From a virus: a stretch of 64,000 nucleotides of DNA. Each line of letters starts with the position of its first letter. The stretch's first letter is position 1. Below the pieces are notes generated by a model. It made no database searches and was not told where the DNA came from. It saw only the letters and a program-made list of their open reading frames with translations. Shown here piece after piece: positions 1-64,000 of this stretch. The position numbers and the translations under genes are program-made. Location of the stretch: the IMG/VR virus record IMGVR_UViG_3300044695_003432, positions 21,133 to 85,132 of that record; one strand, given 5' to 3'.

Positions 1-3000
1 CAAACTCGCGGAGCAGGGCAGCGTTGGGCTTCTTTCCGCTCAGAATCCACTCGCCGACGCGGTGCTGCATCTCGTCGCCCATGACGCGATAGAAATAGTC
101 CTGCGTCTGCTGCGCACCCGTGACGCGAGAGCCGAATCGACCAATAGAGGCAACGGCGTTCTCGGCTTTGCCAAGGGCGGCGTCAATGCCGCTGATCGGC
201 GTTTCCATGACGTGCGTGCGTTCGGAAATCCACGACGCGCCACGGCCCGTCATAAACTCGAACATCCGCGCGTTCTTGTTCGAGAGCGTGCCGTCCGCGA
301 TGCGGTCGGTCAGCTCTGACACGGCGGGAACAACAGACTTTGCCGCCGTGCTGATGTCGGTTACGAGGTGGGTGATCGGCTCGCCCGCGTTGGTCATGGT
401 GTAGTAGTGCGAAGAAAGCAGCGTGCTTCGGAGCGCGCTACGGGCCATGCGGCCCACGCGAACGAGGTAGTGGTACTTCGGATCGGTCACGCGAGGGATG
501 CCCACGGCCATGCGGTACATGTCCTCGATGCGGGCGATTTCCCATTCAATCTGCGTGCTGGTCTGGCCCTGCTGCTTGCCGGTGTATTGCAGATACGCCT
601 TGAGGTCGTCGAAGGTCTTGAGTTGGACCCCGTTCTCCTTCGACAGACGCCGCATGAGTTCCTTGTGAACAACGCTGCCGTGGGCACGCCGAATCTGCTT
701 CTTGCCAAGGGCGGCAATGTCGTTCTCTAGCAAGTCCTCGATGGCAAGTTTCTCGCCTCGCGCGGTGACGTGGACGTAGGTTTCGTCGATGTCGATGCGG
801 TCGCGGAGAGCGGTGGGCTTGCCCTTGTTCGCACGCCGAGCCTCAACGCGCTCGCGGAACAACTTGACCAACGCTTCCTTCTCGCCCTGATCCGTCATCG
901 TCTTGAGGACGACTTCGAGTTCGCCGTCCAGCATGTCAAGGCCAGGGTGCCGGTACTCGTGGCTTCCGCCGTTCTTGCGAATGTAACTGGCAACCATCGC
1001 GGCAATCTCGGGCGGATCGTCGGGGTTGGCGTTTTTGTACGCCTGTGCCAGAGCCTTGAGAACTTCGGCAGGGCCAATGTCCTTGTCGGCCTGACGCATC
1101 TTCCACTGAATCCACTCGCGTAGAACGTGGTTCTGCGTCTTGGTCGTGTCGGCACCTTCGAGGCCGTGCTTGAACATGACCGCCGCGCTCGGGTCGCTGG
1201 CACCCTTGCTGTACGCCTCGACGCCCTCCTTCATGCCGGGGATGTTCTCGTATTCGGCGTACTTGGGCGTTCCAAACCGACGCTTGGCCTTGGCAACCGC
1301 TTCCTTGAAATCGGTTTCGCTGAGTTGCCCGCCCTGCTTCTTGTGAATCTCGAAGGCGTTGAGCAACCGCGTCTGATACACGTTGTCCATGCCAGCCGAG
1401 TGATACTCGGCCCACTTGATACCAGCGGTCTTGACGCCGACCAGCTCGCCGGTGCGGGCGTTGACGCGGGCGAAGTCGAAGCCAAGCACGTTGGCGGCGA
1501 TGCGGGCGATTGGATTTCTGCTCGCGCTCGCCACGACGTTCATCGCGCGGGCGGTCGTCCACTTGCGAAGGCCAGCCGCCCACGGCACTTCGTCGCCGAT
1601 GTTGTGGACGATGAACATGCCCGCTTCGAGGTTGGGCAGTTTGGTCGTAGTGCCGGGATCGCCGACAAACGCCGGGTCGTTGGCCGAAGCCGCACCCATC
1701 GCCGGAGCGGGCGGGTTGGCTGCATCGGCGAGAGCGTCGGTCGCGGCGGTCAGGCGGGCGTCGAATCGAGCGTTCTGATTTTGGGCGACAATCTCATCCG
1801 ATGTCAACGCCTCCACGTCTGGCGGCAGGTCGTCGTCCACCGACTCGACCATCTCCAGCACGCCAGCACGCTTGGCCTCCATCCGCTTGCGGGAGAAGGT
1901 GTAGCCGAACTCATTGGCAAACTTACGGGTGAAGTTGGCTTCGAGCGTGGCCTTCAACTCGTCCACAGTCAGGCCGAGCGTGTCGGCGAACAGTGGGTCA
2001 AGGTCGTCGGCATCCACAATGTCAACGCGGCGACCGTCCGTGACGGCCCGCTTGTTGGCAACGCGGGCGTCGCTCGCGTCAATCGCCTGTGCCTGCAACT
2101 CGGACGCACCGGGGAACAGGCGGTCGAGCGCGTCGATGCGGGCCTGCTCCTGCGCGTCGAGCTTCTGCAAGCCCGTGATAGCCGACTGGCGGCGAGTAAC
2201 TTGCGGGGCATCTGGCTGCTTGATCGGCGCGAACTTGAGCGGATTGGGCGATGTGTCGGGGACGTTGAGTGTCCCGCCGAACGCGGCCAGGCGTTCCGTT
2301 GCCGCCGAGCGTCCTGCGAACGTCGTGTCGAGGACTTCGCCAAACTGTGCGTATCGGCCCTGTGCGGCACGCTGCAACGCCGGAGCGTCTTCGATGTCCG
2401 CAAACACCATCGCTTCGGCGGCGTCTCGCGGGGCGATCGTGGGGCCAAACTCCGCAAGCCGTCCACGGGCGAGAGCGGCGCGGGGATCGGGCGGGGCGGT
2501 GTAGTAGTCCTTGAGTGACGCAAACCCGCCCGGAGAAGTAATGTCGTCAAGCGTGGTGTACGTCATGGACACCATCGGCTTGTCCATGAGGCCCGTAGCG
2601 GGTGCGGGCTTGCGATTGAGAACGCCAAGGATGGCGTCCACAACCGTTGCCCGGTCGTGAATCTCCCGCATCGCGGCTTCGGCGAGTTGCTGAACCTTGG
2701 GGTCCGGCGTGGGTGCGCCGGGCGGACGCAAACGCGCCTCGGCCAGTCCGCCAAGTCCGCCGAACGTACCGCCGAACAACAGGGCCGCGCTGCTCCCGAG
2801 AATGATTTCGTTGCGGTCCATGCCGCTCAAGCCGCCAACGACGGGGAAGGGCAGGGCCGAACCGATGCCGACGCCCGCGCCGACGCGAACGAATCCGCCG
2901 CCAGCACGCGAACCAATGGCACCGCCGACCGTTCCGCCGAACGCCGACAAGCCCGCAAGGGCCACGTCCGCGCCGCGAATGTCGGGGTTGACCGACGCAC

Positions 3001-3532
3001 GGAACGCCTCCATGCCCACGGCAGGAACGCCCGCCATGAATCCGGCTCTGGCGTAACTCGCCATGCGAGCCGCACGGGTTGCGCCAACCGCGCTACCAAG
3101 TCCGCCCGACAGCGCGCCGATGATGGCCTGCTCGGGAAGTTCCGCCACCACGCGGGCGAACACGCCGCTCCAACCAGCCTGCTCAAGCGTCCGCCGCCGA
3201 TCCATCTTCGAGAGGTTGTCAACGTAGAGGCTGTAGAGGTGGTCCGCGCTGACGGCGTTCTCGTACTTGTACCAGAGGTCTTCGTCGATGCCATCGGTCA
3301 CGGCGTCGATGTCCGTCCGCTTGGGCGACCAGTTGGGGTCGGCAGGGAACGACGGAACAAGCGCGGCGTTCGCGGCTTCGCTCAGGAAGTTCTCTCGCCA
3401 TCCAGCCGGGAACGCGCCAAAGAAGCCAACGGACTCGGCCTGTTCCGACGCCGGACGCGGTGCGGCGGGGTCGGTCGTAACGAGGTCGATCGGATTGACG
3501 CGATCGTACCCGAGAAGGTTTGTGCGGCTCAT
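1..3532 (-). CDS. Large internal virion (ejectosome) protein, T7 gp16-like; runs off the window start
   Basis: ATG at 3532 overlaps the upstream stop (TAATG); translation MSRTNLLGYDRVNPIDL... stayed open in the parts I translated; absent from the ORF track, consistent with no in-window stop; follows the gp15-like gene. Confidence 0.75.
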   Translation of the reverse strand, partial: MSRTNLLGYDRVNPIDLVTTDPAAPRPASEQAESVGFFGAFPAGWRENFLSEAANAALVPSFPADPNWSPKRTDIDAVTDGIDEDLWYKYENAVSADHLYSLYVDNLSKMDRRRTLEQAGWSGVFARVVAELPEQAIIGALSGGLGSAVGATRAARMASYARAGFMAGVPAVGMEAFRASVNPDIRGADVALAGLSAFGGTVGGAIGSRAGGGFVRVGAGVGIGSALPFPVVGGLSGMDRNEIILGSSAALLFGGTFGGLGGLAEARLRPPGAPTPDPKVQQLAEAAMREIHDRATVVDAILGVLNRKPAPATGLMDKPMVSMTYTTLDDITSPGGFASLKDYYTAPPDPRAALARGRLAEFGPTIAPRDAAEAMVFADIEDAPALQRAAQGRYAQFGEVLDTTFAGRSAATERLAAFGGTLNVPDTSPNPLKFAPIKQPDAPQVTRRQSAITGLQKLDAQEQARIDALDRLFPGASELQAQAIDASDARVANKRAVTDGRRVDIVDADDLDPLFADTLGLTVDELKATLEANFTRKFANEFGYTFSRKRMEAKRAGVLEMVESVDDDLPPDVEALTSDEIVAQNQNARFDARLTAATDALADAANPPAPAMGAASANDPAFVGDPGTTTKLPNLEAGMFIVHNIGDEVPWAAGLRKWTTARAMNVVASASRNPIARIAANVLGFDFARVNARTGELVGVKTAGIKWAEYHSAGMDNVYQTRLLNAFEIHKKQGGQLSETDFKEAVAKAKRRFGTPKYAEYENIPGMKEGVEAYSKGASDPSAAVMFKHGLEGADTTKTQNHVLREWIQWKMRQADKDIGPAEVLKALAQAYKNANPDDPPEIAAMVASYIRKNGGSHEYRHPGLDMLDGELEVVLKTMTDQGEKEALVKLFRERVEARRANKGKPTALRDRIDIDETYVHVTARGEKLAIEDLLENDIAALGKKQIRRAHGSVVHKELMRRLSKENGVQLKTFDDLKAYLQYTGKQQGQTSTQIEWEIARIEDMYRMAVGIPRVTDPKYHYLVRVGRMARSALRSTLLSSHYYTMTNAGEPITHLVTDISTAAKSVVPAVSELTDRIADGTLSNKNARMFEFMTGRGASWISERTHVMETPISGIDAALGKAENAVASIGRFGSRVTGAQQTQDYFYRVMGDEMQHRVGEWILSGKKPNAALLREF

Positions 3533-5685
3533 TAGTATGGGTTGATAACGCTGCGCTCGTACTCGATCAGGGCGTTGTCGGCAGTGCGGGTTTCCCGCGA
3601 CTTGATGCCGGAGTCGATGCGGTCCTTGCCAGCATCTTGACGACGCTTCTTGTCTTCCTCGAAGCGGGCAATCAGGCCCGCCGAGGTGTAAGTAAACCGA
3701 CGATCCGGGTCCGCCGCCGGGAGGCCACGCTTGCGGACGGACCACAGATCGTCGCGTCCGGGCACCAACTCGAACGCGAAGTCGTCCGTGTCGGCACCGC
3801 TCTCGCCGACGTATTCGTTGATGATCGACATGGACAACTGCTCGAAGTTGTCGCGGAGCGGGGGCGTCAAGCCCTTGGCGTCCATGTTGACGTACGCGCC
3901 GTTGATGAGCTTGGTAGACGCCTTGATTTCCTCTGCGGCTTCGGACACCGCAAGGTCAGCGGGCATCCCAAAATCCGCCTTGGCTTCGGCGATGGCGCGG
4001 AGGCGTTCCAAGACCTGATGGCTGTTGCGGCTGGAAGTGTCAAGGCCGAGAGTGTTGCGTCCAGCCCTCTCCACAACCTTGTCGAACACCTGCTTGCGAC
4101 GGAACGCCTGCACGTCCTCGGACACCGAAGCACCCTCGACCGCAAGCCGGATGGCAACGGCGGGGTCGCCACCGGCCACCTTCATGTTGTCAAGTGCCGC
4201 GTCAAGGAAACGCCGCGTCTTCGGGTCGGTCACGCCGCGTGCCCAATTCGGATCGCGTTCCCGAATCTCTTTCCATGTGTTGAGCGCGTTCATCGTCGCC
4301 GGGGAAGGCTGACCGCCCGTGGCGACTCGCCCCGCCTGACTCACACCGATCTTGAGTTCGCGGTCAAACTCCGGCGGATACACGCCGTTCTCACGGGACC
4401 AGTCAATCACGCGCGGGAGCCGCGTCATCATGTCGCTGGTTGCGTCGATGCGGCTGAGTTCCGCTTCCATCACCCGCTTCTGCGTTTCCTCGCCGGAAAC
4501 CTTGACCGTACCGCCAGAGGGCAGTTCGAGTTCTTCGTCAACGATCGACGCAAGGGGAACGCCCGCCTGCACGCGAGACTGCACGCCTTCGATGTAGCCC
4601 CTAGTGACGTACTCCTTCTCGGCACGCTGGACGTGCGGGAGGATGCGGTCGTACACGTCAGGGTCGGACGTGGCGAGCGACGCAAGGCTGTCGGTGTACG
4701 GGGTGCCGGACTGTGCGGCTGCGATGATCGACGCGCCCTGCTGCATAGCCGCGTCCTTGCGAACGGCATCGGCGCGGTTGTCGATGATGTCTCGCCACTG
4801 GTCGGCCCGACCGGGTGCCAACTGCTGATTTTCGTTGAGAGCGTCCACTGCCGATCGCACGGCGTCAAGCGGCATCCCGTTATCCAACATGCCGAGGATC
4901 ATGGCGTTAGCCTGCTCGTACTGGTCGGACTGACGGGAGAGTTTCGCCGCTTCCAGCCGCGCGCGAAGCGGGTCAACGTCCGTGGCAAACGTGCCTTCGG
5001 GAAGTGCGGACGCCAGCCGGGCAAACACTTTTTCGTTCCCCGTCGCCGCCGCCGTCTTCAACCCCGGCAGAATCACGCCCGCGTAGACCTGCTGCTCGGT
5101 GATTCCGGGCAACGCACGCGCGCCCGCAAGAGCCTCGTCAACATCTCCGTTGTACGCCATCTCGCCAAAGCCATTCATCGCCTCGGCGTTCTTGACGTTC
5201 TGACGCTGGCCGAGCTTGACGCGAGCCATGTCAGCAATCTTGTCGGTCGCGTTCTTGCGGTACGCCTGCTTCCACGCTTCGCTCTTGCTGGCGTACTGCG
5301 TCTCGATCTGGGCTTCTACAAGGCTGCTCGCGTACTCGGACGGCTTCACGCCATCGGGAATGACGTTGGGGTCTTCGTCGAAACTCCGGGCCACGTCGAT
5401 GTTGTCGAGACTGGACCGATTGAACGCCTCGCCCTTGTCGGATACTTCCTGCCGCGACCGTTCCTCGGCACTGACCTGCCCCGCCGCCTGCGTGACCTGA
5501 CCGACAAGCCCGAACGCCTGCCGGAGTTCCGCAAGGTCGTTGCCCTGGTCAATCGCACCGACAGCCGGGACGTTGAACACCTGCAACGAATCGGTCTGGA
5601 TCGCGTTCTGCAACTGCTGGCCGTTGAGGAACGCGCCTCCGGGCCGTGCGCCGCGAAGGAGGGGAGCCGGGGAGAACTGTGTCAT
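3532..5685 (-). CDS. Internal virion protein, gp15-like
   Basis: 717 aa helical Ala/Gln-rich ORF between gp14-like and gp16-like genes. Confidence 0.7.
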   Translation of the reverse strand: MTQFSPAPLLRGARPGGAFLNGQQLQNAIQTDSLQVFNVPAVGAIDQGNDLAELRQAFGLVGQVTQAAGQVSAEERSRQEVSDKGEAFNRSSLDNIDVARSFDEDPNVIPDGVKPSEYASSLVEAQIETQYASKSEAWKQAYRKNATDKIADMARVKLGQRQNVKNAEAMNGFGEMAYNGDVDEALAGARALPGITEQQVYAGVILPGLKTAAATGNEKVFARLASALPEGTFATDVDPLRARLEAAKLSRQSDQYEQANAMILGMLDNGMPLDAVRSAVDALNENQQLAPGRADQWRDIIDNRADAVRKDAAMQQGASIIAAAQSGTPYTDSLASLATSDPDVYDRILPHVQRAEKEYVTRGYIEGVQSRVQAGVPLASIVDEELELPSGGTVKVSGEETQKRVMEAELSRIDATSDMMTRLPRVIDWSRENGVYPPEFDRELKIGVSQAGRVATGGQPSPATMNALNTWKEIRERDPNWARGVTDPKTRRFLDAALDNMKVAGGDPAVAIRLAVEGASVSEDVQAFRRKQVFDKVVERAGRNTLGLDTSSRNSHQVLERLRAIAEAKADFGMPADLAVSEAAEEIKASTKLINGAYVNMDAKGLTPPLRDNFEQLSMSIINEYVGESGADTDDFAFELVPGRDDLWSVRKRGLPAADPDRRFTYTSAGLIARFEEDKKRRQDAGKDRIDSGIKSRETRTADNALIEYERSVINPY

Positions 5686-5688
5686 GTG

Positions 5689-6207
5689 TTATGAGCCGTA
5701 GGGGAACCGATCGACCTTGGGCTTGTCGGGGAACAGTTGGTTGTAACCCTGACCGATCTGCAAGCCCGTACTCGCCCCACCCAACGCACCTTTCAGGCCC
5801 GCCAGCACGGGACTCTGGTAGTTGGCGAACAACTGGTCGATGCTGCTCTGCGTGCCGAGCCGGACCTGCTGCAAGGCGTTGCTGTAGTTCGTCTCGGTCG
5901 AGCGGTTGGCACGGGCGAAACTGCCGTCAATGCTGAACCCGAGGGCGTCGGTAGACGTGCCAACGCCACTCGCGCCACGATCAGCCGCCGACGCGAGAAG
6001 GCGACCACGAAGGGCTGCGGCTTCTCGGCGGTTCTGGTCTAACTGTTGCGACCGGCGTTCGGCCAACTGCTGCGCCTGCAAGCGGGCCGCGTCCTGCGTG
6101 TTATCCGCTTGCTTGCGGATTGAGCGATTCCGAGACTCGGCCTCGCCAGCCGCGAGGATTCCGCCAAGCAGCGCGCCGCCGCCAGCAATAGCCGCCACAG
6201 CACCCAT
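5689..6207 (-). CDS. Internal virion protein, gp14-like
   Basis: MGAVAAIAGGGALLGG N-terminus, coiled coil, ASGVGTS motif; start coupled to upstream stop (TAATG). Confidence 0.7.
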   Translation of the reverse strand: MGAVAAIAGGGALLGGILAAGEAESRNRSIRKQADNTQDAARLQAQQLAERRSQQLDQNRREAAALRGRLLASAADRGASGVGTSTDALGFSIDGSFARANRSTETNYSNALQQVRLGTQSSIDQLFANYQSPVLAGLKGALGGASTGLQIGQGYNQLFPDKPKVDRFPYGS

Positions 6208-6779
6208 TAGCCATCCCTCCCGGTATTGAGGTCCGTCAAGAACTCGATGCTTGGAACGACAACCCGCTTTGGTGTCGATGAGCGAACCGACCATGCCGCG
6301 TCAACGGTGTTGCCGTTGAGGTTGGCGCGGTACAGACCCTTCGCCGTCACGGTGCCGTCTGAGTTGCCACCGAACACGCGATCTGAGTTGGCACGCCCGG
6401 TCATAGCTCGCCGCACGGTAAAGCCGGAACTCATGTAGTACGCCACGTCCAGATAGCGAACGCACATCTTGCTCGTGAAGTCAGGGGAGCCGTCCGCCCG
6501 CATACGAACCGGATTAGTCGGGATGATGTACCACTCGTAGGTAATGCCCACGCACGCGGTCAAGCCGTTGTAGTTTCCGGTAACGGACACGGTGTAGGGA
6601 TACGTCGATGTGTTGAGCGTCGGGTTGGAAATGACCGTGCCCACGCTCGCGCCGGACCCAACAATCAGACAGTTGATGTTGATGTCCGCGTAGAGCAGCG
6701 TCCATGTCGTTGTGCCAGCCGAGTGCGTGCCGGTTGACAACTCCTGCCGACGATCCATGTGGGGCGTGAACTCAGGCAT
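6207..6779 (-). CDS. C-terminal part of the tail nozzle (tail tubular protein B) encoded as a separate gene
   Basis: PHMDRRQELSTGTHSAGTTTWTL resembles PVLLDRRVSV..TTVTLPW in the phage A nozzle C-terminus; own GGAGG RBS; ATGCCTGA overlap. Confidence 0.65.
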   Translation of the reverse strand: MPEFTPHMDRRQELSTGTHSAGTTTWTLLYADININCLIVGSGASVGTVISNPTLNTSTYPYTVSVTGNYNGLTACVGITYEWYIIPTNPVRMRADGSPDFTSKMCVRYLDVAYYMSSGFTVRRAMTGRANSDRVFGGNSDGTVTAKGLYRANLNGNTVDAAWSVRSSTPKRVVVPSIEFLTDLNTGRDG

Positions 6780-8406
6780 CCGCGCCTCCGCTCTCGCCCG
6801 ATGCGGACACGCTGGCACCAGTCATAATCAGGGTGCTGCTGGTAGTCATTGGCGAGCCAAGGGGCATTCCCTCAATCACAAACGAACCCTCGTTTTCCAA
6901 GAGGACATACAGCACGCCGTTGATGATCGCGGCGTCAAGCAGCACGTCGTTGGGACCAGAGAACTGCCACACGCTCCACGCTGTCTGCACCAGACGCCCG
7001 CCCTCGTAACCCCACCGCATGACATAGAAGTTGCGGTACTGATCGCTGGTGATGACGCCAATGAACCCCGAGTTGGTGTCGGCCACAACGCGTGTCGCGT
7101 TGGGCGGGATCAGCCCCTCGACATGCGACGACACCGGCATTGACGTGTAGGCAATCTGCGCGTCGTCGTAGACGTAGTAGTGAACCGCGCCAGTGTTGCG
7201 GTTTTTGACAAAGAACAGGATGCCCGTCTGGAACGGGGCGAGGGCCACGCCGTTCGTCGCGTTGAGCGAGGTGGACGGGGTAAACGAGACAGACGACGGC
7301 GAGAACGTATCGCCCGTCGTGGTCAACTCGAACTGACGCGCGCCGACAGCGGACGCAATGATCGACCGGCGAAGGGGGCATAGGCGGTCCAGGAACGTCA
7401 CGGACGGTCCCGGAGTCTTGACGACAACGGGATCGCTATCAACGACTGCCGGAGACGATCCGGCCAAGTCGTACCAATAGTCATTTAGCGAAGCTGTTTG
7501 GGTAGTGACGATGTACGGGCCAGCACCGATGACAAGCCGGTCCTGAAACAAGCACATATCCGCTACCTTGTTGCCGACTCCGCTATTGGGCGGGCCTCCA
7601 AACACCGGCAAAAGTGGGTTTGTCGTAGAGGTGCCACGCGATCCGCGCTGCTCCAAAGTCTCGTTTGCAAACTCAAACGTCAGCGGCGAGGTGCTGGTCC
7701 GCTTGATCGTGTACGGATACTTGGCTTGGTCAATCGCGCCAGTCGTGTTGTTGCCCTCCATCGCAACCGTGCCGTTGGCGATGTAGGTGTAATCAAGGAC
7801 CGAGCAGTATCGAAAATCTGCTGCTATTGGATTGTTGAGGGCGAAGTAAGTGGCCGGGGTTCCGCTTCCAGCCGCAAGCTCAGCCTCTTTCGCAAGTACG
7901 TTTCCAACGGGGACAATGCGGGGGTACGGGCTTGCGCTTGTTGCCGGACCCTGCACAAGCAGGTACACCTCGTCCTTGTCGCGGAAGATCGGGTGAAGCC
8001 GGAGTTTGGTGCCAAGTGCCCACTGTGCCCAAATGGTTGCAATCGTGCCGGTGCCGCCACCGCTCGTTGTCACGCCCGTAGCGGTGAACGTGCCGGACGT
8101 GACCTTGACGGTGATGTGGTTGCCGCCGTCCGAAATGGAGACGATGACGCCAGAGAACGCGGGCGAACCAGTAGTGCGGCTAACAGTCTGTCCAACGGAC
8201 CACGATCCAGACTTGCCGGTGATCGAGAATCGCAGCGTGCCGAGATTGGCAACCAGCTTCGTGCCAGAGCGGGTAAACGCCCCATACGCCGGGCTGAAAT
8301 CTGAGTTGAGCGCGTCTTCGACCTGCGACGGATGCCGCAAGTGAGCCGGTTGCTTGGAGATTCCCCCGTACAGCGACGGCTTCGAGACGATTGTTTGTTC
8401 TGGCAT
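6772..8406 (-). CDS. Tail nozzle / tail tubular protein B, N-terminal part (T7 gp12-like)
   Basis: PSLYGGISKQP N-terminus, FQDRLV, DSDPV and AWSVW motifs. Confidence 0.85.
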   Translation of the reverse strand: MPEQTIVSKPSLYGGISKQPAHLRHPSQVEDALNSDFSPAYGAFTRSGTKLVANLGTLRFSITGKSGSWSVGQTVSRTTGSPAFSGVIVSISDGGNHITVKVTSGTFTATGVTTSGGGTGTIATIWAQWALGTKLRLHPIFRDKDEVYLLVQGPATSASPYPRIVPVGNVLAKEAELAAGSGTPATYFALNNPIAADFRYCSVLDYTYIANGTVAMEGNNTTGAIDQAKYPYTIKRTSTSPLTFEFANETLEQRGSRGTSTTNPLLPVFGGPPNSGVGNKVADMCLFQDRLVIGAGPYIVTTQTASLNDYWYDLAGSSPAVVDSDPVVVKTPGPSVTFLDRLCPLRRSIIASAVGARQFELTTTGDTFSPSSVSFTPSTSLNATNGVALAPFQTGILFFVKNRNTGAVHYYVYDDAQIAYTSMPVSSHVEGLIPPNATRVVADTNSGFIGVITSDQYRNFYVMRWGYEGGRLVQTAWSVWQFSGPNDVLLDAAIINGVLYVLLENEGSFVIEGMPLGSPMTTSSTLIMTGASVSASGESGGADA

Positions 8407-8407
8407 A

Positions 8408-9199
8408 TCAGGGCATCACGGGAACCCACTCGCTCAACTTGATCGACCGCTCAAGGACGTTCGTGCCCTTGAGCATGTTGTCCATCCGCTCGAAGTCGAG
8501 TTGGGCAAGAGCCTCACGTTGTCCAAGTTTCTGGTCGTCGGTCACGCCGCGCTTCTTGTCCCACTGGAACTCACGCGCCGCCTTGCGAGCGACGTACTCC
8601 TGAATCCACTCAGGCGTTTCATCCCACGTCCGCACCGTGATCGCGTCGATATAGATGCTGCCGGTGAAGGTCTGGGTATCCTGGTCCTCGTCGAACAGGA
8701 AGCCGTTGTAGACGCCAAGCCGTTTCCACTCGCGGCGAGCGGGGCGGATGAACATGAACGCCGTCTCGGGGACGGCGTGGAAGGCTGACGTGATCGCGGC
8801 GGTAGCGGTGACAGTGGCGCGGGTAGCACCAGACGTGCCGCCAGTCAGGGCACCCGAGGCGTTCCACGTCCCCGACACGGTATCGACGTACACCTTGCCG
8901 CCAGTCTCGTACCGGAACTTGCCGGTGGCACCAGACACAGCCTGCGTGATCGTCTCGTCGTAGGTGAACGTGCCCGAACCGCCCGACGCGGTGACGGTGG
9001 TATCCGGCAGCGTGAGTTCCACTTCCTCGCGCGTGTTCGCCGCCGTGCCGTAGCCACGCCCGCGTAGGACAATCTTCAACTGCCGGTCAATCTCGCTCTC
9101 GGCCTCGCCCGCGTCGGACGTTCCGCCCGTGTCCAAAGCGGTCACAGCCGGGTCGCCAAGTGCCCGGATGCAGATGTTCACGGCGTCAAGTTTCAGCAT
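8408..9199 (-). CDS. Tail adaptor / tail tubular protein A (T7 gp11-like) with a ~75 aa insertion
   Basis: KLDAVNICIRALGDPAV N-terminus and WDETPEWIQEYVARKAAREFQ motif. Confidence 0.85.
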   Translation of the reverse strand: MLKLDAVNICIRALGDPAVTALDTGGTSDAGEAESEIDRQLKIVLRGRGYGTAANTREEVELTLPDTTVTASGGSGTFTYDETITQAVSGATGKFRYETGGKVYVDTVSGTWNASGALTGGTSGATRATVTATAAITSAFHAVPETAFMFIRPARREWKRLGVYNGFLFDEDQDTQTFTGSIYIDAITVRTWDETPEWIQEYVARKAAREFQWDKKRGVTDDQKLGQREALAQLDFERMDNMLKGTNVLERSIKLSEWVPVMP

Positions 9200-9201
9200 G
9201 G

Positions 9202-10389
9202 TTATCCACGGAAGGAAGCGATGCGACCATCGGGGGTCAGCATCTGCGTGCGACGGACCTTGACAACAGTGGTTCCGCCGCCGCCAGTCTCGATCTGGTC
9301 AATGACGGGGATCAACAGCGGGAACTTGGTATCCACGTCCGTCCAAGTCGTGCCGTCAGACGACGACGTGTACTGGAACACGTTGGCGGCGGTGCCGAAG
9401 AAGGTGTTGCGCTCGCTGGAGGCCGCCCATTCGACGTTTGCAAACTGGAGGATCGCGTTTGCCGTTGCGTCGGGCTTGAGGAAGATTCGCACCACGTCGC
9501 CAGCCTCAACCTCCTGCGGCGGAATCGGAATCTGCGTAAGGATGATGCCGGGGTTGGACGAAATGGCCGAGTAGAAGTTGTACGTCGCCGTGCCCGTGGT
9601 CTTGAGCGTGGTGCCGTCGCTCTCGTAGACGTTGATAACGAACTCGGGATTTGAGTTGGCGGCGGGACGCCACGCCACCCAGAACGACGACACGCGGCAA
9701 CCAAACTGCGCGTCCCAACGAAGCCCGCGACGGTTGGGGCTGCTCGCCGAGTTCCAGTTGGTTTCATTCGTGTAGGTCGGAGCGTTCGATGCGTTGACCG
9801 TGACCTTGCCAGTCTGGTCAACCGTCCACGCGGTCGGGCAGTTGCCCGTGTGTGCCCACGAACCGCTGACAAGCGTGCTGTAGTGGGGCAGCGTGAAGTT
9901 GGTCAGCCACGTCTGGTAGCCAGCGCGAATCGTGATCGTGTTGGTGGCGTTCAGGCCCGATCCGGTCGTGCCCGTGCGGACGGTGATAGCCACCAGCCGA
10001 GGGCCGGGGCCGGGATTGGTGTAGGTGTCAACGAACTCGTGGCTAACCACGGTGCCGCTTGTGAGTGCCGAGCCAGGGCTGTCCTCGACCACCATCGGGG
10101 CCGAGCCGCCGCCCGTGCTGGTCAACGGCGTGCCGTCAGGACGGCCACCGTAACCCGCACCGCTGTTGGTAACGCCCTCGATCGAGACGTTGTACGTCGG
10201 GGTGCCAACCGGCGCACCGCCGCCAATCAACTTCGCCGCCGAAATGGTCTGGCCGGGCTGGAGAACGACGATCGCCGCAAAGACGTTGTTCGCCGGAGTC
10301 GCGCTGTTGAGCGTGATCGTCGCGTGAGTGGCGAAAGGAAGCCGCCCCAGCCCGATCTGCGGGGCAGGGTTGATGTTGGTAAGTGCCAT
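9202..10389 (-). CDS. Putative virion surface / receptor-binding protein (beta-rich)
   Basis: Thr/Gly/Ser/Trp-rich 395 aa ORF in the structural module; start MALTNINP inferred. Confidence 0.5.
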   Translation of the reverse strand: MALTNINPAPQIGLGRLPFATHATITLNSATPANNVFAAIVVLQPGQTISAAKLIGGGAPVGTPTYNVSIEGVTNSGAGYGGRPDGTPLTSTGGGSAPMVVEDSPGSALTSGTVVSHEFVDTYTNPGPGPRLVAITVRTGTTGSGLNATNTITIRAGYQTWLTNFTLPHYSTLVSGSWAHTGNCPTAWTVDQTGKVTVNASNAPTYTNETNWNSASSPNRRGLRWDAQFGCRVSSFWVAWRPAANSNPEFVINVYESDGTTLKTTGTATYNFYSAISSNPGIILTQIPIPPQEVEAGDVVRIFLKPDATANAILQFANVEWAASSERNTFFGTAANVFQYTSSSDGTTWTDVDTKFPLLIPVIDQIETGGGGTTVVKVRRTQMLTPDGRIASFRG

Positions 10390-10391
10390 AG

Positions 10392-10649
10392 TTATCCCTT
10401 GAGCCACGCGCCAATGGCGGCAATGGCCGCACCCGCCGCCGTGGTAATCGCGGTCTTCGACCACGCCTCGCGGCGTTTCTCGCTCTGTTCCAGACGGTCT
10501 ACGCGCATGATGACGCCCTTCTCGGGCGAGCCGTTGCCGGTCAGCATGTGCGTGAGCGACTGCTGCGCGTGCTGGACTTGCTCAAGCCGCTCGTCCAGCC
10601 GGGCCATCCACACGGACAGGTCGCGGTCAGTCGGGCCGTTGTTGGGCAT
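10392..10649 (-). CDS. Small coiled-coil protein with C-terminal hydrophobic helix, holin-like
   Basis: ARLDERLE...GNGSPEKG...RVDRLEQ followed by a hydrophobic C-terminus. Confidence 0.45.
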   Translation of the reverse strand: MPNNGPTDRDLSVWMARLDERLEQVQHAQQSLTHMLTGNGSPEKGVIMRVDRLEQSEKRREAWSKTAITTAAGAAIAAIGAWLKG

Positions 10650-10651
10650 CG

Positions 10652-11257
10652 TCACGCTTTGTCTCCGAGTTTCACCTTGCGCTCGGCACGCCTCCAAGCA
10701 GCGTCGTAATACGGGTTCATCCGCGACGCCAAGATGCGATCGCGTTGGGCGTCTCGGTTGTGTTCGTCGGCCTCGCGGTAAAGCTCGTAGTCACGCTCGG
10801 CAGCGATGCGGGTGGGCTTGGGGATCAGCCACTCCAACCACTTCACGCCCGCGAGGAACACGGCCAGCACCGGCCAGAACTTGATGGCGAGGATCGCGGC
10901 GGCGGCGATAAGTGCCAACAGTGTCAAGTTGCTCAGCAACGTGGCCCACCAAGGTGTCACATCTTTCACCTTGGGTAGAGCGTTCTGGACCTTGCCCGCC
11001 TCAATCTGAATGTCGCGTGCGTTCTGTCCAATCGCCTTGACGTGGCCGGTCGCCTCGGCGTTCTCAGCCACCAGCGGGGCAAGGGCTTCGGCGTGAGCAA
11101 CGATGCCAGCCGCAAGCGTCTGGGTGTTGCCAGCGGCGCGGGCGATGTCCTTGGTGCCGGACGTACAGCCGGAAAGGACCACCAAAGCGATCAGGAACCC
11201 CGCCGCAAGGAGGCCGATGCCCACGCGGATCAAGGCTTGGCGAATGTTCTTGGTCAT
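10652..11257 (-). CDS. Lipoprotein with C-terminal transmembrane segment (spanin-like candidate)
   Basis: Signal peptide with LSGC lipobox, helical middle region, hydrophobic WWATLL...FWPVLAVFL segment. Confidence 0.55.
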   Translation of the reverse strand: MTKNIRQALIRVGIGLLAAGFLIALVVLSGCTSGTKDIARAAGNTQTLAAGIVAHAEALAPLVAENAEATGHVKAIGQNARDIQIEAGKVQNALPKVKDVTPWWATLLSNLTLLALIAAAAILAIKFWPVLAVFLAGVKWLEWLIPKPTRIAAERDYELYREADEHNRDAQRDRILASRMNPYYDAAWRRAERKVKLGDKA

Positions 11258-11290
11258 AAAAAGACGGCACCGTGTTTCCACGATGCCGCC
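11258..11290 (-). terminator. Intrinsic terminator
   Basis: Minus strand GGCGGCATCGTG-GAAA-CACGGTGCCGTC followed by TTTT. Confidence 0.55.
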
Positions 11291-11316
11291 CGCGAAAGGA
11301 GGGAAGGGAACGATGG

Positions 11317-11886
11317 TCAGGTGATAACGGCGGTCAGGTCGCCGCCGTGCGCCCACGTCACAAGCAACCAGCCGGTCACGGCCAGAGCCTTGTTGCCAAC
11401 CGGGTCGTTGGCCGTGGCGACGTTGAGGAACATGTCGGTGGCGGTGCCGGTGCCATTCAGGATTGCCATAGTGCCGAGCCGGGGCGCGAACGTCGCCGTG
11501 ACGTTCATCGCTGTCGCGGTCGATGCGATTACGTCCGCCTCGGTGGATGTCAGCGTTGCGTCAGCCGCAGCGGTCGCCGTGCCGATGGATGACACGAGGC
11601 CCGCGTTTACAAACGCGGCAAGGGTGTAGGTGAGGTTTCCGACCACGTTGAACAGGTTGATGTTGCCCTTGGGAAAGTCAAGAAGTTGGATGCTTCCGCT
11701 TCCGTTGGCCCCGTTGTCGGTCAGGGTGAGGACCGTGCTGTTGAACACCAAGAGCGTTTGCCGCATTACGTCGCTGGCATCGCCGATTGGGTGAACGGTG
11801 ACAAGCGCGGTTGGACACGTCACCCGCGCGTCGGCGACGGTTGGGCGTCCCCGAACAATGGCGGGGAGAACACGGGTTGCTGGCAT
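11317..11886 (-). CDS. Putative capsid decoration / minor virion protein, paralogue of 13572-14150
   Basis: Shared RQT..N...TD.GA.G...QLLD.P.G.I and GT.TA.D.FLN.A...VTG...VTWA motifs. Confidence 0.55.
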   Translation of the reverse strand: MPATRVLPAIVRGRPTVADARVTCPTALVTVHPIGDASDVMRQTLLVFNSTVLTLTDNGANGSGSIQLLDFPKGNINLFNVVGNLTYTLAAFVNAGLVSSIGTATAAADATLTSTEADVIASTATAMNVTATFAPRLGTMAILNGTGTATDMFLNVATANDPVGNKALAVTGWLLVTWAHGGDLTAVIT

Positions 11887-11895
11887 GGATTTTCC

Positions 11896-13524
11896 TTAGT
11901 TTGCGATGCCAGGGGCCGAACCGGACACGGCCTCCGCGAGCGTGACGCACCGATACGTCCCGTCTTTGAGTCTTGGAACAACAGCGTCCGTGACGACCTT
12001 CATAAAGGCTTGCTCTTGCGATCGGTTGGCGTGCCCGTAGAACACCGCCAGCCCGCCGTGGTCGTCCAAAGCGTCCAGAAGACCCTGCGAAACCGTTGTG
12101 TTGTACCCGGTCGCGTGCTGGACTTCGAGGAAGTCGATGTGGTTGGTGGTCGTTGCGTCCTCGGAAGCCGTCGAGGTGTGGGAAATCACGTCAAGCCCGG
12201 CCTCCAACAAATACTCAGACTGCTCCGGCGTCATGTTTCCCTGATGGGTCGCGTAGATGCGGGAACCCTGCTCAAAGCCGTTGTCCTGTAGCCACCACGC
12301 AGCGGGTCGGATGTAGTCGGTCCAGAACTTTTCGGCAGTCAGGGTGCGGCTGTTGATGTAGACGACGCCGCTGTTGATGTCGCCCTCGTATTTCGACCAT
12401 CCGTGATTGCCGATCATGTGCCCCGCCCTCTGCATGGCGAGAAGGTCGGCTTTTGACGCATAGCCGGACGTGCCGACCAGTTGGGGGTGGACGTGGAAGT
12501 TGCCACGGATTCCCCATTTGTCGAACTCCATCGCCGTGTAGATGCAGCCCGCGTAGCCGTCGTCGTCGCGGAAGGCGACGAGTTTGGTGGAGGGCGTCGG
12601 CGTAATGAACTGGAGGCTGTCGAACGTCACGGTACAGGACGTGCCGGTCTTGGAGTTGAGGTAGATGCGAATGAAGTGGACATCGGCGGGGTTGACGGTG
12701 CCAACGGTCGTCGGGTGCAGAACAAGCGTGTTCCAGCCCGGCCCGCACACGGCGGACGAATCGAACTGCTGGAAGTTCGCCATCGTTTTGGTGGCGGTTG
12801 CAAGCGTCGTGTCGTGGAACCCGATGCTGATGTTTTGCACGTTGCCGGACTGCGCCGATTGCTGAGACGGATCAACGTACACACGCAAGATGATGAACGG
12901 CCATTTGCCCGTTCCACCACTCAGGTCAACGGGTCCAGCACCGCCGTTCGACACGCGGTAGTCGTAGCGAATTTCTGCTGTGACGCCGCTCGTGGCAGTC
13001 AATGCGATAGAGAACGGGGCTGTCTCGCCGCTCTGGACCTCGCCTGAGCGACAGTTGACATAATCCTTCACGGCGGTTCCGGTTTCAACCTTGAACCGAT
13101 CCGCCGTGATCGTGGTGCCGTTGGTGGCACCGTAGGTTTCAAACGGGCAGACGTGCGACGTGCGAAGCCCGCCTTTGCGAAGCCCGCGCGGGGTGACGCG
13201 GCCTCGATTCTGGAGAAGCGGGGACACGCGAACGTCGTAGTCGTCTTGCAGGCGGACAGACGCGCGCTCGGCAAGGGTCAACGCCCCGCCCGTGTTGAGA
13301 TTCGTAACGTACACGCGATACTGGTTGAACCGGGGCACAACAAGGATGCCGCTGTTGTAGGCGTAGCCAAGGTTCACGGGCGTGTCGGAATCGTTGTTCC
13401 TTCCGTCAACGCGAACCGTGCCACCTCCGGGGAACACAAAGCGGAGCGGGACCGTTGGCGAGGAATCGGTGTTCTGATACCAGCCGCCGCCGCCAACAGC
13501 CGTGATGTTTTGTGCAAGTATCAT
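11896..13524 (-). CDS. Virion-module protein with C-terminal polysaccharide deacetylase (NodB/CE4-like) domain
   Basis: FRDDDGY, GHMIGNHGW and FYGH motifs; beta-rich N-terminal part; start MILAQ just after a terminator. Confidence 0.7.
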   Translation of the reverse strand: MILAQNITAVGGGGWYQNTDSSPTVPLRFVFPGGGTVRVDGRNNDSDTPVNLGYAYNSGILVVPRFNQYRVYVTNLNTGGALTLAERASVRLQDDYDVRVSPLLQNRGRVTPRGLRKGGLRTSHVCPFETYGATNGTTITADRFKVETGTAVKDYVNCRSGEVQSGETAPFSIALTATSGVTAEIRYDYRVSNGGAGPVDLSGGTGKWPFIILRVYVDPSQQSAQSGNVQNISIGFHDTTLATATKTMANFQQFDSSAVCGPGWNTLVLHPTTVGTVNPADVHFIRIYLNSKTGTSCTVTFDSLQFITPTPSTKLVAFRDDDGYAGCIYTAMEFDKWGIRGNFHVHPQLVGTSGYASKADLLAMQRAGHMIGNHGWSKYEGDINSGVVYINSRTLTAEKFWTDYIRPAAWWLQDNGFEQGSRIYATHQGNMTPEQSEYLLEAGLDVISHTSTASEDATTTNHIDFLEVQHATGYNTTVSQGLLDALDDHGGLAVFYGHANRSQEQAFMKVVTDAVVPRLKDGTYRCVTLAEAVSGSAPGIAN

Positions 13525-13535
13525 GTGTCCCCCAT

Positions 13536-13565
13536 AAAAAACCGCCCCCCGTTTCCGGGAGGCGG
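13536..13565 (-). terminator. Intrinsic terminator (Tphi-like) after capsid and decoration genes
   Basis: Minus strand CCGCCTCCC-GGAAAC-GGGGGGCGG followed by TTTTTT. Confidence 0.75.
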
Positions 13566-13571
13566 ATTGGA

Positions 13572-14150
13572 TTAGTTGTTGCCGAGCAACGCCCACGTCA
13601 CGGTAATGGTGCCCGTGACAGTGATGGTGGTGTTGGCCGTCGCTGCGGTTGCGTCCGCCGCGAAGTTGAGGAACAGGTCTGCTGCGGTAGCGGTGCCGTC
13701 CACAAACGCAACGGCCGTATTCACGCCACCGACCGCACCGGCAGATGCAACGAGGGTCAGCGACGTAGAGGGAAGGACGTTTGCCTGCGTGGAATCAAGC
13801 GTGGTGCCAGTCGTCTCGGCAGCGGTGCCGAGAGAGTGAACAACCGCGCTGGTTGCGCCGATGCCAGCACCAGCCGTCAACGCCGTAAAGTCGGTCACGG
13901 CTCCATAGAACCCAATGTGACCTTCGGGAAGATCGAGAAGCTGGAGTGCGGCAGCACCGCCGCCCGCGCCGTAATCCGTAAACGGAATGACGGCGTTGTT
14001 GAAAGTGAACACCGTCTGACGCAGAACGCCGTTGCCGTACTCCTTCTTGGAGACGCCAAGAGCCTGCGTAGCGGTGGGGATGGTGCCAACGTCGTTCTGA
14101 CCCGGAGGACGAGACGACGCGATGGTGGGGGTTGCAGTTGCAATTGACAT
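13572..14150 (-). CDS. Putative capsid decoration / minor capsid protein
   Basis: 192 aa Ala/Thr-rich ORF right after the capsid gene and before the terminator; AAGGAG RBS. Confidence 0.6.
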   Translation of the reverse strand: MSIATATPTIASSRPPGQNDVGTIPTATQALGVSKKEYGNGVLRQTVFTFNNAVIPFTDYGAGGGAAALQLLDLPEGHIGFYGAVTDFTALTAGAGIGATSAVVHSLGTAAETTGTTLDSTQANVLPSTSLTLVASAGAVGGVNTAVAFVDGTATAADLFLNFAADATAATANTTITVTGTITVTWALLGNN

Positions 14151-14174
14151 GTGTGTTGCTCCTTGTGGGTTGAA

Positions 14175-15215
14175 TTAGGCGTCGGAGTCGTTGACCTCAA
14201 TAACGCCAGCGCACCACGGATGCAACTGACCGGCACCCATGAGAACCTGCGACTTGACGAACACGGTGTTGCGACGCTCATCGGGCTGCATGACCGACTC
14301 GACGCCGCCATGCTGCACGATGCCGACCGGGGCCATGCCGTACTGACCACCAGCCGCGACGATCGCCACGGGGCGACCAACGGCGATGTTGCTGTCAGTG
14401 ACCTCAAACGTGCCCTGGTACTTGCTCGGGCCGGTCGTCACGTTGGCGGACGGGATGCGGTTCTTGGCGACCATCACCTCAAAGCCCGCGATCTTGCCAA
14501 TCAGACGGCTCTGGAGGTTGTTGCCGCTGGCGTTCTGGGCGTACTGCACGTCCCAGATGCCAGTGTCCTTCGCCAGAACGCGACGGATGTACGGGTCGAT
14601 CCACATGTAGCGACCGGCCTCGGGCACGTTGTCGTTGTCCATCGACTCGGCGAGCGTCTGTGCGTCGTCGAGGAAGTTGGCCGCGCCGGTCGAGGACACG
14701 GGGTAAGCCGCCGCAACCGTCTCTTCGTCGCGGGTGACGCGATTGCCGCCGCTGTGAACGGTCAGGCCGTTCTTGCTGACAGCCGCACCGCGAGCCGTGA
14801 GAACAAGCAGGCGGGCGAGGCGGTTGTCGTAGAAGCGGGCGATACGCTCGCCGGTCTTGCGGGCAAGCGGGCCGAGGATGTCGAAGTTGGCAATCCGCAT
14901 CTGGTCGAGCGGAACGTCGTGGTGAGCCACAACGATGCCGTCGATCGTGATGTTGCCCTCGTCAATCTCGAACTGCTGGCCGAGCAGTTCATCGCCGGGA
15001 GTGTGTTCCTCGGGATCGGGCGTATCGGCCATCAGGTAGAACTGGTGGCTGTTGCCCTGGCTGATGATCTTGCGCTGAATGGCGGGGCTGTCGGCGAAGA
15101 TAACCTCATCGCGGAAAGCCTCGACAACGCCCATCTGAAACATTTCCTCGGGCGACAGGGCATACTCGGTGCCTGCCGCGTTGTTGAGGAAACGACTCGG
15201 GTTACTGGAAGACAT
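14175..15215 (-). CDS. Major capsid protein (T7 gp10-like)
   Basis: 346 aa from MSSSNP; ISQGNSHQF, HTPGDEL, ITIDG and VPEAGRY motifs; GAGG RBS. Confidence 0.9.
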   Translation of the reverse strand: MSSSNPSRFLNNAAGTEYALSPEEMFQMGVVEAFRDEVIFADSPAIQRKIISQGNSHQFYLMADTPDPEEHTPGDELLGQQFEIDEGNITIDGIVVAHHDVPLDQMRIANFDILGPLARKTGERIARFYDNRLARLLVLTARGAAVSKNGLTVHSGGNRVTRDEETVAAAYPVSSTGAANFLDDAQTLAESMDNDNVPEAGRYMWIDPYIRRVLAKDTGIWDVQYAQNASGNNLQSRLIGKIAGFEVMVAKNRIPSANVTTGPSKYQGTFEVTDSNIAVGRPVAIVAAGGQYGMAPVGIVQHGGVESVMQPDERRNTVFVKSQVLMGAGQLHPWCAGVIEVNDSDA

Positions 15216-15387
15216 GGATTCACCTCGGGGGTGGAAAGTGGTGGAACGTGCAAACACGCTTCCGGCACTTGCCGCGCGCGAGGTGTCCGTGGGCCTCTTG
15301 CGAGGGTGTCCACAGGCTCGTCTGCTGGCTAACTGTGACCGTGGCGGCGTGACGCTCGCGGCCTATGGCTGTGCGTCACGCGACCTG

Positions 15388-15417
15388 AAAACACGCGGGC
15401 GGCTTTCACCGCCCACG
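15388..15417 (-). terminator. Terminator-like hairpin upstream of the capsid 5' UTR
   Basis: Minus strand CGTGGGCGG-TGAAAG-CCGCCCGCG followed by TGTTTT. Confidence 0.5.
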
Positions 15418-15421
15418 GGTG

Positions 15422-15823
15422 CTACTTCTTGAGACGGGCGGACGCGGCCTGTGCCACGCTCAGCCCGGACGGACCTTCAATCTCGTCCTCGTCGGACTTG
15501 GCCGGAGCCTTGACCGACTTCTTTTCCAACTCAGCGATGCGGGCCTTCGCCTCCGCAAGCTGCGCGGCGAGCGCGACGGCTGCGGCGTCGTTCTCGTGGA
15601 GCGGGCGCGGAGTGTCCTTGGTCTTGGCAATGGCCGCTTCGATCGCCGCGTTGAGTTCTGCGGCGTGCCCGGTCGTCCACTTGAGGCCGGTCTTGCTGTC
15701 AAAGACGATCGCGTACTTACCAGAAACGACGTTGTTCGCCTTGTTCTTGTAAGCACATCCGCCAGAGTGGATTGACGCCGAGTTTTCGGTCATCCACCTT
15801 GCGTACTTGGTCATGGTTGCCAT
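15422..15823 (-). CDS. Hypothetical protein
   Basis: 133 aa ORF with AAGGA RBS between scaffold and capsid genes. Confidence 0.6.
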   Translation of the reverse strand: MATMTKYARWMTENSASIHSGGCAYKNKANNVVSGKYAIVFDSKTGLKWTTGHAAELNAAIEAAIAKTKDTPRPLHENDAAAVALAAQLAEAKARIAELEKKSVKAPAKSDEDEIEGPSGLSVAQAASARLKK

Positions 15824-15832
15824 CGAGATTCC

Positions 15833-16690
15833 TTACGAGAAGCGGCGGGTGATTTCCGCCATGTTTGCCTTGAGCGTGCGCTGTGCGAGAATGTCGCCAG
15901 CCATCGCACGCTTGTTGAGTTCCTTGAGTTCCGCCAAGTCCTTCGGTGGCGCGGTGGAGTGCGACGGCATGGTCCCGATGACGGGCGAACCGCCCACGTT
16001 CTTCTCGTCGTACCGGGCCTTGATGACGCGAACGGCGTCAAGTGCCACCTGCGGGTTGGTGTCGTTGAGTTTCGCGGCGTAGACCGACAACTCGCCCTCG
16101 GGCACGTTGGACTTCGCCCACGTCATAAGGCGGTCGTAGTTCTCCTGCGAGCCGCCCGCGATCTTGAACGCCGCCTGCTTGGTCTGCTCTTGGACCTCAC
16201 GGGCACGCTCGGCCTTGATCTGTGCCGACTCCACCCGCCCAACAAAGATGTCGTTGAGAGCATCCTTGTTGAGCTTGTAGACCTTTCCGTCCTTGCCCTT
16301 GACTTCGATGCTGCCAAAGGCTTTCAGCGAGTCGTCGTCGATGCTCTTGTTCTTGACAAGGTTCTCGCCGAACTTCGCGGTGTCGAGGCCGATCGCCTTG
16401 AACAACCCGTCAATGTCGGTGTCGGCGTACTCGGTCGGCTGCGGGGCGGGAGCGTTACCCGCCAGAGCCTTGTAGAACGTGACCGCCGCGTCCTTGCTGG
16501 CGAAGTAGCCGCCGTCGCCGTAGACGGGTGCGTTGTCCGCCACCTGAACGCCACGGTGCTTGAACAACTCGCGTGCGCCCTGCTGGAACGCCGCCTCGTC
16601 CTTGAACTTCCCCGCGATCAACTCGGGCTGCGGTGGTGCCGCTCCCGGCGTCGGTGCGGCTTGCACCGGCGCGGTTCCTGTCTCTGACAT
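15833..16690 (-). CDS. Capsid assembly scaffolding protein (T7 gp9-like)
   Basis: LIAGKFKD and AGGSQENYDRLMTWAKSN motifs; directly after portal. Confidence 0.85.
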   Translation of the reverse strand: MSETGTAPVQAAPTPGAAPPQPELIAGKFKDEAAFQQGARELFKHRGVQVADNAPVYGDGGYFASKDAAVTFYKALAGNAPAPQPTEYADTDIDGLFKAIGLDTAKFGENLVKNKSIDDDSLKAFGSIEVKGKDGKVYKLNKDALNDIFVGRVESAQIKAERAREVQEQTKQAAFKIAGGSQENYDRLMTWAKSNVPEGELSVYAAKLNDTNPQVALDAVRVIKARYDEKNVGGSPVIGTMPSHSTAPPKDLAELKELNKRAMAGDILAQRTLKANMAEITRRFS

Positions 16691-16700
16691 TCAATTCCTT

Positions 16701-18263
16701 TCAGGCTTGGGGTGCGGCTTGCTGCTGCGCAATGCCACCAGCGGCGCGTGCCGCTTCCTGAATGACTGCCGTTGCCCCGTCCGCCTTCACTTGGTCCGCC
16801 ATCGCTTTGCGAGCCTCTTGCTCCAACTGCGCTGGCGTCTTGATAAGCCCAGGCTCGGCCACCCCCAATGAACGAGCCGCGAGACTGAGAAGCACGTTCT
16901 GATCCAACTGCTTGACCGCCTGCTCGCCCATCGCACCCGCGAGTTGTGCCAACTGCATCGCACCCTCGGCGCGACGCTTCTGGTTGATCGCGGCGATACC
17001 CGTGGTCGATACCACGTCGGCGAACTTCATCTTCTTGGCGTCGAGCAACCCGCTCCGCGTGCCCATGTCGATCGCGGCCCACAGGAGCGGCTTCTGCTGC
17101 TGGTCGTGGATGGTCGAGAACAGGTCGCCAAGCCAACCCTGCAACTGCTCGGCGGTCTGCTTCCATGCCGTGCTGTGACGGCCAGCCTCGCCCTTGGGAG
17201 CGGCGTCGGCGTCAAGGAGCATGGTCTTGGATAGGTCGTCTTGGCACCGCATCCAAACCTGCTGAACAACTTGGAAGTCGGCAAGTTTCTCGACGCCGAG
17301 CATGGCAACGTCTTGCAAGCGACCGCCCTCGACGCGGCCACCGACGATGATCTTGCCCGACTCGATAGCCAAGTCCTCGGGACGGAGCGTGCTGCCGGTG
17401 CCGATGACGGGGTTGAACTTGCTGGCGTGTTCCGCCCAATCCTTCATGCGACCGGCGAAGAACTCGTTGGACTCGAAATCGCCGCCGTGCAGTTCAATCA
17501 GGCCGCGCCCGTAGTGGTCGTTGCCCGCCCGCTTGAAGTCGGTTTGGAAGATGCGGGCCGTTTCGTGCTGAGCCTCGAACACCTGCTTGTCTTGGATTTC
17601 CTGCGTCAGCACCCACGAGTCGTCAGACTGACGCTTGTAGAGCGTGAATACGTCAACGTCCTCGCCTTCCTTGACCTCGATTTGGGCCTGAATGTCAGCG
17701 GGCAGGCGTGCGGGGTTGACGCATTCCTTGATGACGTGGTAGTCAACCTCGCCGTAGGCGTCGCGGCGGGTGCGGTACTGGTCGCGGGAGAACACGCGCT
17801 TGGCGAAGTCCTCATTCCCGCGAAGGCCGATGCCCTCAAGCGTGCTGCCGGTGATAAGCAACTGCGTGAGCGAAATACCTGTCTGGGCGTAGAAGCCGGG
17901 AACGACTTTCCGCTTGCTCTTGACGTGGCTGCTCTCGATCGCCGCCTGAATCTTCACGCCCTCGACGTACAGGGCGTTGACGATAACCGTGTATTCCTCG
18001 GGGCTGATGGAATACTTGCTCTCAGGCTCCACGTCCAACTCGAACCAGCCGTCGCCGGGGAACAGGACGGAGCGGAGTTTGCCGACGCAGTTGGCGATGC
18101 CACGGGCGGCAAGCGAGTTGTTGGGGTTGCGGAGCCGGTCGCCAGCCTGATAGCCCTGCTCCGGCATCACGAACGGCATGGAAATCGACGCCGCCCAACG
18201 CGCCCGATCCAAGACCTCCGACGCATCGCCGGTGCCTTGGTCGAACAGTTTTTGGATGCTCAT
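16701..18263 (-). CDS. Portal / head-tail connector (T7 gp8-like)
   Basis: 520 aa; ARGIANCVGKL, RRDAYG, HYGRG, ADFQVV motifs. Confidence 0.9.
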   Translation of the reverse strand: MSIQKLFDQGTGDASEVLDRARWAASISMPFVMPEQGYQAGDRLRNPNNSLAARGIANCVGKLRSVLFPGDGWFELDVEPESKYSISPEEYTVIVNALYVEGVKIQAAIESSHVKSKRKVVPGFYAQTGISLTQLLITGSTLEGIGLRGNEDFAKRVFSRDQYRTRRDAYGEVDYHVIKECVNPARLPADIQAQIEVKEGEDVDVFTLYKRQSDDSWVLTQEIQDKQVFEAQHETARIFQTDFKRAGNDHYGRGLIELHGGDFESNEFFAGRMKDWAEHASKFNPVIGTGSTLRPEDLAIESGKIIVGGRVEGGRLQDVAMLGVEKLADFQVVQQVWMRCQDDLSKTMLLDADAAPKGEAGRHSTAWKQTAEQLQGWLGDLFSTIHDQQQKPLLWAAIDMGTRSGLLDAKKMKFADVVSTTGIAAINQKRRAEGAMQLAQLAGAMGEQAVKQLDQNVLLSLAARSLGVAEPGLIKTPAQLEQEARKAMADQVKADGATAVIQEAARAAGGIAQQQAAPQA

Positions 18264-18481
18264 GGGATGTACAAGCCGCTACCAGCCGGGGGCACGCCGG
18301 TCGTCGGGATCAGATACGAGTCGATGTTGCGGCGACGGGCGCGGCGTGCAGCGGCCTCGGCCTCGGCCTGCATGTTGGCCTGAGACGATGCGGGGTCCGC
18401 TGACGCCGCGTAGTCCGGCACGTTGGCCTGCGGTGCGTTGACGCCGAATACGCCGTCAACGAGACTTCCAACGGCACTCAT
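18260..18481 (-). CDS. Small virion assembly protein (position of T7 gp7.3)
   Basis: 73 aa, ends SGLYIP, stop overlaps portal start. Confidence 0.55.
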   Translation of the reverse strand: MSAVGSLVDGVFGVNAPQANVPDYAASADPASSQANMQAEAEAAARRARRRNIDSYLIPTTGVPPAGSGLYIP

Positions 18482-18654
18482 CGGGGTTTGTTGTCCTTGG
18501 CGGCGATGATCTCGATGTCCTCAATGACAGAGGAAACACCAAGGTTCATCGCCAGTTTGTGAGAGTCGCGGCAGGCGTCAAGGCTCTGCGGCGGGGCAAG
18601 GCGATCCCGGTAGTGGTTCCGTAACCACTTACACAAGTCGGCGGCTTGCTGCAT
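18478..18654 (-). CDS. Small hypothetical protein
   Basis: Syntenic with phage A 48511-48714; start uncertain. Confidence 0.4.
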   Translation of the reverse strand: MQQAADLCKWLRNHYRDRLAPPQSLDACRDSHKLAMNLGVSSVIEDIEIIAAKDNKPR

Positions 18655-19120
18655 ATTGAGCGGGATGGGATTCGTCGATGACGACTTCGGTTGCGCCTCG
18701 GGCACGAAGGTACTCGTATAAGAGGATGGGCGACAACAAGTTATCGGGCGTGGCGTACCCGCACAGAGCAAGGTACTCCCGACAACGCGACACGCAGTTG
18801 GAGTGACGGACCCGCCCGCCTGACCAGAGGTACGCCAGTCCACGGGCAACGCTTATCGGGCGTTTGTCCAGACTGACATGCTCGGGGTTGAACGATCGCT
18901 CAACGGCAATAGACAGAACGGTCTGTATCATCGGCTGACGGATTGCAGCCTTGAAGGGGATAAGTCGCTCCCCTTTCTCAACCGTGCGTTCGACGATGGT
19001 TTCGTGGTCGCCATAGGCGACGTGAACCAAGTGGCTTCGCGTGGCGAGCGCGGCGATCGCGTTGGCCGGGTGCCATATGGCCCCGGACGCGAAGATAACC
19101 CACGCCTGTTGAACGGTCAC
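18629..19120 (-). CDS. Circularly permuted papain-like (NlpC/P60 superfamily) protein
   Basis: His-before-Cys order: LVHVAY ... SNCVS ... LSPILL. Confidence 0.5.
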   Translation of the reverse strand: MTVQQAWVIFASGAIWHPANAIAALATRSHLVHVAYGDHETIVERTVEKGERLIPFKAAIRQPMIQTVLSIAVERSFNPEHVSLDKRPISVARGLAYLWSGGRVRHSNCVSRCREYLALCGYATPDNLLSPILLYEYLRARGATEVVIDESHPAQYAASRRLV

Positions 19121-19144
19121 TCAATACACGTTTGGTTTATCGGA

Positions 19145-21544
19145 CTAGCACATTGCATAAGCGGCGTTTATGACGCTGCTTGGGTCATAGTCGCCGTTGA
19201 TGGGCGGTGCTGGCAACTCAATGTCAGGGTGCTGCTCGCGCCACTGGAACCACAAGTCCGTAAGCAGCGGCGTCTGGTGGATCGCCGCGAACTGCTCGCG
19301 TGCGATCAACCCGACTTCCTCGGCAGTCTCCGCGTGTGACCAGAACGAGTCATGCACGGCAAGGAACGAAATGCCCTGGTTGCGGCAAGTGATCGCCGCC
19401 TTCATCATCGCGGCAGCATCGACGCCATGCACGAAGTTGGGAGCCGAGCCGGACACCTGCTTGCGGGCGTTGACAGACCGCTCATTGTCCATTTGCATCC
19501 AAAGAACGCCAAAGCACGTTTCAACTTGCACTGCGTTCTTTGCGTAGTACGGCTGCACGCACCGCCAGCCGATCGGCGTCCGCCACATCACCGGGCGGTT
19601 GGACTCTGCGATCTGACCGGCGCACGTCCGCACCCAATCCATCGCCGCCGTCACAAGCGGGAACACCTCACGCACCGACTTCAACACCGACTTCGCCAGA
19701 ATCGACGCGGCCTCCTTCGCGTGTTCGCTCTCTAGCCCGAGCTTCTTGAACTTGCCCATGATCTGATCGCGTGCCCCGTACTCCGTCACGCCGTAGGGCG
19801 TCGTCATCACGGGCTGCTTGCACACTTCTTTGCCGTACTTCCTGACCGCGTGCAGGGCCATTGCCACAGCCTCGGGCGTGCCCTCCCCGTCTCCCGCCAA
19901 GTACGTCAGCACCCGCTTGGCAATCTCGGCGTACAGCGCACTCGGCTTGTCGTTCTCGACCAAGTTCACGAACGGTGCCGCCGTCGCGTCTCGCGTCATG
20001 GCAACGAAGTGCTGGAACCCGCTCGCCGTCGCGTCCCGCTGGATGGGCAGGTGTACCGCGTGGTCACGCGACTGCAACGCCTTGCACGCGGCGAGGAACT
20101 GCAACGGGTTCTCGGCCTGCCGCCAGAAGTCGGTGTTGAACGGGTCGCGGGCGGACATGAACACGTCCCGCATGTTGGACTTCACCCATTCAACCCGGTC
20201 GTCGAATGAAATCTTGTCGTGGCCGTACATCGTCGCGGCCTGGATTGCCACCTGCCGCATCACCCCGTCGCCGTCGCGGGCCTCGGCGAACTGGAACAGC
20301 GACCGCTCCATGTCCCCGCCGTAGTGGTTGAAGTAGTGGGGGCGTGCGTACATCCGGCCCCGGAAGTCGCCCTGGTGCGGGACGTAGAAGCGCGGCTCGT
20401 TCTCGAACTCGCGGGCGACCTGCCGACACTGGAACGCGGCATAGAACGCGGACTCGTTCTTGATGTTCTTGCGGTGAATCTCGACACATTCACCGCGCCA
20501 CTTGCGGAGAATGTCCGCGTCCTCGGTCTGCGGCTTGGGCGGGTTGTTGAACGCCGTGGACGCGGGCAACCCTGCCACGTCGCCGCCTTCCTCGATGAGC
20601 CGGTCAATCACGCCCAGCATCCAACCGTTCACCTTGAGCGGGGTGTTGCCCAACGCCTCCATGCCGTCGATGAACTCGCCCAACTCCCCGATGCCGTCGC
20701 GGATCAACTGCCGCTGCGCCTTCGTGGACTTCGTGAGCATCCCCATGCGGATCGTGACGTAACTACCGTGGGTGCTGTCCGCGTGCTTGTACGGGGGAAT
20801 CACCATCGGCGGGTAGACCGGCGAGACTGCCGCCAACGCCTGATGGTCGTGCATGATCGTCGCACGAATCTTCGGGTCGATGGTGAACATCGAACGCATC
20901 TTCTTCCCGGTGCCGACGTTCTTGCGGTGGAAAGCCAGCGCAAAGGGCTGCGATTCATCGTTGCAAGAGCAAGCCCCGACAGCATCCCACACGAACGCCG
21001 CCCCGACCTTGACGCACAGAACGCTGTCGTAGATCGCCTCGGGGTCCAGAATCTTGGCGTACCGATTCACGTCCATCGCGGCAATCGCGTTCTTTCGCCG
21101 CTTCTTGAACATGGCTTTGAGAAGGTCTTTCTTCTTCTCCTTCTGCCAGCGGTCGAGTTGGGCCTGCGCCAGAATCGCACGGCCAACCGCGATGTAGAGT
21201 TTCTGCTGCGTCACACCTTCGGGTTCGCGGAGCAGGCAGTTGAGCATCTGCGTCAGCGTGATCGCCGCCGCCTTGTTGGGCGACACCAGCGAGTAGATGC
21301 CGACGTACTCGGTGGGGGTTTTCTTGTTCTCGCCCACCAGTGATCGCCGCTTCTGGCGGATGGCGAGGGTCATCGCCACCGCCCAATGAGCGAGCCAGCG
21401 ACGGCCCGGCGCGGTGGATGCGTAGCGGCCCTTGTCGTGGGCCTTGTCGCGGTCGCGGAAGTAGCGGAGTCGTCCTGCCTCCTGCGCCTTCTTCTCGATG
21501 AGTATTTGCCGGTCGAAGTCCGTTCCGTACAGCAATCCGCTCAT
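19145..21544 (-). CDS. Single-subunit T7-like RNA polymerase (phage B)
   Basis: DFRGRMY, DATASGFQH, KQPVMTTPYG, APNFVHGVDA and VHDSF motifs; 799 aa. Confidence 0.97.
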   Translation of the reverse strand: MSGLLYGTDFDRQILIEKKAQEAGRLRYFRDRDKAHDKGRYASTAPGRRWLAHWAVAMTLAIRQKRRSLVGENKKTPTEYVGIYSLVSPNKAAAITLTQMLNCLLREPEGVTQQKLYIAVGRAILAQAQLDRWQKEKKKDLLKAMFKKRRKNAIAAMDVNRYAKILDPEAIYDSVLCVKVGAAFVWDAVGACSCNDESQPFALAFHRKNVGTGKKMRSMFTIDPKIRATIMHDHQALAAVSPVYPPMVIPPYKHADSTHGSYVTIRMGMLTKSTKAQRQLIRDGIGELGEFIDGMEALGNTPLKVNGWMLGVIDRLIEEGGDVAGLPASTAFNNPPKPQTEDADILRKWRGECVEIHRKNIKNESAFYAAFQCRQVAREFENEPRFYVPHQGDFRGRMYARPHYFNHYGGDMERSLFQFAEARDGDGVMRQVAIQAATMYGHDKISFDDRVEWVKSNMRDVFMSARDPFNTDFWRQAENPLQFLAACKALQSRDHAVHLPIQRDATASGFQHFVAMTRDATAAPFVNLVENDKPSALYAEIAKRVLTYLAGDGEGTPEAVAMALHAVRKYGKEVCKQPVMTTPYGVTEYGARDQIMGKFKKLGLESEHAKEAASILAKSVLKSVREVFPLVTAAMDWVRTCAGQIAESNRPVMWRTPIGWRCVQPYYAKNAVQVETCFGVLWMQMDNERSVNARKQVSGSAPNFVHGVDAAAMMKAAITCRNQGISFLAVHDSFWSHAETAEEVGLIAREQFAAIHQTPLLTDLWFQWREQHPDIELPAPPINGDYDPSSVINAAYAMC

Positions 21545-21877
21545 TCAGCCTCCTTTGTCCAAAGCCTCCACCGCCGCCGCGAGTGCGAGGAAGCGGGTGT
21601 TTCCACCGACGCCATTCTCGTACTCCCAATAGGCACAGTCCCCTACCGCGTCGTCGCACAAGTTGATCGTTCCCAACCTCTCCACCATCGCCCACGCGAT
21701 CGCGGAGAGGGCGTGAAGCGGGTGGCACCATCCGTCAAACTCGGAACCGTCGTGCCAGTGTTCCGCGTCGAGTCCGTCGTGGTGGCGGCGTTGCACCGTC
21801 TTCGGCCACCACTCCGCGTCCTTGTACGTTTTGTACAACTCCACCGCCTTCGCGTGGTCTGCTTCGGTGAATGTCAT
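21545..21877 (-). CDS. Hypothetical protein
   Basis: MTFTEADH..., AAGGG RBS, ATGA overlap with upstream gene. Confidence 0.6.
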   Translation of the reverse strand: MTFTEADHAKAVELYKTYKDAEWWPKTVQRRHHDGLDAEHWHDGSEFDGWCHPLHALSAIAWAMVERLGTINLCDDAVGDCAYWEYENGVGGNTRFLALAAAVEALDKGG

Positions 21878-22128
21878 GGCTTCCCTTTCCGCTCGGTGCC
21901 GTTGAGGATGGCGAGGATGTCGCGCTTGTGGATGTACCAGCGGTCGGGTGCCGCCTGCTCGCACAGTTCCCTCACCCTGCGGAGTTTCTCGCGGTCGTTC
22001 GTCCACTCGCGGGTGAGGACGGTCACGATGTCGCGATCCGTGTCGCGATCGCCATTTGCGGGCTTCTTTTCGCCCCGAATCGCGTCACTTTGTCGCGATT
22101 TCTGTCGCGATTCACGCTTCTTCGCCAT
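21874..22128 (-). CDS. Hypothetical basic protein; its 3' part is duplicated at the window end
   Basis: MAKKRESRQK... with AAGGAGG RBS. Confidence 0.6.
   Translation of the reverse strand: MAKKRESRQKSRQSDAIRGEKKPANGDRDTDRDIVTVLTREWTNDREKLRRVRELCEQAAPDRWYIHKRDILAILNGTERKGKP
21887..22013. repeat. 127-bp exact direct repeat, copy 1 (copy 2 at 63874-64000)
   Basis: Base-by-base identity at offset 41,987; the 13 bp to the left match with 2 mismatches. Confidence 0.97.
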
Positions 22129-22330
22129 CGCTCGCCTCCTTGATCGTCTTCTCCACTTCCTGCCGAATGACGTACCCGAGTGCGGGCAGGTCCACGCCGA
22201 ACAGCCGACGATACTCACGGGCACGGTTGACGATGCGGTTGGCACACTCGTTGGCGGCGATCTGGTCGTCGGTCCAGCCGCCGAGGTAGAGCGTGAGCGA
22301 CTGCGTGTTTTGGTCAAGTGGAAGGGGCAT
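22112..22330 (-). CDS. Hypothetical protein
   Basis: MPLPLDQ...; same 16-nt AAGGAGGCGAGCGATG start region as the next gene. Confidence 0.6.
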   Translation of the reverse strand: MPLPLDQNTQSLTLYLGGWTDDQIAANECANRIVNRAREYRRLFGVDLPALGYVIRQEVEKTIKEASDGEEA

Positions 22331-22440
22331 CGCTCGCCTCCTTCTTCGAGTTGTCAAGTGCGGCTTGACTGCTGGGGGAACTATTCGATGTTGTCGAAAG
22401 GTTCACTTGCTTCTCCTTTTCCACTTTCCACCCCGAAACG

Positions 22441-22959
22441 CTAATTTGCGGGGCGTGATTTAGTGCTGGGTTGAATTTCGTCGGCGATGGTGATGCCCGC
22501 TTCGGCAAGAGCAGCGCGCCACGCATGATCGCGGGCATGGATCATCCGCATCTCGGCGTCGGTGAACAGGCCGGGCGTTTTCGCAACGGTCGGTGCCTTC
22601 ACCACCATCGCGGCGGGCTTGGGTGCGGGCTCAACTGCGGCGAGGCGGGATTCGAGGGCGGTGATGCGCTTCCATGCCTCGTGTAGCCGCTCGTGGGCGT
22701 GCGCGGCGTTGGCCCGTGCCTGCGCATCCACCACGGGAACAACGTCACGAAAACAAGATTTCTCGTCGTTCTTGTTTTCTTGCGGGGCGGGCTTAGGCAA
22801 CTCCGCTTTACCACCGTTCGCGGTAGGAAAATCTGGGGGCGTTTCCTTTACTAGCCGCGCGTTCCCAGACGCCTCTGCTGTCAAAACCGGCGATGTTGTC
22901 TTTTGCTGACACTCGGGCTTCTCCCCTTCGCCGGGGGTGATCGTGTTCTCGCTACTCAT
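22441..22959 (-). CDS. Hypothetical protein spanning the compositional boundary
   Basis: 172 aa ORF, ATGA overlap with upstream gene. Confidence 0.55.
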   Translation of the reverse strand: MSSENTITPGEGEKPECQQKTTSPVLTAEASGNARLVKETPPDFPTANGGKAELPKPAPQENKNDEKSCFRDVVPVVDAQARANAAHAHERLHEAWKRITALESRLAAVEPAPKPAAMVVKAPTVAKTPGLFTDAEMRMIHARDHAWRAALAEAGITIADEIQPSTKSRPAN

Positions 22960-23231
22960 GCTGCCACCGTCCTTTCCTTCCGAATCTTCTTCAGAATCTT
23001 CTTCACATCGCTCGCCGCGGTCTCGGGAACTTCCATCCCCATCCGCTCGGCGATCTCCCGGAGTACGGGATCGTTGACGAAAGCCCGATGGAGTTTACCC
23101 AGGGCTCTCTGCTCGATGGCGAAGGCATTGGCCTTTGTGCAGGGGGTTCCGCGGGCGGTGAGTATCTCGGCACACTCGCCGAGGGTGCGGATGCCGGAGT
23201 TACGCTCTTCTTTGGTGTAGCCGGTGCTCAT
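22956..23231 (-). CDS. Sigma-70 region 4-like HTH protein
   Basis: RTLGECAEIL...AFAIEQRALGKL resembles region 4.2 TLEEVG...IRQIEAKALRKL. Confidence 0.55.
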   Translation of the reverse strand: MSTGYTKEERNSGIRTLGECAEILTARGTPCTKANAFAIEQRALGKLHRAFVNDPVLREIAERMGMEVPETAASDVKKILKKIRKERTVAA

Positions 23232-23611
23232 GCCGCCACCCCCATTCCCATATCCTCGGCAAACTCCTCGGCTTCATCCTGCGGCCATTCCTGATTCGTG
23301 TATTCACGGGGAGCGAACGCGGCGAAGATCACATCCTCTTCGTTGATCCCCTCAAGGACCGCGGGCACGTCGATCGAGACCTCTTCGATCCCGGAATCTT
23401 CCCACTCGATTGCGTTCCGGAGGCGGAGGCAGGAGAAGAGGGACATGAGCCGGATGGGCTCCTCGTCGAGGGCATCGAGAGCCAGAGTCAGCCGGGAACC
23501 TACGGGGGCCGGTGTGAACAGAGCCCGGAGGTACTCACGGGATTCGCGGGCGATGCTCCGCGTCCATGCGTCGAGGACCAAGGTACGGTAAGACTTCTTC
23601 CGATCTGCCAT
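23228..23611 (-). CDS. Early hypothetical protein with acidic C-terminus
   Basis: 127 aa; preceded by a structured repeat and GGAG RBS. Confidence 0.65.
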   Translation of the reverse strand: MADRKKSYRTLVLDAWTRSIARESREYLRALFTPAPVGSRLTLALDALDEEPIRLMSLFSCLRLRNAIEWEDSGIEEVSIDVPAVLEGINEEDVIFAAFAPREYTNQEWPQDEAEEFAEDMGMGVAA

Positions 23612-23690
23612 GATGCAAAGACTCCAAAGGCCCCAGCGTCATTGCTAGGGGAAACGATCCGAGACCGGGTAGGGTGTCGGATCGGATGGA

Positions 23691-24545
23691 TCAGCGAACG
23701 GGGAACCCCTCGCCGCGGTCGAAGTACCGGACGACGGTTCCGGGGTCGGTGTGGCTTCCACCGGCGTACCGCATCGTTTTTCCGCCGGTCGGCCACCAGT
23801 CCGGGAAGCGGTGCGACTTGCTTTCAATGCCCGTGACGGTTCCGGAGCGGCTGTCAGACTTGTAGCGGACAGTCTGCTCTACCGGGCGGTCTTCGCGGCG
23901 GAGGTAGACCCCGACGCGGACAGTGCCGATCCCGGAAACCTCAGAGAACCAGTGCGCGGAGCAAGTGCTATTTGAGTAGTGCGGGGAGTGAGCCCAGAAG
24001 GTGACAGGGGCGATCGGCGTGCGTTCCGGGTTTCCCTTCTCTGATCGGGACTCCGGACAAATGCTAGTGCATCCGTCCCGGCGAATCTCCGCGGGGATCG
24101 GAGGAAGTGCCGCAACGATCCGGAGAAGATCGGACCAGGAGAGCCCGCCTTCTTTGTGCATCGAGAACGAATCGCCGTAGGTGAGCCAGGCGGCTTCGGT
24201 AGAGTGGTGCCCTAGCACCGTCACCAGCCGGGGCGGAAGGTCTTCGAGGGCGTGGCGGATGATGGCCTCAGTCTCGGCCTTCAGGATATCTTGTTCGGCC
24301 TTCTCGATTGCCTTTACCCAGATATCCGAAACGGGCACGGCGATTGGGTATTCTGACGTGAGATCGTTAGGGGCGAAATAGCCCTCGACGGTGGAGCCAC
24401 TGAGGAACCACTCCCCCTTTTTAGGTGGGCGGCTCTCCCCCGTTGGCCGTACTTTGGTAGCCGTTCCCGCTCGGGTCCGATCCTCTTCCGCGATTGGGTA
24501 AAGGCGGCTTCCGGGAAACTCCCACTTCATGTCTCTAAGCTGCAT
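23691..24545 (-). CDS. Early hypothetical protein
   Basis: 284 aa from MQLRDMK; ATG 7 nt after AAAGG of the repeat. Confidence 0.7.
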   Translation of the reverse strand: MQLRDMKWEFPGSRLYPIAEEDRTRAGTATKVRPTGESRPPKKGEWFLSGSTVEGYFAPNDLTSEYPIAVPVSDIWVKAIEKAEQDILKAETEAIIRHALEDLPPRLVTVLGHHSTEAAWLTYGDSFSMHKEGGLSWSDLLRIVAALPPIPAEIRRDGCTSICPESRSEKGNPERTPIAPVTFWAHSPHYSNSTCSAHWFSEVSGIGTVRVGVYLRREDRPVEQTVRYKSDSRSGTVTGIESKSHRFPDWWPTGGKTMRYAGGSHTDPGTVVRYFDRGEGFPVR

Positions 24546-24623
24546 GGCTTTACCTTTCAAAGGCTCCGGCGGTATTGCCGGAGGAATCGACCCGGAACCG
24601 TTTCGGGTGCCGGATCGGATACT

Positions 24624-24953
24624 TCAGACAGTGCAGGCGGGTCCGTAGGGCTTGCTAGAAAGTCCCTCTCGGACCAGGATGAGACGCGAACCCGTGAAGG
24701 GGATGCGATCTCCGTCGCGGGGATAGACCCACCATTCGCCCCGCGACTGAGAGACGTAGAACCCCAGAGCGAACTGGGCCGCGGCTTGATTCATGCGGAG
24801 CTTGGTTGTCGCGGTTTTCCAGCCGCCCGTATTCAGATCGATAAGGGAGGAGTCAAACGAAACCACATCGGTATTGTGATACCGAACGATCGTTCGCCCC
24901 CCCTCAGCGCGAATAGAGGTAGCTACGCCGGAGACTTTCAGAGTTTGGGCCAT
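24624..24953 (-). CDS. Early hypothetical protein
   Basis: MAQTLKV...YHNTDVV...LNTGGWKTATTKLRMNQ; repeat-associated RBS. Confidence 0.7.
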   Translation of the reverse strand: MAQTLKVSGVATSIRAEGGRTIVRYHNTDVVSFDSSLIDLNTGGWKTATTKLRMNQAAAQFALGFYVSQSRGEWWVYPRDGDRIPFTGSRLILVREGLSSKPYGPACTV

Positions 24954-25032
24954 TGCTTTCCCTTTCAAAGGCTCCGGCGGTATTGCCGGAGGAATCGACC
25001 CGCAAGCGGTTAGGCTAGCTGGTCGGATGCTT

Positions 25033-25167
25033 CTACTCCGCGTCTCTGCTGCCAGGCTCCTCGGGGAAGAGGGCATCGGCGGCGGATTGGAGGAAGAGGG
25101 GTAGGAGGGTGCAGAGGAGGAGGGAGAGGAGGACCAGGGAGAAGAGGAGGAGGGAGGCATAGAACAT
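25033..25167 (-). CDS. 44-aa hydrophobic membrane peptide (absent from ORF track)
   Basis: MFYASLLLFSLVLLSLLLCTLLPLFLQSAADALFPEEPGSRDAE; GAAAGGG RBS; lies between two repeat copies. Confidence 0.6.
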   Translation of the reverse strand: MFYASLLLFSLVLLSLLLCTLLPLFLQSAADALFPEEPGSRDAE

Positions 25168-25254
25168 CGGTTTCCCTTTCATCTACCGATGGCCTATTCC
25201 ATCGGTGAATCCGCCGATGAGACTTTCATCTAATCGGAAGGAAGGGGAGAGGAG

Positions 25255-25289
25255 AAAACCACCCAGGGCGGTTACCCGCGTCTGGGTGG
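25255..25289 (-). terminator. Intrinsic terminator in the early region
   Basis: Minus strand CCACCCAG-AC-GCGG-GTAA-CCGC-C-CTGGGTGG followed by TTTT. Confidence 0.6.
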
Positions 25290-25301
25290 CTGAAAGGGAA
25301 A

Positions 25302-25541
25302 CTAGTGGAGCTGTTCGGCGGAGTAGTGTACGCCGATCATCGAAGCGGATACGACGAGATCAAAGGCAAATGTACAGATGAGAGGGTCGGGACAGTCGAG
25401 ACGGAACCGGATTTCTTCTATGGCCTTTGCCTTTGAAGGGGCCCTGATACCATCGAACACCAGGGATACTTGCGGATCGCTCGGTCGGGGCTTGTCCTTT
25501 GGACCAGCGAAGTATGCGACGCGGACGGAATAGCTTTTCAT
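25302..25541 (-). CDS. Early hypothetical protein
   Basis: 79 aa MKSYSVRV...; repeat-associated RBS. Confidence 0.65.
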   Translation of the reverse strand: MKSYSVRVAYFAGPKDKPRPSDPQVSLVFDGIRAPSKAKAIEEIRFRLDCPDPLICTFAFDLVVSASMIGVHYSAEQLH

Positions 25542-25624
25542 CGGGTGCCCTTTCAAAGGCTCCGGCACAATCGCCGGAGGAATCGACCCGCAAGCGGTTA
25601 CGCTAGCGGATCGGGTTGATTGGT

Positions 25625-26200
25625 CTAGAACTCTTCACCCTCTTCGGTGTACCGTTCTTCGTCTTGGTCGAGATACTCCAGGATGCCTGCCTCGGAGATT
25701 CGGTACTCCAAGTCATCCTCACAGATTCGCATGATCCGATCGGCTGCCCAATCGAATCCTCGGGAAAGGGTTTCACCGGATCGGATGGCGTCTAGGACAG
25801 CTTCGATAACGTCATCATCGAAGCAGACGCCAGACAGGCCACAGATACCGGGAAACTTTCCATCCTTCAACTGGTCTGGAGTGTAACCCTTGGGACGGAG
25901 GCATTCCCAGAACCATTCTTCGACCTTCTCTCCGGTATCGGAGAGGGTATCAATCTCATCATCCCCCAAGAAGGATTGGCGGAGGCTACACCGATTCCCG
26001 CGATTGTACGGGCCGATGCTCCAATCGCTCAGGGTAACGCACAAGGCATCGGCGAGCTTCTTCAGAGAATCAATACACTCGGAGAGGGTGAAGTTATCGT
26101 CATCCCCGCCAATGTCCTCGGCGATATCGGCGATAACCCGATCCTGAGACTTTTCTGACAGCTCAGAGAATGAATACAGCTCGGTCTCTTGCGTTCTCAT
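25625..26200 (-). CDS. Highly acidic early protein
   Basis: 191 aa MRTQETELYSFSELSE...; about one quarter Asp/Glu. Confidence 0.7.
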   Translation of the reverse strand: MRTQETELYSFSELSEKSQDRVIADIAEDIGGDDDNFTLSECIDSLKKLADALCVTLSDWSIGPYNRGNRCSLRQSFLGDDEIDTLSDTGEKVEEWFWECLRPKGYTPDQLKDGKFPGICGLSGVCFDDDVIEAVLDAIRSGETLSRGFDWAADRIMRICEDDLEYRISEAGILEYLDQDEERYTEEGEEF

Positions 26201-26278
26201 CTTTGACCCTTTCAAAGGTTTCCTAGCGACATGCTAGGGAATCGATCCGGTAGCCTTTCAGCTACGGGATCGGGTGAA

Positions 26279-26479
26279 TCATTCGTAATCGTGCCAGTCT
26301 CGGACTTCCCCACGCGTCTGAAGTCTCCAGTTCATATCGGGCTCGGCATCGCGGTATGCCTGCAAAGTTTTCAGTAGATACGGAAGTCTATGGGGCAGAT
26401 CGGACTCGTGGACTGTCCAGCGAGAATCGACGGTGAACCAACCAGGGCCGGACGACACTAAACGGAAGTTATTCGGCAT
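26279..26479 (-). CDS. Early hypothetical protein
   Basis: 66 aa MPNNFRLV...; repeat-associated RBS. Confidence 0.6.
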   Translation of the reverse strand: MPNNFRLVSSGPGWFTVDSRWTVHESDLPHRLPYLLKTLQAYRDAEPDMNWRLQTRGEVRDWHDYE

Positions 26480-26555
26480 TGTGTTCCCTTTCAAAGGTCC
26501 GGCGGTATTGCCGGAGAATCGATCCAGCATCCTTTCGGATGCCGGATCGGATGGA

Positions 26556-26813
26556 TCATTCGTCGTCCTCTTCAAGCAGATACACAATCCCACAATGTTT
26601 GCATGTCGGCAGGGGATGCCCGATCGGAGGCACGATCCTAGGGGCGGGTTCATGTCGGCAGTTGTCGATATCGTACAGTTGATCCTTCAGCTCTTGGGCA
26701 TTGTTCTCGATCTCTTCGATCTCTTCCTGAGAGAATCGATATCTCAGGGATGCCCGATCCGAGAGGATGGATTCGATCTCTTCGATGCGTTCGGCGAGCT
26801 GTTCGCGTGTCAT
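26556..26813 (-). CDS. First early gene: acidic coiled coil with a Cys/His (CRH...CKHC) C-terminus
   Basis: 85 aa MTREQLAE...; CCTTTGAAAGG RBS. Confidence 0.6.
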   Translation of the reverse strand: MTREQLAERIEEIESILSDRASLRYRFSQEEIEEIENNAQELKDQLYDIDNCRHEPAPRIVPPIGHPLPTCKHCGIVYLLEEDDE

Positions 26814-26839
26814 GTGTTTCCCTTTCAAAGGAATGAGTG

Positions 26840-26871
26840 AAAACCCCGCACGCGGTTTCCCGCATGCAGGG
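26840..26871 (-). terminator. Terminator/attenuator-like hairpin in the early leader
   Basis: Minus strand CCCTGCATGCGG-GAAA-CCGCGTGCGGGG followed by TTTT. Confidence 0.5.
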
Positions 26872-26937
26872 CGTTTAGGTTTCGGTTTCACTTGTCAGAG
26901 AAGGGGATTCGGGCCGTTGCCCGTCTCCGATGAGTGA

Positions 26938-26966
26938 AGTATCGGCTATACGAGAAGGAAAGACAA
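26938..26966 (-). promoter_or_regulatory. Sigma-70-type early promoter
   Basis: TTGTCT-17 nt-GATACT (compare T7 A1 TTGACT/GATACT), upstream of the early gene array. Confidence 0.65.
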
Positions 26967-27072
26967 TCGGCTTGTTTGCGGATTCGGAAAGATTGTGTCT
27001 AAGGGGCTGAAAAACAGGGGCTTGCGTTTAGATGGTTTTCTGGTAGGATCGGGAGAGATTGGAGCGATACCG

Positions 27073-27207
27073 ATGGAATGGATGATTGAATGGGTGTTTG
27101 GGTATGGGCCGATTGTGTTTGCTGGGGTCGTGGTCGGCTGGTGGCTGAGAGACAGGGAAGAGAGACGAAAAGCCCCAGTCACGAAAACTGGGGCAAGGGT
27201 TGAATGA
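27073..27207 (+). CDS. Possible small membrane protein, the only plausible plus-strand gene
   Basis: GGAG at 27061; MEWMIEWVFGYGPIVFAGVVVGWWLRDREERRK... Confidence 0.4.
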   Translation: MEWMIEWVFGYGPIVFAGVVVGWWLRDREERRKAPVTKTGARVE

Positions 27208-27473
27208 TCGTTCAAGGAACAGAGGCACGATGCTCGATCGCTCCAGCGGATTGAAAGTCTGCAACGGGTGGCGTGATTCGCTGCACTATCGGCAGGGCTT
27301 GTGTCCGCACACGTGCCGATGCTCGCGGATGCGGTCGCTCGGGCGGGCTCGGGCAGGCTCGCGGCCCCACCCCCACGGGGGGAATCCGCCTGGCCCGCTA
27401 AACGATACCCTCTGAAAAGTTTCTGCTAGAAAAGCGGACCTAGGGATTTCTCCCCAGATCGCCTATAACGCCA

Positions 27474-27713
27474 TTAGACCGCATTAGAGCCATTCCTAGA
27501 CCGGGTGGACCCTTGGGTATCCCCAACCCCTAGAACGCCTCCTGAGCCATCTAATGCCCTCCCAGACCCATCCACACACGAGTTCATCTCCCCAACGGTT
27601 CCTATCCTTCTCAGAGCCTCTCTCGCAACCGTTTGAACCCCCTCGCATCCCATCCTAGCCACCCTCTGGAGGGCATCCTCGGCTATGAGCAGGCGGGATC
27701 GGTCATCCATCAC
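27474..27713 (-). CDS. Hypothetical protein
   Basis: 79 aa, GGAGG RBS, overlaps upstream stop. Confidence 0.45.
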   Translation of the reverse strand: MMDDRSRLLIAEDALQRVARMGCEGVQTVAREALRRIGTVGEMNSCVDGSGRALDGSGGVLGVGDTQGSTRSRNGSNAV

Positions 27714-27970
27714 TTCCTCCCTCTGCGTCTCGTCTGCGTCTTTCCTGCGTCCACCTCTGCGTCCACCTCTGCGTCCACCTCTGCGTCCACCTCTGCGTCC
27801 CCCTTCACAACCCCGTCCACCCCTCCCTCTCCATCTCCTCCTCCATCTCCGCCAACATCTCGTCCAGGTTCATCACCTCCACCCTTCACCTCCTCCCCCT
27901 TGGGGGGTTCAGCCTGAGCGACGTACATCTGCTTGATCGAGTCCCAATAGTTGATTAGCGAGTGATCCAT
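27710..27970 (-). CDS. Low-complexity hypothetical protein with (DAEV)4 repeat
   Basis: Start MDHSLINYW overlaps the terminase end; start uncertain. Confidence 0.45.
   Translation of the reverse strand: MDHSLINYWDSIKQMYVAQAEPPKGEEVKGGGDEPGRDVGGDGGGDGEGGVDGVVKGDAEVDAEVDAEVDAEVDAGKTQTRRRGRK
27745..27800. repeat. 12-bp tandem repeat (CTGCGTCCACCT) x4 plus a partial copy
   Basis: Read directly; encodes DAEV repeats on the minus strand. Confidence 0.9.
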
Positions 27971-29646
27971 GAGTGGTGCTTTCTGGGCTCCTTGGCCCCT
28001 ACCTGAAACTTGAGGAACTTGTCCATCTCCATCTTCCACACCCGATCCTTTGCTCGGGCGTTCTCCTCCTCGGTCTTCTGACTCATCACCTCGGTCCAGG
28101 ATTGAACCGCGATGGCGACGGCTTCAAGCCGGTCATCGTGAGCCAGACACCCTGCCATCTTGCGGATGTGGGTGAGCTGGTAGAAGAGCTGGTAGGTCTT
28201 AGCGACCTCTGAGGGGTAGCTGGCGGTGGACTTGTAATCCCGCTCGATGAGAGCGGCGTTGACGATCATCTTGTGAGACTCGATGATCGGACCAAGGGTG
28301 TCGATCATGCGGGCCTCTTTGTTGCCCTTGGACCAGGGAGCATCCTCTACGGAGCAGAGTTGATTCCCTCTGACTGCCGCTTGGAGCATCTTGGTGAACA
28401 TGCCTCCGCCGTAGTTAGGCTCGCAGAAGATCCGGTTCACCTTGTACCGCTTGGCGATGGAGGCAAGGCGGGTGAGGGTGGTGTCTGAGAAACCCTCAAG
28501 GAACCCCCCAGCATCGAGGAGGAACATCTGCCCATGCAGATACCCCACAACCCCGTATGCGGTCTCGTCCTTACCCCGGCCTGACGGATCTACTCCCATG
28601 TGAATCCCCACGAAGGGGAGCCTGAGAGCGTCCTTGAGAGCCACACCGCGGTACGGCCTGTCTCCCCTGAACCCCACCAGATTGACGTTCTTGATCTCCT
28701 GGTCTGGGTCGTTGTTCCAGGCCACCCGTTCCGGGATGTCCCCGGTGTCGAAGTCGTAGAAGCAGAGGTCTCTGTACCGGAAGGGGTACATCTCTGCATC
28801 CTGCATCTTCGGGTTCAGCATGAACTGAAGACCGAAGGTGGCACGGCCAATCGAGGACTCGATCTCCTGGAGCTTGGTCTCGGGGAAGCGGGTGGGCTCT
28901 GTAGGCTTGCCCTCTAGGGTGGGGTCTTTCTCCAAGTCCTTGAGCAGGTCTTCAGAGATGTCCCCATCCACCGCTTCGATGTCAGCCTTGCTGGGATACC
29001 GAGCGGTCCAGACGGTCTTCTTGTACCCTCGCTTCTCCAGCTCGGCGTACAGGGTCTCCTCGGTCTGGGGAGTACCGAGGTAGCAGATCCTCCCCGTCTC
29101 CGGCTTGGCGATCATCTCGAACTCTTTGACCTTCTCTGCGATCTTCTCTCGCATGAGGACGGTCTCTGAGTTCTCCGGGGTCTCGATGTCGTCGGGGATG
29201 ATGAGATCGGCACGGAAGCCGGTAATCATGCCCGTGATCGGACGGGAGTACACAGAGGGGAACTGGCCTGACTTCACACAACCGACATCGAAGGCAATGG
29301 CGGAGTCTCGCTGACCGGGGTTCGGTCGGAGAGGCTCCAGCACATCCATCCCCTGAATCAACATCCGGGAAAACTTGGAGAACTCATCCGCTCGGCGGGC
29401 ACCGCCTGAGCAGACGAGGATGTTCCACGAAGGGTTCCAGTACAGGAACCAAGGCACCGCACAGCCGGTGATGATCGACTTACCAATCCCGCGGGGGGCC
29501 TCGATGATCTGACGCTCGGGACCGTGTTGGATCTTGTGAGCGATCGAGTACTGGAGGGGGGTGGGGGAAGGGAGACCGAGATGCTTGAAGGCGAGGTAGA
29601 GGAAGTTCCGAAAGTCCCGCAGGGCGGGGTCGGGGGTGTAGTTCAT
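27955..29646 (-). CDS. Terminase large subunit (T7 gp19-like)
   Basis: APRGIGKS Walker A, RADLIIPDDIE, LGTPQ, VDPSGRGKDET, HDDRLEA. Confidence 0.97.
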   Translation of the reverse strand: MNYTPDPALRDFRNFLYLAFKHLGLPSPTPLQYSIAHKIQHGPERQIIEAPRGIGKSIITGCAVPWFLYWNPSWNILVCSGGARRADEFSKFSRMLIQGMDVLEPLRPNPGQRDSAIAFDVGCVKSGQFPSVYSRPITGMITGFRADLIIPDDIETPENSETVLMREKIAEKVKEFEMIAKPETGRICYLGTPQTEETLYAELEKRGYKKTVWTARYPSKADIEAVDGDISEDLLKDLEKDPTLEGKPTEPTRFPETKLQEIESSIGRATFGLQFMLNPKMQDAEMYPFRYRDLCFYDFDTGDIPERVAWNNDPDQEIKNVNLVGFRGDRPYRGVALKDALRLPFVGIHMGVDPSGRGKDETAYGVVGYLHGQMFLLDAGGFLEGFSDTTLTRLASIAKRYKVNRIFCEPNYGGGMFTKMLQAAVRGNQLCSVEDAPWSKGNKEARMIDTLGPIIESHKMIVNAALIERDYKSTASYPSEVAKTYQLFYQLTHIRKMAGCLAHDDRLEAVAIAVQSWTEVMSQKTEEENARAKDRVWKMEMDKFLKFQVGAKEPRKHHSWITR

Positions 29647-30596
29647 GGTTTCTTCAGAAGCAGACCGTCTCCGTAGCCTTCGGATTCACCCGCACGGATG
29701 CAGTTGAAGGACCCGGTGGCTTTGGCTTTGGCGTCTCGGAGTTTCCTCCACCAGGCCCAGGTGAAGTTGAATGGGGTGTTCAGGGTGAATCCGGGGACAC
29801 CGTTGGCGACTCTCTCAGAGAGATACCCGAAGTCCCACGCCACCACTCGCTCACCCGTCTCCGCTGCGGCATCGACCATGAAGGACCACTGACGGTCATC
29901 CACAAGCCGATACTTCCAGTTGTCGTTGGTTGGGTGGTACTGAGGGCTGAGCAGGATGTACCGCTTGGCGTTGGGGTTCAACCGGCGGGACTCGTTCACC
30001 GGCCCGAGCATCCTGGTCTTCCATTGCTCGTTGGTGTGGGAGTCTGAGTAGTGGTTGTAGAACGGGTAGCACTGGATGTAGTGCGAGTCGAGGTACTGCC
30101 CCAGCCGTGCGTAGGTGTAGTCGTTCGCGGTGCGGTACTGGATCATCTCGGCCCCGCTGGCCTGGATCGGGAGCCAGTAGGGGTTGTAGAAGCAGTCGTA
30201 CATCCCCAGCTCACACGATGTCGGAGCGTTGGCTCGGAACACGTCGATGAGGGTCTTGATGTACGCACAGTCCTCGTCGATGTTGGCGTTCGAGGCGTTC
30301 TGCCCGTAGCCGTTGACGGAGGTGGGCATGGAGGACTGCTGGACGATGCGGACATTCCCGCCTCGGTTGATCTCCTCTACGTCAAGGCAGACCTTGGTGC
30401 CGGGGGGAATGGCTCGGCAGTAGGAGGCCCAGTGAGCAGCGTCATAGACACCCGTGCTGTAGTCTCCGTCCGGGGAGTTGACGGACGGCTGATACCACTG
30501 GCGGATCAGCACCACCACCGGATCGACTCCCTGCCTTACACAGTCGGGGAAGGTGGGCCGACCATCGGCGTAGCCGAAGATGTTGCAGTAGATCAT
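29643..30596 (-). CDS. Putative glycoside hydrolase-like (TIM-barrel) protein
   Basis: Aromatic-rich 317 aa; VCLDVEE, ELGMYD, QCYPFY pattern; coupled to both terminase genes by ATGA overlaps. Confidence 0.45.
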   Translation of the reverse strand: MIYCNIFGYADGRPTFPDCVRQGVDPVVVLIRQWYQPSVNSPDGDYSTGVYDAAHWASYCRAIPPGTKVCLDVEEINRGGNVRIVQQSSMPTSVNGYGQNASNANIDEDCAYIKTLIDVFRANAPTSCELGMYDCFYNPYWLPIQASGAEMIQYRTANDYTYARLGQYLDSHYIQCYPFYNHYSDSHTNEQWKTRMLGPVNESRRLNPNAKRYILLSPQYHPTNDNWKYRLVDDRQWSFMVDAAAETGERVVAWDFGYLSERVANGVPGFTLNTPFNFTWAWWRKLRDAKAKATGSFNCIRAGESEGYGDGLLLKKP

Positions 30597-30814
30597 GCGG
30601 TCTTCTGATTCTCTTGGAAGGGGAGGTTCTCGGCGAGCTTCAGGATGGGGGAGTTCTTCTGACCGGCTTGGATGCCGTGGTCATGCAGGAGCTTCCGCAT
30701 CCGCTCTTTGTCCTGCGGGGATGCCTCACCGCTCTCCAGGAGCTTGAGGTCTGACTCGATCAGAGTGGTCATCATCTGAGCGAGCATGTCTTTATCACTG
30801 GGCATGGCCTGCAC
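30593..30814 (-). CDS. Terminase small subunit (T7 gp18-like)
   Basis: LESGEASPQD...RKLLHDHGI...LAENLPF. Confidence 0.75.
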   Translation of the reverse strand: MQAMPSDKDMLAQMMTTLIESDLKLLESGEASPQDKERMRKLLHDHGIQAGQKNSPILKLAENLPFQENQKTA

Positions 30815-31073
30815 TCACAAGGGAGAGGATCTTGAGGATCGTCGCTGAGTTGAGGATGAAGGTGAGGACGGCGAGACCCCCGAGGCCCATGTAGAGGTGC
30901 TTCTTCAGGTGGTCGATCTCGCCCCTCTGCTCTCGGGCTTGGGTCTGGATTGAATCAAGGAGTTTGCCATTCATGGTTTCGCGTTCCTCGGCACGCTCGA
31001 TGAACTGGTCGAGCTTGCCGGTCAGGAGTCCGATCTTTTCGCAAAGCTCGGCCACTACGGATTGGTCGGGCAT
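30795..31073 (-). CDS. Coiled-coil protein with C-terminal transmembrane helix, holin-like
   Basis: IGLLTGKLD...LYMGLGGLAVLTFIL; directly before terS, where T7 has its holin. Confidence 0.45.
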   Translation of the reverse strand: MPDQSVVAELCEKIGLLTGKLDQFIERAEERETMNGKLLDSIQTQAREQRGEIDHLKKHLYMGLGGLAVLTFILNSATILKILSLVSAGHAQ

Positions 31074-31091
31074 GGGGGTTTCCAATGGGGT

Positions 31092-31122
31092 GAAGAGACA
31101 CCCCCGCGGTTAGGCGGGGGTG
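31092..31122 (-). terminator. Terminator-like hairpin after gp16
   Basis: Minus strand CACCCCCGC-CTAACC-GCGGGGGTG followed by TCTCTTC. Confidence 0.55.
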
Positions 31123-31128
31123 GCTTGA

Positions 31129-34100
31129 TTAGCGACCAGAGTTCTTGAGCAGCTTGTTCACCTCTTCGGAGGAGGTGAGCCCGCTCTCAAGCAGGGCGTC
31201 GATGTTGAGACCGCTGGAGGCAGCTTTCAGCTTGGCGGCATCGGGCATCACGGATTGGCCCGTTGTCGTTCTGAAGTGCTCCTCGGTCATGGCGAGGGCG
31301 GTGAGCTTGTACTTCTCGTAGATGGATCGGAGAGCCTGCACCCGGTAGTTGTACGAGTCGCCTCCCTTGTAGGGGAGAGCGGTGCTCTTGTACTGCGGGG
31401 TGTTGATGAGCTTCTCAAGAGCCTCATCCACGAGGGCCTTGGACCCATCCGGCATGGGGAGCTGGACTCTGCCAAGAGTCTCTCGCCAGTAGTCGAGATA
31501 GGTCTGACCGCTCTTGTCACGGTAACTGCGGAGGTTGATACCAGGGCCGTACATCTCCTCGGGGGGAGTGAGCACGGTTCCGGTGGCAACGAGTTCCTTC
31601 ATCACGGGGGTCTGAGAGATGGGTCCGCTTTGGAACGGAGAGACCACATCGGCAACACGGTTATGGCCGGTGATGAGGTTCCACGGAGCCGCTCCCCGCA
31701 TCCCGGTCGTCACTCGACCGAAGATGTCTCGGGCGGGGTCGGAGAACTCAGACCAACCAGGGACACGGTTGCGGATGGCACCGAGCATCCCATCGGTCTC
31801 TCGCTTCTGACCATCGAACGCAACCGCCACGTCACGGACGATGCCGGGAACGATGGAGCCTGCGTAGGAGTTCAGAGCCTTCTCCACTTGGCCGGGGGAA
31901 CCCTCCAGAAGGGAGAAGAGATTGGAGAGGCCGGTGAGGAAGGTGTCGTTACTGAGCTGGCTTTGGAAGACCAGCAGCATCTTCTCGGCGATGGTCCCCC
32001 GTTCGTTCTCGTCCGTCGCCACATCGAGGGTCTCCATCATGTCTGCGATAGCCATGAGGGGACGGCTGATGGGGGAGTAACGGTTGAGCGGGTAGACCCT
32101 TCCGTTGATGATGAGGGAGTTGGGAACCCAGCCGGTGTCCATGAGAGCCTTGCGGGTCTGAGGCTCCGTGGGACCGGAGCCAGTCAGGTTGCCCGAGGCG
32201 TACAGAGACACCGCGGGCAGAGCAAGCATCGTGGACATCACGAGCTCCCCCTTCGCATGTGCCCGCGTGAGCGGATCAGGCGAAGAGAGGCGTGCTCGGA
32301 ACTGCTTACCGGCCTCAGAGGGCCGGAGGTAGTTGAAGCCCAGAGTCATGTTGGCACCGTCCGTCAAGAGGTTCGACGGGGTGCGGAGGAAGGGGACGAA
32401 GAGACGGAGGACAGGAGCCTTCTCTCGGGTCTTCTCAAGCGATCGAGCGAGGCTCCCGTTGAGAAGGTCGGAGGTCCACGTTGCCGCAGCGGCTTCGTCT
32501 ACGCCGCCTTGGAACAGGAAGGTCTTTCCATCGGCGGTCTTCGAGGCCGTCCCGTCGATGCCGTAGGCAACCTTGAGGTAATACTTCTGGAACTCCTCTG
32601 CCTTGTCCCCGGAGATTCCGAGGAGGCGGGCATCGGCGTTGGCCTGCGTCTTCACCCAAGCCTGGTACGAGACGTTCTTGAACCACTCGTCAGAGGTGTT
32701 GAGTACAATACTCGGGCCTCGGGCCAACTTGCCAAGGATGCCGGGGAGAACCGGCTCATGCTCTCCAAGGGAGTGCTGAGAGAGAATCGGCCTCTCTTTC
32801 TTCCAAGCCCGCGTGGCGTTCTGAACCGCTCGACTGTTGAGCTTGAGGGACTCGAAGGAAGTTTCAAGAAGGTTTCGGAAGTGGTTGGAGACGAGTTTTA
32901 ACTGCTGAGGATCACCCTCGTTGATCGCCCCAAGGGCTTCCTTGAGGGGGCGAAGGACGAGCATGTTGAGCCCGGTACTGAGCGGGTTGTGGTTGATGGT
33001 CTTGACACTGGAGAGCAGACCGTTCTGCCACACTTCAAGAGCTGCCTTGCCCACCTTGCCCGCGATGCCCCAGAAGTTCTCAACTGCTTGGGCGGCTTCG
33101 GACGGGCCGAGGCCTGCACGGAAGACCGCTTCGGCGTACTTCGCCTGGGCTTTGAGGACTTCAGGGCTGGCCTTGACCACATCGAGATGGGCCTTGGCCT
33201 CGGCGAGGATCTCCTCGAGCTGGCGGAGCTGGGTTGCTTGGGCGGTGGTGGGGGTTCCTTTGACTTCAGCGAGGAGTGCGGCCTTGGCGGATTCAGCGGA
33301 CTCGACCATATCCATTGCCCGTTGGAGAACGGGGTGGAAGGTAGTGCCCGCTTCTTGAGCAGCCTTGGCGACCTTCTCCGCAGCCGGGTCGGCTTGACCT
33401 GCGGCTTTGGTGGAGGTGATGCGATCCCGCTCGACGCCGAGGCGACGGAAGACCTCATCGAGGGCTTCTGACTCCTTGGTGAGGTGTTCGACATCGTTGA
33501 TCTGGAGGGCTCGACCGACAACTCGGTTCAGAGCCTTCCGCTCAACGGTGGCGTCGATCATCCCGTTCAGGAACTCCGCACTCATCTTCATGTCGCCCTT
33601 ACCTGCCATGCGGGTTGCAAGGAGGCCGTTGGCGACGACTTTGGCGTTGGCACGAGCGACCAGGGCAGGGAGCTTCTCGCCGACGCTTGCCCAGTTGTCC
33701 TGAAGGAACTTGAGCTGGGTGGGGTCGTCGATGAGTTCCACCACGTCCTTCCACGTCTGGTCGTTGGACTGGTTGATGCCAGCGACGACGGAGGCGGCTT
33801 GGTTGGTGGTGGAGTCGATCGCCTTGTGGAGCTCGTCGATCGAGGGGGTGCCTCCGAGGGTTCGGAGGTTGGTGTGTTCAAGGGTGGCGAGGGCGATTGC
33901 GTCCGAGGGGATGGCACCTTCGGACATGAGGGCTTGGACGGTGGAGACGGCGGGGGGAGGAGTGGGGGCTGAGGCGGCGGGGGGAGGAGTGGGGGCTGGG
34001 GCGGCGGACTGACCAAGTTCCGCTGGCCCACGACGAGCTTGGCCACTGACCAAGCTCGACTGAGCGTTACGGATAACAGCATCCTCGTTCAATACGATGG

Positions 34101-36036
34101 TTCCAATAGTGCCATCTAGGTTGAAAGAGAGCACGTCGTATCCGGCTGTTTTCGCCTTTACGACCGCATCGTTTACCGCGTCCACGAGGGTTTCGCCCTC
34201 ATTCAGCGACGAGCCGATGTAATCATTCGGGGGCCGCTCCCGACCAAGAAGCGTCCAGAACCCATCGTCGCCTTCTCGCAGAATCTTGGCTTCAGGCTTA
34301 GCGACAATCGTTTCAATGCTCGGGCCGTAACTTCTGGCGGATTCCGCCGAGCGGGCCATGAACGTCATGCCTTTTGCGGCATTGAACGGCTCCGCGATCC
34401 GCTCGGTTCGGGACGGGTTGGTTCCTCGATAGAACACCCGAGATGGGTCTGCGGCGGCGGGGGGCCGCTCGATCATTACAATGTGCTTGACAGGCCCGTT
34501 GGGCGTGTCGTGCATGTAAGCAACGGAGTCGAATCCCATCGACTCCATCCAGTCGGCCATTGCGGAACCGCTGAGCTTCTCCGGGGGGATTGCCTCCGCC
34601 TCGCCTTTGGGGCGTTTAGACTTCCAGACATCGTGAGTGCCCGCTTCGTTTCGGAGAACCCGCCACACAGGCATCGGCGGATCTACGTCCCCGCCGGATA
34701 CAGACATCGGCCCCCTGAGAGGCCCGTCGAGAACAGCCGAAACTTCCTTGGGCAGATCATTCCGCCTCCAGTTAGGAGGTAGCGGGGGAAATCCCATAGC
34801 GTTGTTGATGGCCTCGGTGAACTCCACAAACGTCTGCTTCGGCCCGGATTTGGTCAGATCGAGCGTCTTCTTTGGGGCAATCTCAAACTCCGCCACGGTT
34901 CCGTCTGCACGGGGCTTGTGGCCGTGGAGGATCTCGAAAGACTCCGCACCCTTACCGGGGTTCCGCTTGTCGTACCTCGCCACGGTTCGGGAGTCGGTGG
35001 ATGCGTACCTTGCCGCATCCTCGGGGTCCGTGGTGTAGAACTTGAACGGGGCCGTAGGCGGGGTGTCCTGGCCGGGGCGGATTATGTTGTCGATGGACTG
35101 AACGCCGGAGAGATGCTTGCCGCCTTCGAGCGGGGCCATGTCTCCGCGGTAGACTTTGACAGCGGCGATTGGGGCCGCATTCGCCGCATCCCCCACAACG
35201 CCATTAGACGGCACTACAGCCGTTCCAGCATTGGATGCACTCTCGGATGCACCTGAAGGTACGGACGCATCCTGGGGCATCGTAGAGGCTTTGGGAGCCT
35301 GTAGGGCCTGGGCCTCTGCCGCCAGCTTGTCTTTCTGGGCTTGGATCTTCGCCAGCAGGGCCGCAGACTCCTCGGCGGAGGCGGCTTTCTGGAGGCCCTT
35401 GGTCAGTTTGACAAGGGTTTCGATGGTGCCGAGGGCACCGTCCATAACCACGCCTTCGAGGGAGGCTTTGAGCTTCCGCTTGAGGATGGAATCATCCGCG
35501 TTCGTGGACAGGGCACGGGTGAAGTAGTTGTTCGCCGGGCCACCGAGGCGGACCAGGAGGTTTGAGAGGTTCTCGTTCTCTTGGTTGGCGAGGGCAAAGG
35601 AGGTGGCGGCACCCTGACCGGCCATCGTGGAGAGCTGCCGGAGGGCACCAGCACCACGGGAGGGAGTGAACCCAGCACCCAGCAGGCCGTAGCCAGCGGT
35701 GAACTCCAGAATCCCCTCGGCCACGGGACCGGCGGGGGTGGAGTATTGCAGGGCCGAGGGCATGGAAGCCTCTCGGTCCTCGGCTGAGACGGTGGAGAGG
35801 GTGCCGGGGCCGAAGGCAGCGTTCGCTACCGCGGCGACGTTGTTGGTGATGAGGTCGTCCTTGAGTGCTCCAACAGCACGGGGGACAGCCTTGGCGACAT
35901 CTGCCGCCATCTTGAGGTTGTTGACGTAACCCTCTGCGGCTCCCTGAACGAAGCCTTTGCCCATTTCGGCGGCGTAGTCCAGGATGCCGGGGTCAGAGGG
36001 GACGGGCTTTGAGGAGGGGGTTTCGGGGTTGCTCAT
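31129..36036 (-). CDS. Large internal virion protein (gp16-like) with inserted ART-like domains
   Basis: 1635 aa; NGLLSS, DEWFK, FVPFLRTPSN and LTGSGP...GW.PNS motifs; last of the internal virion genes. Confidence 0.85.
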   Translation of the reverse strand: MSNPETPSSKPVPSDPGILDYAAEMGKGFVQGAAEGYVNNLKMAADVAKAVPRAVGALKDDLITNNVAAVANAAFGPGTLSTVSAEDREASMPSALQYSTPAGPVAEGILEFTAGYGLLGAGFTPSRGAGALRQLSTMAGQGAATSFALANQENENLSNLLVRLGGPANNYFTRALSTNADDSILKRKLKASLEGVVMDGALGTIETLVKLTKGLQKAASAEESAALLAKIQAQKDKLAAEAQALQAPKASTMPQDASVPSGASESASNAGTAVVPSNGVVGDAANAAPIAAVKVYRGDMAPLEGGKHLSGVQSIDNIIRPGQDTPPTAPFKFYTTDPEDAARYASTDSRTVARYDKRNPGKGAESFEILHGHKPRADGTVAEFEIAPKKTLDLTKSGPKQTFVEFTEAINNAMGFPPLPPNWRRNDLPKEVSAVLDGPLRGPMSVSGGDVDPPMPVWRVLRNEAGTHDVWKSKRPKGEAEAIPPEKLSGSAMADWMESMGFDSVAYMHDTPNGPVKHIVMIERPPAAADPSRVFYRGTNPSRTERIAEPFNAAKGMTFMARSAESARSYGPSIETIVAKPEAKILREGDDGFWTLLGRERPPNDYIGSSLNEGETLVDAVNDAVVKAKTAGYDVLSFNLDGTIGTIVLNEDAVIRNAQSSLVSGQARRGPAELGQSAAPAPTPPPAASAPTPPPAVSTVQALMSEGAIPSDAIALATLEHTNLRTLGGTPSIDELHKAIDSTTNQAASVVAGINQSNDQTWKDVVELIDDPTQLKFLQDNWASVGEKLPALVARANAKVVANGLLATRMAGKGDMKMSAEFLNGMIDATVERKALNRVVGRALQINDVEHLTKESEALDEVFRRLGVERDRITSTKAAGQADPAAEKVAKAAQEAGTTFHPVLQRAMDMVESAESAKAALLAEVKGTPTTAQATQLRQLEEILAEAKAHLDVVKASPEVLKAQAKYAEAVFRAGLGPSEAAQAVENFWGIAGKVGKAALEVWQNGLLSSVKTINHNPLSTGLNMLVLRPLKEALGAINEGDPQQLKLVSNHFRNLLETSFESLKLNSRAVQNATRAWKKERPILSQHSLGEHEPVLPGILGKLARGPSIVLNTSDEWFKNVSYQAWVKTQANADARLLGISGDKAEEFQKYYLKVAYGIDGTASKTADGKTFLFQGGVDEAAAATWTSDLLNGSLARSLEKTREKAPVLRLFVPFLRTPSNLLTDGANMTLGFNYLRPSEAGKQFRARLSSPDPLTRAHAKGELVMSTMLALPAVSLYASGNLTGSGPTEPQTRKALMDTGWVPNSLIINGRVYPLNRYSPISRPLMAIADMMETLDVATDENERGTIAEKMLLVFQSQLSNDTFLTGLSNLFSLLEGSPGQVEKALNSYAGSIVPGIVRDVAVAFDGQKRETDGMLGAIRNRVPGWSEFSDPARDIFGRVTTGMRGAAPWNLITGHNRVADVVSPFQSGPISQTPVMKELVATGTVLTPPEEMYGPGINLRSYRDKSGQTYLDYWRETLGRVQLPMPDGSKALVDEALEKLINTPQYKSTALPYKGGDSYNYRVQALRSIYEKYKLTALAMTEEHFRTTTGQSVMPDAAKLKAASSGLNIDALLESGLTSSEEVNKLLKNSGR

Positions 36037-37790
36037 TGATCGGATTTCTTAGCGGGAGCGAGGGAGGGCGAGTCCGAGGAGGACGAGCCGGAGCGGGTGG
36101 CGTTGAAGGGGATCTCGGACTGAATCTGCTTGACGAACTCGGTGAGCTTGGACATGGCATCCTCGGGGAGGATCTTCTTGCCCCCGCGGGAGTTCATCTT
36201 GTAGGAGAACCACTTCTCAGACAGAGCGGCCTTGGCACGGACGATGCGGGCTCCGGTCTCACTGGAGGCGGAGGGCATACCAGGCATCGGGAAGGCGAAG
36301 GCGGCTGCTGCCGGATCGTTCTCGATGTATGCGGCGACGAGCTGCTGCTCGGCGACTCGGTACGCATCTTCGATCGTGGGGAACTTCTCGGCCTGCTCGG
36401 CACGGTCGATCCACTTCGAGGCCTCGTGCTCGGTGATGGCACCGTTCTTGGCGAGGTAGAAAACATACTCAGTGCTGAGGGGATCACGAGGATCGAGTTC
36501 CTCAGACATGATGTTCGAGCGGATCAGGGCGTTCGGGGCAGAGCCGATCTCACGATCGAGCTCGTTGACGCGATCCGTGAGTTCCTTCGCTGCCCCCATC
36601 TGGCGGAAGGCATCGAAGAAGCGGGCACGGGCTCCGGGGAGATCTCCGGTTTCCTTGACGTAGCCTTCGAGTTCGCCTCGAAGGTACTTGAGGGCCTCGG
36701 AGGAGGCTTGGCTATCGGCGGTGTGGATGTTCGAGGACAGCTTGTATCGCTCATTGAAGTAGCTCTCGAAGGCCCCCGGAGGGACGTTCTGGAGCATCTC
36801 CGGGGGGAGACGATGCGAGAGGGGATTCTCCCCCGCGGCGGTGTGGGCGTAGAGCGAGTCGCTAGCGGACTTGCCCCAAGTGTCTGCGGCTTGCTTGACC
36901 GCTTCGGACTGCTGCTTCATCTCTTGGAGGATGAGCGAGTTGACGCGGGTGGCGGTGTTGTAGCGGACTTCCTGAGCGGCGGCGGTGTTGCCGAGGGGAG
37001 CTCCGTCCTTGCCCTTGAGTTGAGAGAGGATGCGGGGGGCGAGGTTGGCGTCCTTGGCTTGGAGGGAGGCCTCTTCGATGGACTCGTAGAGGATCTTGTT
37101 GGCGATCGTGGGGTGCATGGTCCGAAGCATCTCGTCGAGATGGGTCTGGACCTCGGCCACGCCATCGGCTGAGTCGAACTTCGAGCCAGCGGTAAAGATG
37201 GAGGTGAGGTAGTCTCGGGCCTTCTCTTGGCGTTCCACCTGACGCTCTTGGGAGCGTTGGTTGGACCACTGGTTCAGAACCCGAGACTTCATCGAGTCGA
37301 GTTCGGGGACCGCAGCCTCGGCAGCGAATGGCGAGAGGTTCTGAGCGAAGCCGGAGAAGTGCTCATCCCAAAGAGAAGCCACCGCGTCGGGGTTGTCTTG
37401 GAACCGAGCGGGGTCTTCTTCGAGCTTCTTATCGAACCCGAGAGCGAGCTTGCGGGCCTCGGCCTTCGCCACCTCCTGCTCGGCCTGAGCCATCGACCAG
37501 GGGTTATCCGCCCAAGGGATCTCTCCAGCATCGACCGCCTTCTTGAAGGAGGCCATGTTGTCGAGACGCTTGGTGAGGACATCCTTGGTGGCTCGGAGTT
37601 CCGAGGCACGGCGGTAGGCGGAGAACTGGCGATCGAGGACGCCTTGGAGGCGGGGATTGAACTCGCGGAGAGACGCGGCAAGCTGAAGGGCCGGGTTGGC
37701 GGGGGCAGGGGCGGCGACATCGGCCTGCCGGAACTGATCCACAGGGCGGGCCTGCGGGTCAAGGGGGACGTACGAGTTCATCGAGGACAT
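36033..37790 (-). CDS. Internal virion protein, gp15-like
   Basis: PQARPVDQF...QLAASLREFNPRL N-terminus; synteny. Confidence 0.75.
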   Translation of the reverse strand: MSSMNSYVPLDPQARPVDQFRQADVAAPAPANPALQLAASLREFNPRLQGVLDRQFSAYRRASELRATKDVLTKRLDNMASFKKAVDAGEIPWADNPWSMAQAEQEVAKAEARKLALGFDKKLEEDPARFQDNPDAVASLWDEHFSGFAQNLSPFAAEAAVPELDSMKSRVLNQWSNQRSQERQVERQEKARDYLTSIFTAGSKFDSADGVAEVQTHLDEMLRTMHPTIANKILYESIEEASLQAKDANLAPRILSQLKGKDGAPLGNTAAAQEVRYNTATRVNSLILQEMKQQSEAVKQAADTWGKSASDSLYAHTAAGENPLSHRLPPEMLQNVPPGAFESYFNERYKLSSNIHTADSQASSEALKYLRGELEGYVKETGDLPGARARFFDAFRQMGAAKELTDRVNELDREIGSAPNALIRSNIMSEELDPRDPLSTEYVFYLAKNGAITEHEASKWIDRAEQAEKFPTIEDAYRVAEQQLVAAYIENDPAAAAFAFPMPGMPSASSETGARIVRAKAALSEKWFSYKMNSRGGKKILPEDAMSKLTEFVKQIQSEIPFNATRSGSSSSDSPSLAPAKKSDQ

Positions 37791-38399
37791 TTATGCCTTT
37801 CCGAACAGCGGGCGATAGAGCCAATCGTTCGAGGTCTTATTCGGGTCGTAGGGACCGGAGCGGGTCTGCTGCATCCCGGTGTCGTAAGCGTCGATCGCAG
37901 AGCCGCCAATGCCGAAGAGAAGGCTGAGCGGATTGCCGCCTTCAACGGGACGGGGGCGAGCGGAGACGATGCGGTTGGCGGCATCGGTGCGGAAGCCTTC
38001 AGCATCGCGGGCATCCTGAGCACGCCGCCAGTTGTAGTTGAGGAGGAGGTTGTTCTCGGTGGCCGCGGCTTGGCGGTCGAACTCGCCGAGAAGGTTGTTC
38101 ATGGTCTGAGACGAGAGACCGCGGGAGCCGAGGGCGGTGGCAGCGGCGGAGCGATCTTGGATGCTCCGGCGGGCACGCTCGGTGCCTTCATCGAGAAGGG
38201 CCTCACGCTCTTGGAGAGCACGCTCACCCTGAGCTTCGAGCTGAAGGTTGTAGTTGCTCTTGGCGTTCTTGGTGATCTCGCTGTAGACCTGGTTCTGGTA
38301 TTCGTTCTCAGACTCGGCCCGCTGGTTCTCACCGACGTACTGAGCGGTGGACTGGCCGATGCCCAGAGCTAGAGGGATTGCTGCGGCGACGGTGCACAT
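37791..38399 (-). CDS. Internal virion protein, gp14-like
   Basis: MCTVAAAIP N-terminus, coiled coil, GSRGLSS motif. Confidence 0.75.
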   Translation of the reverse strand: MCTVAAAIPLALGIGQSTAQYVGENQRAESENEYQNQVYSEITKNAKSNYNLQLEAQGERALQEREALLDEGTERARRSIQDRSAAATALGSRGLSSQTMNNLLGEFDRQAAATENNLLLNYNWRRAQDARDAEGFRTDAANRIVSARPRPVEGGNPLSLLFGIGGSAIDAYDTGMQQTRSGPYDPNKTSNDWLYRPLFGKA

Positions 38400-38839
38400 G
38401 AGGAGTAGAACTCTCTGAAGATGACACCCTTGATGTGACGCTCACCGCTGAAGGTGAAGCCCATGTGGGTGAGCCATCGGACGTGGACGGTGTTGCGGGA
38501 ATCGACAAGATTCCAGAGGTGGGGGAAATCGAGATGGAAAATGGTTTTCCAGAGCTTTGCGGTTCGCATAAACCAGCGGACATTGAGGGCCATGCGATCG
38601 GTGCCCATGAGCCACGGGACACCCACGAGTTTGTTCTCGGGGTGGGGGCCGCATCCGAAGACACCGACAATCCCCTCGGCATCCACACCGACCTTGCAGG
38701 TCGAGGAGAGGCGAAGGGAGTAGAGAAGTGCCTCCTCCGGGCTTTCACCGAAGGAGGCGAGGATTTCACGATGGTCCGCGGCACGGAGGTTGGGGGCGAG
38801 GTCGAGAAGATCACGCTCCGTTGCATCACGGATTTCCAA
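38369..38839 (-). CDS. gp13-like protein (acetyltransferase-like fold)
   Basis: LRAADHRE, GVPWLMGT, LWNLVDSRNTVHVRWLTHMGF. Confidence 0.8.
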   Translation of the reverse strand: MEIRDATERDLLDLAPNLRAADHREILASFGESPEEALLYSLRLSSTCKVGVDAEGIVGVFGCGPHPENKLVGVPWLMGTDRMALNVRWFMRTAKLWKTIFHLDFPHLWNLVDSRNTVHVRWLTHMGFTFSGERHIKGVIFREFYSSCAPSPQQSL

Positions 38840-41800
38840 TCAGGTTTTCCTTGAGTCAGGGGACCAGTTCCCTTCCCATGAGGCCTTGGAGAACCAGGCC
38901 GGGAACATGGAGTCATTGAGAAGGGTGGCGGTGGTCTCCTCGTTGCGGCCTCCCACCCAAGCGATGAACTCGCCGGAGGTGAGAGAGACGGTTGAGGGGG
39001 CCGATCCGTTCCCGTTGGGGAGCTGGTCCGTGAGGGCGTAGGTGGCCGTGGGGCGACCGCCTGAAGGAGTCACGAGGAACGAGAACCCAACCGCATCGGA
39101 GTAGTTGATGCGGAGGCGGTGGATCTGGAGCCGACCGTTGGTATCAGCGAGCGAGCCTCCGCCGGGGAGGGGATCACGGACGTAGAACGGGGAGAAGACA
39201 GAGGACTGTGTGTAGGACAGGCCCACCCACACAGCCTTGCTCTCCCAGTTGCCCGTGAGGCGAAGCTCGGTGGCGGAGCCTCCGACTTGCTGAGCGATGA
39301 TCGAGCCGACCGTTCCGAAGGTGGGCTGAGGGGTTGCCACGATCGTTCCCACCGAGGGCTTATCCCAAGGCAGGGTGACGGTGGTGTAGTTGCCACCAGC
39401 GTTGTAGGTTCCACCCGCGGGGGTGACTGAGACGCGACGATCAAGGAGGACCGGGTACGCGAGGGTTCCATCGGTGTAGCCGATGTCGAGGTTGAAGACC
39501 TCAAGCTCGGTGCCGGTGACTCGCCGGATCACCATGTAGAGCTTCGAGTCAATGCACCCGAGGCCGTAGATCGTGTCATCGTTGGTTCCGTTCCCTGAAG
39601 GGGCGGGAGACCAGCGATGCCAACCGGCAAGGACAGTGCGATCACCCTCGGTGGCCCACTGGTGGACCCAGATCTTCTTCCGATCCCCAGAGCACAGCAC
39701 GGCGAGGAACTTCTCAGGGACCACACAGCAGAGCTGGATGGGGTTGCCGGAGAGGTAGGTAGCGACGTGCTCAGTGCGGGGGTTGGAGGAGGCGATCTCG
39801 TTGTATGGGTCGATCACGAACTCTCGGATCTGAGTGAACGATCCGCTGCGGTAAGGGGCGAAGAGCCGCCTCTCCGCGTTGACCGGGCGGCAGTTGGCGT
39901 AGGTATCGTGTTCCGACTCGATCTCAAAGCGAGCCGTCTTGGCGGTATAGGAACCGTTGACGGTGAGGCGGAGCTGAGAGCGATCCCCGAAGACCATCGC
40001 ACGGTTGGCGAAAGGAGAGCCAGCGTGGAGGGTGAGGACGGAGTTCGTGCCAGCCTCGAAGTCGATCGGGTCGGAGTCTTGGACGGTGAGAGCAGTTCCC
40101 CTCCAGAAGTCGTAGAAGTTACCTGCCACACTCGCTGAGGCGTTGGAGCCGGAGACGAAGTGGAGGCGATTCTCGAAGAGGAAGAGATCCTGGATCTTCT
40201 GGCCCACGAAGGCGGGGGCCGGAGCGGTGATCTCATCGCCTGCCCCACGGGAAGCCCAGGCTCCCTTGGAGATCTGGAAGTAGATCTGGTTCGGAATACC
40301 CGTGACGGTGCCGGAGACGTTATCCACCTTGCGGGTGATGACGTGAGGCATCGAGGCGAGATCGAAGGAATCGGTGATGCAGGGCTTATCGACTTCGACC
40401 CAGAGACCTCGGCCCACCACGAAGTCCGTGGCGGGGGTGGGGGTGATCTCGAAGCGGACGTAGTAATCGTCCTGACCCGAGGAGGCACTTCCCTTCACGG
40501 TCATTACATCGCCATGCTCCGCGGTGTCGGGGAGATCGGCGAAGGAGTTGACTTGGTTGTAGGCGAGGCGGGTATAGGAGTTGCCTACGGAGTCGGTGAT
40601 CTCTGCGGTGAGTGCGGCGTTATCGAAGCGAGCGATGCGGAAGACACTATCGCCGGGGCGGTAGTCAACACCGTAGGTGCCGAGGTTGAGCTGTTGAGCG
40701 ATGAGCGAGGCGAGCTGAGAGACGATGTAGCTCGTCTGGATCTTCGTGGCATCGTCCGTGGGGGTGACGTACTCGACGGCCTTACCATCGACCTGAACGC
40801 GGTAGCGAACTCCGTAGCCGCCTTGGCGAATCCAGAAGAGAGCGACGTTCCGCTTACAGAAGAGAACATCCGGGATGCCCGAGGCGGTGAGATCGACGGA
40901 GACACTCGCACGGGAGTTTGTGCGGTAGACCGTTCGGCCATCGACCAGGGCCTCTTGGCGGAAAGTGTCCGTTGCCCATGAGAGCTGGTACTTGGAGCAA
41001 GTGTTGACGTAGCCGGTGATGACACTCGGCTTCGCGGTGATCGGGGAGCCTTCGAGGACGGACCCACCGGGCCACCCACCGGAGTAGTAGGTAACGAAGT
41101 CGAGGGTCTGGTCAATGAACAGACGCTCATGGGCCGCGGCGACCGAGAGCATCGACTTGGTGTTATGGCCGGTGAGGTGGTAGCGGTGGGTTGTGGTGTT
41201 GGAGCCGTCGATCGTGTTGGAGCCGACCTTGACGCCGATGATCTTCATGCCGGGGGCGATGAGGAGCTTGGCGGAGGTGTAGGACCAGTTACTCGGGGGA
41301 GAGGTGTTGCTGAGATCGTTGGGATCTCGCACATCACCCTGGCCCGCGGCGGGCAGGGTACAGGTGCGGCGGTAGGTGCCAGTGACTTCCCATCGGCTGT
41401 TGCCTGCATCCCAAGTGGTTGAGCCGGTGATGATGAACTCAACGAGATCGGTGCCGAGGTACGGGGCGTCGTTGACGTTCTCTTGGAGGAAGCGGACGTT
41501 ACCGGAGAAGGCCACGTTCGCTCGAACACAGTTGTAGCAGGTGGCCGAGCGTTGCTCGGGGATGTTGCCTGCGTACCAGTTCCAGAAGTTGAGGGTGACG
41601 CTCTCGGTTCCACACGAGGGGGTTGTGGAGGAGGAGACAGAGGCGAGGGCGGGAGTGACACTCCGGTTCACGAGGAGCGTGGTGTCCGCAAGCGTGAGAG
41701 CACGGAGATCGTGGCGAGGGGTAGAGCAGGCGAGGTACGCGGCGGTTCCCGAGTCGTAGATGACGGGGAAGGATGTGCCAGCGAGGTTGAACGCCTTGAG

Positions 41801-42076
41801 TTCACCCGAGCGGAACAGGAAGAGGTACTGCTCCGAGGCATCCCTTCGGATGAAGTGGACCATCGGATCGTTCGTGGCGTTCGCGTCCCCGGTGGTCTGG
41901 GAGGAGGTGAGGAGGCGAGCGATGTACTGAGACGATGGACGCTTACCCAATCCCTTGAGCGGGGAGAGGAAGGAGTTCTCCTGCGATGCAAACTGAGACG
42001 GGGCACGGAGCGGAGCGGTCTGCTGAGAGACGCCGCCGATGAGATTGGGGATAAGCCCCGAGACAGGTACAGGCAT
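38840..42076 (-). CDS. Tail nozzle / tail tubular protein B (gp12-like), enlarged
   Basis: IPNLIGGVSQQ, GLGKRP, FENRL, DSDPID, GRLQI motifs; 1078 aa. Confidence 0.9.
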   Translation of the reverse strand: MPVPVSGLIPNLIGGVSQQTAPLRAPSQFASQENSFLSPLKGLGKRPSSQYIARLLTSSQTTGDANATNDPMVHFIRRDASEQYLFLFRSGELKAFNLAGTSFPVIYDSGTAAYLACSTPRHDLRALTLADTTLLVNRSVTPALASVSSSTTPSCGTESVTLNFWNWYAGNIPEQRSATCYNCVRANVAFSGNVRFLQENVNDAPYLGTDLVEFIITGSTTWDAGNSRWEVTGTYRRTCTLPAAGQGDVRDPNDLSNTSPPSNWSYTSAKLLIAPGMKIIGVKVGSNTIDGSNTTTHRYHLTGHNTKSMLSVAAAHERLFIDQTLDFVTYYSGGWPGGSVLEGSPITAKPSVITGYVNTCSKYQLSWATDTFRQEALVDGRTVYRTNSRASVSVDLTASGIPDVLFCKRNVALFWIRQGGYGVRYRVQVDGKAVEYVTPTDDATKIQTSYIVSQLASLIAQQLNLGTYGVDYRPGDSVFRIARFDNAALTAEITDSVGNSYTRLAYNQVNSFADLPDTAEHGDVMTVKGSASSGQDDYYVRFEITPTPATDFVVGRGLWVEVDKPCITDSFDLASMPHVITRKVDNVSGTVTGIPNQIYFQISKGAWASRGAGDEITAPAPAFVGQKIQDLFLFENRLHFVSGSNASASVAGNFYDFWRGTALTVQDSDPIDFEAGTNSVLTLHAGSPFANRAMVFGDRSQLRLTVNGSYTAKTARFEIESEHDTYANCRPVNAERRLFAPYRSGSFTQIREFVIDPYNEIASSNPRTEHVATYLSGNPIQLCCVVPEKFLAVLCSGDRKKIWVHQWATEGDRTVLAGWHRWSPAPSGNGTNDDTIYGLGCIDSKLYMVIRRVTGTELEVFNLDIGYTDGTLAYPVLLDRRVSVTPAGGTYNAGGNYTTVTLPWDKPSVGTIVATPQPTFGTVGSIIAQQVGGSATELRLTGNWESKAVWVGLSYTQSSVFSPFYVRDPLPGGGSLADTNGRLQIHRLRINYSDAVGFSFLVTPSGGRPTATYALTDQLPNGNGSAPSTVSLTSGEFIAWVGGRNEETTATLLNDSMFPAWFSKASWEGNWSPDSRKT

Positions 42077-42669
42077 TAGGCGTATCCATAGCGGAGGTCT
42101 CTGAGGACATCCGGGTTCTTGAAGATGTTGGCGTCACGGACTCGCGTATCGTCGCGGAGCATCTCGGCCCACGATCTCTGCTCCTGCTCTCCGATGGTTT
42201 GCTGGAGTTCACGGGAGCCGAAGATGCGGTCTTGGAAGATGCGGGAGGCTCGGTGGGTGATGTATGCCTTGGCGTTCTCAGGGAGATCGTCGAAGTCCAG
42301 GGCGAAGACGATCCGCTCTGCGGTGTAGTCTTGAGTGAGGACATCGGTTCCGGTTACGGTGTCGTAGAGGAAGCCGTTGCGGATCACGAGGAGAACGGTG
42401 GGGTACTTGAAGGTGGAGATCTCAACCCGCATGGCCCCGGTGGGGACGGCGATCTTGTTGGAGCCGTTGCGGGTGAGGGCGACTTCGGTGCGGGTGTTGA
42501 AGGCCCACCCGCGGGTCTGGACTTCCCGGCTGACTTGCCGGAGGATGTTCAGAGCCTTCCCCATGTCCGAGGAATCGCTGAGGCCGGAGATGGACGCGAT
42601 GGGGGCTTCGTTGATGTCCCGAAGCATGATGTTTACGGCTTCGAGTTCAGTGGTCGCGGAGAGGGGCAT
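42076..42669 (-). CDS. Tail adaptor / tail tubular protein A (gp11-like)
   Basis: TELEAVNIML...GWAFN...FDDLPENAKAYITHRASRIFQ. Confidence 0.92.
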   Translation of the reverse strand: MPLSATTELEAVNIMLRDINEAPIASISGLSDSSDMGKALNILRQVSREVQTRGWAFNTRTEVALTRNGSNKIAVPTGAMRVEISTFKYPTVLLVIRNGFLYDTVTGTDVLTQDYTAERIVFALDFDDLPENAKAYITHRASRIFQDRIFGSRELQQTIGEQEQRSWAEMLRDDTRVRDANIFKNPDVLRDLRYGYA

Positions 42670-42684
42670 GGGGGTTCCTTATGG

Positions 42685-42719
42685 AAAAACACCCTCCAGA
42701 CTTTTCAATCTGGAGGGTG
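42685..42719 (-). terminator. Tphi-like terminator after the capsid gene
   Basis: Minus strand CACCCTCCAGA-loop-TCTGGAGGGTG followed by TTTTT. Confidence 0.8.
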
Positions 42720-42756
42720 CTATGACGGTCACTGTTGACCGAATCAACAGTCAGGA

Positions 42757-43800
42757 TTAGCTGAGCTCGGACTCGCCGGTGGCGATTTCGATAGCAGCCT
42801 CGGGGCGGAGGACACCGTGTCCAGCAACGTACTTGCCGACAACGATGGACGCCTGACGGGCCACCGAGTATTCGCTCTCGGTGGAGATGCCCTCAGCACG
42901 GAGCGTGCCGATGGCGGACATGTGATGGCAGATCGCCACCGACTTGTTGTAGCCGTACAGCGAGGTAGCGGCGGCAACGTCGGCGGGGCCGTAGGTGTTG
43001 TTCGCCAGAGCGGGCTGGGTGAACGCACCGGCGGCGGTGACACGGGCCTTCCAGGTCGGGTAGCTGAGGTTCTTGACGGGAACCCAGGTGGCGACGGTGG
43101 GGAGGTCCGTGGTGCTCCACGAGCCGCTGCCGCCCACGTCACGGTTCAGGAAGCCCTGGAAGGTGTTGACGAGGAGGTACCACTGAGCGGGCTTGAGCTG
43201 GACGTAGCGGCCATTCAGCGGGAGGAACTGAGCATCCGCACGCTGAGCGGCGGTGAACAGAGCCGCACGGAGCGTGGCCTCGGTCGTATCGGCACCCGAC
43301 GAGTAGATAGCGTCCGGGGGCGTGATGCCCGCGGCACCGGCAGACGCAACACCCGTGCTCATCGTGCGGTTCGTGCGAGCCGCCTGGATGAGGGTGAGCG
43401 TCTGATACAGGTTCATCTTGTTGGCGAGGGCCGCGGCCATCTCCGAGACGTAGGCCGAGCGGGTCTCGTAGTGGGCCATGATCTCGTCGATGTTGGCGAT
43501 CGAGACCGAGCTCACCATGATGTTGTCCAGCGAGATCGTTCGCTCATTGGCGAGGATCGACTGGCCCGCGATGAGGGCACCGGGGGTGTGGTAGTCAGCG
43601 GACGTTCGGCCCAGAACAGGGAACTGCTCTGACTTGCGGCCTCGCACGCCGGTCTTGACGATGTGGCAGTTGTTCATGAAGTTCTGCTGCTGGAAGGCAG
43701 TCAGGACTTCACCAGAGAACAACTTGAGGAACAGGGCCGTATTGGAGCCGGAGCCCTCAATCTGACCAGAACGATTCGGGGTATAATCACCAGCAGCCAT
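42757..43800 (-). CDS. Major capsid protein (T7 gp10-like)
   Basis: ALFLKLFSGEVLTAF, KSEQFPVLGR, GHGVLRPEAAIE. Confidence 0.97.
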   Translation of the reverse strand: MAAGDYTPNRSGQIEGSGSNTALFLKLFSGEVLTAFQQQNFMNNCHIVKTGVRGRKSEQFPVLGRTSADYHTPGALIAGQSILANERTISLDNIMVSSVSIANIDEIMAHYETRSAYVSEMAAALANKMNLYQTLTLIQAARTNRTMSTGVASAGAAGITPPDAIYSSGADTTEATLRAALFTAAQRADAQFLPLNGRYVQLKPAQWYLLVNTFQGFLNRDVGGSGSWSTTDLPTVATWVPVKNLSYPTWKARVTAAGAFTQPALANNTYGPADVAAATSLYGYNKSVAICHHMSAIGTLRAEGISTESEYSVARQASIVVGKYVAGHGVLRPEAAIEIATGESELS

Positions 43801-43969
43801 ATGCTGTAAACTCCAAGCAGGGACAATGAAGAAGTGGAAGAGAGACGAAGACCGGAGTAGTTGTCCTCAGCTTGTCCGCCGCAGCGGGGCATCGGGCTAG
43901 TGGTCGAAGAAACCGACTCCCGACCGTTGGGCCAGGAGTGGGGCCATTCTCGAAGGAATGGGGGAGTAG

Positions 43970-45406
43970 TTAGAAGCGATTGCGGGGCGGGGAGAATCCC
44001 GAGGCTCCGCCTCCGCCTTGTGTCCCGCCGATGTTTCGGGGGGTGTCGATGGACTGACCAAGGCGGCGGTTGTACCCGCTGTTCAGAAGCGGGGAGCCGG
44101 TGGTGGGGTTGAGGTCCAGAGCACCCGTGACGGTGCTGGTGAAGCGGGGATCGCCGGTGCTGATGAGGATGTTGGTGAGGTAGGTGGCCTCAGATCCAGC
44201 AGGACCGACCGCACCGGACGAGTTACCGAAGGCGTGGTTATTGGGGAAGGAGCCGATGCGGCCTGAAGAGATCGGGCTCGTGGCGTTGAAACCCCATCCG
44301 CCGTTGTTGGAGGAGGAGCAGTAGACGATTCGGGTAGCAGAGCCGGAGGCGAACTCGAAGCCGTCTCCGGTGTTGAACGCGGCCATGCACTGAGAGAACA
44401 CGCCAGCCGTTACCGAGGCGTTGAGGTTGTATCCATCTCCGGTGTTAGCAAAGGCCACACAATCATCCATCGTGAACAGGCCCACACCCGTCACGGAGAA
44501 ACCATTCGCTGTGTTACCCCACGAGCAGCACCCGCTGAAGAGGTGGGAGTTGCCGGTGGCGGAGTGAGCGAAGCCGGAGCCACCGCAGGAGTAGGCCCAG
44601 CAGTCAACACAGTTGACGCGGCTCGCCGAGGACGTGATAGAGAAACCGTGAGAGGAGACGTTCCGGGCTACGCACGCTCGGAAGGTGATGTCTGCGTTCG
44701 AGGCTCCGGTGGTTACGCCGGTAGTGGGAGCACCGCCACCGCCGCTCCCGCCGACGAACTCAAGCAGAATGAATGTGACGTAGACCAGAGAGCCGGGGAG
44801 GGTGAGGATGGGGGTGGCTCCGCCCGAGGAGGTAGAGCCGCCGAGCTTCACGGGGAACAGCGAGGGCTTTCCAGTGAAGTCAGCAGAGGCAACGCGAATG
44901 CGGTTGGCCGCGGTTCCGTTGTTTCCCCAAGTGAAGTTAGCGGTTGTGCCGCGGTACACCAGCTCGGTTCCATCCTCCCAGTTTGTGCGGACGATGCGGT
45001 GATCGTCTCCGCCTGCGGATGCGATGGGGGTGGCCGAGGCCATGTAGGTCAGAGTGGCCCAGGGTCCGTCTGAGAACGTGAGGGCGGTGGTGTTGACAGT
45101 GGCGAGGCCGGTTGCGGGCTTGAGAACGACGGTCTGTAGGCCGAGGTTGTTGCTCTCCACTTCGTAGAGACCGTTCACGCCGCCCGTGGCCCCACCCCAG
45201 TTGATGTACACGAGACATCCGGCAATGGAGTTGTCCCCCAAGATGTTGCCGAAGCCGGGGTCAGTGATCGTCCGGGTGGATGTGTTGTATGAGGGGGACG
45301 TGGACTGAGCAGCAAGGCCGATCGGACAGAGCCCGTCGTTGCCGTTGTTGGGAGTAGAGACGGCTCCAGGCGTTGAAGACGCCGCGGACACGAAGTAGAT
45401 CGCCAT
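43970..45406 (-). CDS. Right-handed beta-helix (pectin-lyase-like) protein, possible spike/depolymerase
   Basis: Repeated C.A..N.GDGF/GSGF coils; DGPWATL and DPRF...DLNPTTGSP motifs. Confidence 0.7.
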   Translation of the reverse strand: MAIYFVSAASSTPGAVSTPNNGNDGLCPIGLAAQSTSPSYNTSTRTITDPGFGNILGDNSIAGCLVYINWGGATGGVNGLYEVESNNLGLQTVVLKPATGLATVNTTALTFSDGPWATLTYMASATPIASAGGDDHRIVRTNWEDGTELVYRGTTANFTWGNNGTAANRIRVASADFTGKPSLFPVKLGGSTSSGGATPILTLPGSLVYVTFILLEFVGGSGGGGAPTTGVTTGASNADITFRACVARNVSSHGFSITSSASRVNCVDCWAYSCGGSGFAHSATGNSHLFSGCCSWGNTANGFSVTGVGLFTMDDCVAFANTGDGYNLNASVTAGVFSQCMAAFNTGDGFEFASGSATRIVYCSSSNNGGWGFNATSPISSGRIGSFPNNHAFGNSSGAVGPAGSEATYLTNILISTGDPRFTSTVTGALDLNPTTGSPLLNSGYNRRLGQSIDTPRNIGGTQGGGGASGFSPPRNRF

Positions 45407-45422
45407 AGGTGGTTCCTGTAGG

Positions 45423-45455
45423 AAAAGCGGGGGAAGCCGTTAGACTGTCCCCCGC
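45423..45455 (-). terminator. Intrinsic terminator
   Basis: Minus strand GCGGGGGA-loop-TCCCCCGC followed by TTTT. Confidence 0.6.
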
Positions 45456-45467
45456 CGGATCAGAAGG

Positions 45468-45995
45468 TCAGAAGATCTTCGCTTCGAGAAGCGAGTCGTA
45501 GGCGTTGCCGCCAGAGAGGACGAGAGCGACTTCATTGCCGAAGAGGAACTGATCGCATCCTTGGGTGTCGTAGATGTGATTCAGGTTGTCCACTTCGGAC
45601 GACTTGAGAGTTCCGTTGATGACAGCGTTCGATCCCACCGCGAAGGTGGCGGAAGAAGTGTTGTTTCGATTCTTGAGCCGCTGCCACTTGCCCGAGTCCC
45701 CACATCGACCGAAGACGGCGATGGAGCAGGAGGTGGACAGAGTGGCGGCGGATGGGATCGAGAGACGGAGAGCGATGTTGGTGCCGCCAACGGACTTGAT
45801 GATGCGGCAGCGGGCGGCGGTGATCTGAGTGGTTGGGTTGGTGATCGTGGCAGCGTCGATTGCATCGAGGCCCGCCGTGGATGCGGCAGCGTTGATCGCC
45901 CACGTCCAGTCAGAAGAGATGGAGACCGGAACGACAAGATGCTTGTTCGCGGCCCCGTCGATACGCGGGAAGTTTGTTTCGGCTGAGAGAGGCAT
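45468..45995 (-). CDS. Hypothetical beta-rich virion protein
   Basis: 175 aa ORF with AGGA RBS after scaffold. Confidence 0.6.
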   Translation of the reverse strand: MPLSAETNFPRIDGAANKHLVVPVSISSDWTWAINAAASTAGLDAIDAATITNPTTQITAARCRIIKSVGGTNIALRLSIPSAATLSTSCSIAVFGRCGDSGKWQRLKNRNNTSSATFAVGSNAVINGTLKSSEVDNLNHIYDTQGCDQFLFGNEVALVLSGGNAYDSLLEAKIF

Positions 45996-46003
45996 CTGGG
46001 TTC

Positions 46004-46735
46004 CTAGTTGAAGGTGGACGCCTTCATCCGCCGCTCAACCTCATCCCGGTAGGCCGGGTCGGTGTGGTATCGCTTGTCGCTCATGGCGGCGGTGGCGTGA
46101 GCCCATGACGGGTAGCCGATGCCGCTCGGGGCCGAGGCATCGCCGCCGAGGAGCTCGGGGTCTTTGGGTGAGACTTCGGAGACCTTGGCCTTGAGGCCCA
46201 TGAGGGCGACTCGAACAGCGTTCTGGTCGCCAGTCTGGACGATGGTGTTGAAGGCAGCTCGCTCCTCAGCGGAGAGAACCTTTGCGGCCTGCTCCTTGAA
46301 GGAGGCGATTTCCCGCTGAGAGCTGAAGATGCCCTGAAGGGTCACGTCAGCCTGAGCCTGGATGCCGCGGATGTACGAATCGACCAGAGGCTTCGGGATG
46401 CCCTTGGCCTCAAGGTTCTTGATCGTCTGCTCGCTGAGAGAGCCGCTGGCAGAGAACTCATTGGTCAGGGCCGAGATGTCGAGACCTGCGGGGACTTGGG
46501 GGGTGGCCGGGGTCTCGGGGGCCTGAGCGGGCTGATCGGCGGCGGGCTGAGCACCTGAGCCGAGACGCTTCTCCAGGCTGACGTAGGCCTTGGCGAGGTC
46601 GTCGATCTTCGGGGCACCCTTGGAGGCATCCCAGAACTTCTCAGGGATGTACTCGGGACGGGAGGGGGCGGCGGGTGCCTGCGGGATGAGAGACGGGCCA
46701 GGGGCGGCCGGCATCGTGGTCGAGGTCTGGGTCAT
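46004..46735 (-). CDS. Scaffolding protein (gp9-like)
   Basis: RPEYIPEKF...LAKAYVSLEKRLG; AMSDKRYHTDPAYRDEVERR. Confidence 0.92.
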   Translation of the reverse strand: MTQTSTTMPAAPGPSLIPQAPAAPSRPEYIPEKFWDASKGAPKIDDLAKAYVSLEKRLGSGAQPAADQPAQAPETPATPQVPAGLDISALTNEFSASGSLSEQTIKNLEAKGIPKPLVDSYIRGIQAQADVTLQGIFSSQREIASFKEQAAKVLSAEERAAFNTIVQTGDQNAVRVALMGLKAKVSEVSPKDPELLGGDASAPSGIGYPSWAHATAAMSDKRYHTDPAYRDEVERRMKASTFN

Positions 46736-48300
46736 TGGGTTCCTTGCTGAGCCTGAGCAGCACCGGCAACGGCGTTGACGACGTTGGGAGCTGCCCGTTC
46801 CATGAGAGCGGCTTGCTGAGCCTGGGCTTGCTCTTGGGCAAGCTCCTCCTCAGACTTGACGAGATCCTTCGCGTCAAGACCGAGAGCCGCGGCACGGCGG
46901 CGTTGGACGTTGTTGAGCTTGAGAGTCTGGATACCGGCTGGACCCATGAACTCGATTGTGCCTCGGAGGAACTCTTCGATGGACTGGAGATCCGCGGTGC
47001 GGCCCAGAGCGTCGATGCCTCCGATGATCGTGATGTCCACGGTGGCATCGGGAAGGGCGGGGAGTTCGTCTGCCTTCTCCATGCGGTACTTGATCCACCG
47101 GACCAGCGGGAGTTGATACTCGGCTGAGAGGGTGGAGTAGATACCGGCGTTCGTGGAGTCGGCCTCGTTGGCGATCAGCCGGATCTCCTCAGCAGTCACA
47201 CGCTCCGCATCTCGGCGGAGGTTGACGGTCATAAGGAAGACGGCTGAGAGCCGCTGGAGGAGGCTGTTCAGAGTGTCTTGGGTGGCCTGGATGTCGAGCT
47301 GCTTGTTGATCTGCGGGACAGTCACATCCTCCGCACGGCCAACACGGAAAGCACCTGACTCGGCGTTTTCGACATCGGCAATGTCAGTGACACCGCCGGG
47401 GTTGACGAGGTATAGGAGGCGGGAGACAGCGAGGGAGTAGGCAGTCAGCGAACGCTGGAGTGCCTCAACCGCGGTGATGTCTCCGATGTTGTCTTCGCAC
47501 AGGGATCGAGCGTAGTGCTCACCGTCCACGCGGCCCCACCGGAGGGCGAGGAAACGGGGGGTGTCCTTCGGGTAGCGTCCCACCGAGCCGGGAATCTGCA
47601 CGTCCTCGACTTCCTGGTGGATACGCCACCAGTTCTTGTCGAGCTTGATCCAGGTGTAGATGTCGTATTCCTCAAGCGTCTTCTTCTCCGGGACAGTCTG
47701 GTTCCGCCGGTCGATCGCTTGGATCACCTCCTCGGTTAGGGCGGAACGAGCAACACTCTCCTTGAGGATGAGTTCGACGAGGTTGCCTTCGCGGTCGCGG
47801 ACGCAGACGAACTGATTGAGGGAGTAGACTCGGGGGAACGGGGCTCCGAGGTCGATCGCGGCGTTGCCGGAGACCTGGAGGTGCTGAAGGATCGAGTTCA
47901 ACGCTCGGCGGTGGCCGAGTGACTCGATCTGCCTGTGAATGACGGACTCGATGTTCGAGAGAGCTTGGAGCGTCTCACCGGCGGCGTCAATCCCGGTCTG
48001 AGAGCCAACCGCCTCCAGTTGTCGAGCAACCTTCGGCTTTGGCTCCATGCGGAACGGACGGCGGTTCGGCGGGAGCAGGGAGAGTGTGAGCTTGGAAGCG
48101 AAACCAGAAACACCCTGAGCTACGAACGACTGCCACGGCTTGTAGAGCGTCGTGGCTTCGGTAGTCCCCTCTTGGGGGTACAGGCGGGGGAGAGAATACT
48201 TAGAAGCATCTCTCGCCCTCCGCAGGTAGGGCTCGCGTTTCTCCGCGAGTTTCTTGTAGCGTTCACATGCTGACACCCGCCCGAGAGCGGATGTTGCCAT
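46732..48300 (-). CDS. Portal / head-tail connector (gp8-like)
   Basis: PWQSFVAQGV...SKL..LLPPN, GEHYAR, RDAERVTAEEIR. Confidence 0.97.
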   Translation of the reverse strand: MATSALGRVSACERYKKLAEKREPYLRRARDASKYSLPRLYPQEGTTEATTLYKPWQSFVAQGVSGFASKLTLSLLPPNRRPFRMEPKPKVARQLEAVGSQTGIDAAGETLQALSNIESVIHRQIESLGHRRALNSILQHLQVSGNAAIDLGAPFPRVYSLNQFVCVRDREGNLVELILKESVARSALTEEVIQAIDRRNQTVPEKKTLEEYDIYTWIKLDKNWWRIHQEVEDVQIPGSVGRYPKDTPRFLALRWGRVDGEHYARSLCEDNIGDITAVEALQRSLTAYSLAVSRLLYLVNPGGVTDIADVENAESGAFRVGRAEDVTVPQINKQLDIQATQDTLNSLLQRLSAVFLMTVNLRRDAERVTAEEIRLIANEADSTNAGIYSTLSAEYQLPLVRWIKYRMEKADELPALPDATVDITIIGGIDALGRTADLQSIEEFLRGTIEFMGPAGIQTLKLNNVQRRRAAALGLDAKDLVKSEEELAQEQAQAQQAALMERAAPNVVNAVAGAAQAQQGTQ

Positions 48301-48506
48301 TAGAGGTTCAGGCCCTTCGTGGCTCCGGGGAGGAGCAGGTCATTTCGGAACACCGCAAGACCGGACTCGGCTTGCGGGTTGGCCTTTCGGCGTGCGGTGG
48401 GTGCCGAGACGGGAGATGTCTGATCCGGGGTCCGTACAGGGGCCGGAGCAGGCGGAGGCGATGTAGCCGCCGGTGCGGCCTTTGGACCGCCAGAGAAAAG
48501 ACACAT
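48300..48506 (-). CDS. Small virion assembly protein
   Basis: MCLFSGGPK...PPPAPAP...GLNL directly before portal. Confidence 0.65.
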   Translation of the reverse strand: MCLFSGGPKAAPAATSPPPAPAPVRTPDQTSPVSAPTARRKANPQAESGLAVFRNDLLLPGATKGLNL

Positions 48507-48510
48507 TCAG

Positions 48511-48714
48511 TCAGACTCCAATAGGTTTGTCGAGCTTGGCAGGGGCACCGGCTTCGATACGCTTGTGCCAAGCCACGATCTTTTCGATGATGTCTTGCCG
48601 ACCGGCCTCCATCCAGATCTCACGATCGGACTGCTTGACGGTCGGGGCCTTGAGTGGGAAACACTTCTTCAAGTGATCCACCAAGGACTTCGGAACTTCG
48701 AGTCCTTCGGTCAA
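48511..48714 (-). CDS. Small conserved-position hypothetical protein
   Basis: LVDHLKKCFP...EIWMEAGRQDII. Confidence 0.6.
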   Translation of the reverse strand: MTEGLEVPKSLVDHLKKCFPLKAPTVKQSDREIWMEAGRQDIIEKIVAWHKRIEAGAPAKLDKPIGV

Positions 48715-49085
48715 GCGTTGTCATCCTTTGGGGGAAGGGTCATTGGGGGGATGTCCGCGTTGGAGATGGCTCGACCGGTTCGCAGCTCGATCACTTGTTT
48801 ACCGAGAGTCTTCAGAATGAAGATCTCAAACAGAGAGCCGCGGGAGTGTTTCCAGCCTGGAAGAGCCACCCCCATCGTGGCGTCGGGCAAGTGGCGGATG
48901 TCTCGGGCGAGGTAGCTCTCCCAAGTCTTCTCGCCCTTGATGGGGTCGATCTGATCGAGTTCGTCAGGGGAGATCACATCTGCCCCAGCGTCTCGTAGCT
49001 TCTTAGCCGCCTCCCGGAAGGCGGGCCGATTGTCGTCTTTGTAGCCGGTCATCGGGCCGGTGATGTAAACACGTTCGCCGTTCAA
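48711..49085 (-). CDS. DUF4406-like (nucleoside deoxyribosyltransferase-like) protein
   Basis: VYITGPMTG...NRPAF...LPGWKHSRGSLFE. Confidence 0.8.
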   Translation of the reverse strand: MNGERVYITGPMTGYKDDNRPAFREAAKKLRDAGADVISPDELDQIDPIKGEKTWESYLARDIRHLPDATMGVALPGWKHSRGSLFEIFILKTLGKQVIELRTGRAISNADIPPMTLPPKDDNA

Positions 49086-49465
49086 GTAGAGGAGACTCCG
49101 GTGTAGTCAGGGAGTCCGTTGAGCAACTCCGGGGTCAGGTTTCCGCGAGCGATCGCTTCTTCCTGATGGATCATCGCCAAGACATTCCACGCTGCCGCGG
49201 AGAGATGGTCCTCATCGCGGAGTCCTTCGAGGTAGCGGAAGAGATGGCGGAGGGCGGAGTCGAGGTAGCGGGATTGGGGTTGGCCCCGCTCCCAGTTTCG
49301 ATCGCCGTACTTCTTGGCACCGTTCTCGAAGTGCTTTGCGAGGCGGGCCAGGGCGAGGGGACTGAGCAGGTCGTACCGACCCTTCCCTTCGCGGGAATCT
49401 CGCTTCGATCCGGTCGAGAACTCTTCTCGGGAACCGGAGTCTTTCACGTTGTCAAACTCAGGCAA
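49082..49465 (-). CDS. dATP/dGTP diphosphohydrolase domain protein (DUF5664-like)
   Basis: GKGRYDLL, GAKKYGDRNWERG, SALRH, DHLSAAAWN; TTG start with AAGGA RBS (GTG at 49513 is an alternative). Confidence 0.8.
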   Translation of the reverse strand: MPEFDNVKDSGSREEFSTGSKRDSREGKGRYDLLSPLALARLAKHFENGAKKYGDRNWERGQPQSRYLDSALRHLFRYLEGLRDEDHLSAAAWNVLAMIHQEEAIARGNLTPELLNGLPDYTGVSST

Positions 49466-50159
49466 GGGCTGGTCCTTTGCTGGTAATATCGTCTGTTTGG
49501 GTATCCCTAACACGGCGGAGTCTGTCCTCCGCTATGCAGTAGTACGTCTCGTCAATCTCAACACCGAGGAACCCCCGTCCGGTCTCAGCACACGCCACGC
49601 CGGTTGTCCCCGAGCCCATGAAGGGGTCGAGAACCGTCCCTCCGGGGGGACACCACTGAAGTACGACATGACGCATGTGTTCGATTGGGCGGGGGCAGGG
49701 GTGGCCCAATCCGGCCTCCCCCCGCTTCTTCCGTCCTCCTGGAGTGGTGTCGGCTAAGAACCAATCTCTTTGTGCGGTCCCTGCCGAGTATGGCTTTGCC
49801 CCCTCCTTCCACCACACAACCACCGGGTCAAAGGCGGCGTATGCGGGTCCGGGGTATATCTGCACGAAGTTCTTACACGCGGCCATGATCCGGTACTTGG
49901 CCGGAAACCACTTGTGGAAGTTGGGGACTTGTATCTGAGCCTGCCACACAAAGAACGCGGCTCCTGGCTTTGCGATTCGATCGGCCTCTTGAAGCCACGC
50001 CCGCATCATCTCTAGGTACGCATCGTGGGAGTCCTTATGCGATGCGTACTTGAAACCGATTCCGTATGGGGGATCGGACACCACCGCATCGACGGAAGCG
50101 GAAGGCAGTTCTCGGAGTACCTCTAAACAGTCCCCGAGAACGGTTCGGATTTCAGTCAA
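49458..50159 (-). CDS. DNA N4-cytosine/N6-adenine methyltransferase
   Basis: SDPPY, HPCPRP and VLDPFMGSGTTG motifs. Confidence 0.9.
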   Translation of the reverse strand: MTEIRTVLGDCLEVLRELPSASVDAVVSDPPYGIGFKYASHKDSHDAYLEMMRAWLQEADRIAKPGAAFFVWQAQIQVPNFHKWFPAKYRIMAACKNFVQIYPGPAYAAFDPVVVWWKEGAKPYSAGTAQRDWFLADTTPGGRKKRGEAGLGHPCPRPIEHMRHVVLQWCPPGGTVLDPFMGSGTTGVACAETGRGFLGVEIDETYYCIAEDRLRRVRDTQTDDITSKGPALA

Positions 50160-50837
50160 TCAACTCTCCTTAGTCCCGGACAAAGCGGCCCAAGAGATCG
50201 GGAACTGTTCGGACATGATCTTGTCAACCGCCGCGGCATACTGCTGGATCTCCCACTGAGCGTGAGGATCGAGGCGAAGGGAGCAGATGCGGTGTGCGGC
50301 GGACAGTGAGGAGGTCATCCAGATTTCGGTCATCGTCGAGAGAGGGAGGACCATGCGGGCCATCTCGGGGGCGACACCGCCTTTGATGAGAAGGTGGTAC
50401 TTGCTCGCGGAGTCTGAGATCGACTCTTCGTACATCCGCTCCGCCCACTCTGCGGCAGCGTCGGGGAATGGCTCCCCGCTCCCCTGCTTCATCCCGTTCT
50501 GCGGACGCTCTCGCCAGTTCTCGGGGATGTAGAAGTCCGGGTGAGAGTCCACATACCGCCGACTCACCTCGTTGTACACCACCCCCACATTACTTTTCAT
50601 CCATTGCCTCGCCACGAAGATCGGCAGCTTGATGTGGAACGTAACCTGGGGATGAGCGAACGGGGTCCAATGCTTGTGGTCAGCGAGGTAGCGGATGAGC
50701 CGCTTGTCTGCGTCGGTCAGGGATTCGCTCCGCTTGCCGAAGGAGACGCGGGCAGCGTTGACCACGGTGAGGTCAGATCCCATGACGGATTCGAGGCGGA
50801 CGAAGCCGGTGTTTAGGACGGGGATTTCGTCAATCAA
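50160..50837 (-). CDS. thyX: Flavin-dependent thymidylate synthase
   Basis: VNAARVSF, HWTPF, PIFVARQW, NEVSRRY, EMARMVLP, HAQWEI. Confidence 0.92.
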   Translation of the reverse strand: MIDEIPVLNTGFVRLESVMGSDLTVVNAARVSFGKRSESLTDADKRLIRYLADHKHWTPFAHPQVTFHIKLPIFVARQWMKSNVGVVYNEVSRRYVDSHPDFYIPENWRERPQNGMKQGSGEPFPDAAAEWAERMYEESISDSASKYHLLIKGGVAPEMARMVLPLSTMTEIWMTSSLSAAHRICSLRLDPHAQWEIQQYAAAVDKIMSEQFPISWAALSGTKES

Positions 50838-51096
50838 TGTATGTTCCTAGGTTTGGCTCGACCCGCACGATCTCCACGAGATCTTGCTCGATCTCGCGGC
50901 GGCGCGCTTCGTGGTGCTTGGTCAGCTTCTCGGTGGCTTCCGAAATGGAGGAAGCCCGGACAACGCAATCGAACGAGGCAGAACCGAGGTCCAATGAAGT
51001 AAGGCTGAACCAGAGACGGGACTTGACTCGATCCCAATGCTCCGAGGAGTAGCGGGTTCTGTAGACGATCTTGAACAGCCTCATCGTCTCAGTCAT
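50830..51096 (-). CDS. Hypothetical protein
   Basis: 88 aa ORF overlapping both neighbours. Confidence 0.55.
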   Translation of the reverse strand: MTETMRLFKIVYRTRYSSEHWDRVKSRLWFSLTSLDLGSASFDCVVRASSISEATEKLTKHHEARRREIEQDLVEIVRVEPNLGTYID

Positions 51097-51310
51097 TCAG
51101 CTTGCCCTCCACAACCTCAATCGGTAGATGCGGATGCTGCACCACCGCTACGGCCTTGAAGACGACGAACTTATCTCCAGGACCATACTGGTGGTTTCGG
51201 GCAAGATCGAAACGGGGGATCGCTGCCTGCGGCGTATCGTGAACATCTCCCTCGATTCGAGGGTCAGCACGAAGGGCGAAATACTTACCGATCACGTTCT
51301 TGGGGTCCAT
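51089..51310 (-). CDS. Hypothetical protein
   Basis: 73 aa ORF with AAGG RBS. Confidence 0.55.
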   Translation of the reverse strand: MDPKNVIGKYFALRADPRIEGDVHDTPQAAIPRFDLARNHQYGPGDKFVVFKAVAVVQHPHLPIEVVEGKLND

Positions 51311-52035
51311 AGCCTTACCTTCCTTTCCTTGAAGTCATAATCACTCGCTCGGCAGATCCTCGCCACGCGAGCCTGAATCAACGCTTCTTCTTCTGTCTGA
51401 CACCGAGAGGCATACGCCTCTACGACACCTTCCCAACCACGATCGAGGAACTTCTCGGCCTTCTTTGGACCGAGCCCGCTACAGCCGGGGTAGCCATCGG
51501 TGGGATCTCCCACGATCGTCTGGTAGAAGTGGAACCGATCCGCTTCCTTCTCGCTGATCTCTTGCACACCATCATCCGCCTTGTTCGGATTGAACAGCAG
51601 ACCGGGGATCTGCTTCATGTCCTTGTCCGAAGTCACGATCACCTTCTCACCCTTGATCTTCGTTCCGGTGGAAAGGATGCCGAGGATGTCGTCGGCCTCT
51701 AGGCCAGGGCGTTCGTAGTGCTGGTACTCGGAGATCAGGAACTCACGGAGGACGCCGAGGAGGACGGGCTTCTTCCCGTGGGTGCGGTGAGCTTTGTAGA
51801 GAGGCCAGAGATCGTGTCGCCAATACTTCCTCGAAGAGCAGGACAGGCACACCACGATGTCCTTGGCCTTGATCGTGTCGAGAAGGTTCTCGATGCCTTC
51901 TTTCGCTCGGCGGCGGACTCCGGCCTCGTCAACGGAGATGGACTCAACTCCGTCCCCCCAGTCGAAGCGGGACTCGGAGGTGGCGGCGATCTGGTAAACG
52001 AAAACGTCAGCGTCCAGCAGGAGCGTTCTAGCCAC
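51292..52035 (-). CDS. 5'-3' exonuclease (T7 gp6-like)
   Basis: LLLDAD, YKAHR, LEADD, DKDMKQIPG, GDPTDGYPGC. Confidence 0.93.
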   Translation of the reverse strand: MARTLLLDADVFVYQIAATSESRFDWGDGVESISVDEAGVRRRAKEGIENLLDTIKAKDIVVCLSCSSRKYWRHDLWPLYKAHRTHGKKPVLLGVLREFLISEYQHYERPGLEADDILGILSTGTKIKGEKVIVTSDKDMKQIPGLLFNPNKADDGVQEISEKEADRFHFYQTIVGDPTDGYPGCSGLGPKKAEKFLDRGWEGVVEAYASRCQTEEEALIQARVARICRASDYDFKERKVRLWTPRT

Positions 52036-52381
52036 TCATAATCCTTTGGTAAAACTCCGCAAGCCGGAGCAGCTCCGCCAGGGTGGCATCACCCTTCAGT
52101 CGATTGGCTCTCGTCGAGACGACGACGACGTTTCCCCGGACGTAGCCCAGTACAGGCTCAATACGATCAAGAGAAGGAGAGCGGTCCCCATCCCCACGAG
52201 CCATCTCAAAGCCAAGTACGGGGCACGTCGGAGGAATGTCAAAGTCCTCTTCATACAGATCGAAAGGGACGCCAGCCTTGATCGCTCTCCGCTTGGCGTC
52301 CCTGAGCAGCTTTCGTTTCGGGTGTCTGTACTCATAACTAATGGGTCTCGGCCCAGTTCCTTCCGATCTTGAACTCACCAT
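52028..52381 (-). CDS. HNH-type endonuclease
   Basis: CPVLG...SPSLDRI...GYVRGNV..VS.RANRLK; start uncertain. Confidence 0.8.
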   Translation of the reverse strand: MVSSRSEGTGPRPISYEYRHPKRKLLRDAKRRAIKAGVPFDLYEEDFDIPPTCPVLGFEMARGDGDRSPSLDRIEPVLGYVRGNVVVVSTRANRLKGDATLAELLRLAEFYQRIMSG

Positions 52382-54191
52382 CGGTGGGAATCCGCAGGTT
52401 GAAGTCACGTCCCGCTTGCCGGAACGCCTCCACGGCGATCTTGCCAACCGTCTCCGCGTGCTCGGGCGGAGCCTCGATCTGAACTTCGTCGTGGATGTGG
52501 AGTAGAAGCCGAGCGTCATACTTCGGGAACTCCCGTGCCATGAGCACGGTTCCCCGCTTGACGACGAGAGCACCGGCTGACTGAAGAACGGTGTTGAGTG
52601 CGGAGTGGGCGGAACGGACGTGGAGATACCTCCCGTCCAGTCCGAGGAGGTACGGACGCTTGGCAAGAGTCGCCTCGATGCTCGTCATAAGACGGGCATA
52701 CGCGGGGATCTTCTTGAACATCCGATCTCGTGCCCACTGACCACGCTTGATGTTGGCGAGGGCTTCCTTCGTGAGCTCCCCCGCGGACTTCATCTTCCCG
52801 GCGATGTACTTGTTCCGCTTGCTCAAGGCCGCGGCTTGGGCCTCGGCTTCGGCAACGGCTTCCAGGGTGCCAAGGCTGCTTCCAAGTTTCTCATCTCCGG
52901 CCCCGTAGATCAGGGCGTAGATTCCGGTCTTGGCGGCGTTGCGGCCCGCCTTGCCTGCGGGAAGTCCAAACACTCCCTGGTTGAAGGTGTGTACATCCCC
53001 GTCGAGTACGGTGCGACCGTACTCACCGGAATCGAACGCGGCGAGGTAGTGAGAGAGCATTCGGAGCTCAAGGCCGCTCGCGTCCGCACCGACGAGGACT
53101 TTGCCTTTCGTCGGCTCGAAGAGCTCGCGGCACTCTTTGCCGAACGGCTTGCCGACGCTCGGGACTTGGGCGAGGTTCGGGGACGAGTGCGTGCAACGGC
53201 CCGTGACTGCCCCGTTCGTGTTGATGCTGCCATGAATCCTGCCCTCCTTGGTTACGAGTTTCATCCACGCCTGATTGCCTTCGGCAACCTGACCGATTCG
53301 CTTCTGAAGCAAGAAGAACTCTGCGAGCTTCTTGGCCTCCGGGTAGGGGAGGTGCTCAAGAGTCTCCTCATCCACCTGCGGAACACCCGTAGCGGTTTTC
53401 TTCGCGGGCTTCCAACCCAGCTTCATAAGCCGATCTGCGATCTGCTGACGAGAGGCGGGGTTGAATGGAGTGGTCTTTGTCTTGGTCTTGAGCTTGATGA
53501 TGTTCGGCTCGAAGGTCGCTTCCATCTCGCGGCGGAGTTCGTCTCGCTTGGCGGCGAGGGCGGAGTACAAGACTCCCGCCTTCTCCACGTTGAAGCAGAC
53601 TCCGGTTCGCTCCATGTCCACGATCACCCCTTGGAAATCGTGTTCGAGTTCGATGGACCGCTCGCTGTAGCCGAGGGCCTTGAGCATCCGCCACAGGGCC
53701 AGAGTCACCGCCACATCCTGCTCGCAATACCGCTGCATCTGCGGAGACCACACCGACCAGTCAGCCGTTCTCCCGAACGAGTCCTTCAGCACACCGAGTC
53801 GATACCCCCATGCTTCAAGAGAATGGGAACCGATCAGGCGGGCAGGGAAGCGAGAGTCCTTGCGGGATCTCGCCATGTCCTGCTCGTAGAGGTGGGTGAA
53901 GATCAGGCGGGAGTATCGGAGGGTGTCTCGGATCTTCCCCTCCCACCGCCACTCAGGAGCGAGCTTGCGGAGGATGGGGATGTCGAAGACCTGGGCATTG
54001 TGGCCGATCAGGAGATCGGTGGAGGCGAGCACATCGAGGCCGTCCTCAATGGTCCCGTCCGTCTTGTCCTCGCCCTGGTGATCGTGGTAGGACCACCGCT
54101 TGCCGGTGTGAGGGTCGAGGGTGACGATGGAGTGGATGAGCGTGGAGTCTTCGAGTCCGTTGGTTTCTAGGTCGAAGATCAGTTCGCTCAA
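52338..54191 (-). CDS. DNA polymerase family A (T7 gp5-like)
   Basis: FDLETNG exonuclease motif, DASGLELR, AKTGIYALIYG, HDEVQ. Confidence 0.97.
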   Translation of the reverse strand: MSELIFDLETNGLEDSTLIHSIVTLDPHTGKRWSYHDHQGEDKTDGTIEDGLDVLASTDLLIGHNAQVFDIPILRKLAPEWRWEGKIRDTLRYSRLIFTHLYEQDMARSRKDSRFPARLIGSHSLEAWGYRLGVLKDSFGRTADWSVWSPQMQRYCEQDVAVTLALWRMLKALGYSERSIELEHDFQGVIVDMERTGVCFNVEKAGVLYSALAAKRDELRREMEATFEPNIIKLKTKTKTTPFNPASRQQIADRLMKLGWKPAKKTATGVPQVDEETLEHLPYPEAKKLAEFFLLQKRIGQVAEGNQAWMKLVTKEGRIHGSINTNGAVTGRCTHSSPNLAQVPSVGKPFGKECRELFEPTKGKVLVGADASGLELRMLSHYLAAFDSGEYGRTVLDGDVHTFNQGVFGLPAGKAGRNAAKTGIYALIYGAGDEKLGSSLGTLEAVAEAEAQAAALSKRNKYIAGKMKSAGELTKEALANIKRGQWARDRMFKKIPAYARLMTSIEATLAKRPYLLGLDGRYLHVRSAHSALNTVLQSAGALVVKRGTVLMAREFPKYDARLLLHIHDEVQIEAPPEHAETVGKIAVEAFRQAGRDFNLRIPTDGEFKIGRNWAETH

Positions 54192-54385
54192 TCTTCCTCC
54201 GTTTCAATCGTGATCCGAACCCGCCGACCGGGCTCTCCGTTGTCGTCCGTTGTGAGGGCGACTTCGTGGATCGCGGTTCCCATCGCTTCCTTGATGTACA
54301 CCGCGACGATCTCGTGGACTTCCTCCACGGGGCTCTCCGGGAACATCACCCCAAAGTCCAGCGTCGATGTCTTCGTTTCGTTCAT
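54188..54385 (-). CDS. Hypothetical protein
   Basis: 65 aa acidic ORF overlapping helicase and polymerase genes. Confidence 0.55.
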   Translation of the reverse strand: MNETKTSTLDFGVMFPESPVEEVHEIVAVYIKEAMGTAIHEVALTTDDNGEPGRRVRITIETEED

Positions 54386-55986
54386 AGCTCGCTTCCTGCT
54401 GTAGCGGTCTCGAAGCCGTACTCCGACAACCGCCCTGTCTCTTTATCCCACACCAGAGTCCCGGCCTCGCCGAGTTCCCCGGTGTAGCGATTCTTCAGAA
54501 CGCGGAGGGTGGTCTGGTCCTTGACCGACTCATCCTGCTGGTCACGTTCCAGTCCAACCACGATGTCTGACATCTGCCCGATACCGCCCGATCCTCGGAG
54601 CTGATTGAGCGATGTCCTCGCCCCCTCCTCATGGCCCTTCTTCTCGGGACGCTTGAGGTGGGAGACGATCAACATGCGGCAGTTGACTTCTTGGACGAAC
54701 GAACGGAGGTTCGTCATAAGAACGTCAATCGCCTTCCGCTCATCATCCGCTTCGTTGCCCGAGACCACGATGGAGATGTGGTCCAGGAGGATCGTGTCAC
54801 ACCCGCACCCCTTCACGAGGTAGCGGATCTTGCCGAGTAGGTTGTCGGATTCCAACGAGCCGAAGTGGTCGTAGAGGTAGAAGCGACCGGAGCCAACGGT
54901 CTTCTGTAGAGCTTCGCGTAGTTCGGCTTTGTCCGTGAGGGAGCGGTCCACGCTCACCCGCTTGCCAAGGGCCAGCGAGGCGAGGATGAGGCCGGTCTTC
55001 TCAACGGACTCCTCCAGACACACGATCCCGAACTTCTCGTTCGTGGTCTCGTGCATGTGGTAGATGATCTCTTTGCAAACTTGACTCTTGCCGATGCCGG
55101 TTCCGGCACAGAATGTCACGATCTCCCCGCGGCGAACGCCACGGAGGAGGGTGTTGATCGAGGCCCACGGGTAGGGAACCGAGGGCTCTTCCTTCTTGTT
55201 GAGTACCCGATCCACGATCTCGGTGCCAGCCACGATTCCATCTGGGCGGAACTCCTTGGCGGACCAGATCGCGTCGATCATCTCCTTCACCCTTCCGGCC
55301 TGGAGCATGTCGCTCGCATCCTTCAGGGGGAGGGCGGCGATGAACGCCTTGCCGGGGGTGAGCATCTCCGAACACTCGACCGCCGCGGCTTTGCCCGCGT
55401 CGTCGTTGTCGAACATGAACACAACCCGCTCGAACTTCTCAAGCCATTCGAGGGATCGCTGAATCGCTTGCTTGGCACCGCTTGCCCCGTTGGGGATCGA
55501 GGAGACGGGCCATCGGTTGTCTTGCACTTGAGAGACGGAGAGGGCATCCAGCTCCCCCTCGGTCAGGACAACCATCTTGCCCCCGTCTCGCCAGAGATGC
55601 TGGCCGTAGAGTCCGGCCTGCTTGAGATCGCCCCTGGTGAGGAACTCTTTCCCCGGCAGGCGGATCTTCTGGGCAACGATCTTCGAGCCTTGCAAGTCGT
55701 ACAGGTTGGCGACGTGGGCCTTCTTGCCCTTGTAGTCAACCACCCCGTACCCCCACTTGCGGCAGGTCTCTTCAGTGATCTTTCGTTTCGGGAGTGCCTG
55801 GAACTCCCATCCGGTCAGTAGGTCTGAGGCGATCTTGGTTCTCCGTGTTGGCTCCCCTTCGGACTTCTCGTGATGCTTACAGCCGAGGCTAAAGCAATGA
55901 GCATGTCCATCGGAGTAGCGGGCGAGGGAATCGGAAGAGCCGCAGGATGGGCACGGCTCGTGACGGAGGAAGGTTGAGTCAGACAT
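54382..55986 (-). CDS. Primase/helicase (T7 gp4-like)
   Basis: Zn finger CPSCGSSD...CF, TEGELD TOPRIM, AGTGIGKS Walker A, LRGSGGI. Confidence 0.97.
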   Translation of the reverse strand: MSDSTFLRHEPCPSCGSSDSLARYSDGHAHCFSLGCKHHEKSEGEPTRRTKIASDLLTGWEFQALPKRKITEETCRKWGYGVVDYKGKKAHVANLYDLQGSKIVAQKIRLPGKEFLTRGDLKQAGLYGQHLWRDGGKMVVLTEGELDALSVSQVQDNRWPVSSIPNGASGAKQAIQRSLEWLEKFERVVFMFDNDDAGKAAAVECSEMLTPGKAFIAALPLKDASDMLQAGRVKEMIDAIWSAKEFRPDGIVAGTEIVDRVLNKKEEPSVPYPWASINTLLRGVRRGEIVTFCAGTGIGKSQVCKEIIYHMHETTNEKFGIVCLEESVEKTGLILASLALGKRVSVDRSLTDKAELREALQKTVGSGRFYLYDHFGSLESDNLLGKIRYLVKGCGCDTILLDHISIVVSGNEADDERKAIDVLMTNLRSFVQEVNCRMLIVSHLKRPEKKGHEEGARTSLNQLRGSGGIGQMSDIVVGLERDQQDESVKDQTTLRVLKNRYTGELGEAGTLVWDKETGRLSEYGFETATAGSEL

Positions 55987-56380
55987 TCGTCCACTTGACT
56001 CTCAAACACACATGGGCTTTCTCGCCCACCTTGGTCCATCGCTTCGTTGCGAAGGATTCCTGAATCGCCCAGTCGTCAATCCACACCGAACCCGTTGCGG
56101 CGTCGAACACCGACTTCAGGTAGTTGTCAATATCCGGCTTAGGAAACGGGAGCTTGGTACTTGCGGGACGAGGGGCGACGATCTCCACGTCAACCCGACA
56201 CGGGCCTTCCCGTGCAGGGGCGGCTCTCGCCGCAGCAATGAACGCCGCAGCAAGAGCCGCCTTGAAATCTCGATAGCGTTTCGGGTAGTAAGCCCCCCAC
56301 CTGCTAACCCGAGGACGGGCGGCAGGGACGGGCTCAATCGGGATCTTGTATTCGGCATCCCACTTGGGAGGTTTCTTCAC
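55979..56380 (-). CDS. rusA: RusA-family Holliday junction resolvase
   Basis: PVPAARPR and KPDIDNYLKSVFDA...WIDD. Confidence 0.85.
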   Translation of the reverse strand: MKKPPKWDAEYKIPIEPVPAARPRVSRWGAYYPKRYRDFKAALAAAFIAAARAAPAREGPCRVDVEIVAPRPASTKLPFPKPDIDNYLKSVFDAATGSVWIDDWAIQESFATKRWTKVGEKAHVCLRVKWTNV

Positions 56381-57009
56381 AGATCGCCGTCTCCAGCGTT
56401 GTCGTCCGTAGCCCCGGCATTGTCCAAAGGAGTCTCGGCGGTGTAGCCATCTTCCTCGCCGAAGCCGAAGCCCTTTGCGTCCCGGTTGCTGTACTCGACG
56501 AGCTCGATCACCTGAACAGCCTGAAGGGAGAGCTGAACTCCGTACTGACTGGCGGTGCCGATCTTGATGGGGCGGGGGCGGAACGCAACCTTCACCTTCG
56601 AGCCGCGGCCCACTCGGACCTCCTCGGCCAGGGGCTTGCCCTTGGCATCGAAGCAGGGGATCGTGATGTTGCGAGTCTCGCCGGTCTTCTTGTCCTTGAA
56701 CGTGGCGTTCTGCTTGAACTTGAAGACGATGAAGCCGGTCTCGTTGCCTTCGGCATCCGTGTCGTCAGAGAAGGGGAAATACTCCTTGAACTTCTTGACC
56801 TTCGGATCTTCCTCGGAGAGCTCGGCCTTCGCCTCCTTCGTCCACTCCTGGATCTGCTTGATGAACGGAGCCGCCTGCTCCTTGGTCAGGAGGAGCTGGG
56901 CGTTGAACTCCCCGTCCGCCTTGAACTTCACGCTGGGTTTCTGGATGCTGGCGAACTTGATCTCACCAACGGGAGAGGTCTGGTTCTTACGCTTCGTGGT
57001 CGTCGTCAT
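56377..57009 (-). CDS. Single-stranded DNA-binding protein (T7 gp2.5-like)
   Basis: FDAKGKP...GSKVKV...LQAVQVIELVEY, acidic C-terminal tail. Confidence 0.92.
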   Translation of the reverse strand: MTTTTKRKNQTSPVGEIKFASIQKPSVKFKADGEFNAQLLLTKEQAAPFIKQIQEWTKEAKAELSEEDPKVKKFKEYFPFSDDTDAEGNETGFIVFKFKQNATFKDKKTGETRNITIPCFDAKGKPLAEEVRVGRGSKVKVAFRPRPIKIGTASQYGVQLSLQAVQVIELVEYSNRDAKGFGFGEEDGYTAETPLDNAGATDDNAGDGDL

Positions 57010-57319
57010 TCTGTTCTTCTTGCTCCGTGAACGCACCCTTGATCGAGTGCTGAAGGAAGTCGGAGGCGTCCTCGCCGATGCCTATGGCGATCGTGACGGG
57101 ACGCTCTCCAGGTGTGATTGCATTGATGAAAGCGAGATCGACCTGCTGCTCAACTGCGGTGGCAAGCAGGATGATCGTGCGGGCGAGACAGTGATCGGCC
57201 CACGAGGGGGCGACACGTCCGATGATCTCAAGTCCCTTGCGGGTCATTGGCCGATCGGCCTCGATGATCCGCTCGATGGGGGGAATCTTCTGGGCCTTCT
57301 TCCGCGGCTTCTTTGCCAC
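56987..57319 (-). CDS. Hypothetical protein
   Basis: 110 aa, GTG start coupled to upstream TAG. Confidence 0.55.
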   Translation of the reverse strand: MAKKPRKKAQKIPPIERIIEADRPMTRKGLEIIGRVAPSWADHCLARTIILLATAVEQQVDLAFINAITPGERPVTIAIGIGEDASDFLQHSIKGAFTEQEEQNDDDHEA

Positions 57320-57600
57320 TAGAGTTCCCCGTTGATGTAAGCCACCGCTCCACGAAGCTCGGGGCTTTCTGATCCGCGAGTTCGATTGAGGATGTTCTTG
57401 CTGACTTCGAGGATGTTCCCCGCGGCACCGACTTGATACTTCTCCAGCAGCACCACAAAGACCACCCCAACAGCGGCGAGCTGGGCTTCGGTGTCGAAGT
57501 TCTGGAGCTGGTTCGTGATCCGCATTGCGGCGGCACCGACCTCAGCGGGGTTGACGAGCGTGAGCTTGTCCGGGTCATACGCCTTGAGCTTGTTGGGAAT
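57319..57600 (-). CDS. Hypothetical protein
   Basis: ...LQNFDTEAQLAA...PELRGAVAYINGEL; start uncertain (GGAG-N7-ATT at 57600 or a downstream ATG). Confidence 0.5.
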   Translation of the reverse strand: MPNKLKAYDPDKLTLVNPAEVGAAAMRITNQLQNFDTEAQLAAVGVVFVVLLEKYQVGAAGNILEVSKNILNRTRGSESPELRGAVAYINGEL

Positions 57601-57673
57601 AGGTCGTCTCCGTAGAGGATGATGAAGGAAGCGAGCATGGCACCGACGATCAGGCAGATGGAGTGGGTGAGGA

Positions 57674-58516
57674 TCAGCGATTCCACAGCATCCCCTTATC
57701 CACCTTCCACCAGTCCTTGATCTTCTTCTGCCACCCGGCTCGGCCCTGGGCGATGTCAACAAGGGAGGGGGTAACTCCCTTCTGGATGTCGTGGGCCTTG
57801 GCAGCGAACACGCGGTAGGTCTCACCCTTGCCGAGTTCAGCGAAGGTCTCGTCCACGGTCTTCACGATTTCCTTCACGCCTCGGTTCTTGATCCACAACT
57901 CACGGGCGATGGCACCGACCGAGACAACGAGGACCGCACCTGCGATCCAGGCGGAATACTCCATCACGAAGTCCAGGAACATCATGCCCGCGATCGCACC
58001 CGCGGCGATGAAGGCGGGGAGGGCGGTGTTCATCCGGCCCGTCACGGCGAGGATGCCGAAGACGCCGAGGGAGATACCGCAGATCCAGTAGGTGAGGGCC
58101 TTGAGGTTGGCGAGTCGCCGCCCACTCTCTTGCTCCAAGTCAGCGTTCCGCTTTCGGAGTGAGTCCACCGTCTTGCCGAGGGTGGTGATCTGACTCTGAG
58201 CCTCGCCGATCTTCAGCGTGAGAGCGGCGATCTTGTGGAAGGATTCGTTCTGCTCCTTGTTGTGGGAGAGGACGACATCGACCTTTGGCTGCGTCTCGGG
58301 GAACTCGGTGCCGATCGAGGCCGCGGCCTTGGCGGTCTTCTCGTTGGCGTTCAGGCCGGTCTTGGCTTCGGCCTTGAGTTCGTCCCCGAGGGTCTTGACG
58401 TTGGGTGTCAGGGCGGGGAGGATGGGAGGGGAGGAGGATGTGGAGCAGGAGACGATGATCGAGGCGGAGAGGGTGGCGATGAGGATGGATAGAAGGGTCA
58501 GGGTTCGTTTCGTCAT
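57674..58516 (-). CDS. Lipoprotein-like coiled-coil protein with several C-terminal transmembrane helices
   Basis: MTKRTLTLLSIL...IIVSC signal/lipobox-like; AAGGA RBS; three hydrophobic segments. Confidence 0.6.
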   Translation of the reverse strand: MTKRTLTLLSILIATLSASIIVSCSTSSSPPILPALTPNVKTLGDELKAEAKTGLNANEKTAKAAASIGTEFPETQPKVDVVLSHNKEQNESFHKIAALTLKIGEAQSQITTLGKTVDSLRKRNADLEQESGRRLANLKALTYWICGISLGVFGILAVTGRMNTALPAFIAAGAIAGMMFLDFVMEYSAWIAGAVLVVSVGAIARELWIKNRGVKEIVKTVDETFAELGKGETYRVFAAKAHDIQKGVTPSLVDIAQGRAGWQKKIKDWWKVDKGMLWNR

Positions 58517-59079
58517 GGGGTCCTTTGGTTTGTCCATTGCTCGGCCATCGCTTCTGCGATGCCGAGGTATGTGGCACTCCGCTTCTTCCAGCGGTCGGGG
58601 CCGGGTGATTCGTTGTGAACTCTCCCCTTTCGTCCCGAGACGATGCTGGTGGGGACGAGGGGAAGCAGACCGCGGAGCCAGAGGCAGGTTGCCTTGGTCT
58701 CTCCGTGGCCGAACTGCCAAGGCTGCACGATCTGGGTGTACGGCGGAAGCTCCGCGTACTTGTGCGGGATCGGGTTCTCAACGGCAACCCGAGGGATTGG
58801 GAGGTTCAAGCACCACAGGAAGAACTCCCGTGCTTCTCGAAGTTCTTGCCACAGGTTTCGCTCGTGGAGCCGCCGCACCCCGGAGTTGCACAATCGAGTA
58901 CAGGGAGGGTGACACACGGCGGCGTCAAACCCCGATAGGTCAGCGTTGCGTACATCGCCAACCACATGCGGCCCGTCTGTCTCCGAGGGGAGCAGATCGA
59001 ACGATACGGCCTCGTGGCCTCTTCGCCGGAACGCATCTCGCACAGTCCCCGTGAACTCACAGATGACTGCTATTTTCAT
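58513..59079 (-). CDS. Short C5-cytosine DNA methyltransferase-like protein
   Basis: CEFTG.VRDAF, HPPCT, VENP, QPWQFGH, KATCLW motifs. Confidence 0.75.
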   Translation of the reverse strand: MKIAVICEFTGTVRDAFRRRGHEAVSFDLLPSETDGPHVVGDVRNADLSGFDAAVCHPPCTRLCNSGVRRLHERNLWQELREAREFFLWCLNLPIPRVAVENPIPHKYAELPPYTQIVQPWQFGHGETKATCLWLRGLLPLVPTSIVSGRKGRVHNESPGPDRWKKRSATYLGIAEAMAEQWTNQRTP

Positions 59080-59105
59080 CGAGTCCTTTGCGTAATCGGA
59101 TGGAT

Positions 59106-61571
59106 TCAAGAAAAGAAATAAGCACTCTGCTCGACAAGCCCAAGATCCAGCGTCCCTTTGGCAGGGACCGGCGGAACCTCAACCCCATCGGGCAAGAGTT
59201 CGATCACCGACTGACGGAGATCTTCGAGGACATCCCGGCTCTCGTGGATGTGGCGGAAGACTTGACGAGTGACGGCGAACATCGTGTCCATGTCCGCGGC
59301 CAAGCTTCCGTAGGAGTCGTGAACCATCTGGAAGGTGCGGATGCCGAGGTCATAGCAACGGTTCACGGTGAGCATCATGCACGCTGCGTCGTAGGAGTGA
59401 ACGAAGTGGGGGCCGGAGGAGGATGCCTGCCTTCGCCGGTCGATCTCCTTGGTAGCCACGTCACACCGCATGGCGTACACCTTGTCTCCCACCTTGGTCA
59501 GGATCTTCTTCTCGGCCATGAGCTCGGGGGCGACCTGGACATGGAAGCCGGTGGAGTGGACGGTGTAGCGGAGAGGCATCCCGTTCTGGGCACAGAGCGA
59601 GGCAAGGGTTCGGACGTAGTTCATCGTCACGGTGGGGCCGGAGATCAGATCGTGGATCGCGGTCCAGACCACCTTCGAGAGGTACGAGTAGGAGATCTCC
59701 TTGGGCTTCACGATCCCGAGCTTCTTGAGGTGAGCCTCGGCTGCTTCTCGGGTGTAGTCCTCACAGGACTTGTACGTTCCCCCGTAGGGGAAGACCATCA
59801 CCGGACGCTTCACAACCTTTCGGGGGACTCCGACCTCAAGCCAGAATCGGGCATTGGCGATGGCTTCGGCGGCGGATCGGCTTCGTGCTTTCTTGGACTT
59901 GGGGAGGAACTTGGTTCCGTCCTCTTGGCCGAGAAGGCATACGACTCGATCCGCGACGGCTGAGTAGATGTCGGAGGGTTTGTCACTCGGCACAAGGTTG
60001 ACCTGAGCCCCGGCCACTTCATCACGAGACATCGCTGCAAGGTGTTGAATACCGTTGCATGTTCCGTCAATCCCCACGATGAGTGACGATCGGTGAGCCT
60101 CACCATGCTCTGCCACTCCTCGGTAGTCAAGGCAAGCGGCAAGGAACTGCCAAGGGGAATCTGCTTCAGTCCACCAACGATGAACCAGGGGCTCGGCTGC
60201 ACACCGGAGAATGTCATCCTTCTTGCTTCGCGTCCAATCCTGCCGAGCCTCGAAAGATACCTTGTCCACTCCGAAACAGTTGGCGAGGTGGATCTCAAGC
60301 CAACGGATTCCCGACTGACCGAGAGGCTTAGACTCTTGGGATCGCAGAAGAGAGCGAGAAAGATCGTCTCCTTGGGGTTGTAGAAAACGCGGTCGGTAGT
60401 AAGCCCGACCACGAAAGTCGAGACGAACGGGTGCGTACGTTTTCTCGTATCGGCGGAACTGGTGGCAGGCAGCTCTGGTCTTGATGAGACCCACACGCTG
60501 AGATCGCCACGCAAGGTTTCTTCGGAGAGAGTCGGCGGCTCGCTCCTTCCACTCGATCCAGGGCTTGGGGTTCTCTGCGTCATACTCAGGCTCCGGTGGC
60601 TTTGGTTCATCGAACTTCTGCGGGAGCCCCTCCACCGGGATGCCCGCTTCCCAGACCTGCTCGAAGATCTCAAGCATGGCCTCGTTCACCCTGAAGGCGG
60701 AGGACTGCATGGCGTTGACCGCCTTGTAGACTTCCGGCATGGGGTTCTCTACCCGGTCCTTGGCCTCCGCTCTCCGGCGGGAGATGATGAGAGGGGACTT
60801 GAGGCGGGGGATCTTGTACCCGCCCATCTGCCCCGGCCCCCACTCATCGGGCTCACAGATCATCCATTGCTCGCATGTTTGCAGGAGGGTGGACTGGCGA
60901 TCGAACTCCTCGATCCATGCGATGATCTCTTGAGACGCCACCGCTCGATACATGAACCCCCGGCCCTTCTTCCGGCGTTGCCGGAGGATCTCAACCGCTC
61001 CGGTGGAGTCGGCAAAGATCTGGACCAGGGCTGTACCGACGTGCATCTTGTGGGCGTTGGTCCACTCGGTATGCTGAAGGTTGAACTTTCGGATGGTGTG
61101 GTTCAGCATCGACCGCTTGACGATGCCCATGAACCCGCGGGGGTGTTCCTTGAGGTTCTTGATGACTTTGTTGTAGAGCTGGGGATGGGCCGACTCCATC
61201 TCCGAGTAGTTCAGCTCCTCTTGGATTCGACGGCCAATGGCGGTGGCGGTTGTGGCGAAGGACCGGGTGTGTCCGATCTCGTTCAGGATCGCTTGGGTGG
61301 CGATGAAGGACAAGACCCAAGGATCGAGCATCGAGAACAGGCGGATGTAGAGGGCCTGCCTGGTGGGCTTGACATCGACCTCAGCGATTGCCTTCTCGAT
61401 TGCCCCGGCGAAGGGGGGGATGAGGAGTTCGGTGAGCTTCCTTCCGGCCTTGGTGGCTCCCTCCATCCGCTTCGAGCGGAGGCGGTGCTGGGAGTTCCAG
61501 TAGTCCTGCTGGCGGAGGAGACACCCCTCCTCCTCCAAGGCGATCTCTTCCTTGAGAAGATCCTTTGTCAT
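59106..61571 (-). CDS. Single-subunit T7-like RNA polymerase (phage A)
   Basis: DFRGRAY, DGTCNGIQH, RKVVKRPVMVFPYG, PHFVHSYDA, VHDSY; 821 aa. Confidence 0.97.
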   Translation of the reverse strand: MTKDLLKEEIALEEEGCLLRQQDYWNSQHRLRSKRMEGATKAGRKLTELLIPPFAGAIEKAIAEVDVKPTRQALYIRLFSMLDPWVLSFIATQAILNEIGHTRSFATTATAIGRRIQEELNYSEMESAHPQLYNKVIKNLKEHPRGFMGIVKRSMLNHTIRKFNLQHTEWTNAHKMHVGTALVQIFADSTGAVEILRQRRKKGRGFMYRAVASQEIIAWIEEFDRQSTLLQTCEQWMICEPDEWGPGQMGGYKIPRLKSPLIISRRRAEAKDRVENPMPEVYKAVNAMQSSAFRVNEAMLEIFEQVWEAGIPVEGLPQKFDEPKPPEPEYDAENPKPWIEWKERAADSLRRNLAWRSQRVGLIKTRAACHQFRRYEKTYAPVRLDFRGRAYYRPRFLQPQGDDLSRSLLRSQESKPLGQSGIRWLEIHLANCFGVDKVSFEARQDWTRSKKDDILRCAAEPLVHRWWTEADSPWQFLAACLDYRGVAEHGEAHRSSLIVGIDGTCNGIQHLAAMSRDEVAGAQVNLVPSDKPSDIYSAVADRVVCLLGQEDGTKFLPKSKKARSRSAAEAIANARFWLEVGVPRKVVKRPVMVFPYGGTYKSCEDYTREAAEAHLKKLGIVKPKEISYSYLSKVVWTAIHDLISGPTVTMNYVRTLASLCAQNGMPLRYTVHSTGFHVQVAPELMAEKKILTKVGDKVYAMRCDVATKEIDRRRQASSSGPHFVHSYDAACMMLTVNRCYDLGIRTFQMVHDSYGSLAADMDTMFAVTRQVFRHIHESRDVLEDLRQSVIELLPDGVEVPPVPAKGTLDLGLVEQSAYFFS

Positions 61572-61680
61572 TGATAAACAGTCTCCTTGGATGTATTTGA
61601 GAGGTAGTCCTAATGGACTACTCCTGCGTCTATAAACCAGAACTGTCTCTGAGTCTGTCTCTGCGTACTTCTACTCGTCC

Positions 61681-61728
61681 TAGTACTACTCCTAGTACTA
61701 CTCCTAGTACTACTCCTAGTACTACTCC
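61681..61728. repeat. 12-bp tandem repeat (TAGTACTACTCC) x4
   Basis: Read directly; each unit holds the palindrome TAGTACTA. Confidence 0.92.
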
Positions 61729-62103
61729 CCCTACTACTCTGTCTCTAGGGGGAGTCTTTTTCTCCCACATATAGTCCATTTTGTGCCCGAAAGTACTTAC
61801 GGATGCCACTTTTCGTCTATAAAATAGGGGGTCCGTGGTAGATAACAGGGGGTTCTACTAGGTGAGGGTGTTTCCCCTGTTTAGGGGGTAGGTGTTTTAG
61901 GTCTCCTTTCGGTGTGTGTCTTTGGTGCCAGTCACACCCAAGCCCCATTCCCCCGGCACAATGCCGCGGGTGCCTGCTGTGCCTGACTCCCCAGAAAGCC
62001 CATGCTCAAACGGAAATGATTCCTTTCCCCTCTCGGATGGAAAAGAATCGAGAAATCCCCGCTCATCGCGGGGATCAATCTCACTCTCGGATGTAGTCTC
62101 GAA

Positions 62104-62146
62104 CGGATTTTGAATCCGCTGCGGATGCCAGTTTCGCCACTCCGGC
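62104..62146 (-). other. Putative attP core: 5' half of tRNA-Leu(CAA)
   Basis: GCCGGAGTGGCGAAACTGGCATCCGCAGCGGATTCAAAATCCG (acceptor 5' strand, D arm, CAA anticodon arm) 15 nt after the integrase stop; no T arm. Confidence 0.8.
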
Positions 62147-62161
62147 GAGGGTTTCAGGAGT

Positions 62162-63205
62162 CTATGCAGTCACCGCGGGCGGTGTCTGTGCCTGTGCCGG
62201 ATCGTGTAGACGCAGGCCCACAAAGTCTGCACTCGATAGAACCTTGACCGCATCCATGAGATTCTGCGGGGCCAGGTGGGCGTACCTCATGGTCGTCACG
62301 ATGGACCGATGGCCGAGGAGCTTGCTCACGGTCTGGAGCTCCACCCCCCGCTGGACCAACCGAGAGGCGAAGGTGTGTCGGAGCGAGTGGATGACGAACT
62401 GAGAATCGGTCTCAAGGCCGAGATGTTCCCGCATCCGAGCCCAGTAGTAGTCGCACTGAGAGACGGTCAGGTTCCAGGGCCTAGGGGAATCCTTGGGTCT
62501 GGACTCGAAAGCCCGCTTCGCTCTAGGAGTCATTGGAACCCGCCTGTGGCCTCCGTTCTTGGTAAGGTAGAGGGCTAGCCAGTCACCCTCGAAAGCGTCC
62601 CAGCGAGCCTCTAATGCCTCTGAGAGACGAACCCCGGAGTCGATCAGGAACTCGACCAGGGAGTGCATGTCGAGGTTGCCGGTTTGCCAGAACCAGGAGA
62701 GCACCCGAGCCTCTTCGTCTACAGACAGATACCTAATGCGGTGCTGAGACTCCCGCTGCCGGTGGATCGGGGGAACCCGCTGGAGCCACCCTCGGGTTTC
62801 CCCCAGTCGAAGCATCTTGGACAGAGCAGCGAGCTTGCGGTTGATCGTGGCTCCAGAGCAGCCTCGTTCCTTCAGCCGTTGGATCATGGCTTCGATGGCG
62901 AGGTGGGTGATATGCTTCACCTCGACATCCCCGAGGAGATCCACCACGTCGTCGGCGTTGAGAACAGAAGTCCGTTCCCCCTTGGACCCTTTCCAGAACT
63001 TCTCCACAGCGAGGTCTCGGAGGGCTCCGAGGGTACGCTTCTCGGGGGTTTCGTACCCCTCGATGGGGAGACCGGCGATGAGCTTGGCCTTGATGTCCGT
63101 CTCCGCGGCCTCGGCCTCGGCTTTGGTGCCGAAGCCGGACATGCGGACTCGCCTCCCGGAGTGGGAGACATCGGCCTGCCAGGTGTTGCCGCGTTGCTTG
63201 GGCAT
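62162..63205 (-). CDS. int: Tyrosine integrase
   Basis: ATINRKLAALS, SGVRLSE, TKNG, HSLRHTFASRL, LLGH, TMRYAHL. Confidence 0.96.
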   Translation of the reverse strand: MPKQRGNTWQADVSHSGRRVRMSGFGTKAEAEAAETDIKAKLIAGLPIEGYETPEKRTLGALRDLAVEKFWKGSKGERTSVLNADDVVDLLGDVEVKHITHLAIEAMIQRLKERGCSGATINRKLAALSKMLRLGETRGWLQRVPPIHRQRESQHRIRYLSVDEEARVLSWFWQTGNLDMHSLVEFLIDSGVRLSEALEARWDAFEGDWLALYLTKNGGHRRVPMTPRAKRAFESRPKDSPRPWNLTVSQCDYYWARMREHLGLETDSQFVIHSLRHTFASRLVQRGVELQTVSKLLGHRSIVTTMRYAHLAPQNLMDAVKVLSSADFVGLRLHDPAQAQTPPAVTA

Positions 63206-63208
63206 GGG

Positions 63209-63541
63209 TCAGCCTTTCTCGATGGAGTCCAGGGCCTTGCGGAGGAGGGAGTGGCCAAAGGGGGTGAGGTACAGGAGCTTCCTCCGCATGTCGTCCTTCG
63301 GGATGTCGTAGTACACAATGTCAGGGGATCGGTGACGCGAGCGGTCGCGGGAGTACATGAAGATCACCGCTCGGCTGACTGAAGCCTGAGAGATCCCATG
63401 CACCTCGCAGATCTCACTCGGGGAGCACCCAGGGTGGGAAGCGATGTACAGGAATATCTGAAGGTGCCGGATGGCGAACTCGTCGTTCACTTCTCCGAAC
63501 ACGGCCAGGGCTTTAGTCAACTTGCCGATTCGCTGGTCCAT
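63209..63541 (-). CDS. MarR-like winged HTH regulator (candidate repressor)
   Basis: LQIFLYIA...SPSEI...ISQASVSRAV...DMRRKLLYLTPFG; directly upstream of integrase. Confidence 0.8.
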   Translation of the reverse strand: MDQRIGKLTKALAVFGEVNDEFAIRHLQIFLYIASHPGCSPSEICEVHGISQASVSRAVIFMYSRDRSRHRSPDIVYYDIPKDDMRRKLLYLTPFGHSLLRKALDSIEKG

Positions 63542-63698
63542 TGTGTCCTCCCCGGACGAGGTAAATCTCGAAGCGACTCCATCGGATGATGGTCTCGTTG
63601 GGAGTATATTCCCAATCGAGCCTCCGCTGGATTCTCGGATATGCTAGAATCAGAAGTTCTCCCAGATAGGGGATCTTTACGTCAACGATTCTTTTCAT
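63513..63698 (-). CDS. Hypothetical protein
   Basis: 61 aa with GGAGG RBS. Confidence 0.55.
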   Translation of the reverse strand: MKRIVDVKIPYLGELLILAYPRIQRRLDWEYTPNETIIRWSRFEIYLVRGGHNGPANRQVD

Positions 63699-63717
63699 CT
63701 AGGCCTCCGTGCCAGCC

Positions 63718-63864
63718 CTACGAGCAGAGCCGTAGGCAGGTTTCCAGAAAACGCAGGGAAAGGTAGATCGTCAGAGCTAGGAGCCAGATCAAGGCTCCCA
63801 TGAGCAGGGCGAAAAGGATTGCGGGAGAGTAGAGGGTGAGGGTGAGGATGTCGAGGGGTTTCAT
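63718..63864 (-). CDS. Small hydrophobic membrane protein
   Basis: MKPLDILTLTLYSPAILFALLMGALIWLL...; ATGA overlap with upstream gene. Confidence 0.55.
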   Translation of the reverse strand: MKPLDILTLTLYSPAILFALLMGALIWLLALTIYLSLRFLETCLRLCS

Positions 63865-63873
63865 CGCTTCCCC

Positions 63874-64000
63874 TTCCGCTCGGTGCCGTTGAGGATGGCG
63901 AGGATGTCGCGCTTGTGGATGTACCAGCGGTCGGGTGCCGCCTGCTCGCACAGTTCCCTCACCCTGCGGAGTTTCTCGCGGTCGTTCGTCCACTCGCGGG
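63874..64000. repeat. 127-bp exact direct repeat, copy 2 (ends at the window edge)
   Basis: Identical to 21887-22013. Confidence 0.97.

Follow-up and report, generated by a model that had tools for sequence, protein, structure and literature searches.

The window analyzed here, a stretch of 64,000 nucleotides, comes from an 85-kb record in which two circularly permuted T7-like temperate phages are joined. One of them, phage B, a lake phage, owns an array of eight small genes located between its terminase and its integrase/RNA polymerase. An initial sequence-only reading had placed copies of one structured element in consecutive early intergenic spaces, and the consecutive spaces were confirmed; the context had to be revised, however, as genes and elements lie on the minus strand, the array is that of phage B, and the polymerase gene nearest to it (19145-21544) belongs to the other phage of the record, the array not being upstream of that gene. 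The label "early" thus refers to the array genes by position only. Phage B is temperate and carries an integrase and a winged-helix (MarR-like) protein, encoded next to each other, the tyrosine recombinase being located a few kb from the array on the circular map. The best relative of its RNA polymerase in the genome collection is 35% identical. This lineage of temperate T7-like phages was found in freshwater metagenomes from ten studies, and near-identical copies of the array are present in four freshwater studies.

Among the products of the array, the gene 3 protein matches phrog_10310 and the gene 6 protein Kyano_Gp96, while gene 5 encodes a hydrophobic 44-aa peptide. GC3 is 0.60-0.66 in genes 1-4 and 6, compared with 0.74-0.82 in the seven genes that span polymerase to terminase in phage B and in the integrase gene, and 0.80 in the MarR-like gene. 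The features of the locus are collected in the table below.

Features of the array locus, with folding z-scores and scores on covariance model R1 (positions in the window)
Feature	Position	Strand	Description	z	R1 bits
Non-coding stretch upstream of array	26814..27473	minus	After phage B terminase and two small ORFs		
Gene 1 leader	26811..26873	minus	13-bp hairpin (26843-26872), UUUUCACUCAUUCC, same box and spacing	-5.70	28.5
Cargo, eight small ORFs	23228..26813	minus	85, 66, 191, 79, 44, 109, 284, 127 aa; no known function		
Copy A	26477-26558	minus	From stop of gene 1 to ATG of gene 2; hairpin 1 perfect (13 bp), GAAA loop, AUUC, 6-bp hairpin 2, CCUUUGAAAGGG; dG -38.7	-5.49	87.2
Copy B	26198-26281	minus	Between genes 2 and 3; C.C mismatch in hairpin 1; hairpin 2 CCUAGC/GCUAGG	-5.51	75.3
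Copy C	25539-25627	minus	Between genes 3 and 4; AGCG-UAAC-CGCU at apex of hairpin 1; hairpin 2 CUCCGGC/GCCGGAG	-4.09	91.7
Intrinsic-terminator-like hairpin + UUUU	25255..25289	minus	Separates gene 4 from copy D; hairpin at 25259-25289, U run at 25255-25258		
Copy D	25165-25245	minus	Before gene 5; divergent; hairpin 2 ACCGAUGG/CCAUCGGU	-2.66	56.4
Copy E	24951-25035	minus	Between genes 5 and 6	-2.71	91.9
Copy F	24543-24626	minus	Between genes 6 and 7	-3.43	94.5
Copy G	23609-23693	minus	Between genes 7 and 8; UUUC as linker; hairpin 2 CCCUAGC/GCUGGGG; box degenerate (CCUUUGGAG)	-3.64	70.8

Seven consecutive intergenic spaces (23609-26558) each hold one copy of an element of about 80 nt, which fills the exact space from stop to start, in gene orientation, between consecutive co-oriented ORFs, so that each small gene forms a stop-to-start cassette with a strand-specific cis-element, as had been proposed. 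The order of parts is a stop codon, a 13-bp hairpin (hairpin 1, 30 nt), a single-stranded AUUC, a 6-8-bp hairpin (hairpin 2, about 18-22 nt), CCUUUGAAAGGG, 7 nt, and ATG, the two hairpins together comprising 19-21 bp. Hairpin 1 has a conserved 8-bp base, reading CGATCCG/CGGRTCG, and a variable apex; 5-6/7 copies have a single pyrimidine-pyrimidine mismatch at a fixed place, and three of the seven (A, B, and D) are capped by a GAAA tetraloop. The linker reads AUUC in the six copies other than G; five folds (A, B, C, F, and G) leave it unpaired, the fold of D places it between helices, and that of E puts it inside a multiloop. The ribosome-site box reads CCTTTGAAAGGG and is followed by 7 nt before ATG (8 in copy G).

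Although the order of parts is shared, the copies are less uniform than first described, since the box of copy G is degenerate (CCTTTGGAG) and copy D is divergent and located downstream of an intrinsic terminator. The box of copy D is able to pair with sequence just past the gene 4 stop, forming a closing helix (dG -67.7, z -7.11). The stem sequences quoted in the sequence-only reading are all present, but the minimum-energy fold of copy D pairs AGAU/GUCU instead of GATG/CATC. Mosaicism is seen among copies C, E, and F; the 5' half of E resembles C and its 3' half is identical to F. In front of gene 1, the box and the 13-bp hairpin were recovered, but hairpin 2 is missing and the linker side reads ..AUUCC, which makes this leader a partial copy. 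The terminator-like hairpins reported at 25255 and 26840 are both present, and the non-coding stretch upstream of the array contains two terminator-like sites.

The palindrome CCTTTGAAAGG occurs exactly six times, on the minus strand; with one mismatch allowed and both strands counted, 13 matches were obtained compared with 0.93 expected, a number reached by none of 100 shuffles. The whole 85-kb record has no further copy. A two-hairpin fold was obtained for all seven copies (z -2.66 to -5.51), and the shuffled sequences that fold as well or better number 0, 0, 0, 3, 3, 0, and 0 of 200 for copies A to G. Covariance model R1 scores the seven copies at 56.4-94.5 bits, the next match being the gene 1 leader. 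The claim that pairing is kept while sequence varies was borne out: in alignment A6, which is model-fitted, leans to structure, and misaligns copy B in stem 2 and copy D in stem 1, 87.4% of cells are paired compared with 71.7% in shuffles (reached by 0/500) and 17.8-39.0% in slid controls. Both sides have changed in a compensatory manner in 11/20 pairs, where it should be noted that all seven copies are paralogues from one genome and that conversion events copying an entire hairpin can give the appearance of stepwise covariation. The sense-strand helices contain six G.U pairs, and A.C is absent (read by eye) among the remaining non-paired oppositions, which, together with the GAAA loops, points to the mRNA strand. 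Sequence conservation exceeds what pairing demands in two places, the 8-bp hairpin 1 base and the palindromic box of 11 nt, a pattern that would also suit a sequence-specific DNA-binding protein.

The element is real and uncatalogued, in agreement with the earlier impression that it belongs to no named family. Rfam 15 gave 0 matches at gathering score over the whole window; at E <= 5, three chance-level matches were obtained in 23500-27500, none of them on an element copy, and the one to Corio-PBP (26799-26853), which overlaps the gene 1 leader, reached 23.1 bits compared with a gathering score of 63.5. Among 272 loci from related or pattern-selected contigs, a similar layout was found, with weak scores, only in a distant T7-like contig, L063 (IMGVR_UViG_3300005669_000022). 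Five of its early-region intercistronic spacers show the same order of parts as the array: a 12-14-pair hairpin, AUUC (in 4/5), a second hairpin, AAAGGG, a few nt, and ATG. Scores on model R1 are weak (24.6-26.2 and 19 bits), and a second pipeline applied to the whole L063 record found no match at E <= 0.1. L063 also differs in its RNA polymerase, merely 33% identical to that of phage B, in the hairpin loop UUAAC, and in the box, CACAAAGGGUAAG, which is not a palindrome.

It is quite possible, and for us the leading explanation, that the element punctuates the message between cistrons at the RNA level, as a cassette combining processing, hairpin-capped stability, and a standard ribosome site. 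From the repeat, fold, covariation, strand, and position observed above, we infer the following course of transcription, cleavage, stabilization, and shuffling. The eight small accessory or early genes would probably be transcribed as one or two polycistronic messages, in which every spacer would present hairpin 1, the 4-nt single-stranded AUUC, hairpin 2, and a fixed start region (CCUUUGAAAGGG, 7 nt, AUG). A host endoribonuclease would most likely cut at the spacer, candidates being RNase E or a similar enzyme, with GA↓UUC at the linker as its target, and RNase III, with either hairpin 1 or the stacked hairpin pair of 19-21 bp as its substrate. Such a cut would leave hairpin 1 at the end of the upstream message, as a shield against 3' exonucleases, and hairpin 2 at the start of the downstream message, immediately before the standard ribosome site. 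As a side effect or a second role, the ~75-nt repeats may provide homology for the gain, loss, and exchange of single-gene cassettes.

Among the functions listed in the sequence-only reading, whose notion of a structured cis-element held up, processing/stability appears to be the best fit, given the intercistronic position, the hairpins flanking a single-stranded AUUC, and helix lengths compatible with RNase III (excerpt of PMC1540722). The RNase E core motif has been described as RN↓WUU, with U at +2 as the key position (excerpt of PMC5222698), and CGA↓UUC fits four of its five positions, including this U; the linker of just 4 nt is, however, short for RNase E. Substrates of E. coli RNase III typically span two helical turns, although coaxially stacked short helices can serve, the minimal substrate is a 34-nt hairpin, and single cuts leave protective 3' hairpins (excerpt of PMC1540722). 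These values compare with 30 nt and 13 bp in hairpin 1, carrying a single mismatch in 5-6/7 copies, and with 19-21 bp in the stacked pair. The mosaic copies and the ORFan cargo of atypical GC3 also count in favor of punctuation; the nearly equal summed folding energies of sense and antisense strands (-192.2 and -193.3 kcal/mol) count against it, as does the finding that the stretch does not appear in any run on record as RNA. The suggestion of a translational switch was not sustained, as the hairpins exclude the ribosome site. Shuffled hairpins left the site at or above native accessibility in 50, 45, 14, 20, 19, 15, and 3 of 100 cases across the seven copies; predicted accessibility is therefore no better than in shuffles, and an insulator role is unsupported.

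Among the closest known systems are the RNase III sites of T7 (R0.3-R1.3), each of them an irregular hairpin that spans roughly two helical turns and is interrupted by an internal loop; they are not known to repeat one another in sequence. They too are hairpins in successive intercistronic spaces of a podovirus early/accessory operon, in a phage family that also has a single-subunit RNA polymerase, and a position between co-oriented predicted ORFs is shared by 7/7 copies of the array. In contrast to the T7 sites, the array spacers form a sequence family, each with two short hairpins, an AUUC linker, and a fixed box, and their cleavage is predicted only. Cutting once at a T7 site yields a message with a protective hairpin at its 3' end (excerpt of PMC1540722). 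The array likewise resembles REP/BIME and Neisseria REP2-type gene-start repeats, which are short palindromic or ribosome-site-bearing intergenic repeats in operons; REP hairpins stabilize upstream mRNA. These, however, are host-chromosome families of tens to hundreds of copies, REP/BIME being further associated with a RAYT transposase, whereas the array family is known from one phage only. Similar cassettes recur in phages, so that their class is not new, and the element would be an analogue of T7 RNase III sites, T4 PeSLs, and mycobacteriophage SAS/ESAS.

Alternatively, the hairpins may matter in DNA and not in RNA, the repeats being mainly recombination sites, either PeSL-like homology patches or ssDNA hairpin sites (attC, REP/IS200-type), at which single ORFan cassettes are gained, lost, and swapped. 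We consider this unlikely, despite a unit composed of a promoterless ORF and a structured repeat, the ORFan cargo of atypical GC3, the mosaic copies, the nearby tyrosine recombinase, and folding energies that are symmetric between strands. The six G.U pairs with zero A.C favor sense RNA, and no variant array, deletion, or cassette swap was found in Logan contigs of the four freshwater studies. The likeness to T4-type PeSLs concerns repeats of about 70-100 nt, stop to start, before small ORFans in a plastic region; PeSLs contain a stem-loop, end in a Shine-Dalgarno sequence and ATG, coincide with the indels that distinguish close relatives, have been proposed to serve modular shuffling, and are defined by a strong sigma-70 promoter and a terminator stem-loop (excerpts of PMC2839356 and PMC4122927). 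Neither defining feature was found here: between 21000 and 28200 there are 0 promoter-like sites on either strand (sigma-70 consensus only), and none of the seven hairpins is listed as terminator-like, each being followed by AUUC or CCUUUG and not by a U tract. A more specific version, in which an integron- or REP-like phage cassette system has hairpin 1 read as ssDNA by a Xer-like recombinase or a host enzyme, is highly improbable, and we give equally little credence to hairpin 1 as that recombination site, with its conserved base, variable but paired apex, fixed pyrimidine mismatch, and adjoining invariant ATTC. The base, apex, and mismatch, which also speak for recombination sites in general, resemble the design of attC. 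An attC site is, however, one hairpin of 57-141 nt with R''/R' cores RYYYAAC/GTTRRRY, whereas each copy has two separate short hairpins, and such cores are absent, by reading, at the hairpin bases. The phage B integrase is Xer-like, reaching 49.4 bits on the integron-integrase model TIGR02249 compared with a cut-off of 265; XerC/XerD models match it best, below their cut-offs too. With two hairpins of 30 and about 18-22 nt, bases CGATCCG/CGGRTCG, and no IntI, an integron attC array was rejected. Were such a system true, a T7-like temperate phage would capture and reshuffle single promoterless host-takeover or anti-defense genes, each captured gene automatically receiving a standard ribosome site and RNA-stabilizing hairpins.

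The hairpin 1 base (CGATCCG..CGGATCG) and/or the palindrome CCTTTGAAAGG could instead be operators on DNA, or hairpin operators on RNA, bound by a phage or translational repressor such as the MarR-like protein, with the array silenced in the lysogen or late in infection, comparable to L5 stoperators or to the putative sites SAS/ESAS of Cluster K. This appears rather doubtful. Conservation of the hairpin 1 base beyond pairing and of the non-Shine-Dalgarno half of the box, the six exact box copies with none elsewhere in the 85 kb, and the presence of an integrase and a winged-helix protein in a temperate phage agree with it, but a dsDNA operator requires neither a paired, covarying hairpin 1 apex nor hairpin 2, the palindromic half of the box is lost in the L063 analogues (CACAAAGGG), and the binder is putative. 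The geography is that of SAS/ESAS, in which a conserved box covers the ribosome site a few bases before ATG; in these temperate phages the boxes precede non-structural genes and share one orientation, and an inverted repeat with a variable spacer often lies upstream (excerpts of PMC3203893 and PMC12699233). SAS itself, 13 bp long and asymmetric (GGGATAGGAGCCC), lies 3-7 bp ahead of the start codon, while ESAS consists of 17-bp inverted repeats in which departures between the arms do not support RNA pairing, the authors favoring a DNA-binding protein (excerpts of PMC3203893 and PMC12699233). SAS was thus rejected by sequence (CCTTTGAAAGGG, 7 nt from ATG or 8 in copy G, versus GGGATAGGAGCCC), its position being alike, and ESAS because the arm departures in the array are compensatory; sequences, host group, and phage family all differ. 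Control of transcription, by put-/nut-like antiterminator RNAs, attenuators, or phage RNA polymerase promoters, is still less probable. The twin-hairpin shape and the terminator-like hairpins before gene 1 and after gene 4 speak for it, as do three hairpin 1 analogues of L063, in two of the five spacers and in the polymerase gene leader, which begin right after the phage-promoter-like GCACTATTGAGGGAC, another difference from the array. The antiterminator proposed earlier on the model of HK022 put was nevertheless rejected, since put is one twin-hairpin RNA downstream of each early promoter and the seven tandem copies here lie between genes with no promoter adjoining. Moreover, canonical copies have no U tract after either hairpin and none is in the terminator scan list, no sigma-70-type promoter-like site was found, the copies have no conserved 17-20-nt block ahead of hairpin 1, their common sequence there being the stop codon plus about 5 nt, GGRTCGATTC is not repeated before phage B middle or late genes, and a de novo 16-mer search gave no shared promoter motif.

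Phages pack their fastest-evolving genes, for host takeover and anti-defense, into arrays of small ORFans, and it is understood only in part how these are evenly expressed and can be exchanged without damage to adjacent genes. The element described here is compact and self-contained, runs from stop to start, and shows clear structural covariation. If the cut-and-cap RNA signal is true, a new sequence family would be doing the job of T7 RNase III sites and could supply synthetic operons with a natural means of gene insulation; if cassette exchange is true as well, the PeSL idea would extend from T4-like to T7-like phages.

Each of the seven consecutive intergenic spaces among eight small ORFs on the minus strand holds one copy of the element (copies A to G; see table). 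In the 5′-to-3′ direction of the mRNA, the stop codon and about 5-10 nt come first. Hairpin 1 follows, in which a CGAUCCG/CGGRUCG base carries a variable apex with a GAAA, UAAC, or CUACCC loop. Next are the linker, which is AUUC except in copy G (UUUC), and hairpin 2, whose 6-8 bp close a loop of 5-6 nt; the 3′ end consists of CCUUUGAAAGGG, 7 nt, and AUG. The leader of gene 1 is a partial version, comprising a 13-bp hairpin, ..AUUCC, and then the box, i.e., the conserved ribosome-site sequence. The spacer after the stop codon of polymerase B (59078-59105, minus strand) opens with ATCCATCCGAT, the same 11-mer as the start of copies A and G, and continues directly with an AAAGGA ribosome site, without hairpins; it may represent a relic of the element or an empty version of it.

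Positions of the array and of the main genes of phages A and B in the window
Feature	Position	Strand	Remark
Gene 1	26556-26813	minus	first ORF of array
Gene 8	23228-23611	minus	last ORF of array
Copy A, stop to ATG	26477-26558	minus	
Copy B, stop to ATG	26198-26281	minus	
Copy C, stop to ATG	25539-25627	minus	
Copy D, stop to ATG	25165-25245	minus	divergent copy
Copy E, stop to ATG	24951-25035	minus	
Copy F, stop to ATG	24543-24626	minus	
Copy G, stop to ATG	23609-23693	minus	degenerate box; UUUC linker
Phage A polymerase	19145-21544		
Phage A portal	16701-18263		
Phage B polymerase	59106-61571		
Phage B primase-helicase	54382-55986		
Phage B DNA polymerase	52338-54191		
Phage B portal	46732-48300		
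Phage B capsid	42757-43800		
Phage B nozzle	38840-42076		
Phage B terminase	27955-29646		
Phage B integrase	62162-63205		
Phage B MarR-like protein	63209-63541		

The box occurs in six exact copies on the minus strand; with one mismatch allowed, 13 matches were found on both strands compared with 0.93 expected, a count reached in 0/100 shuffles, and no further occurrence was found elsewhere in the 85-kb record. The sequence-only reading had described two hairpins with pairing kept in seven consecutive spaces, and this description is borne out: the fold was obtained in 7/7 copies (z -2.66 to -5.51), with equally good folding in 0, 0, 0, 3, 3, 0, and 0 of 200 shuffles for copies A to G, respectively. 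A covariance model (R1), built from the structure that we assigned to the element, scored the seven copies at 56.4-94.5 bits, the next match being the gene 1 leader (28.5 bits). A 23.7-bit match at 36752-36841 lies inside a virion gene, folds unlike the element, and was rejected as chance. In the model-fitted alignment (A6), which is biased towards the structure and composed of paralogues from one genome, 87.4% of cells are paired compared with 71.7% in shuffles (0/500 reach the observed value), both sides change in 11 of the 20 pairs, and pairing falls to 17.8-39.0% when the partner is slid. Copies E, C, and F are visible mosaics of each other. Because of this mosaicism, the bias of A6, and the single-genome origin of the copies, whole-arm conversion may underlie some of the apparent compensation. 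Logan contigs from four DNA runs showed no variation inside the elements.

Summed minimum free energies do not distinguish the strands (-192.2 kcal/mol for sense vs -193.3 kcal/mol for antisense). Six pairs in the helices of the sense strand are G.U, equivalent to six mismatches on the other strand; by our own reading of the folds, the remaining non-paired oppositions include no A.C, and a GAAA tetraloop is found at three of the seven hairpin 1 apices. These three features, the fact that all copies point the same way, and their position between stop and start codons make a modest case for a structure at the mRNA level. At 25160-25310 (minus strand), the sequence after the gene 4 stop codon is predicted to pair with the ribosome-site box of gene 5, forming a closing helix around copy D and a terminator (dG -67.7, z -7.11). 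The gene 5 product is a hydrophobic 44-aa peptide; with its box paired in this way, gene 5 may be masked from translation or translationally coupled to gene 4. Gene 6 (24624-24953, minus strand) has matches to phrog_554 and, with E 1.8e-7, to Pfam Kyano_Gp96; this T7-like phage thus has a member of a small protein family of T4-like cyanophages.

The window represents bases 21133-85132 of an 85,132-bp IMG/VR record and contains two T7-like gene sets, that of phage A, whose terminase and integrase are encoded upstream, outside the window, and that of phage B. Self-comparison of the record matched its bases 1-247 to window 22688-22940 (95.7%) and window 21874-22013 to window 63861-64000 (98.6%). 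The record is two circularly permuted temperate T7-like phages joined via a ~1-kb common stretch; the junction may be a co-integrate or an assembly chimera. The array is assigned to phage B on four lines of evidence: colinearity, a contig join, GCGC density, and gene order. Upstream of their polymerase, the relatives of polymerase A show colinearity with record 4833 down to 2405 rather than with the array, and their similarity to the window ends near 22665. In a contig of run X2, the bases of window 63831-63860 run on into window 21874 and beyond. GCGC is found 6.2 times per kb in phage A, 6.6 times in the common stretch (21874-22940), 0.4 times in the array plus upstream spacer, and 0.08 times in the core of phage B; the density drops from about 6 to 0.08-0.4 per kb at about 22940. 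Alternative continuations were seen at 22946-22977 in Logan contigs.

From this placement follows the circular minus-strand order of phage B: terminase B, ~1 kb of largely non-coding DNA (two small ORFs, then 660 nt without an ORF), the array, genes 9 and 10, the wrap to 64000, small genes, the MarR-like protein, the integrase, 590 nt of non-coding DNA, and polymerase B. The label “early” for these genes derives solely from this map position. The 590-nt stretch (61572-62161), which separates the integrase/MarR-like pair (62162-63541, minus strand) from polymerase B, is likely to hold the attachment site of a temperate T7-like phage or to be a control region. Each of the two long non-coding stretches bordering the 7-kb segment with the array, shared genes, MarR-like gene, and integrase contains a 12-nt tandem array of about 5-6 units (27733-27816 and 61660-61739), different in the two; a 12-nt array is also present at 2321-2428 of the related locus L119. 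Two intergenic minus-strand sites share the exact 14-mer TTCGTCTCTCTTCC, one downstream of a terminator that lies upstream of the array (27156-27169) and one upstream of the capsid gene (43836-43849); allowing 3 mismatches, its count is at chance level.

The sequence-only reading had looked to a covariance model for relatives in IMG/VR; R1 recovered the seven copies, and its best matches outside the record, in L063, were weak. Around polymerase A relatives, R1 found 0 elements in 48 loci (38 IMG/VR and 10 metagenome), and the element is absent from L050, a relative with 92% identity and 8 kb of upstream sequence; polymerase A is the wrong anchor, since the array belongs to phage B. For polymerase B, whose closest relatives sit on contigs P0037 (94%, 3.6 kb) and P0038 (78%, 25 kb), a single-protein scan and the first genome-collection scan found no relatives. 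An alignment scan yielded 80 IMG/VR loci, in which the sole close relative, L059 (77%), is truncated within the polymerase gene and the others reach ≤37%, and the genome collection yielded 50 loci, with all full-length matches ≤35% and a 251-residue fragment (L188) at 43%. Over these 80 + 50 loci, R1 matched L063 alone, twice, with everything else ≤15.8 bits, and there were 0 R1 matches in 14 additional loci (28-44% identical) that a search with the L063 polymerase brought in. The IMG/VR pattern TCGATTC..CCTTTGAAAGG gave 6 single matches (R1 ≤19.2 bits), and CCTTTGAAAGGG..ATG gave at least 120 (R1 ≤21.9 bits among the 80 loci listed); the matches of both scans are single and chance-like. INPHARED/GenBank phages contained no DNA match, with a best polymerase A identity of 28%, and in tblastn of the early proteins against all fetched loci, only gene 10 was matched, and only to its phage A copy. 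The array region is present in 20 freshwater metagenome runs from 10 studies, none of them recorded as RNA; in the Logan contigs compared, from four of these runs, it is near letter-identical.

L063, a T7-like contig of 35 kb, encodes a polymerase that shares 33% identity with polymerase B. Its five intercistronic spacers before early ORFs carry parts in the same order as the element: a 12-14-pair hairpin with a UUAAC-type loop, a second hairpin, CACAAAGGGUAAG, and ATG, with an AUUC linker in 4/5. Three hairpin 1 analogues, in two of the five spacers and the polymerase gene leader, start directly after the phage-promoter-like GCACTATTGAGGGAC. R1 scored 24.6 and 19.0 bits with default filters and 26.2 and 24.6 bits with filters off; a second search pipeline, applied to the whole record, gave no match at E ≤ 0.1, and the likeness to the element is weak. 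The early regions of other T7-like contigs have repeated leader cassettes of their own, different from the element: six copies of a GC hairpin and GTTTGTCACTTTTCAACCAGGAGAC before ATG in L086 (1300-3970), and, in L119 (3150-4910), a T3-promoter-like TTAACCCTTCCACT block present four times with conserved structure behind it.

Three rival explanations of the array were considered: DNA-level recombination cassettes of the PeSL or attC/REP style; operator sites bound by a repressor, in the SAS/ESAS or stoperator style, for which conserved sequence in the hairpin 1 base and in the palindromic half of the box speaks; and transcription control. The promoter (sought by sigma-70 consensus), terminator, and IntI features of the respective families were not found, and a 16-mer search for a phage B promoter motif returned low-complexity coding repeats only. 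A role of the hairpins as ribosome-site insulators was not supported by partition-function accessibilities compared with shuffled hairpins.

Taking the element as structure in mRNA, we infer cut-and-cap punctuation, with presumed transcription, cleavage, and stabilization: the upstream cistron would be capped at its end by a stable hairpin, the short invariant single-stranded AUUC would come next in the spacer, and the second hairpin would stand directly ahead of the fixed ribosome site. The core motif described for RNase E is RN|WUU, with U at +2 dominant (PMC5222698), and CGA|UUC, which spans the linker, fits it at 4 of 5 positions. RNase III substrates are described as typically two helical turns, with coaxial stacking possible, and as extending down to 34 nt, with protective 3′ hairpins left (PMC1540722); hairpin 1 has 30 nt, and hairpins 1 and 2 sum to 19-21 bp.

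Regulatory spacers that run from stop to start and recur ahead of small genes in phages have been described for T7 RNase III sites and PeSLs (PMC2839356; PMC4122927) and, as a further case, for SAS/ESAS (PMC3203893, PMC12699233), so this class is already known. In contrast to these, as set out in their descriptions, the element is a two-hairpin-plus-box sequence family with clearly conserved pairing, which matches none of them; nor did any Rfam model match it, in line with the earlier impression that it belongs to no named family.
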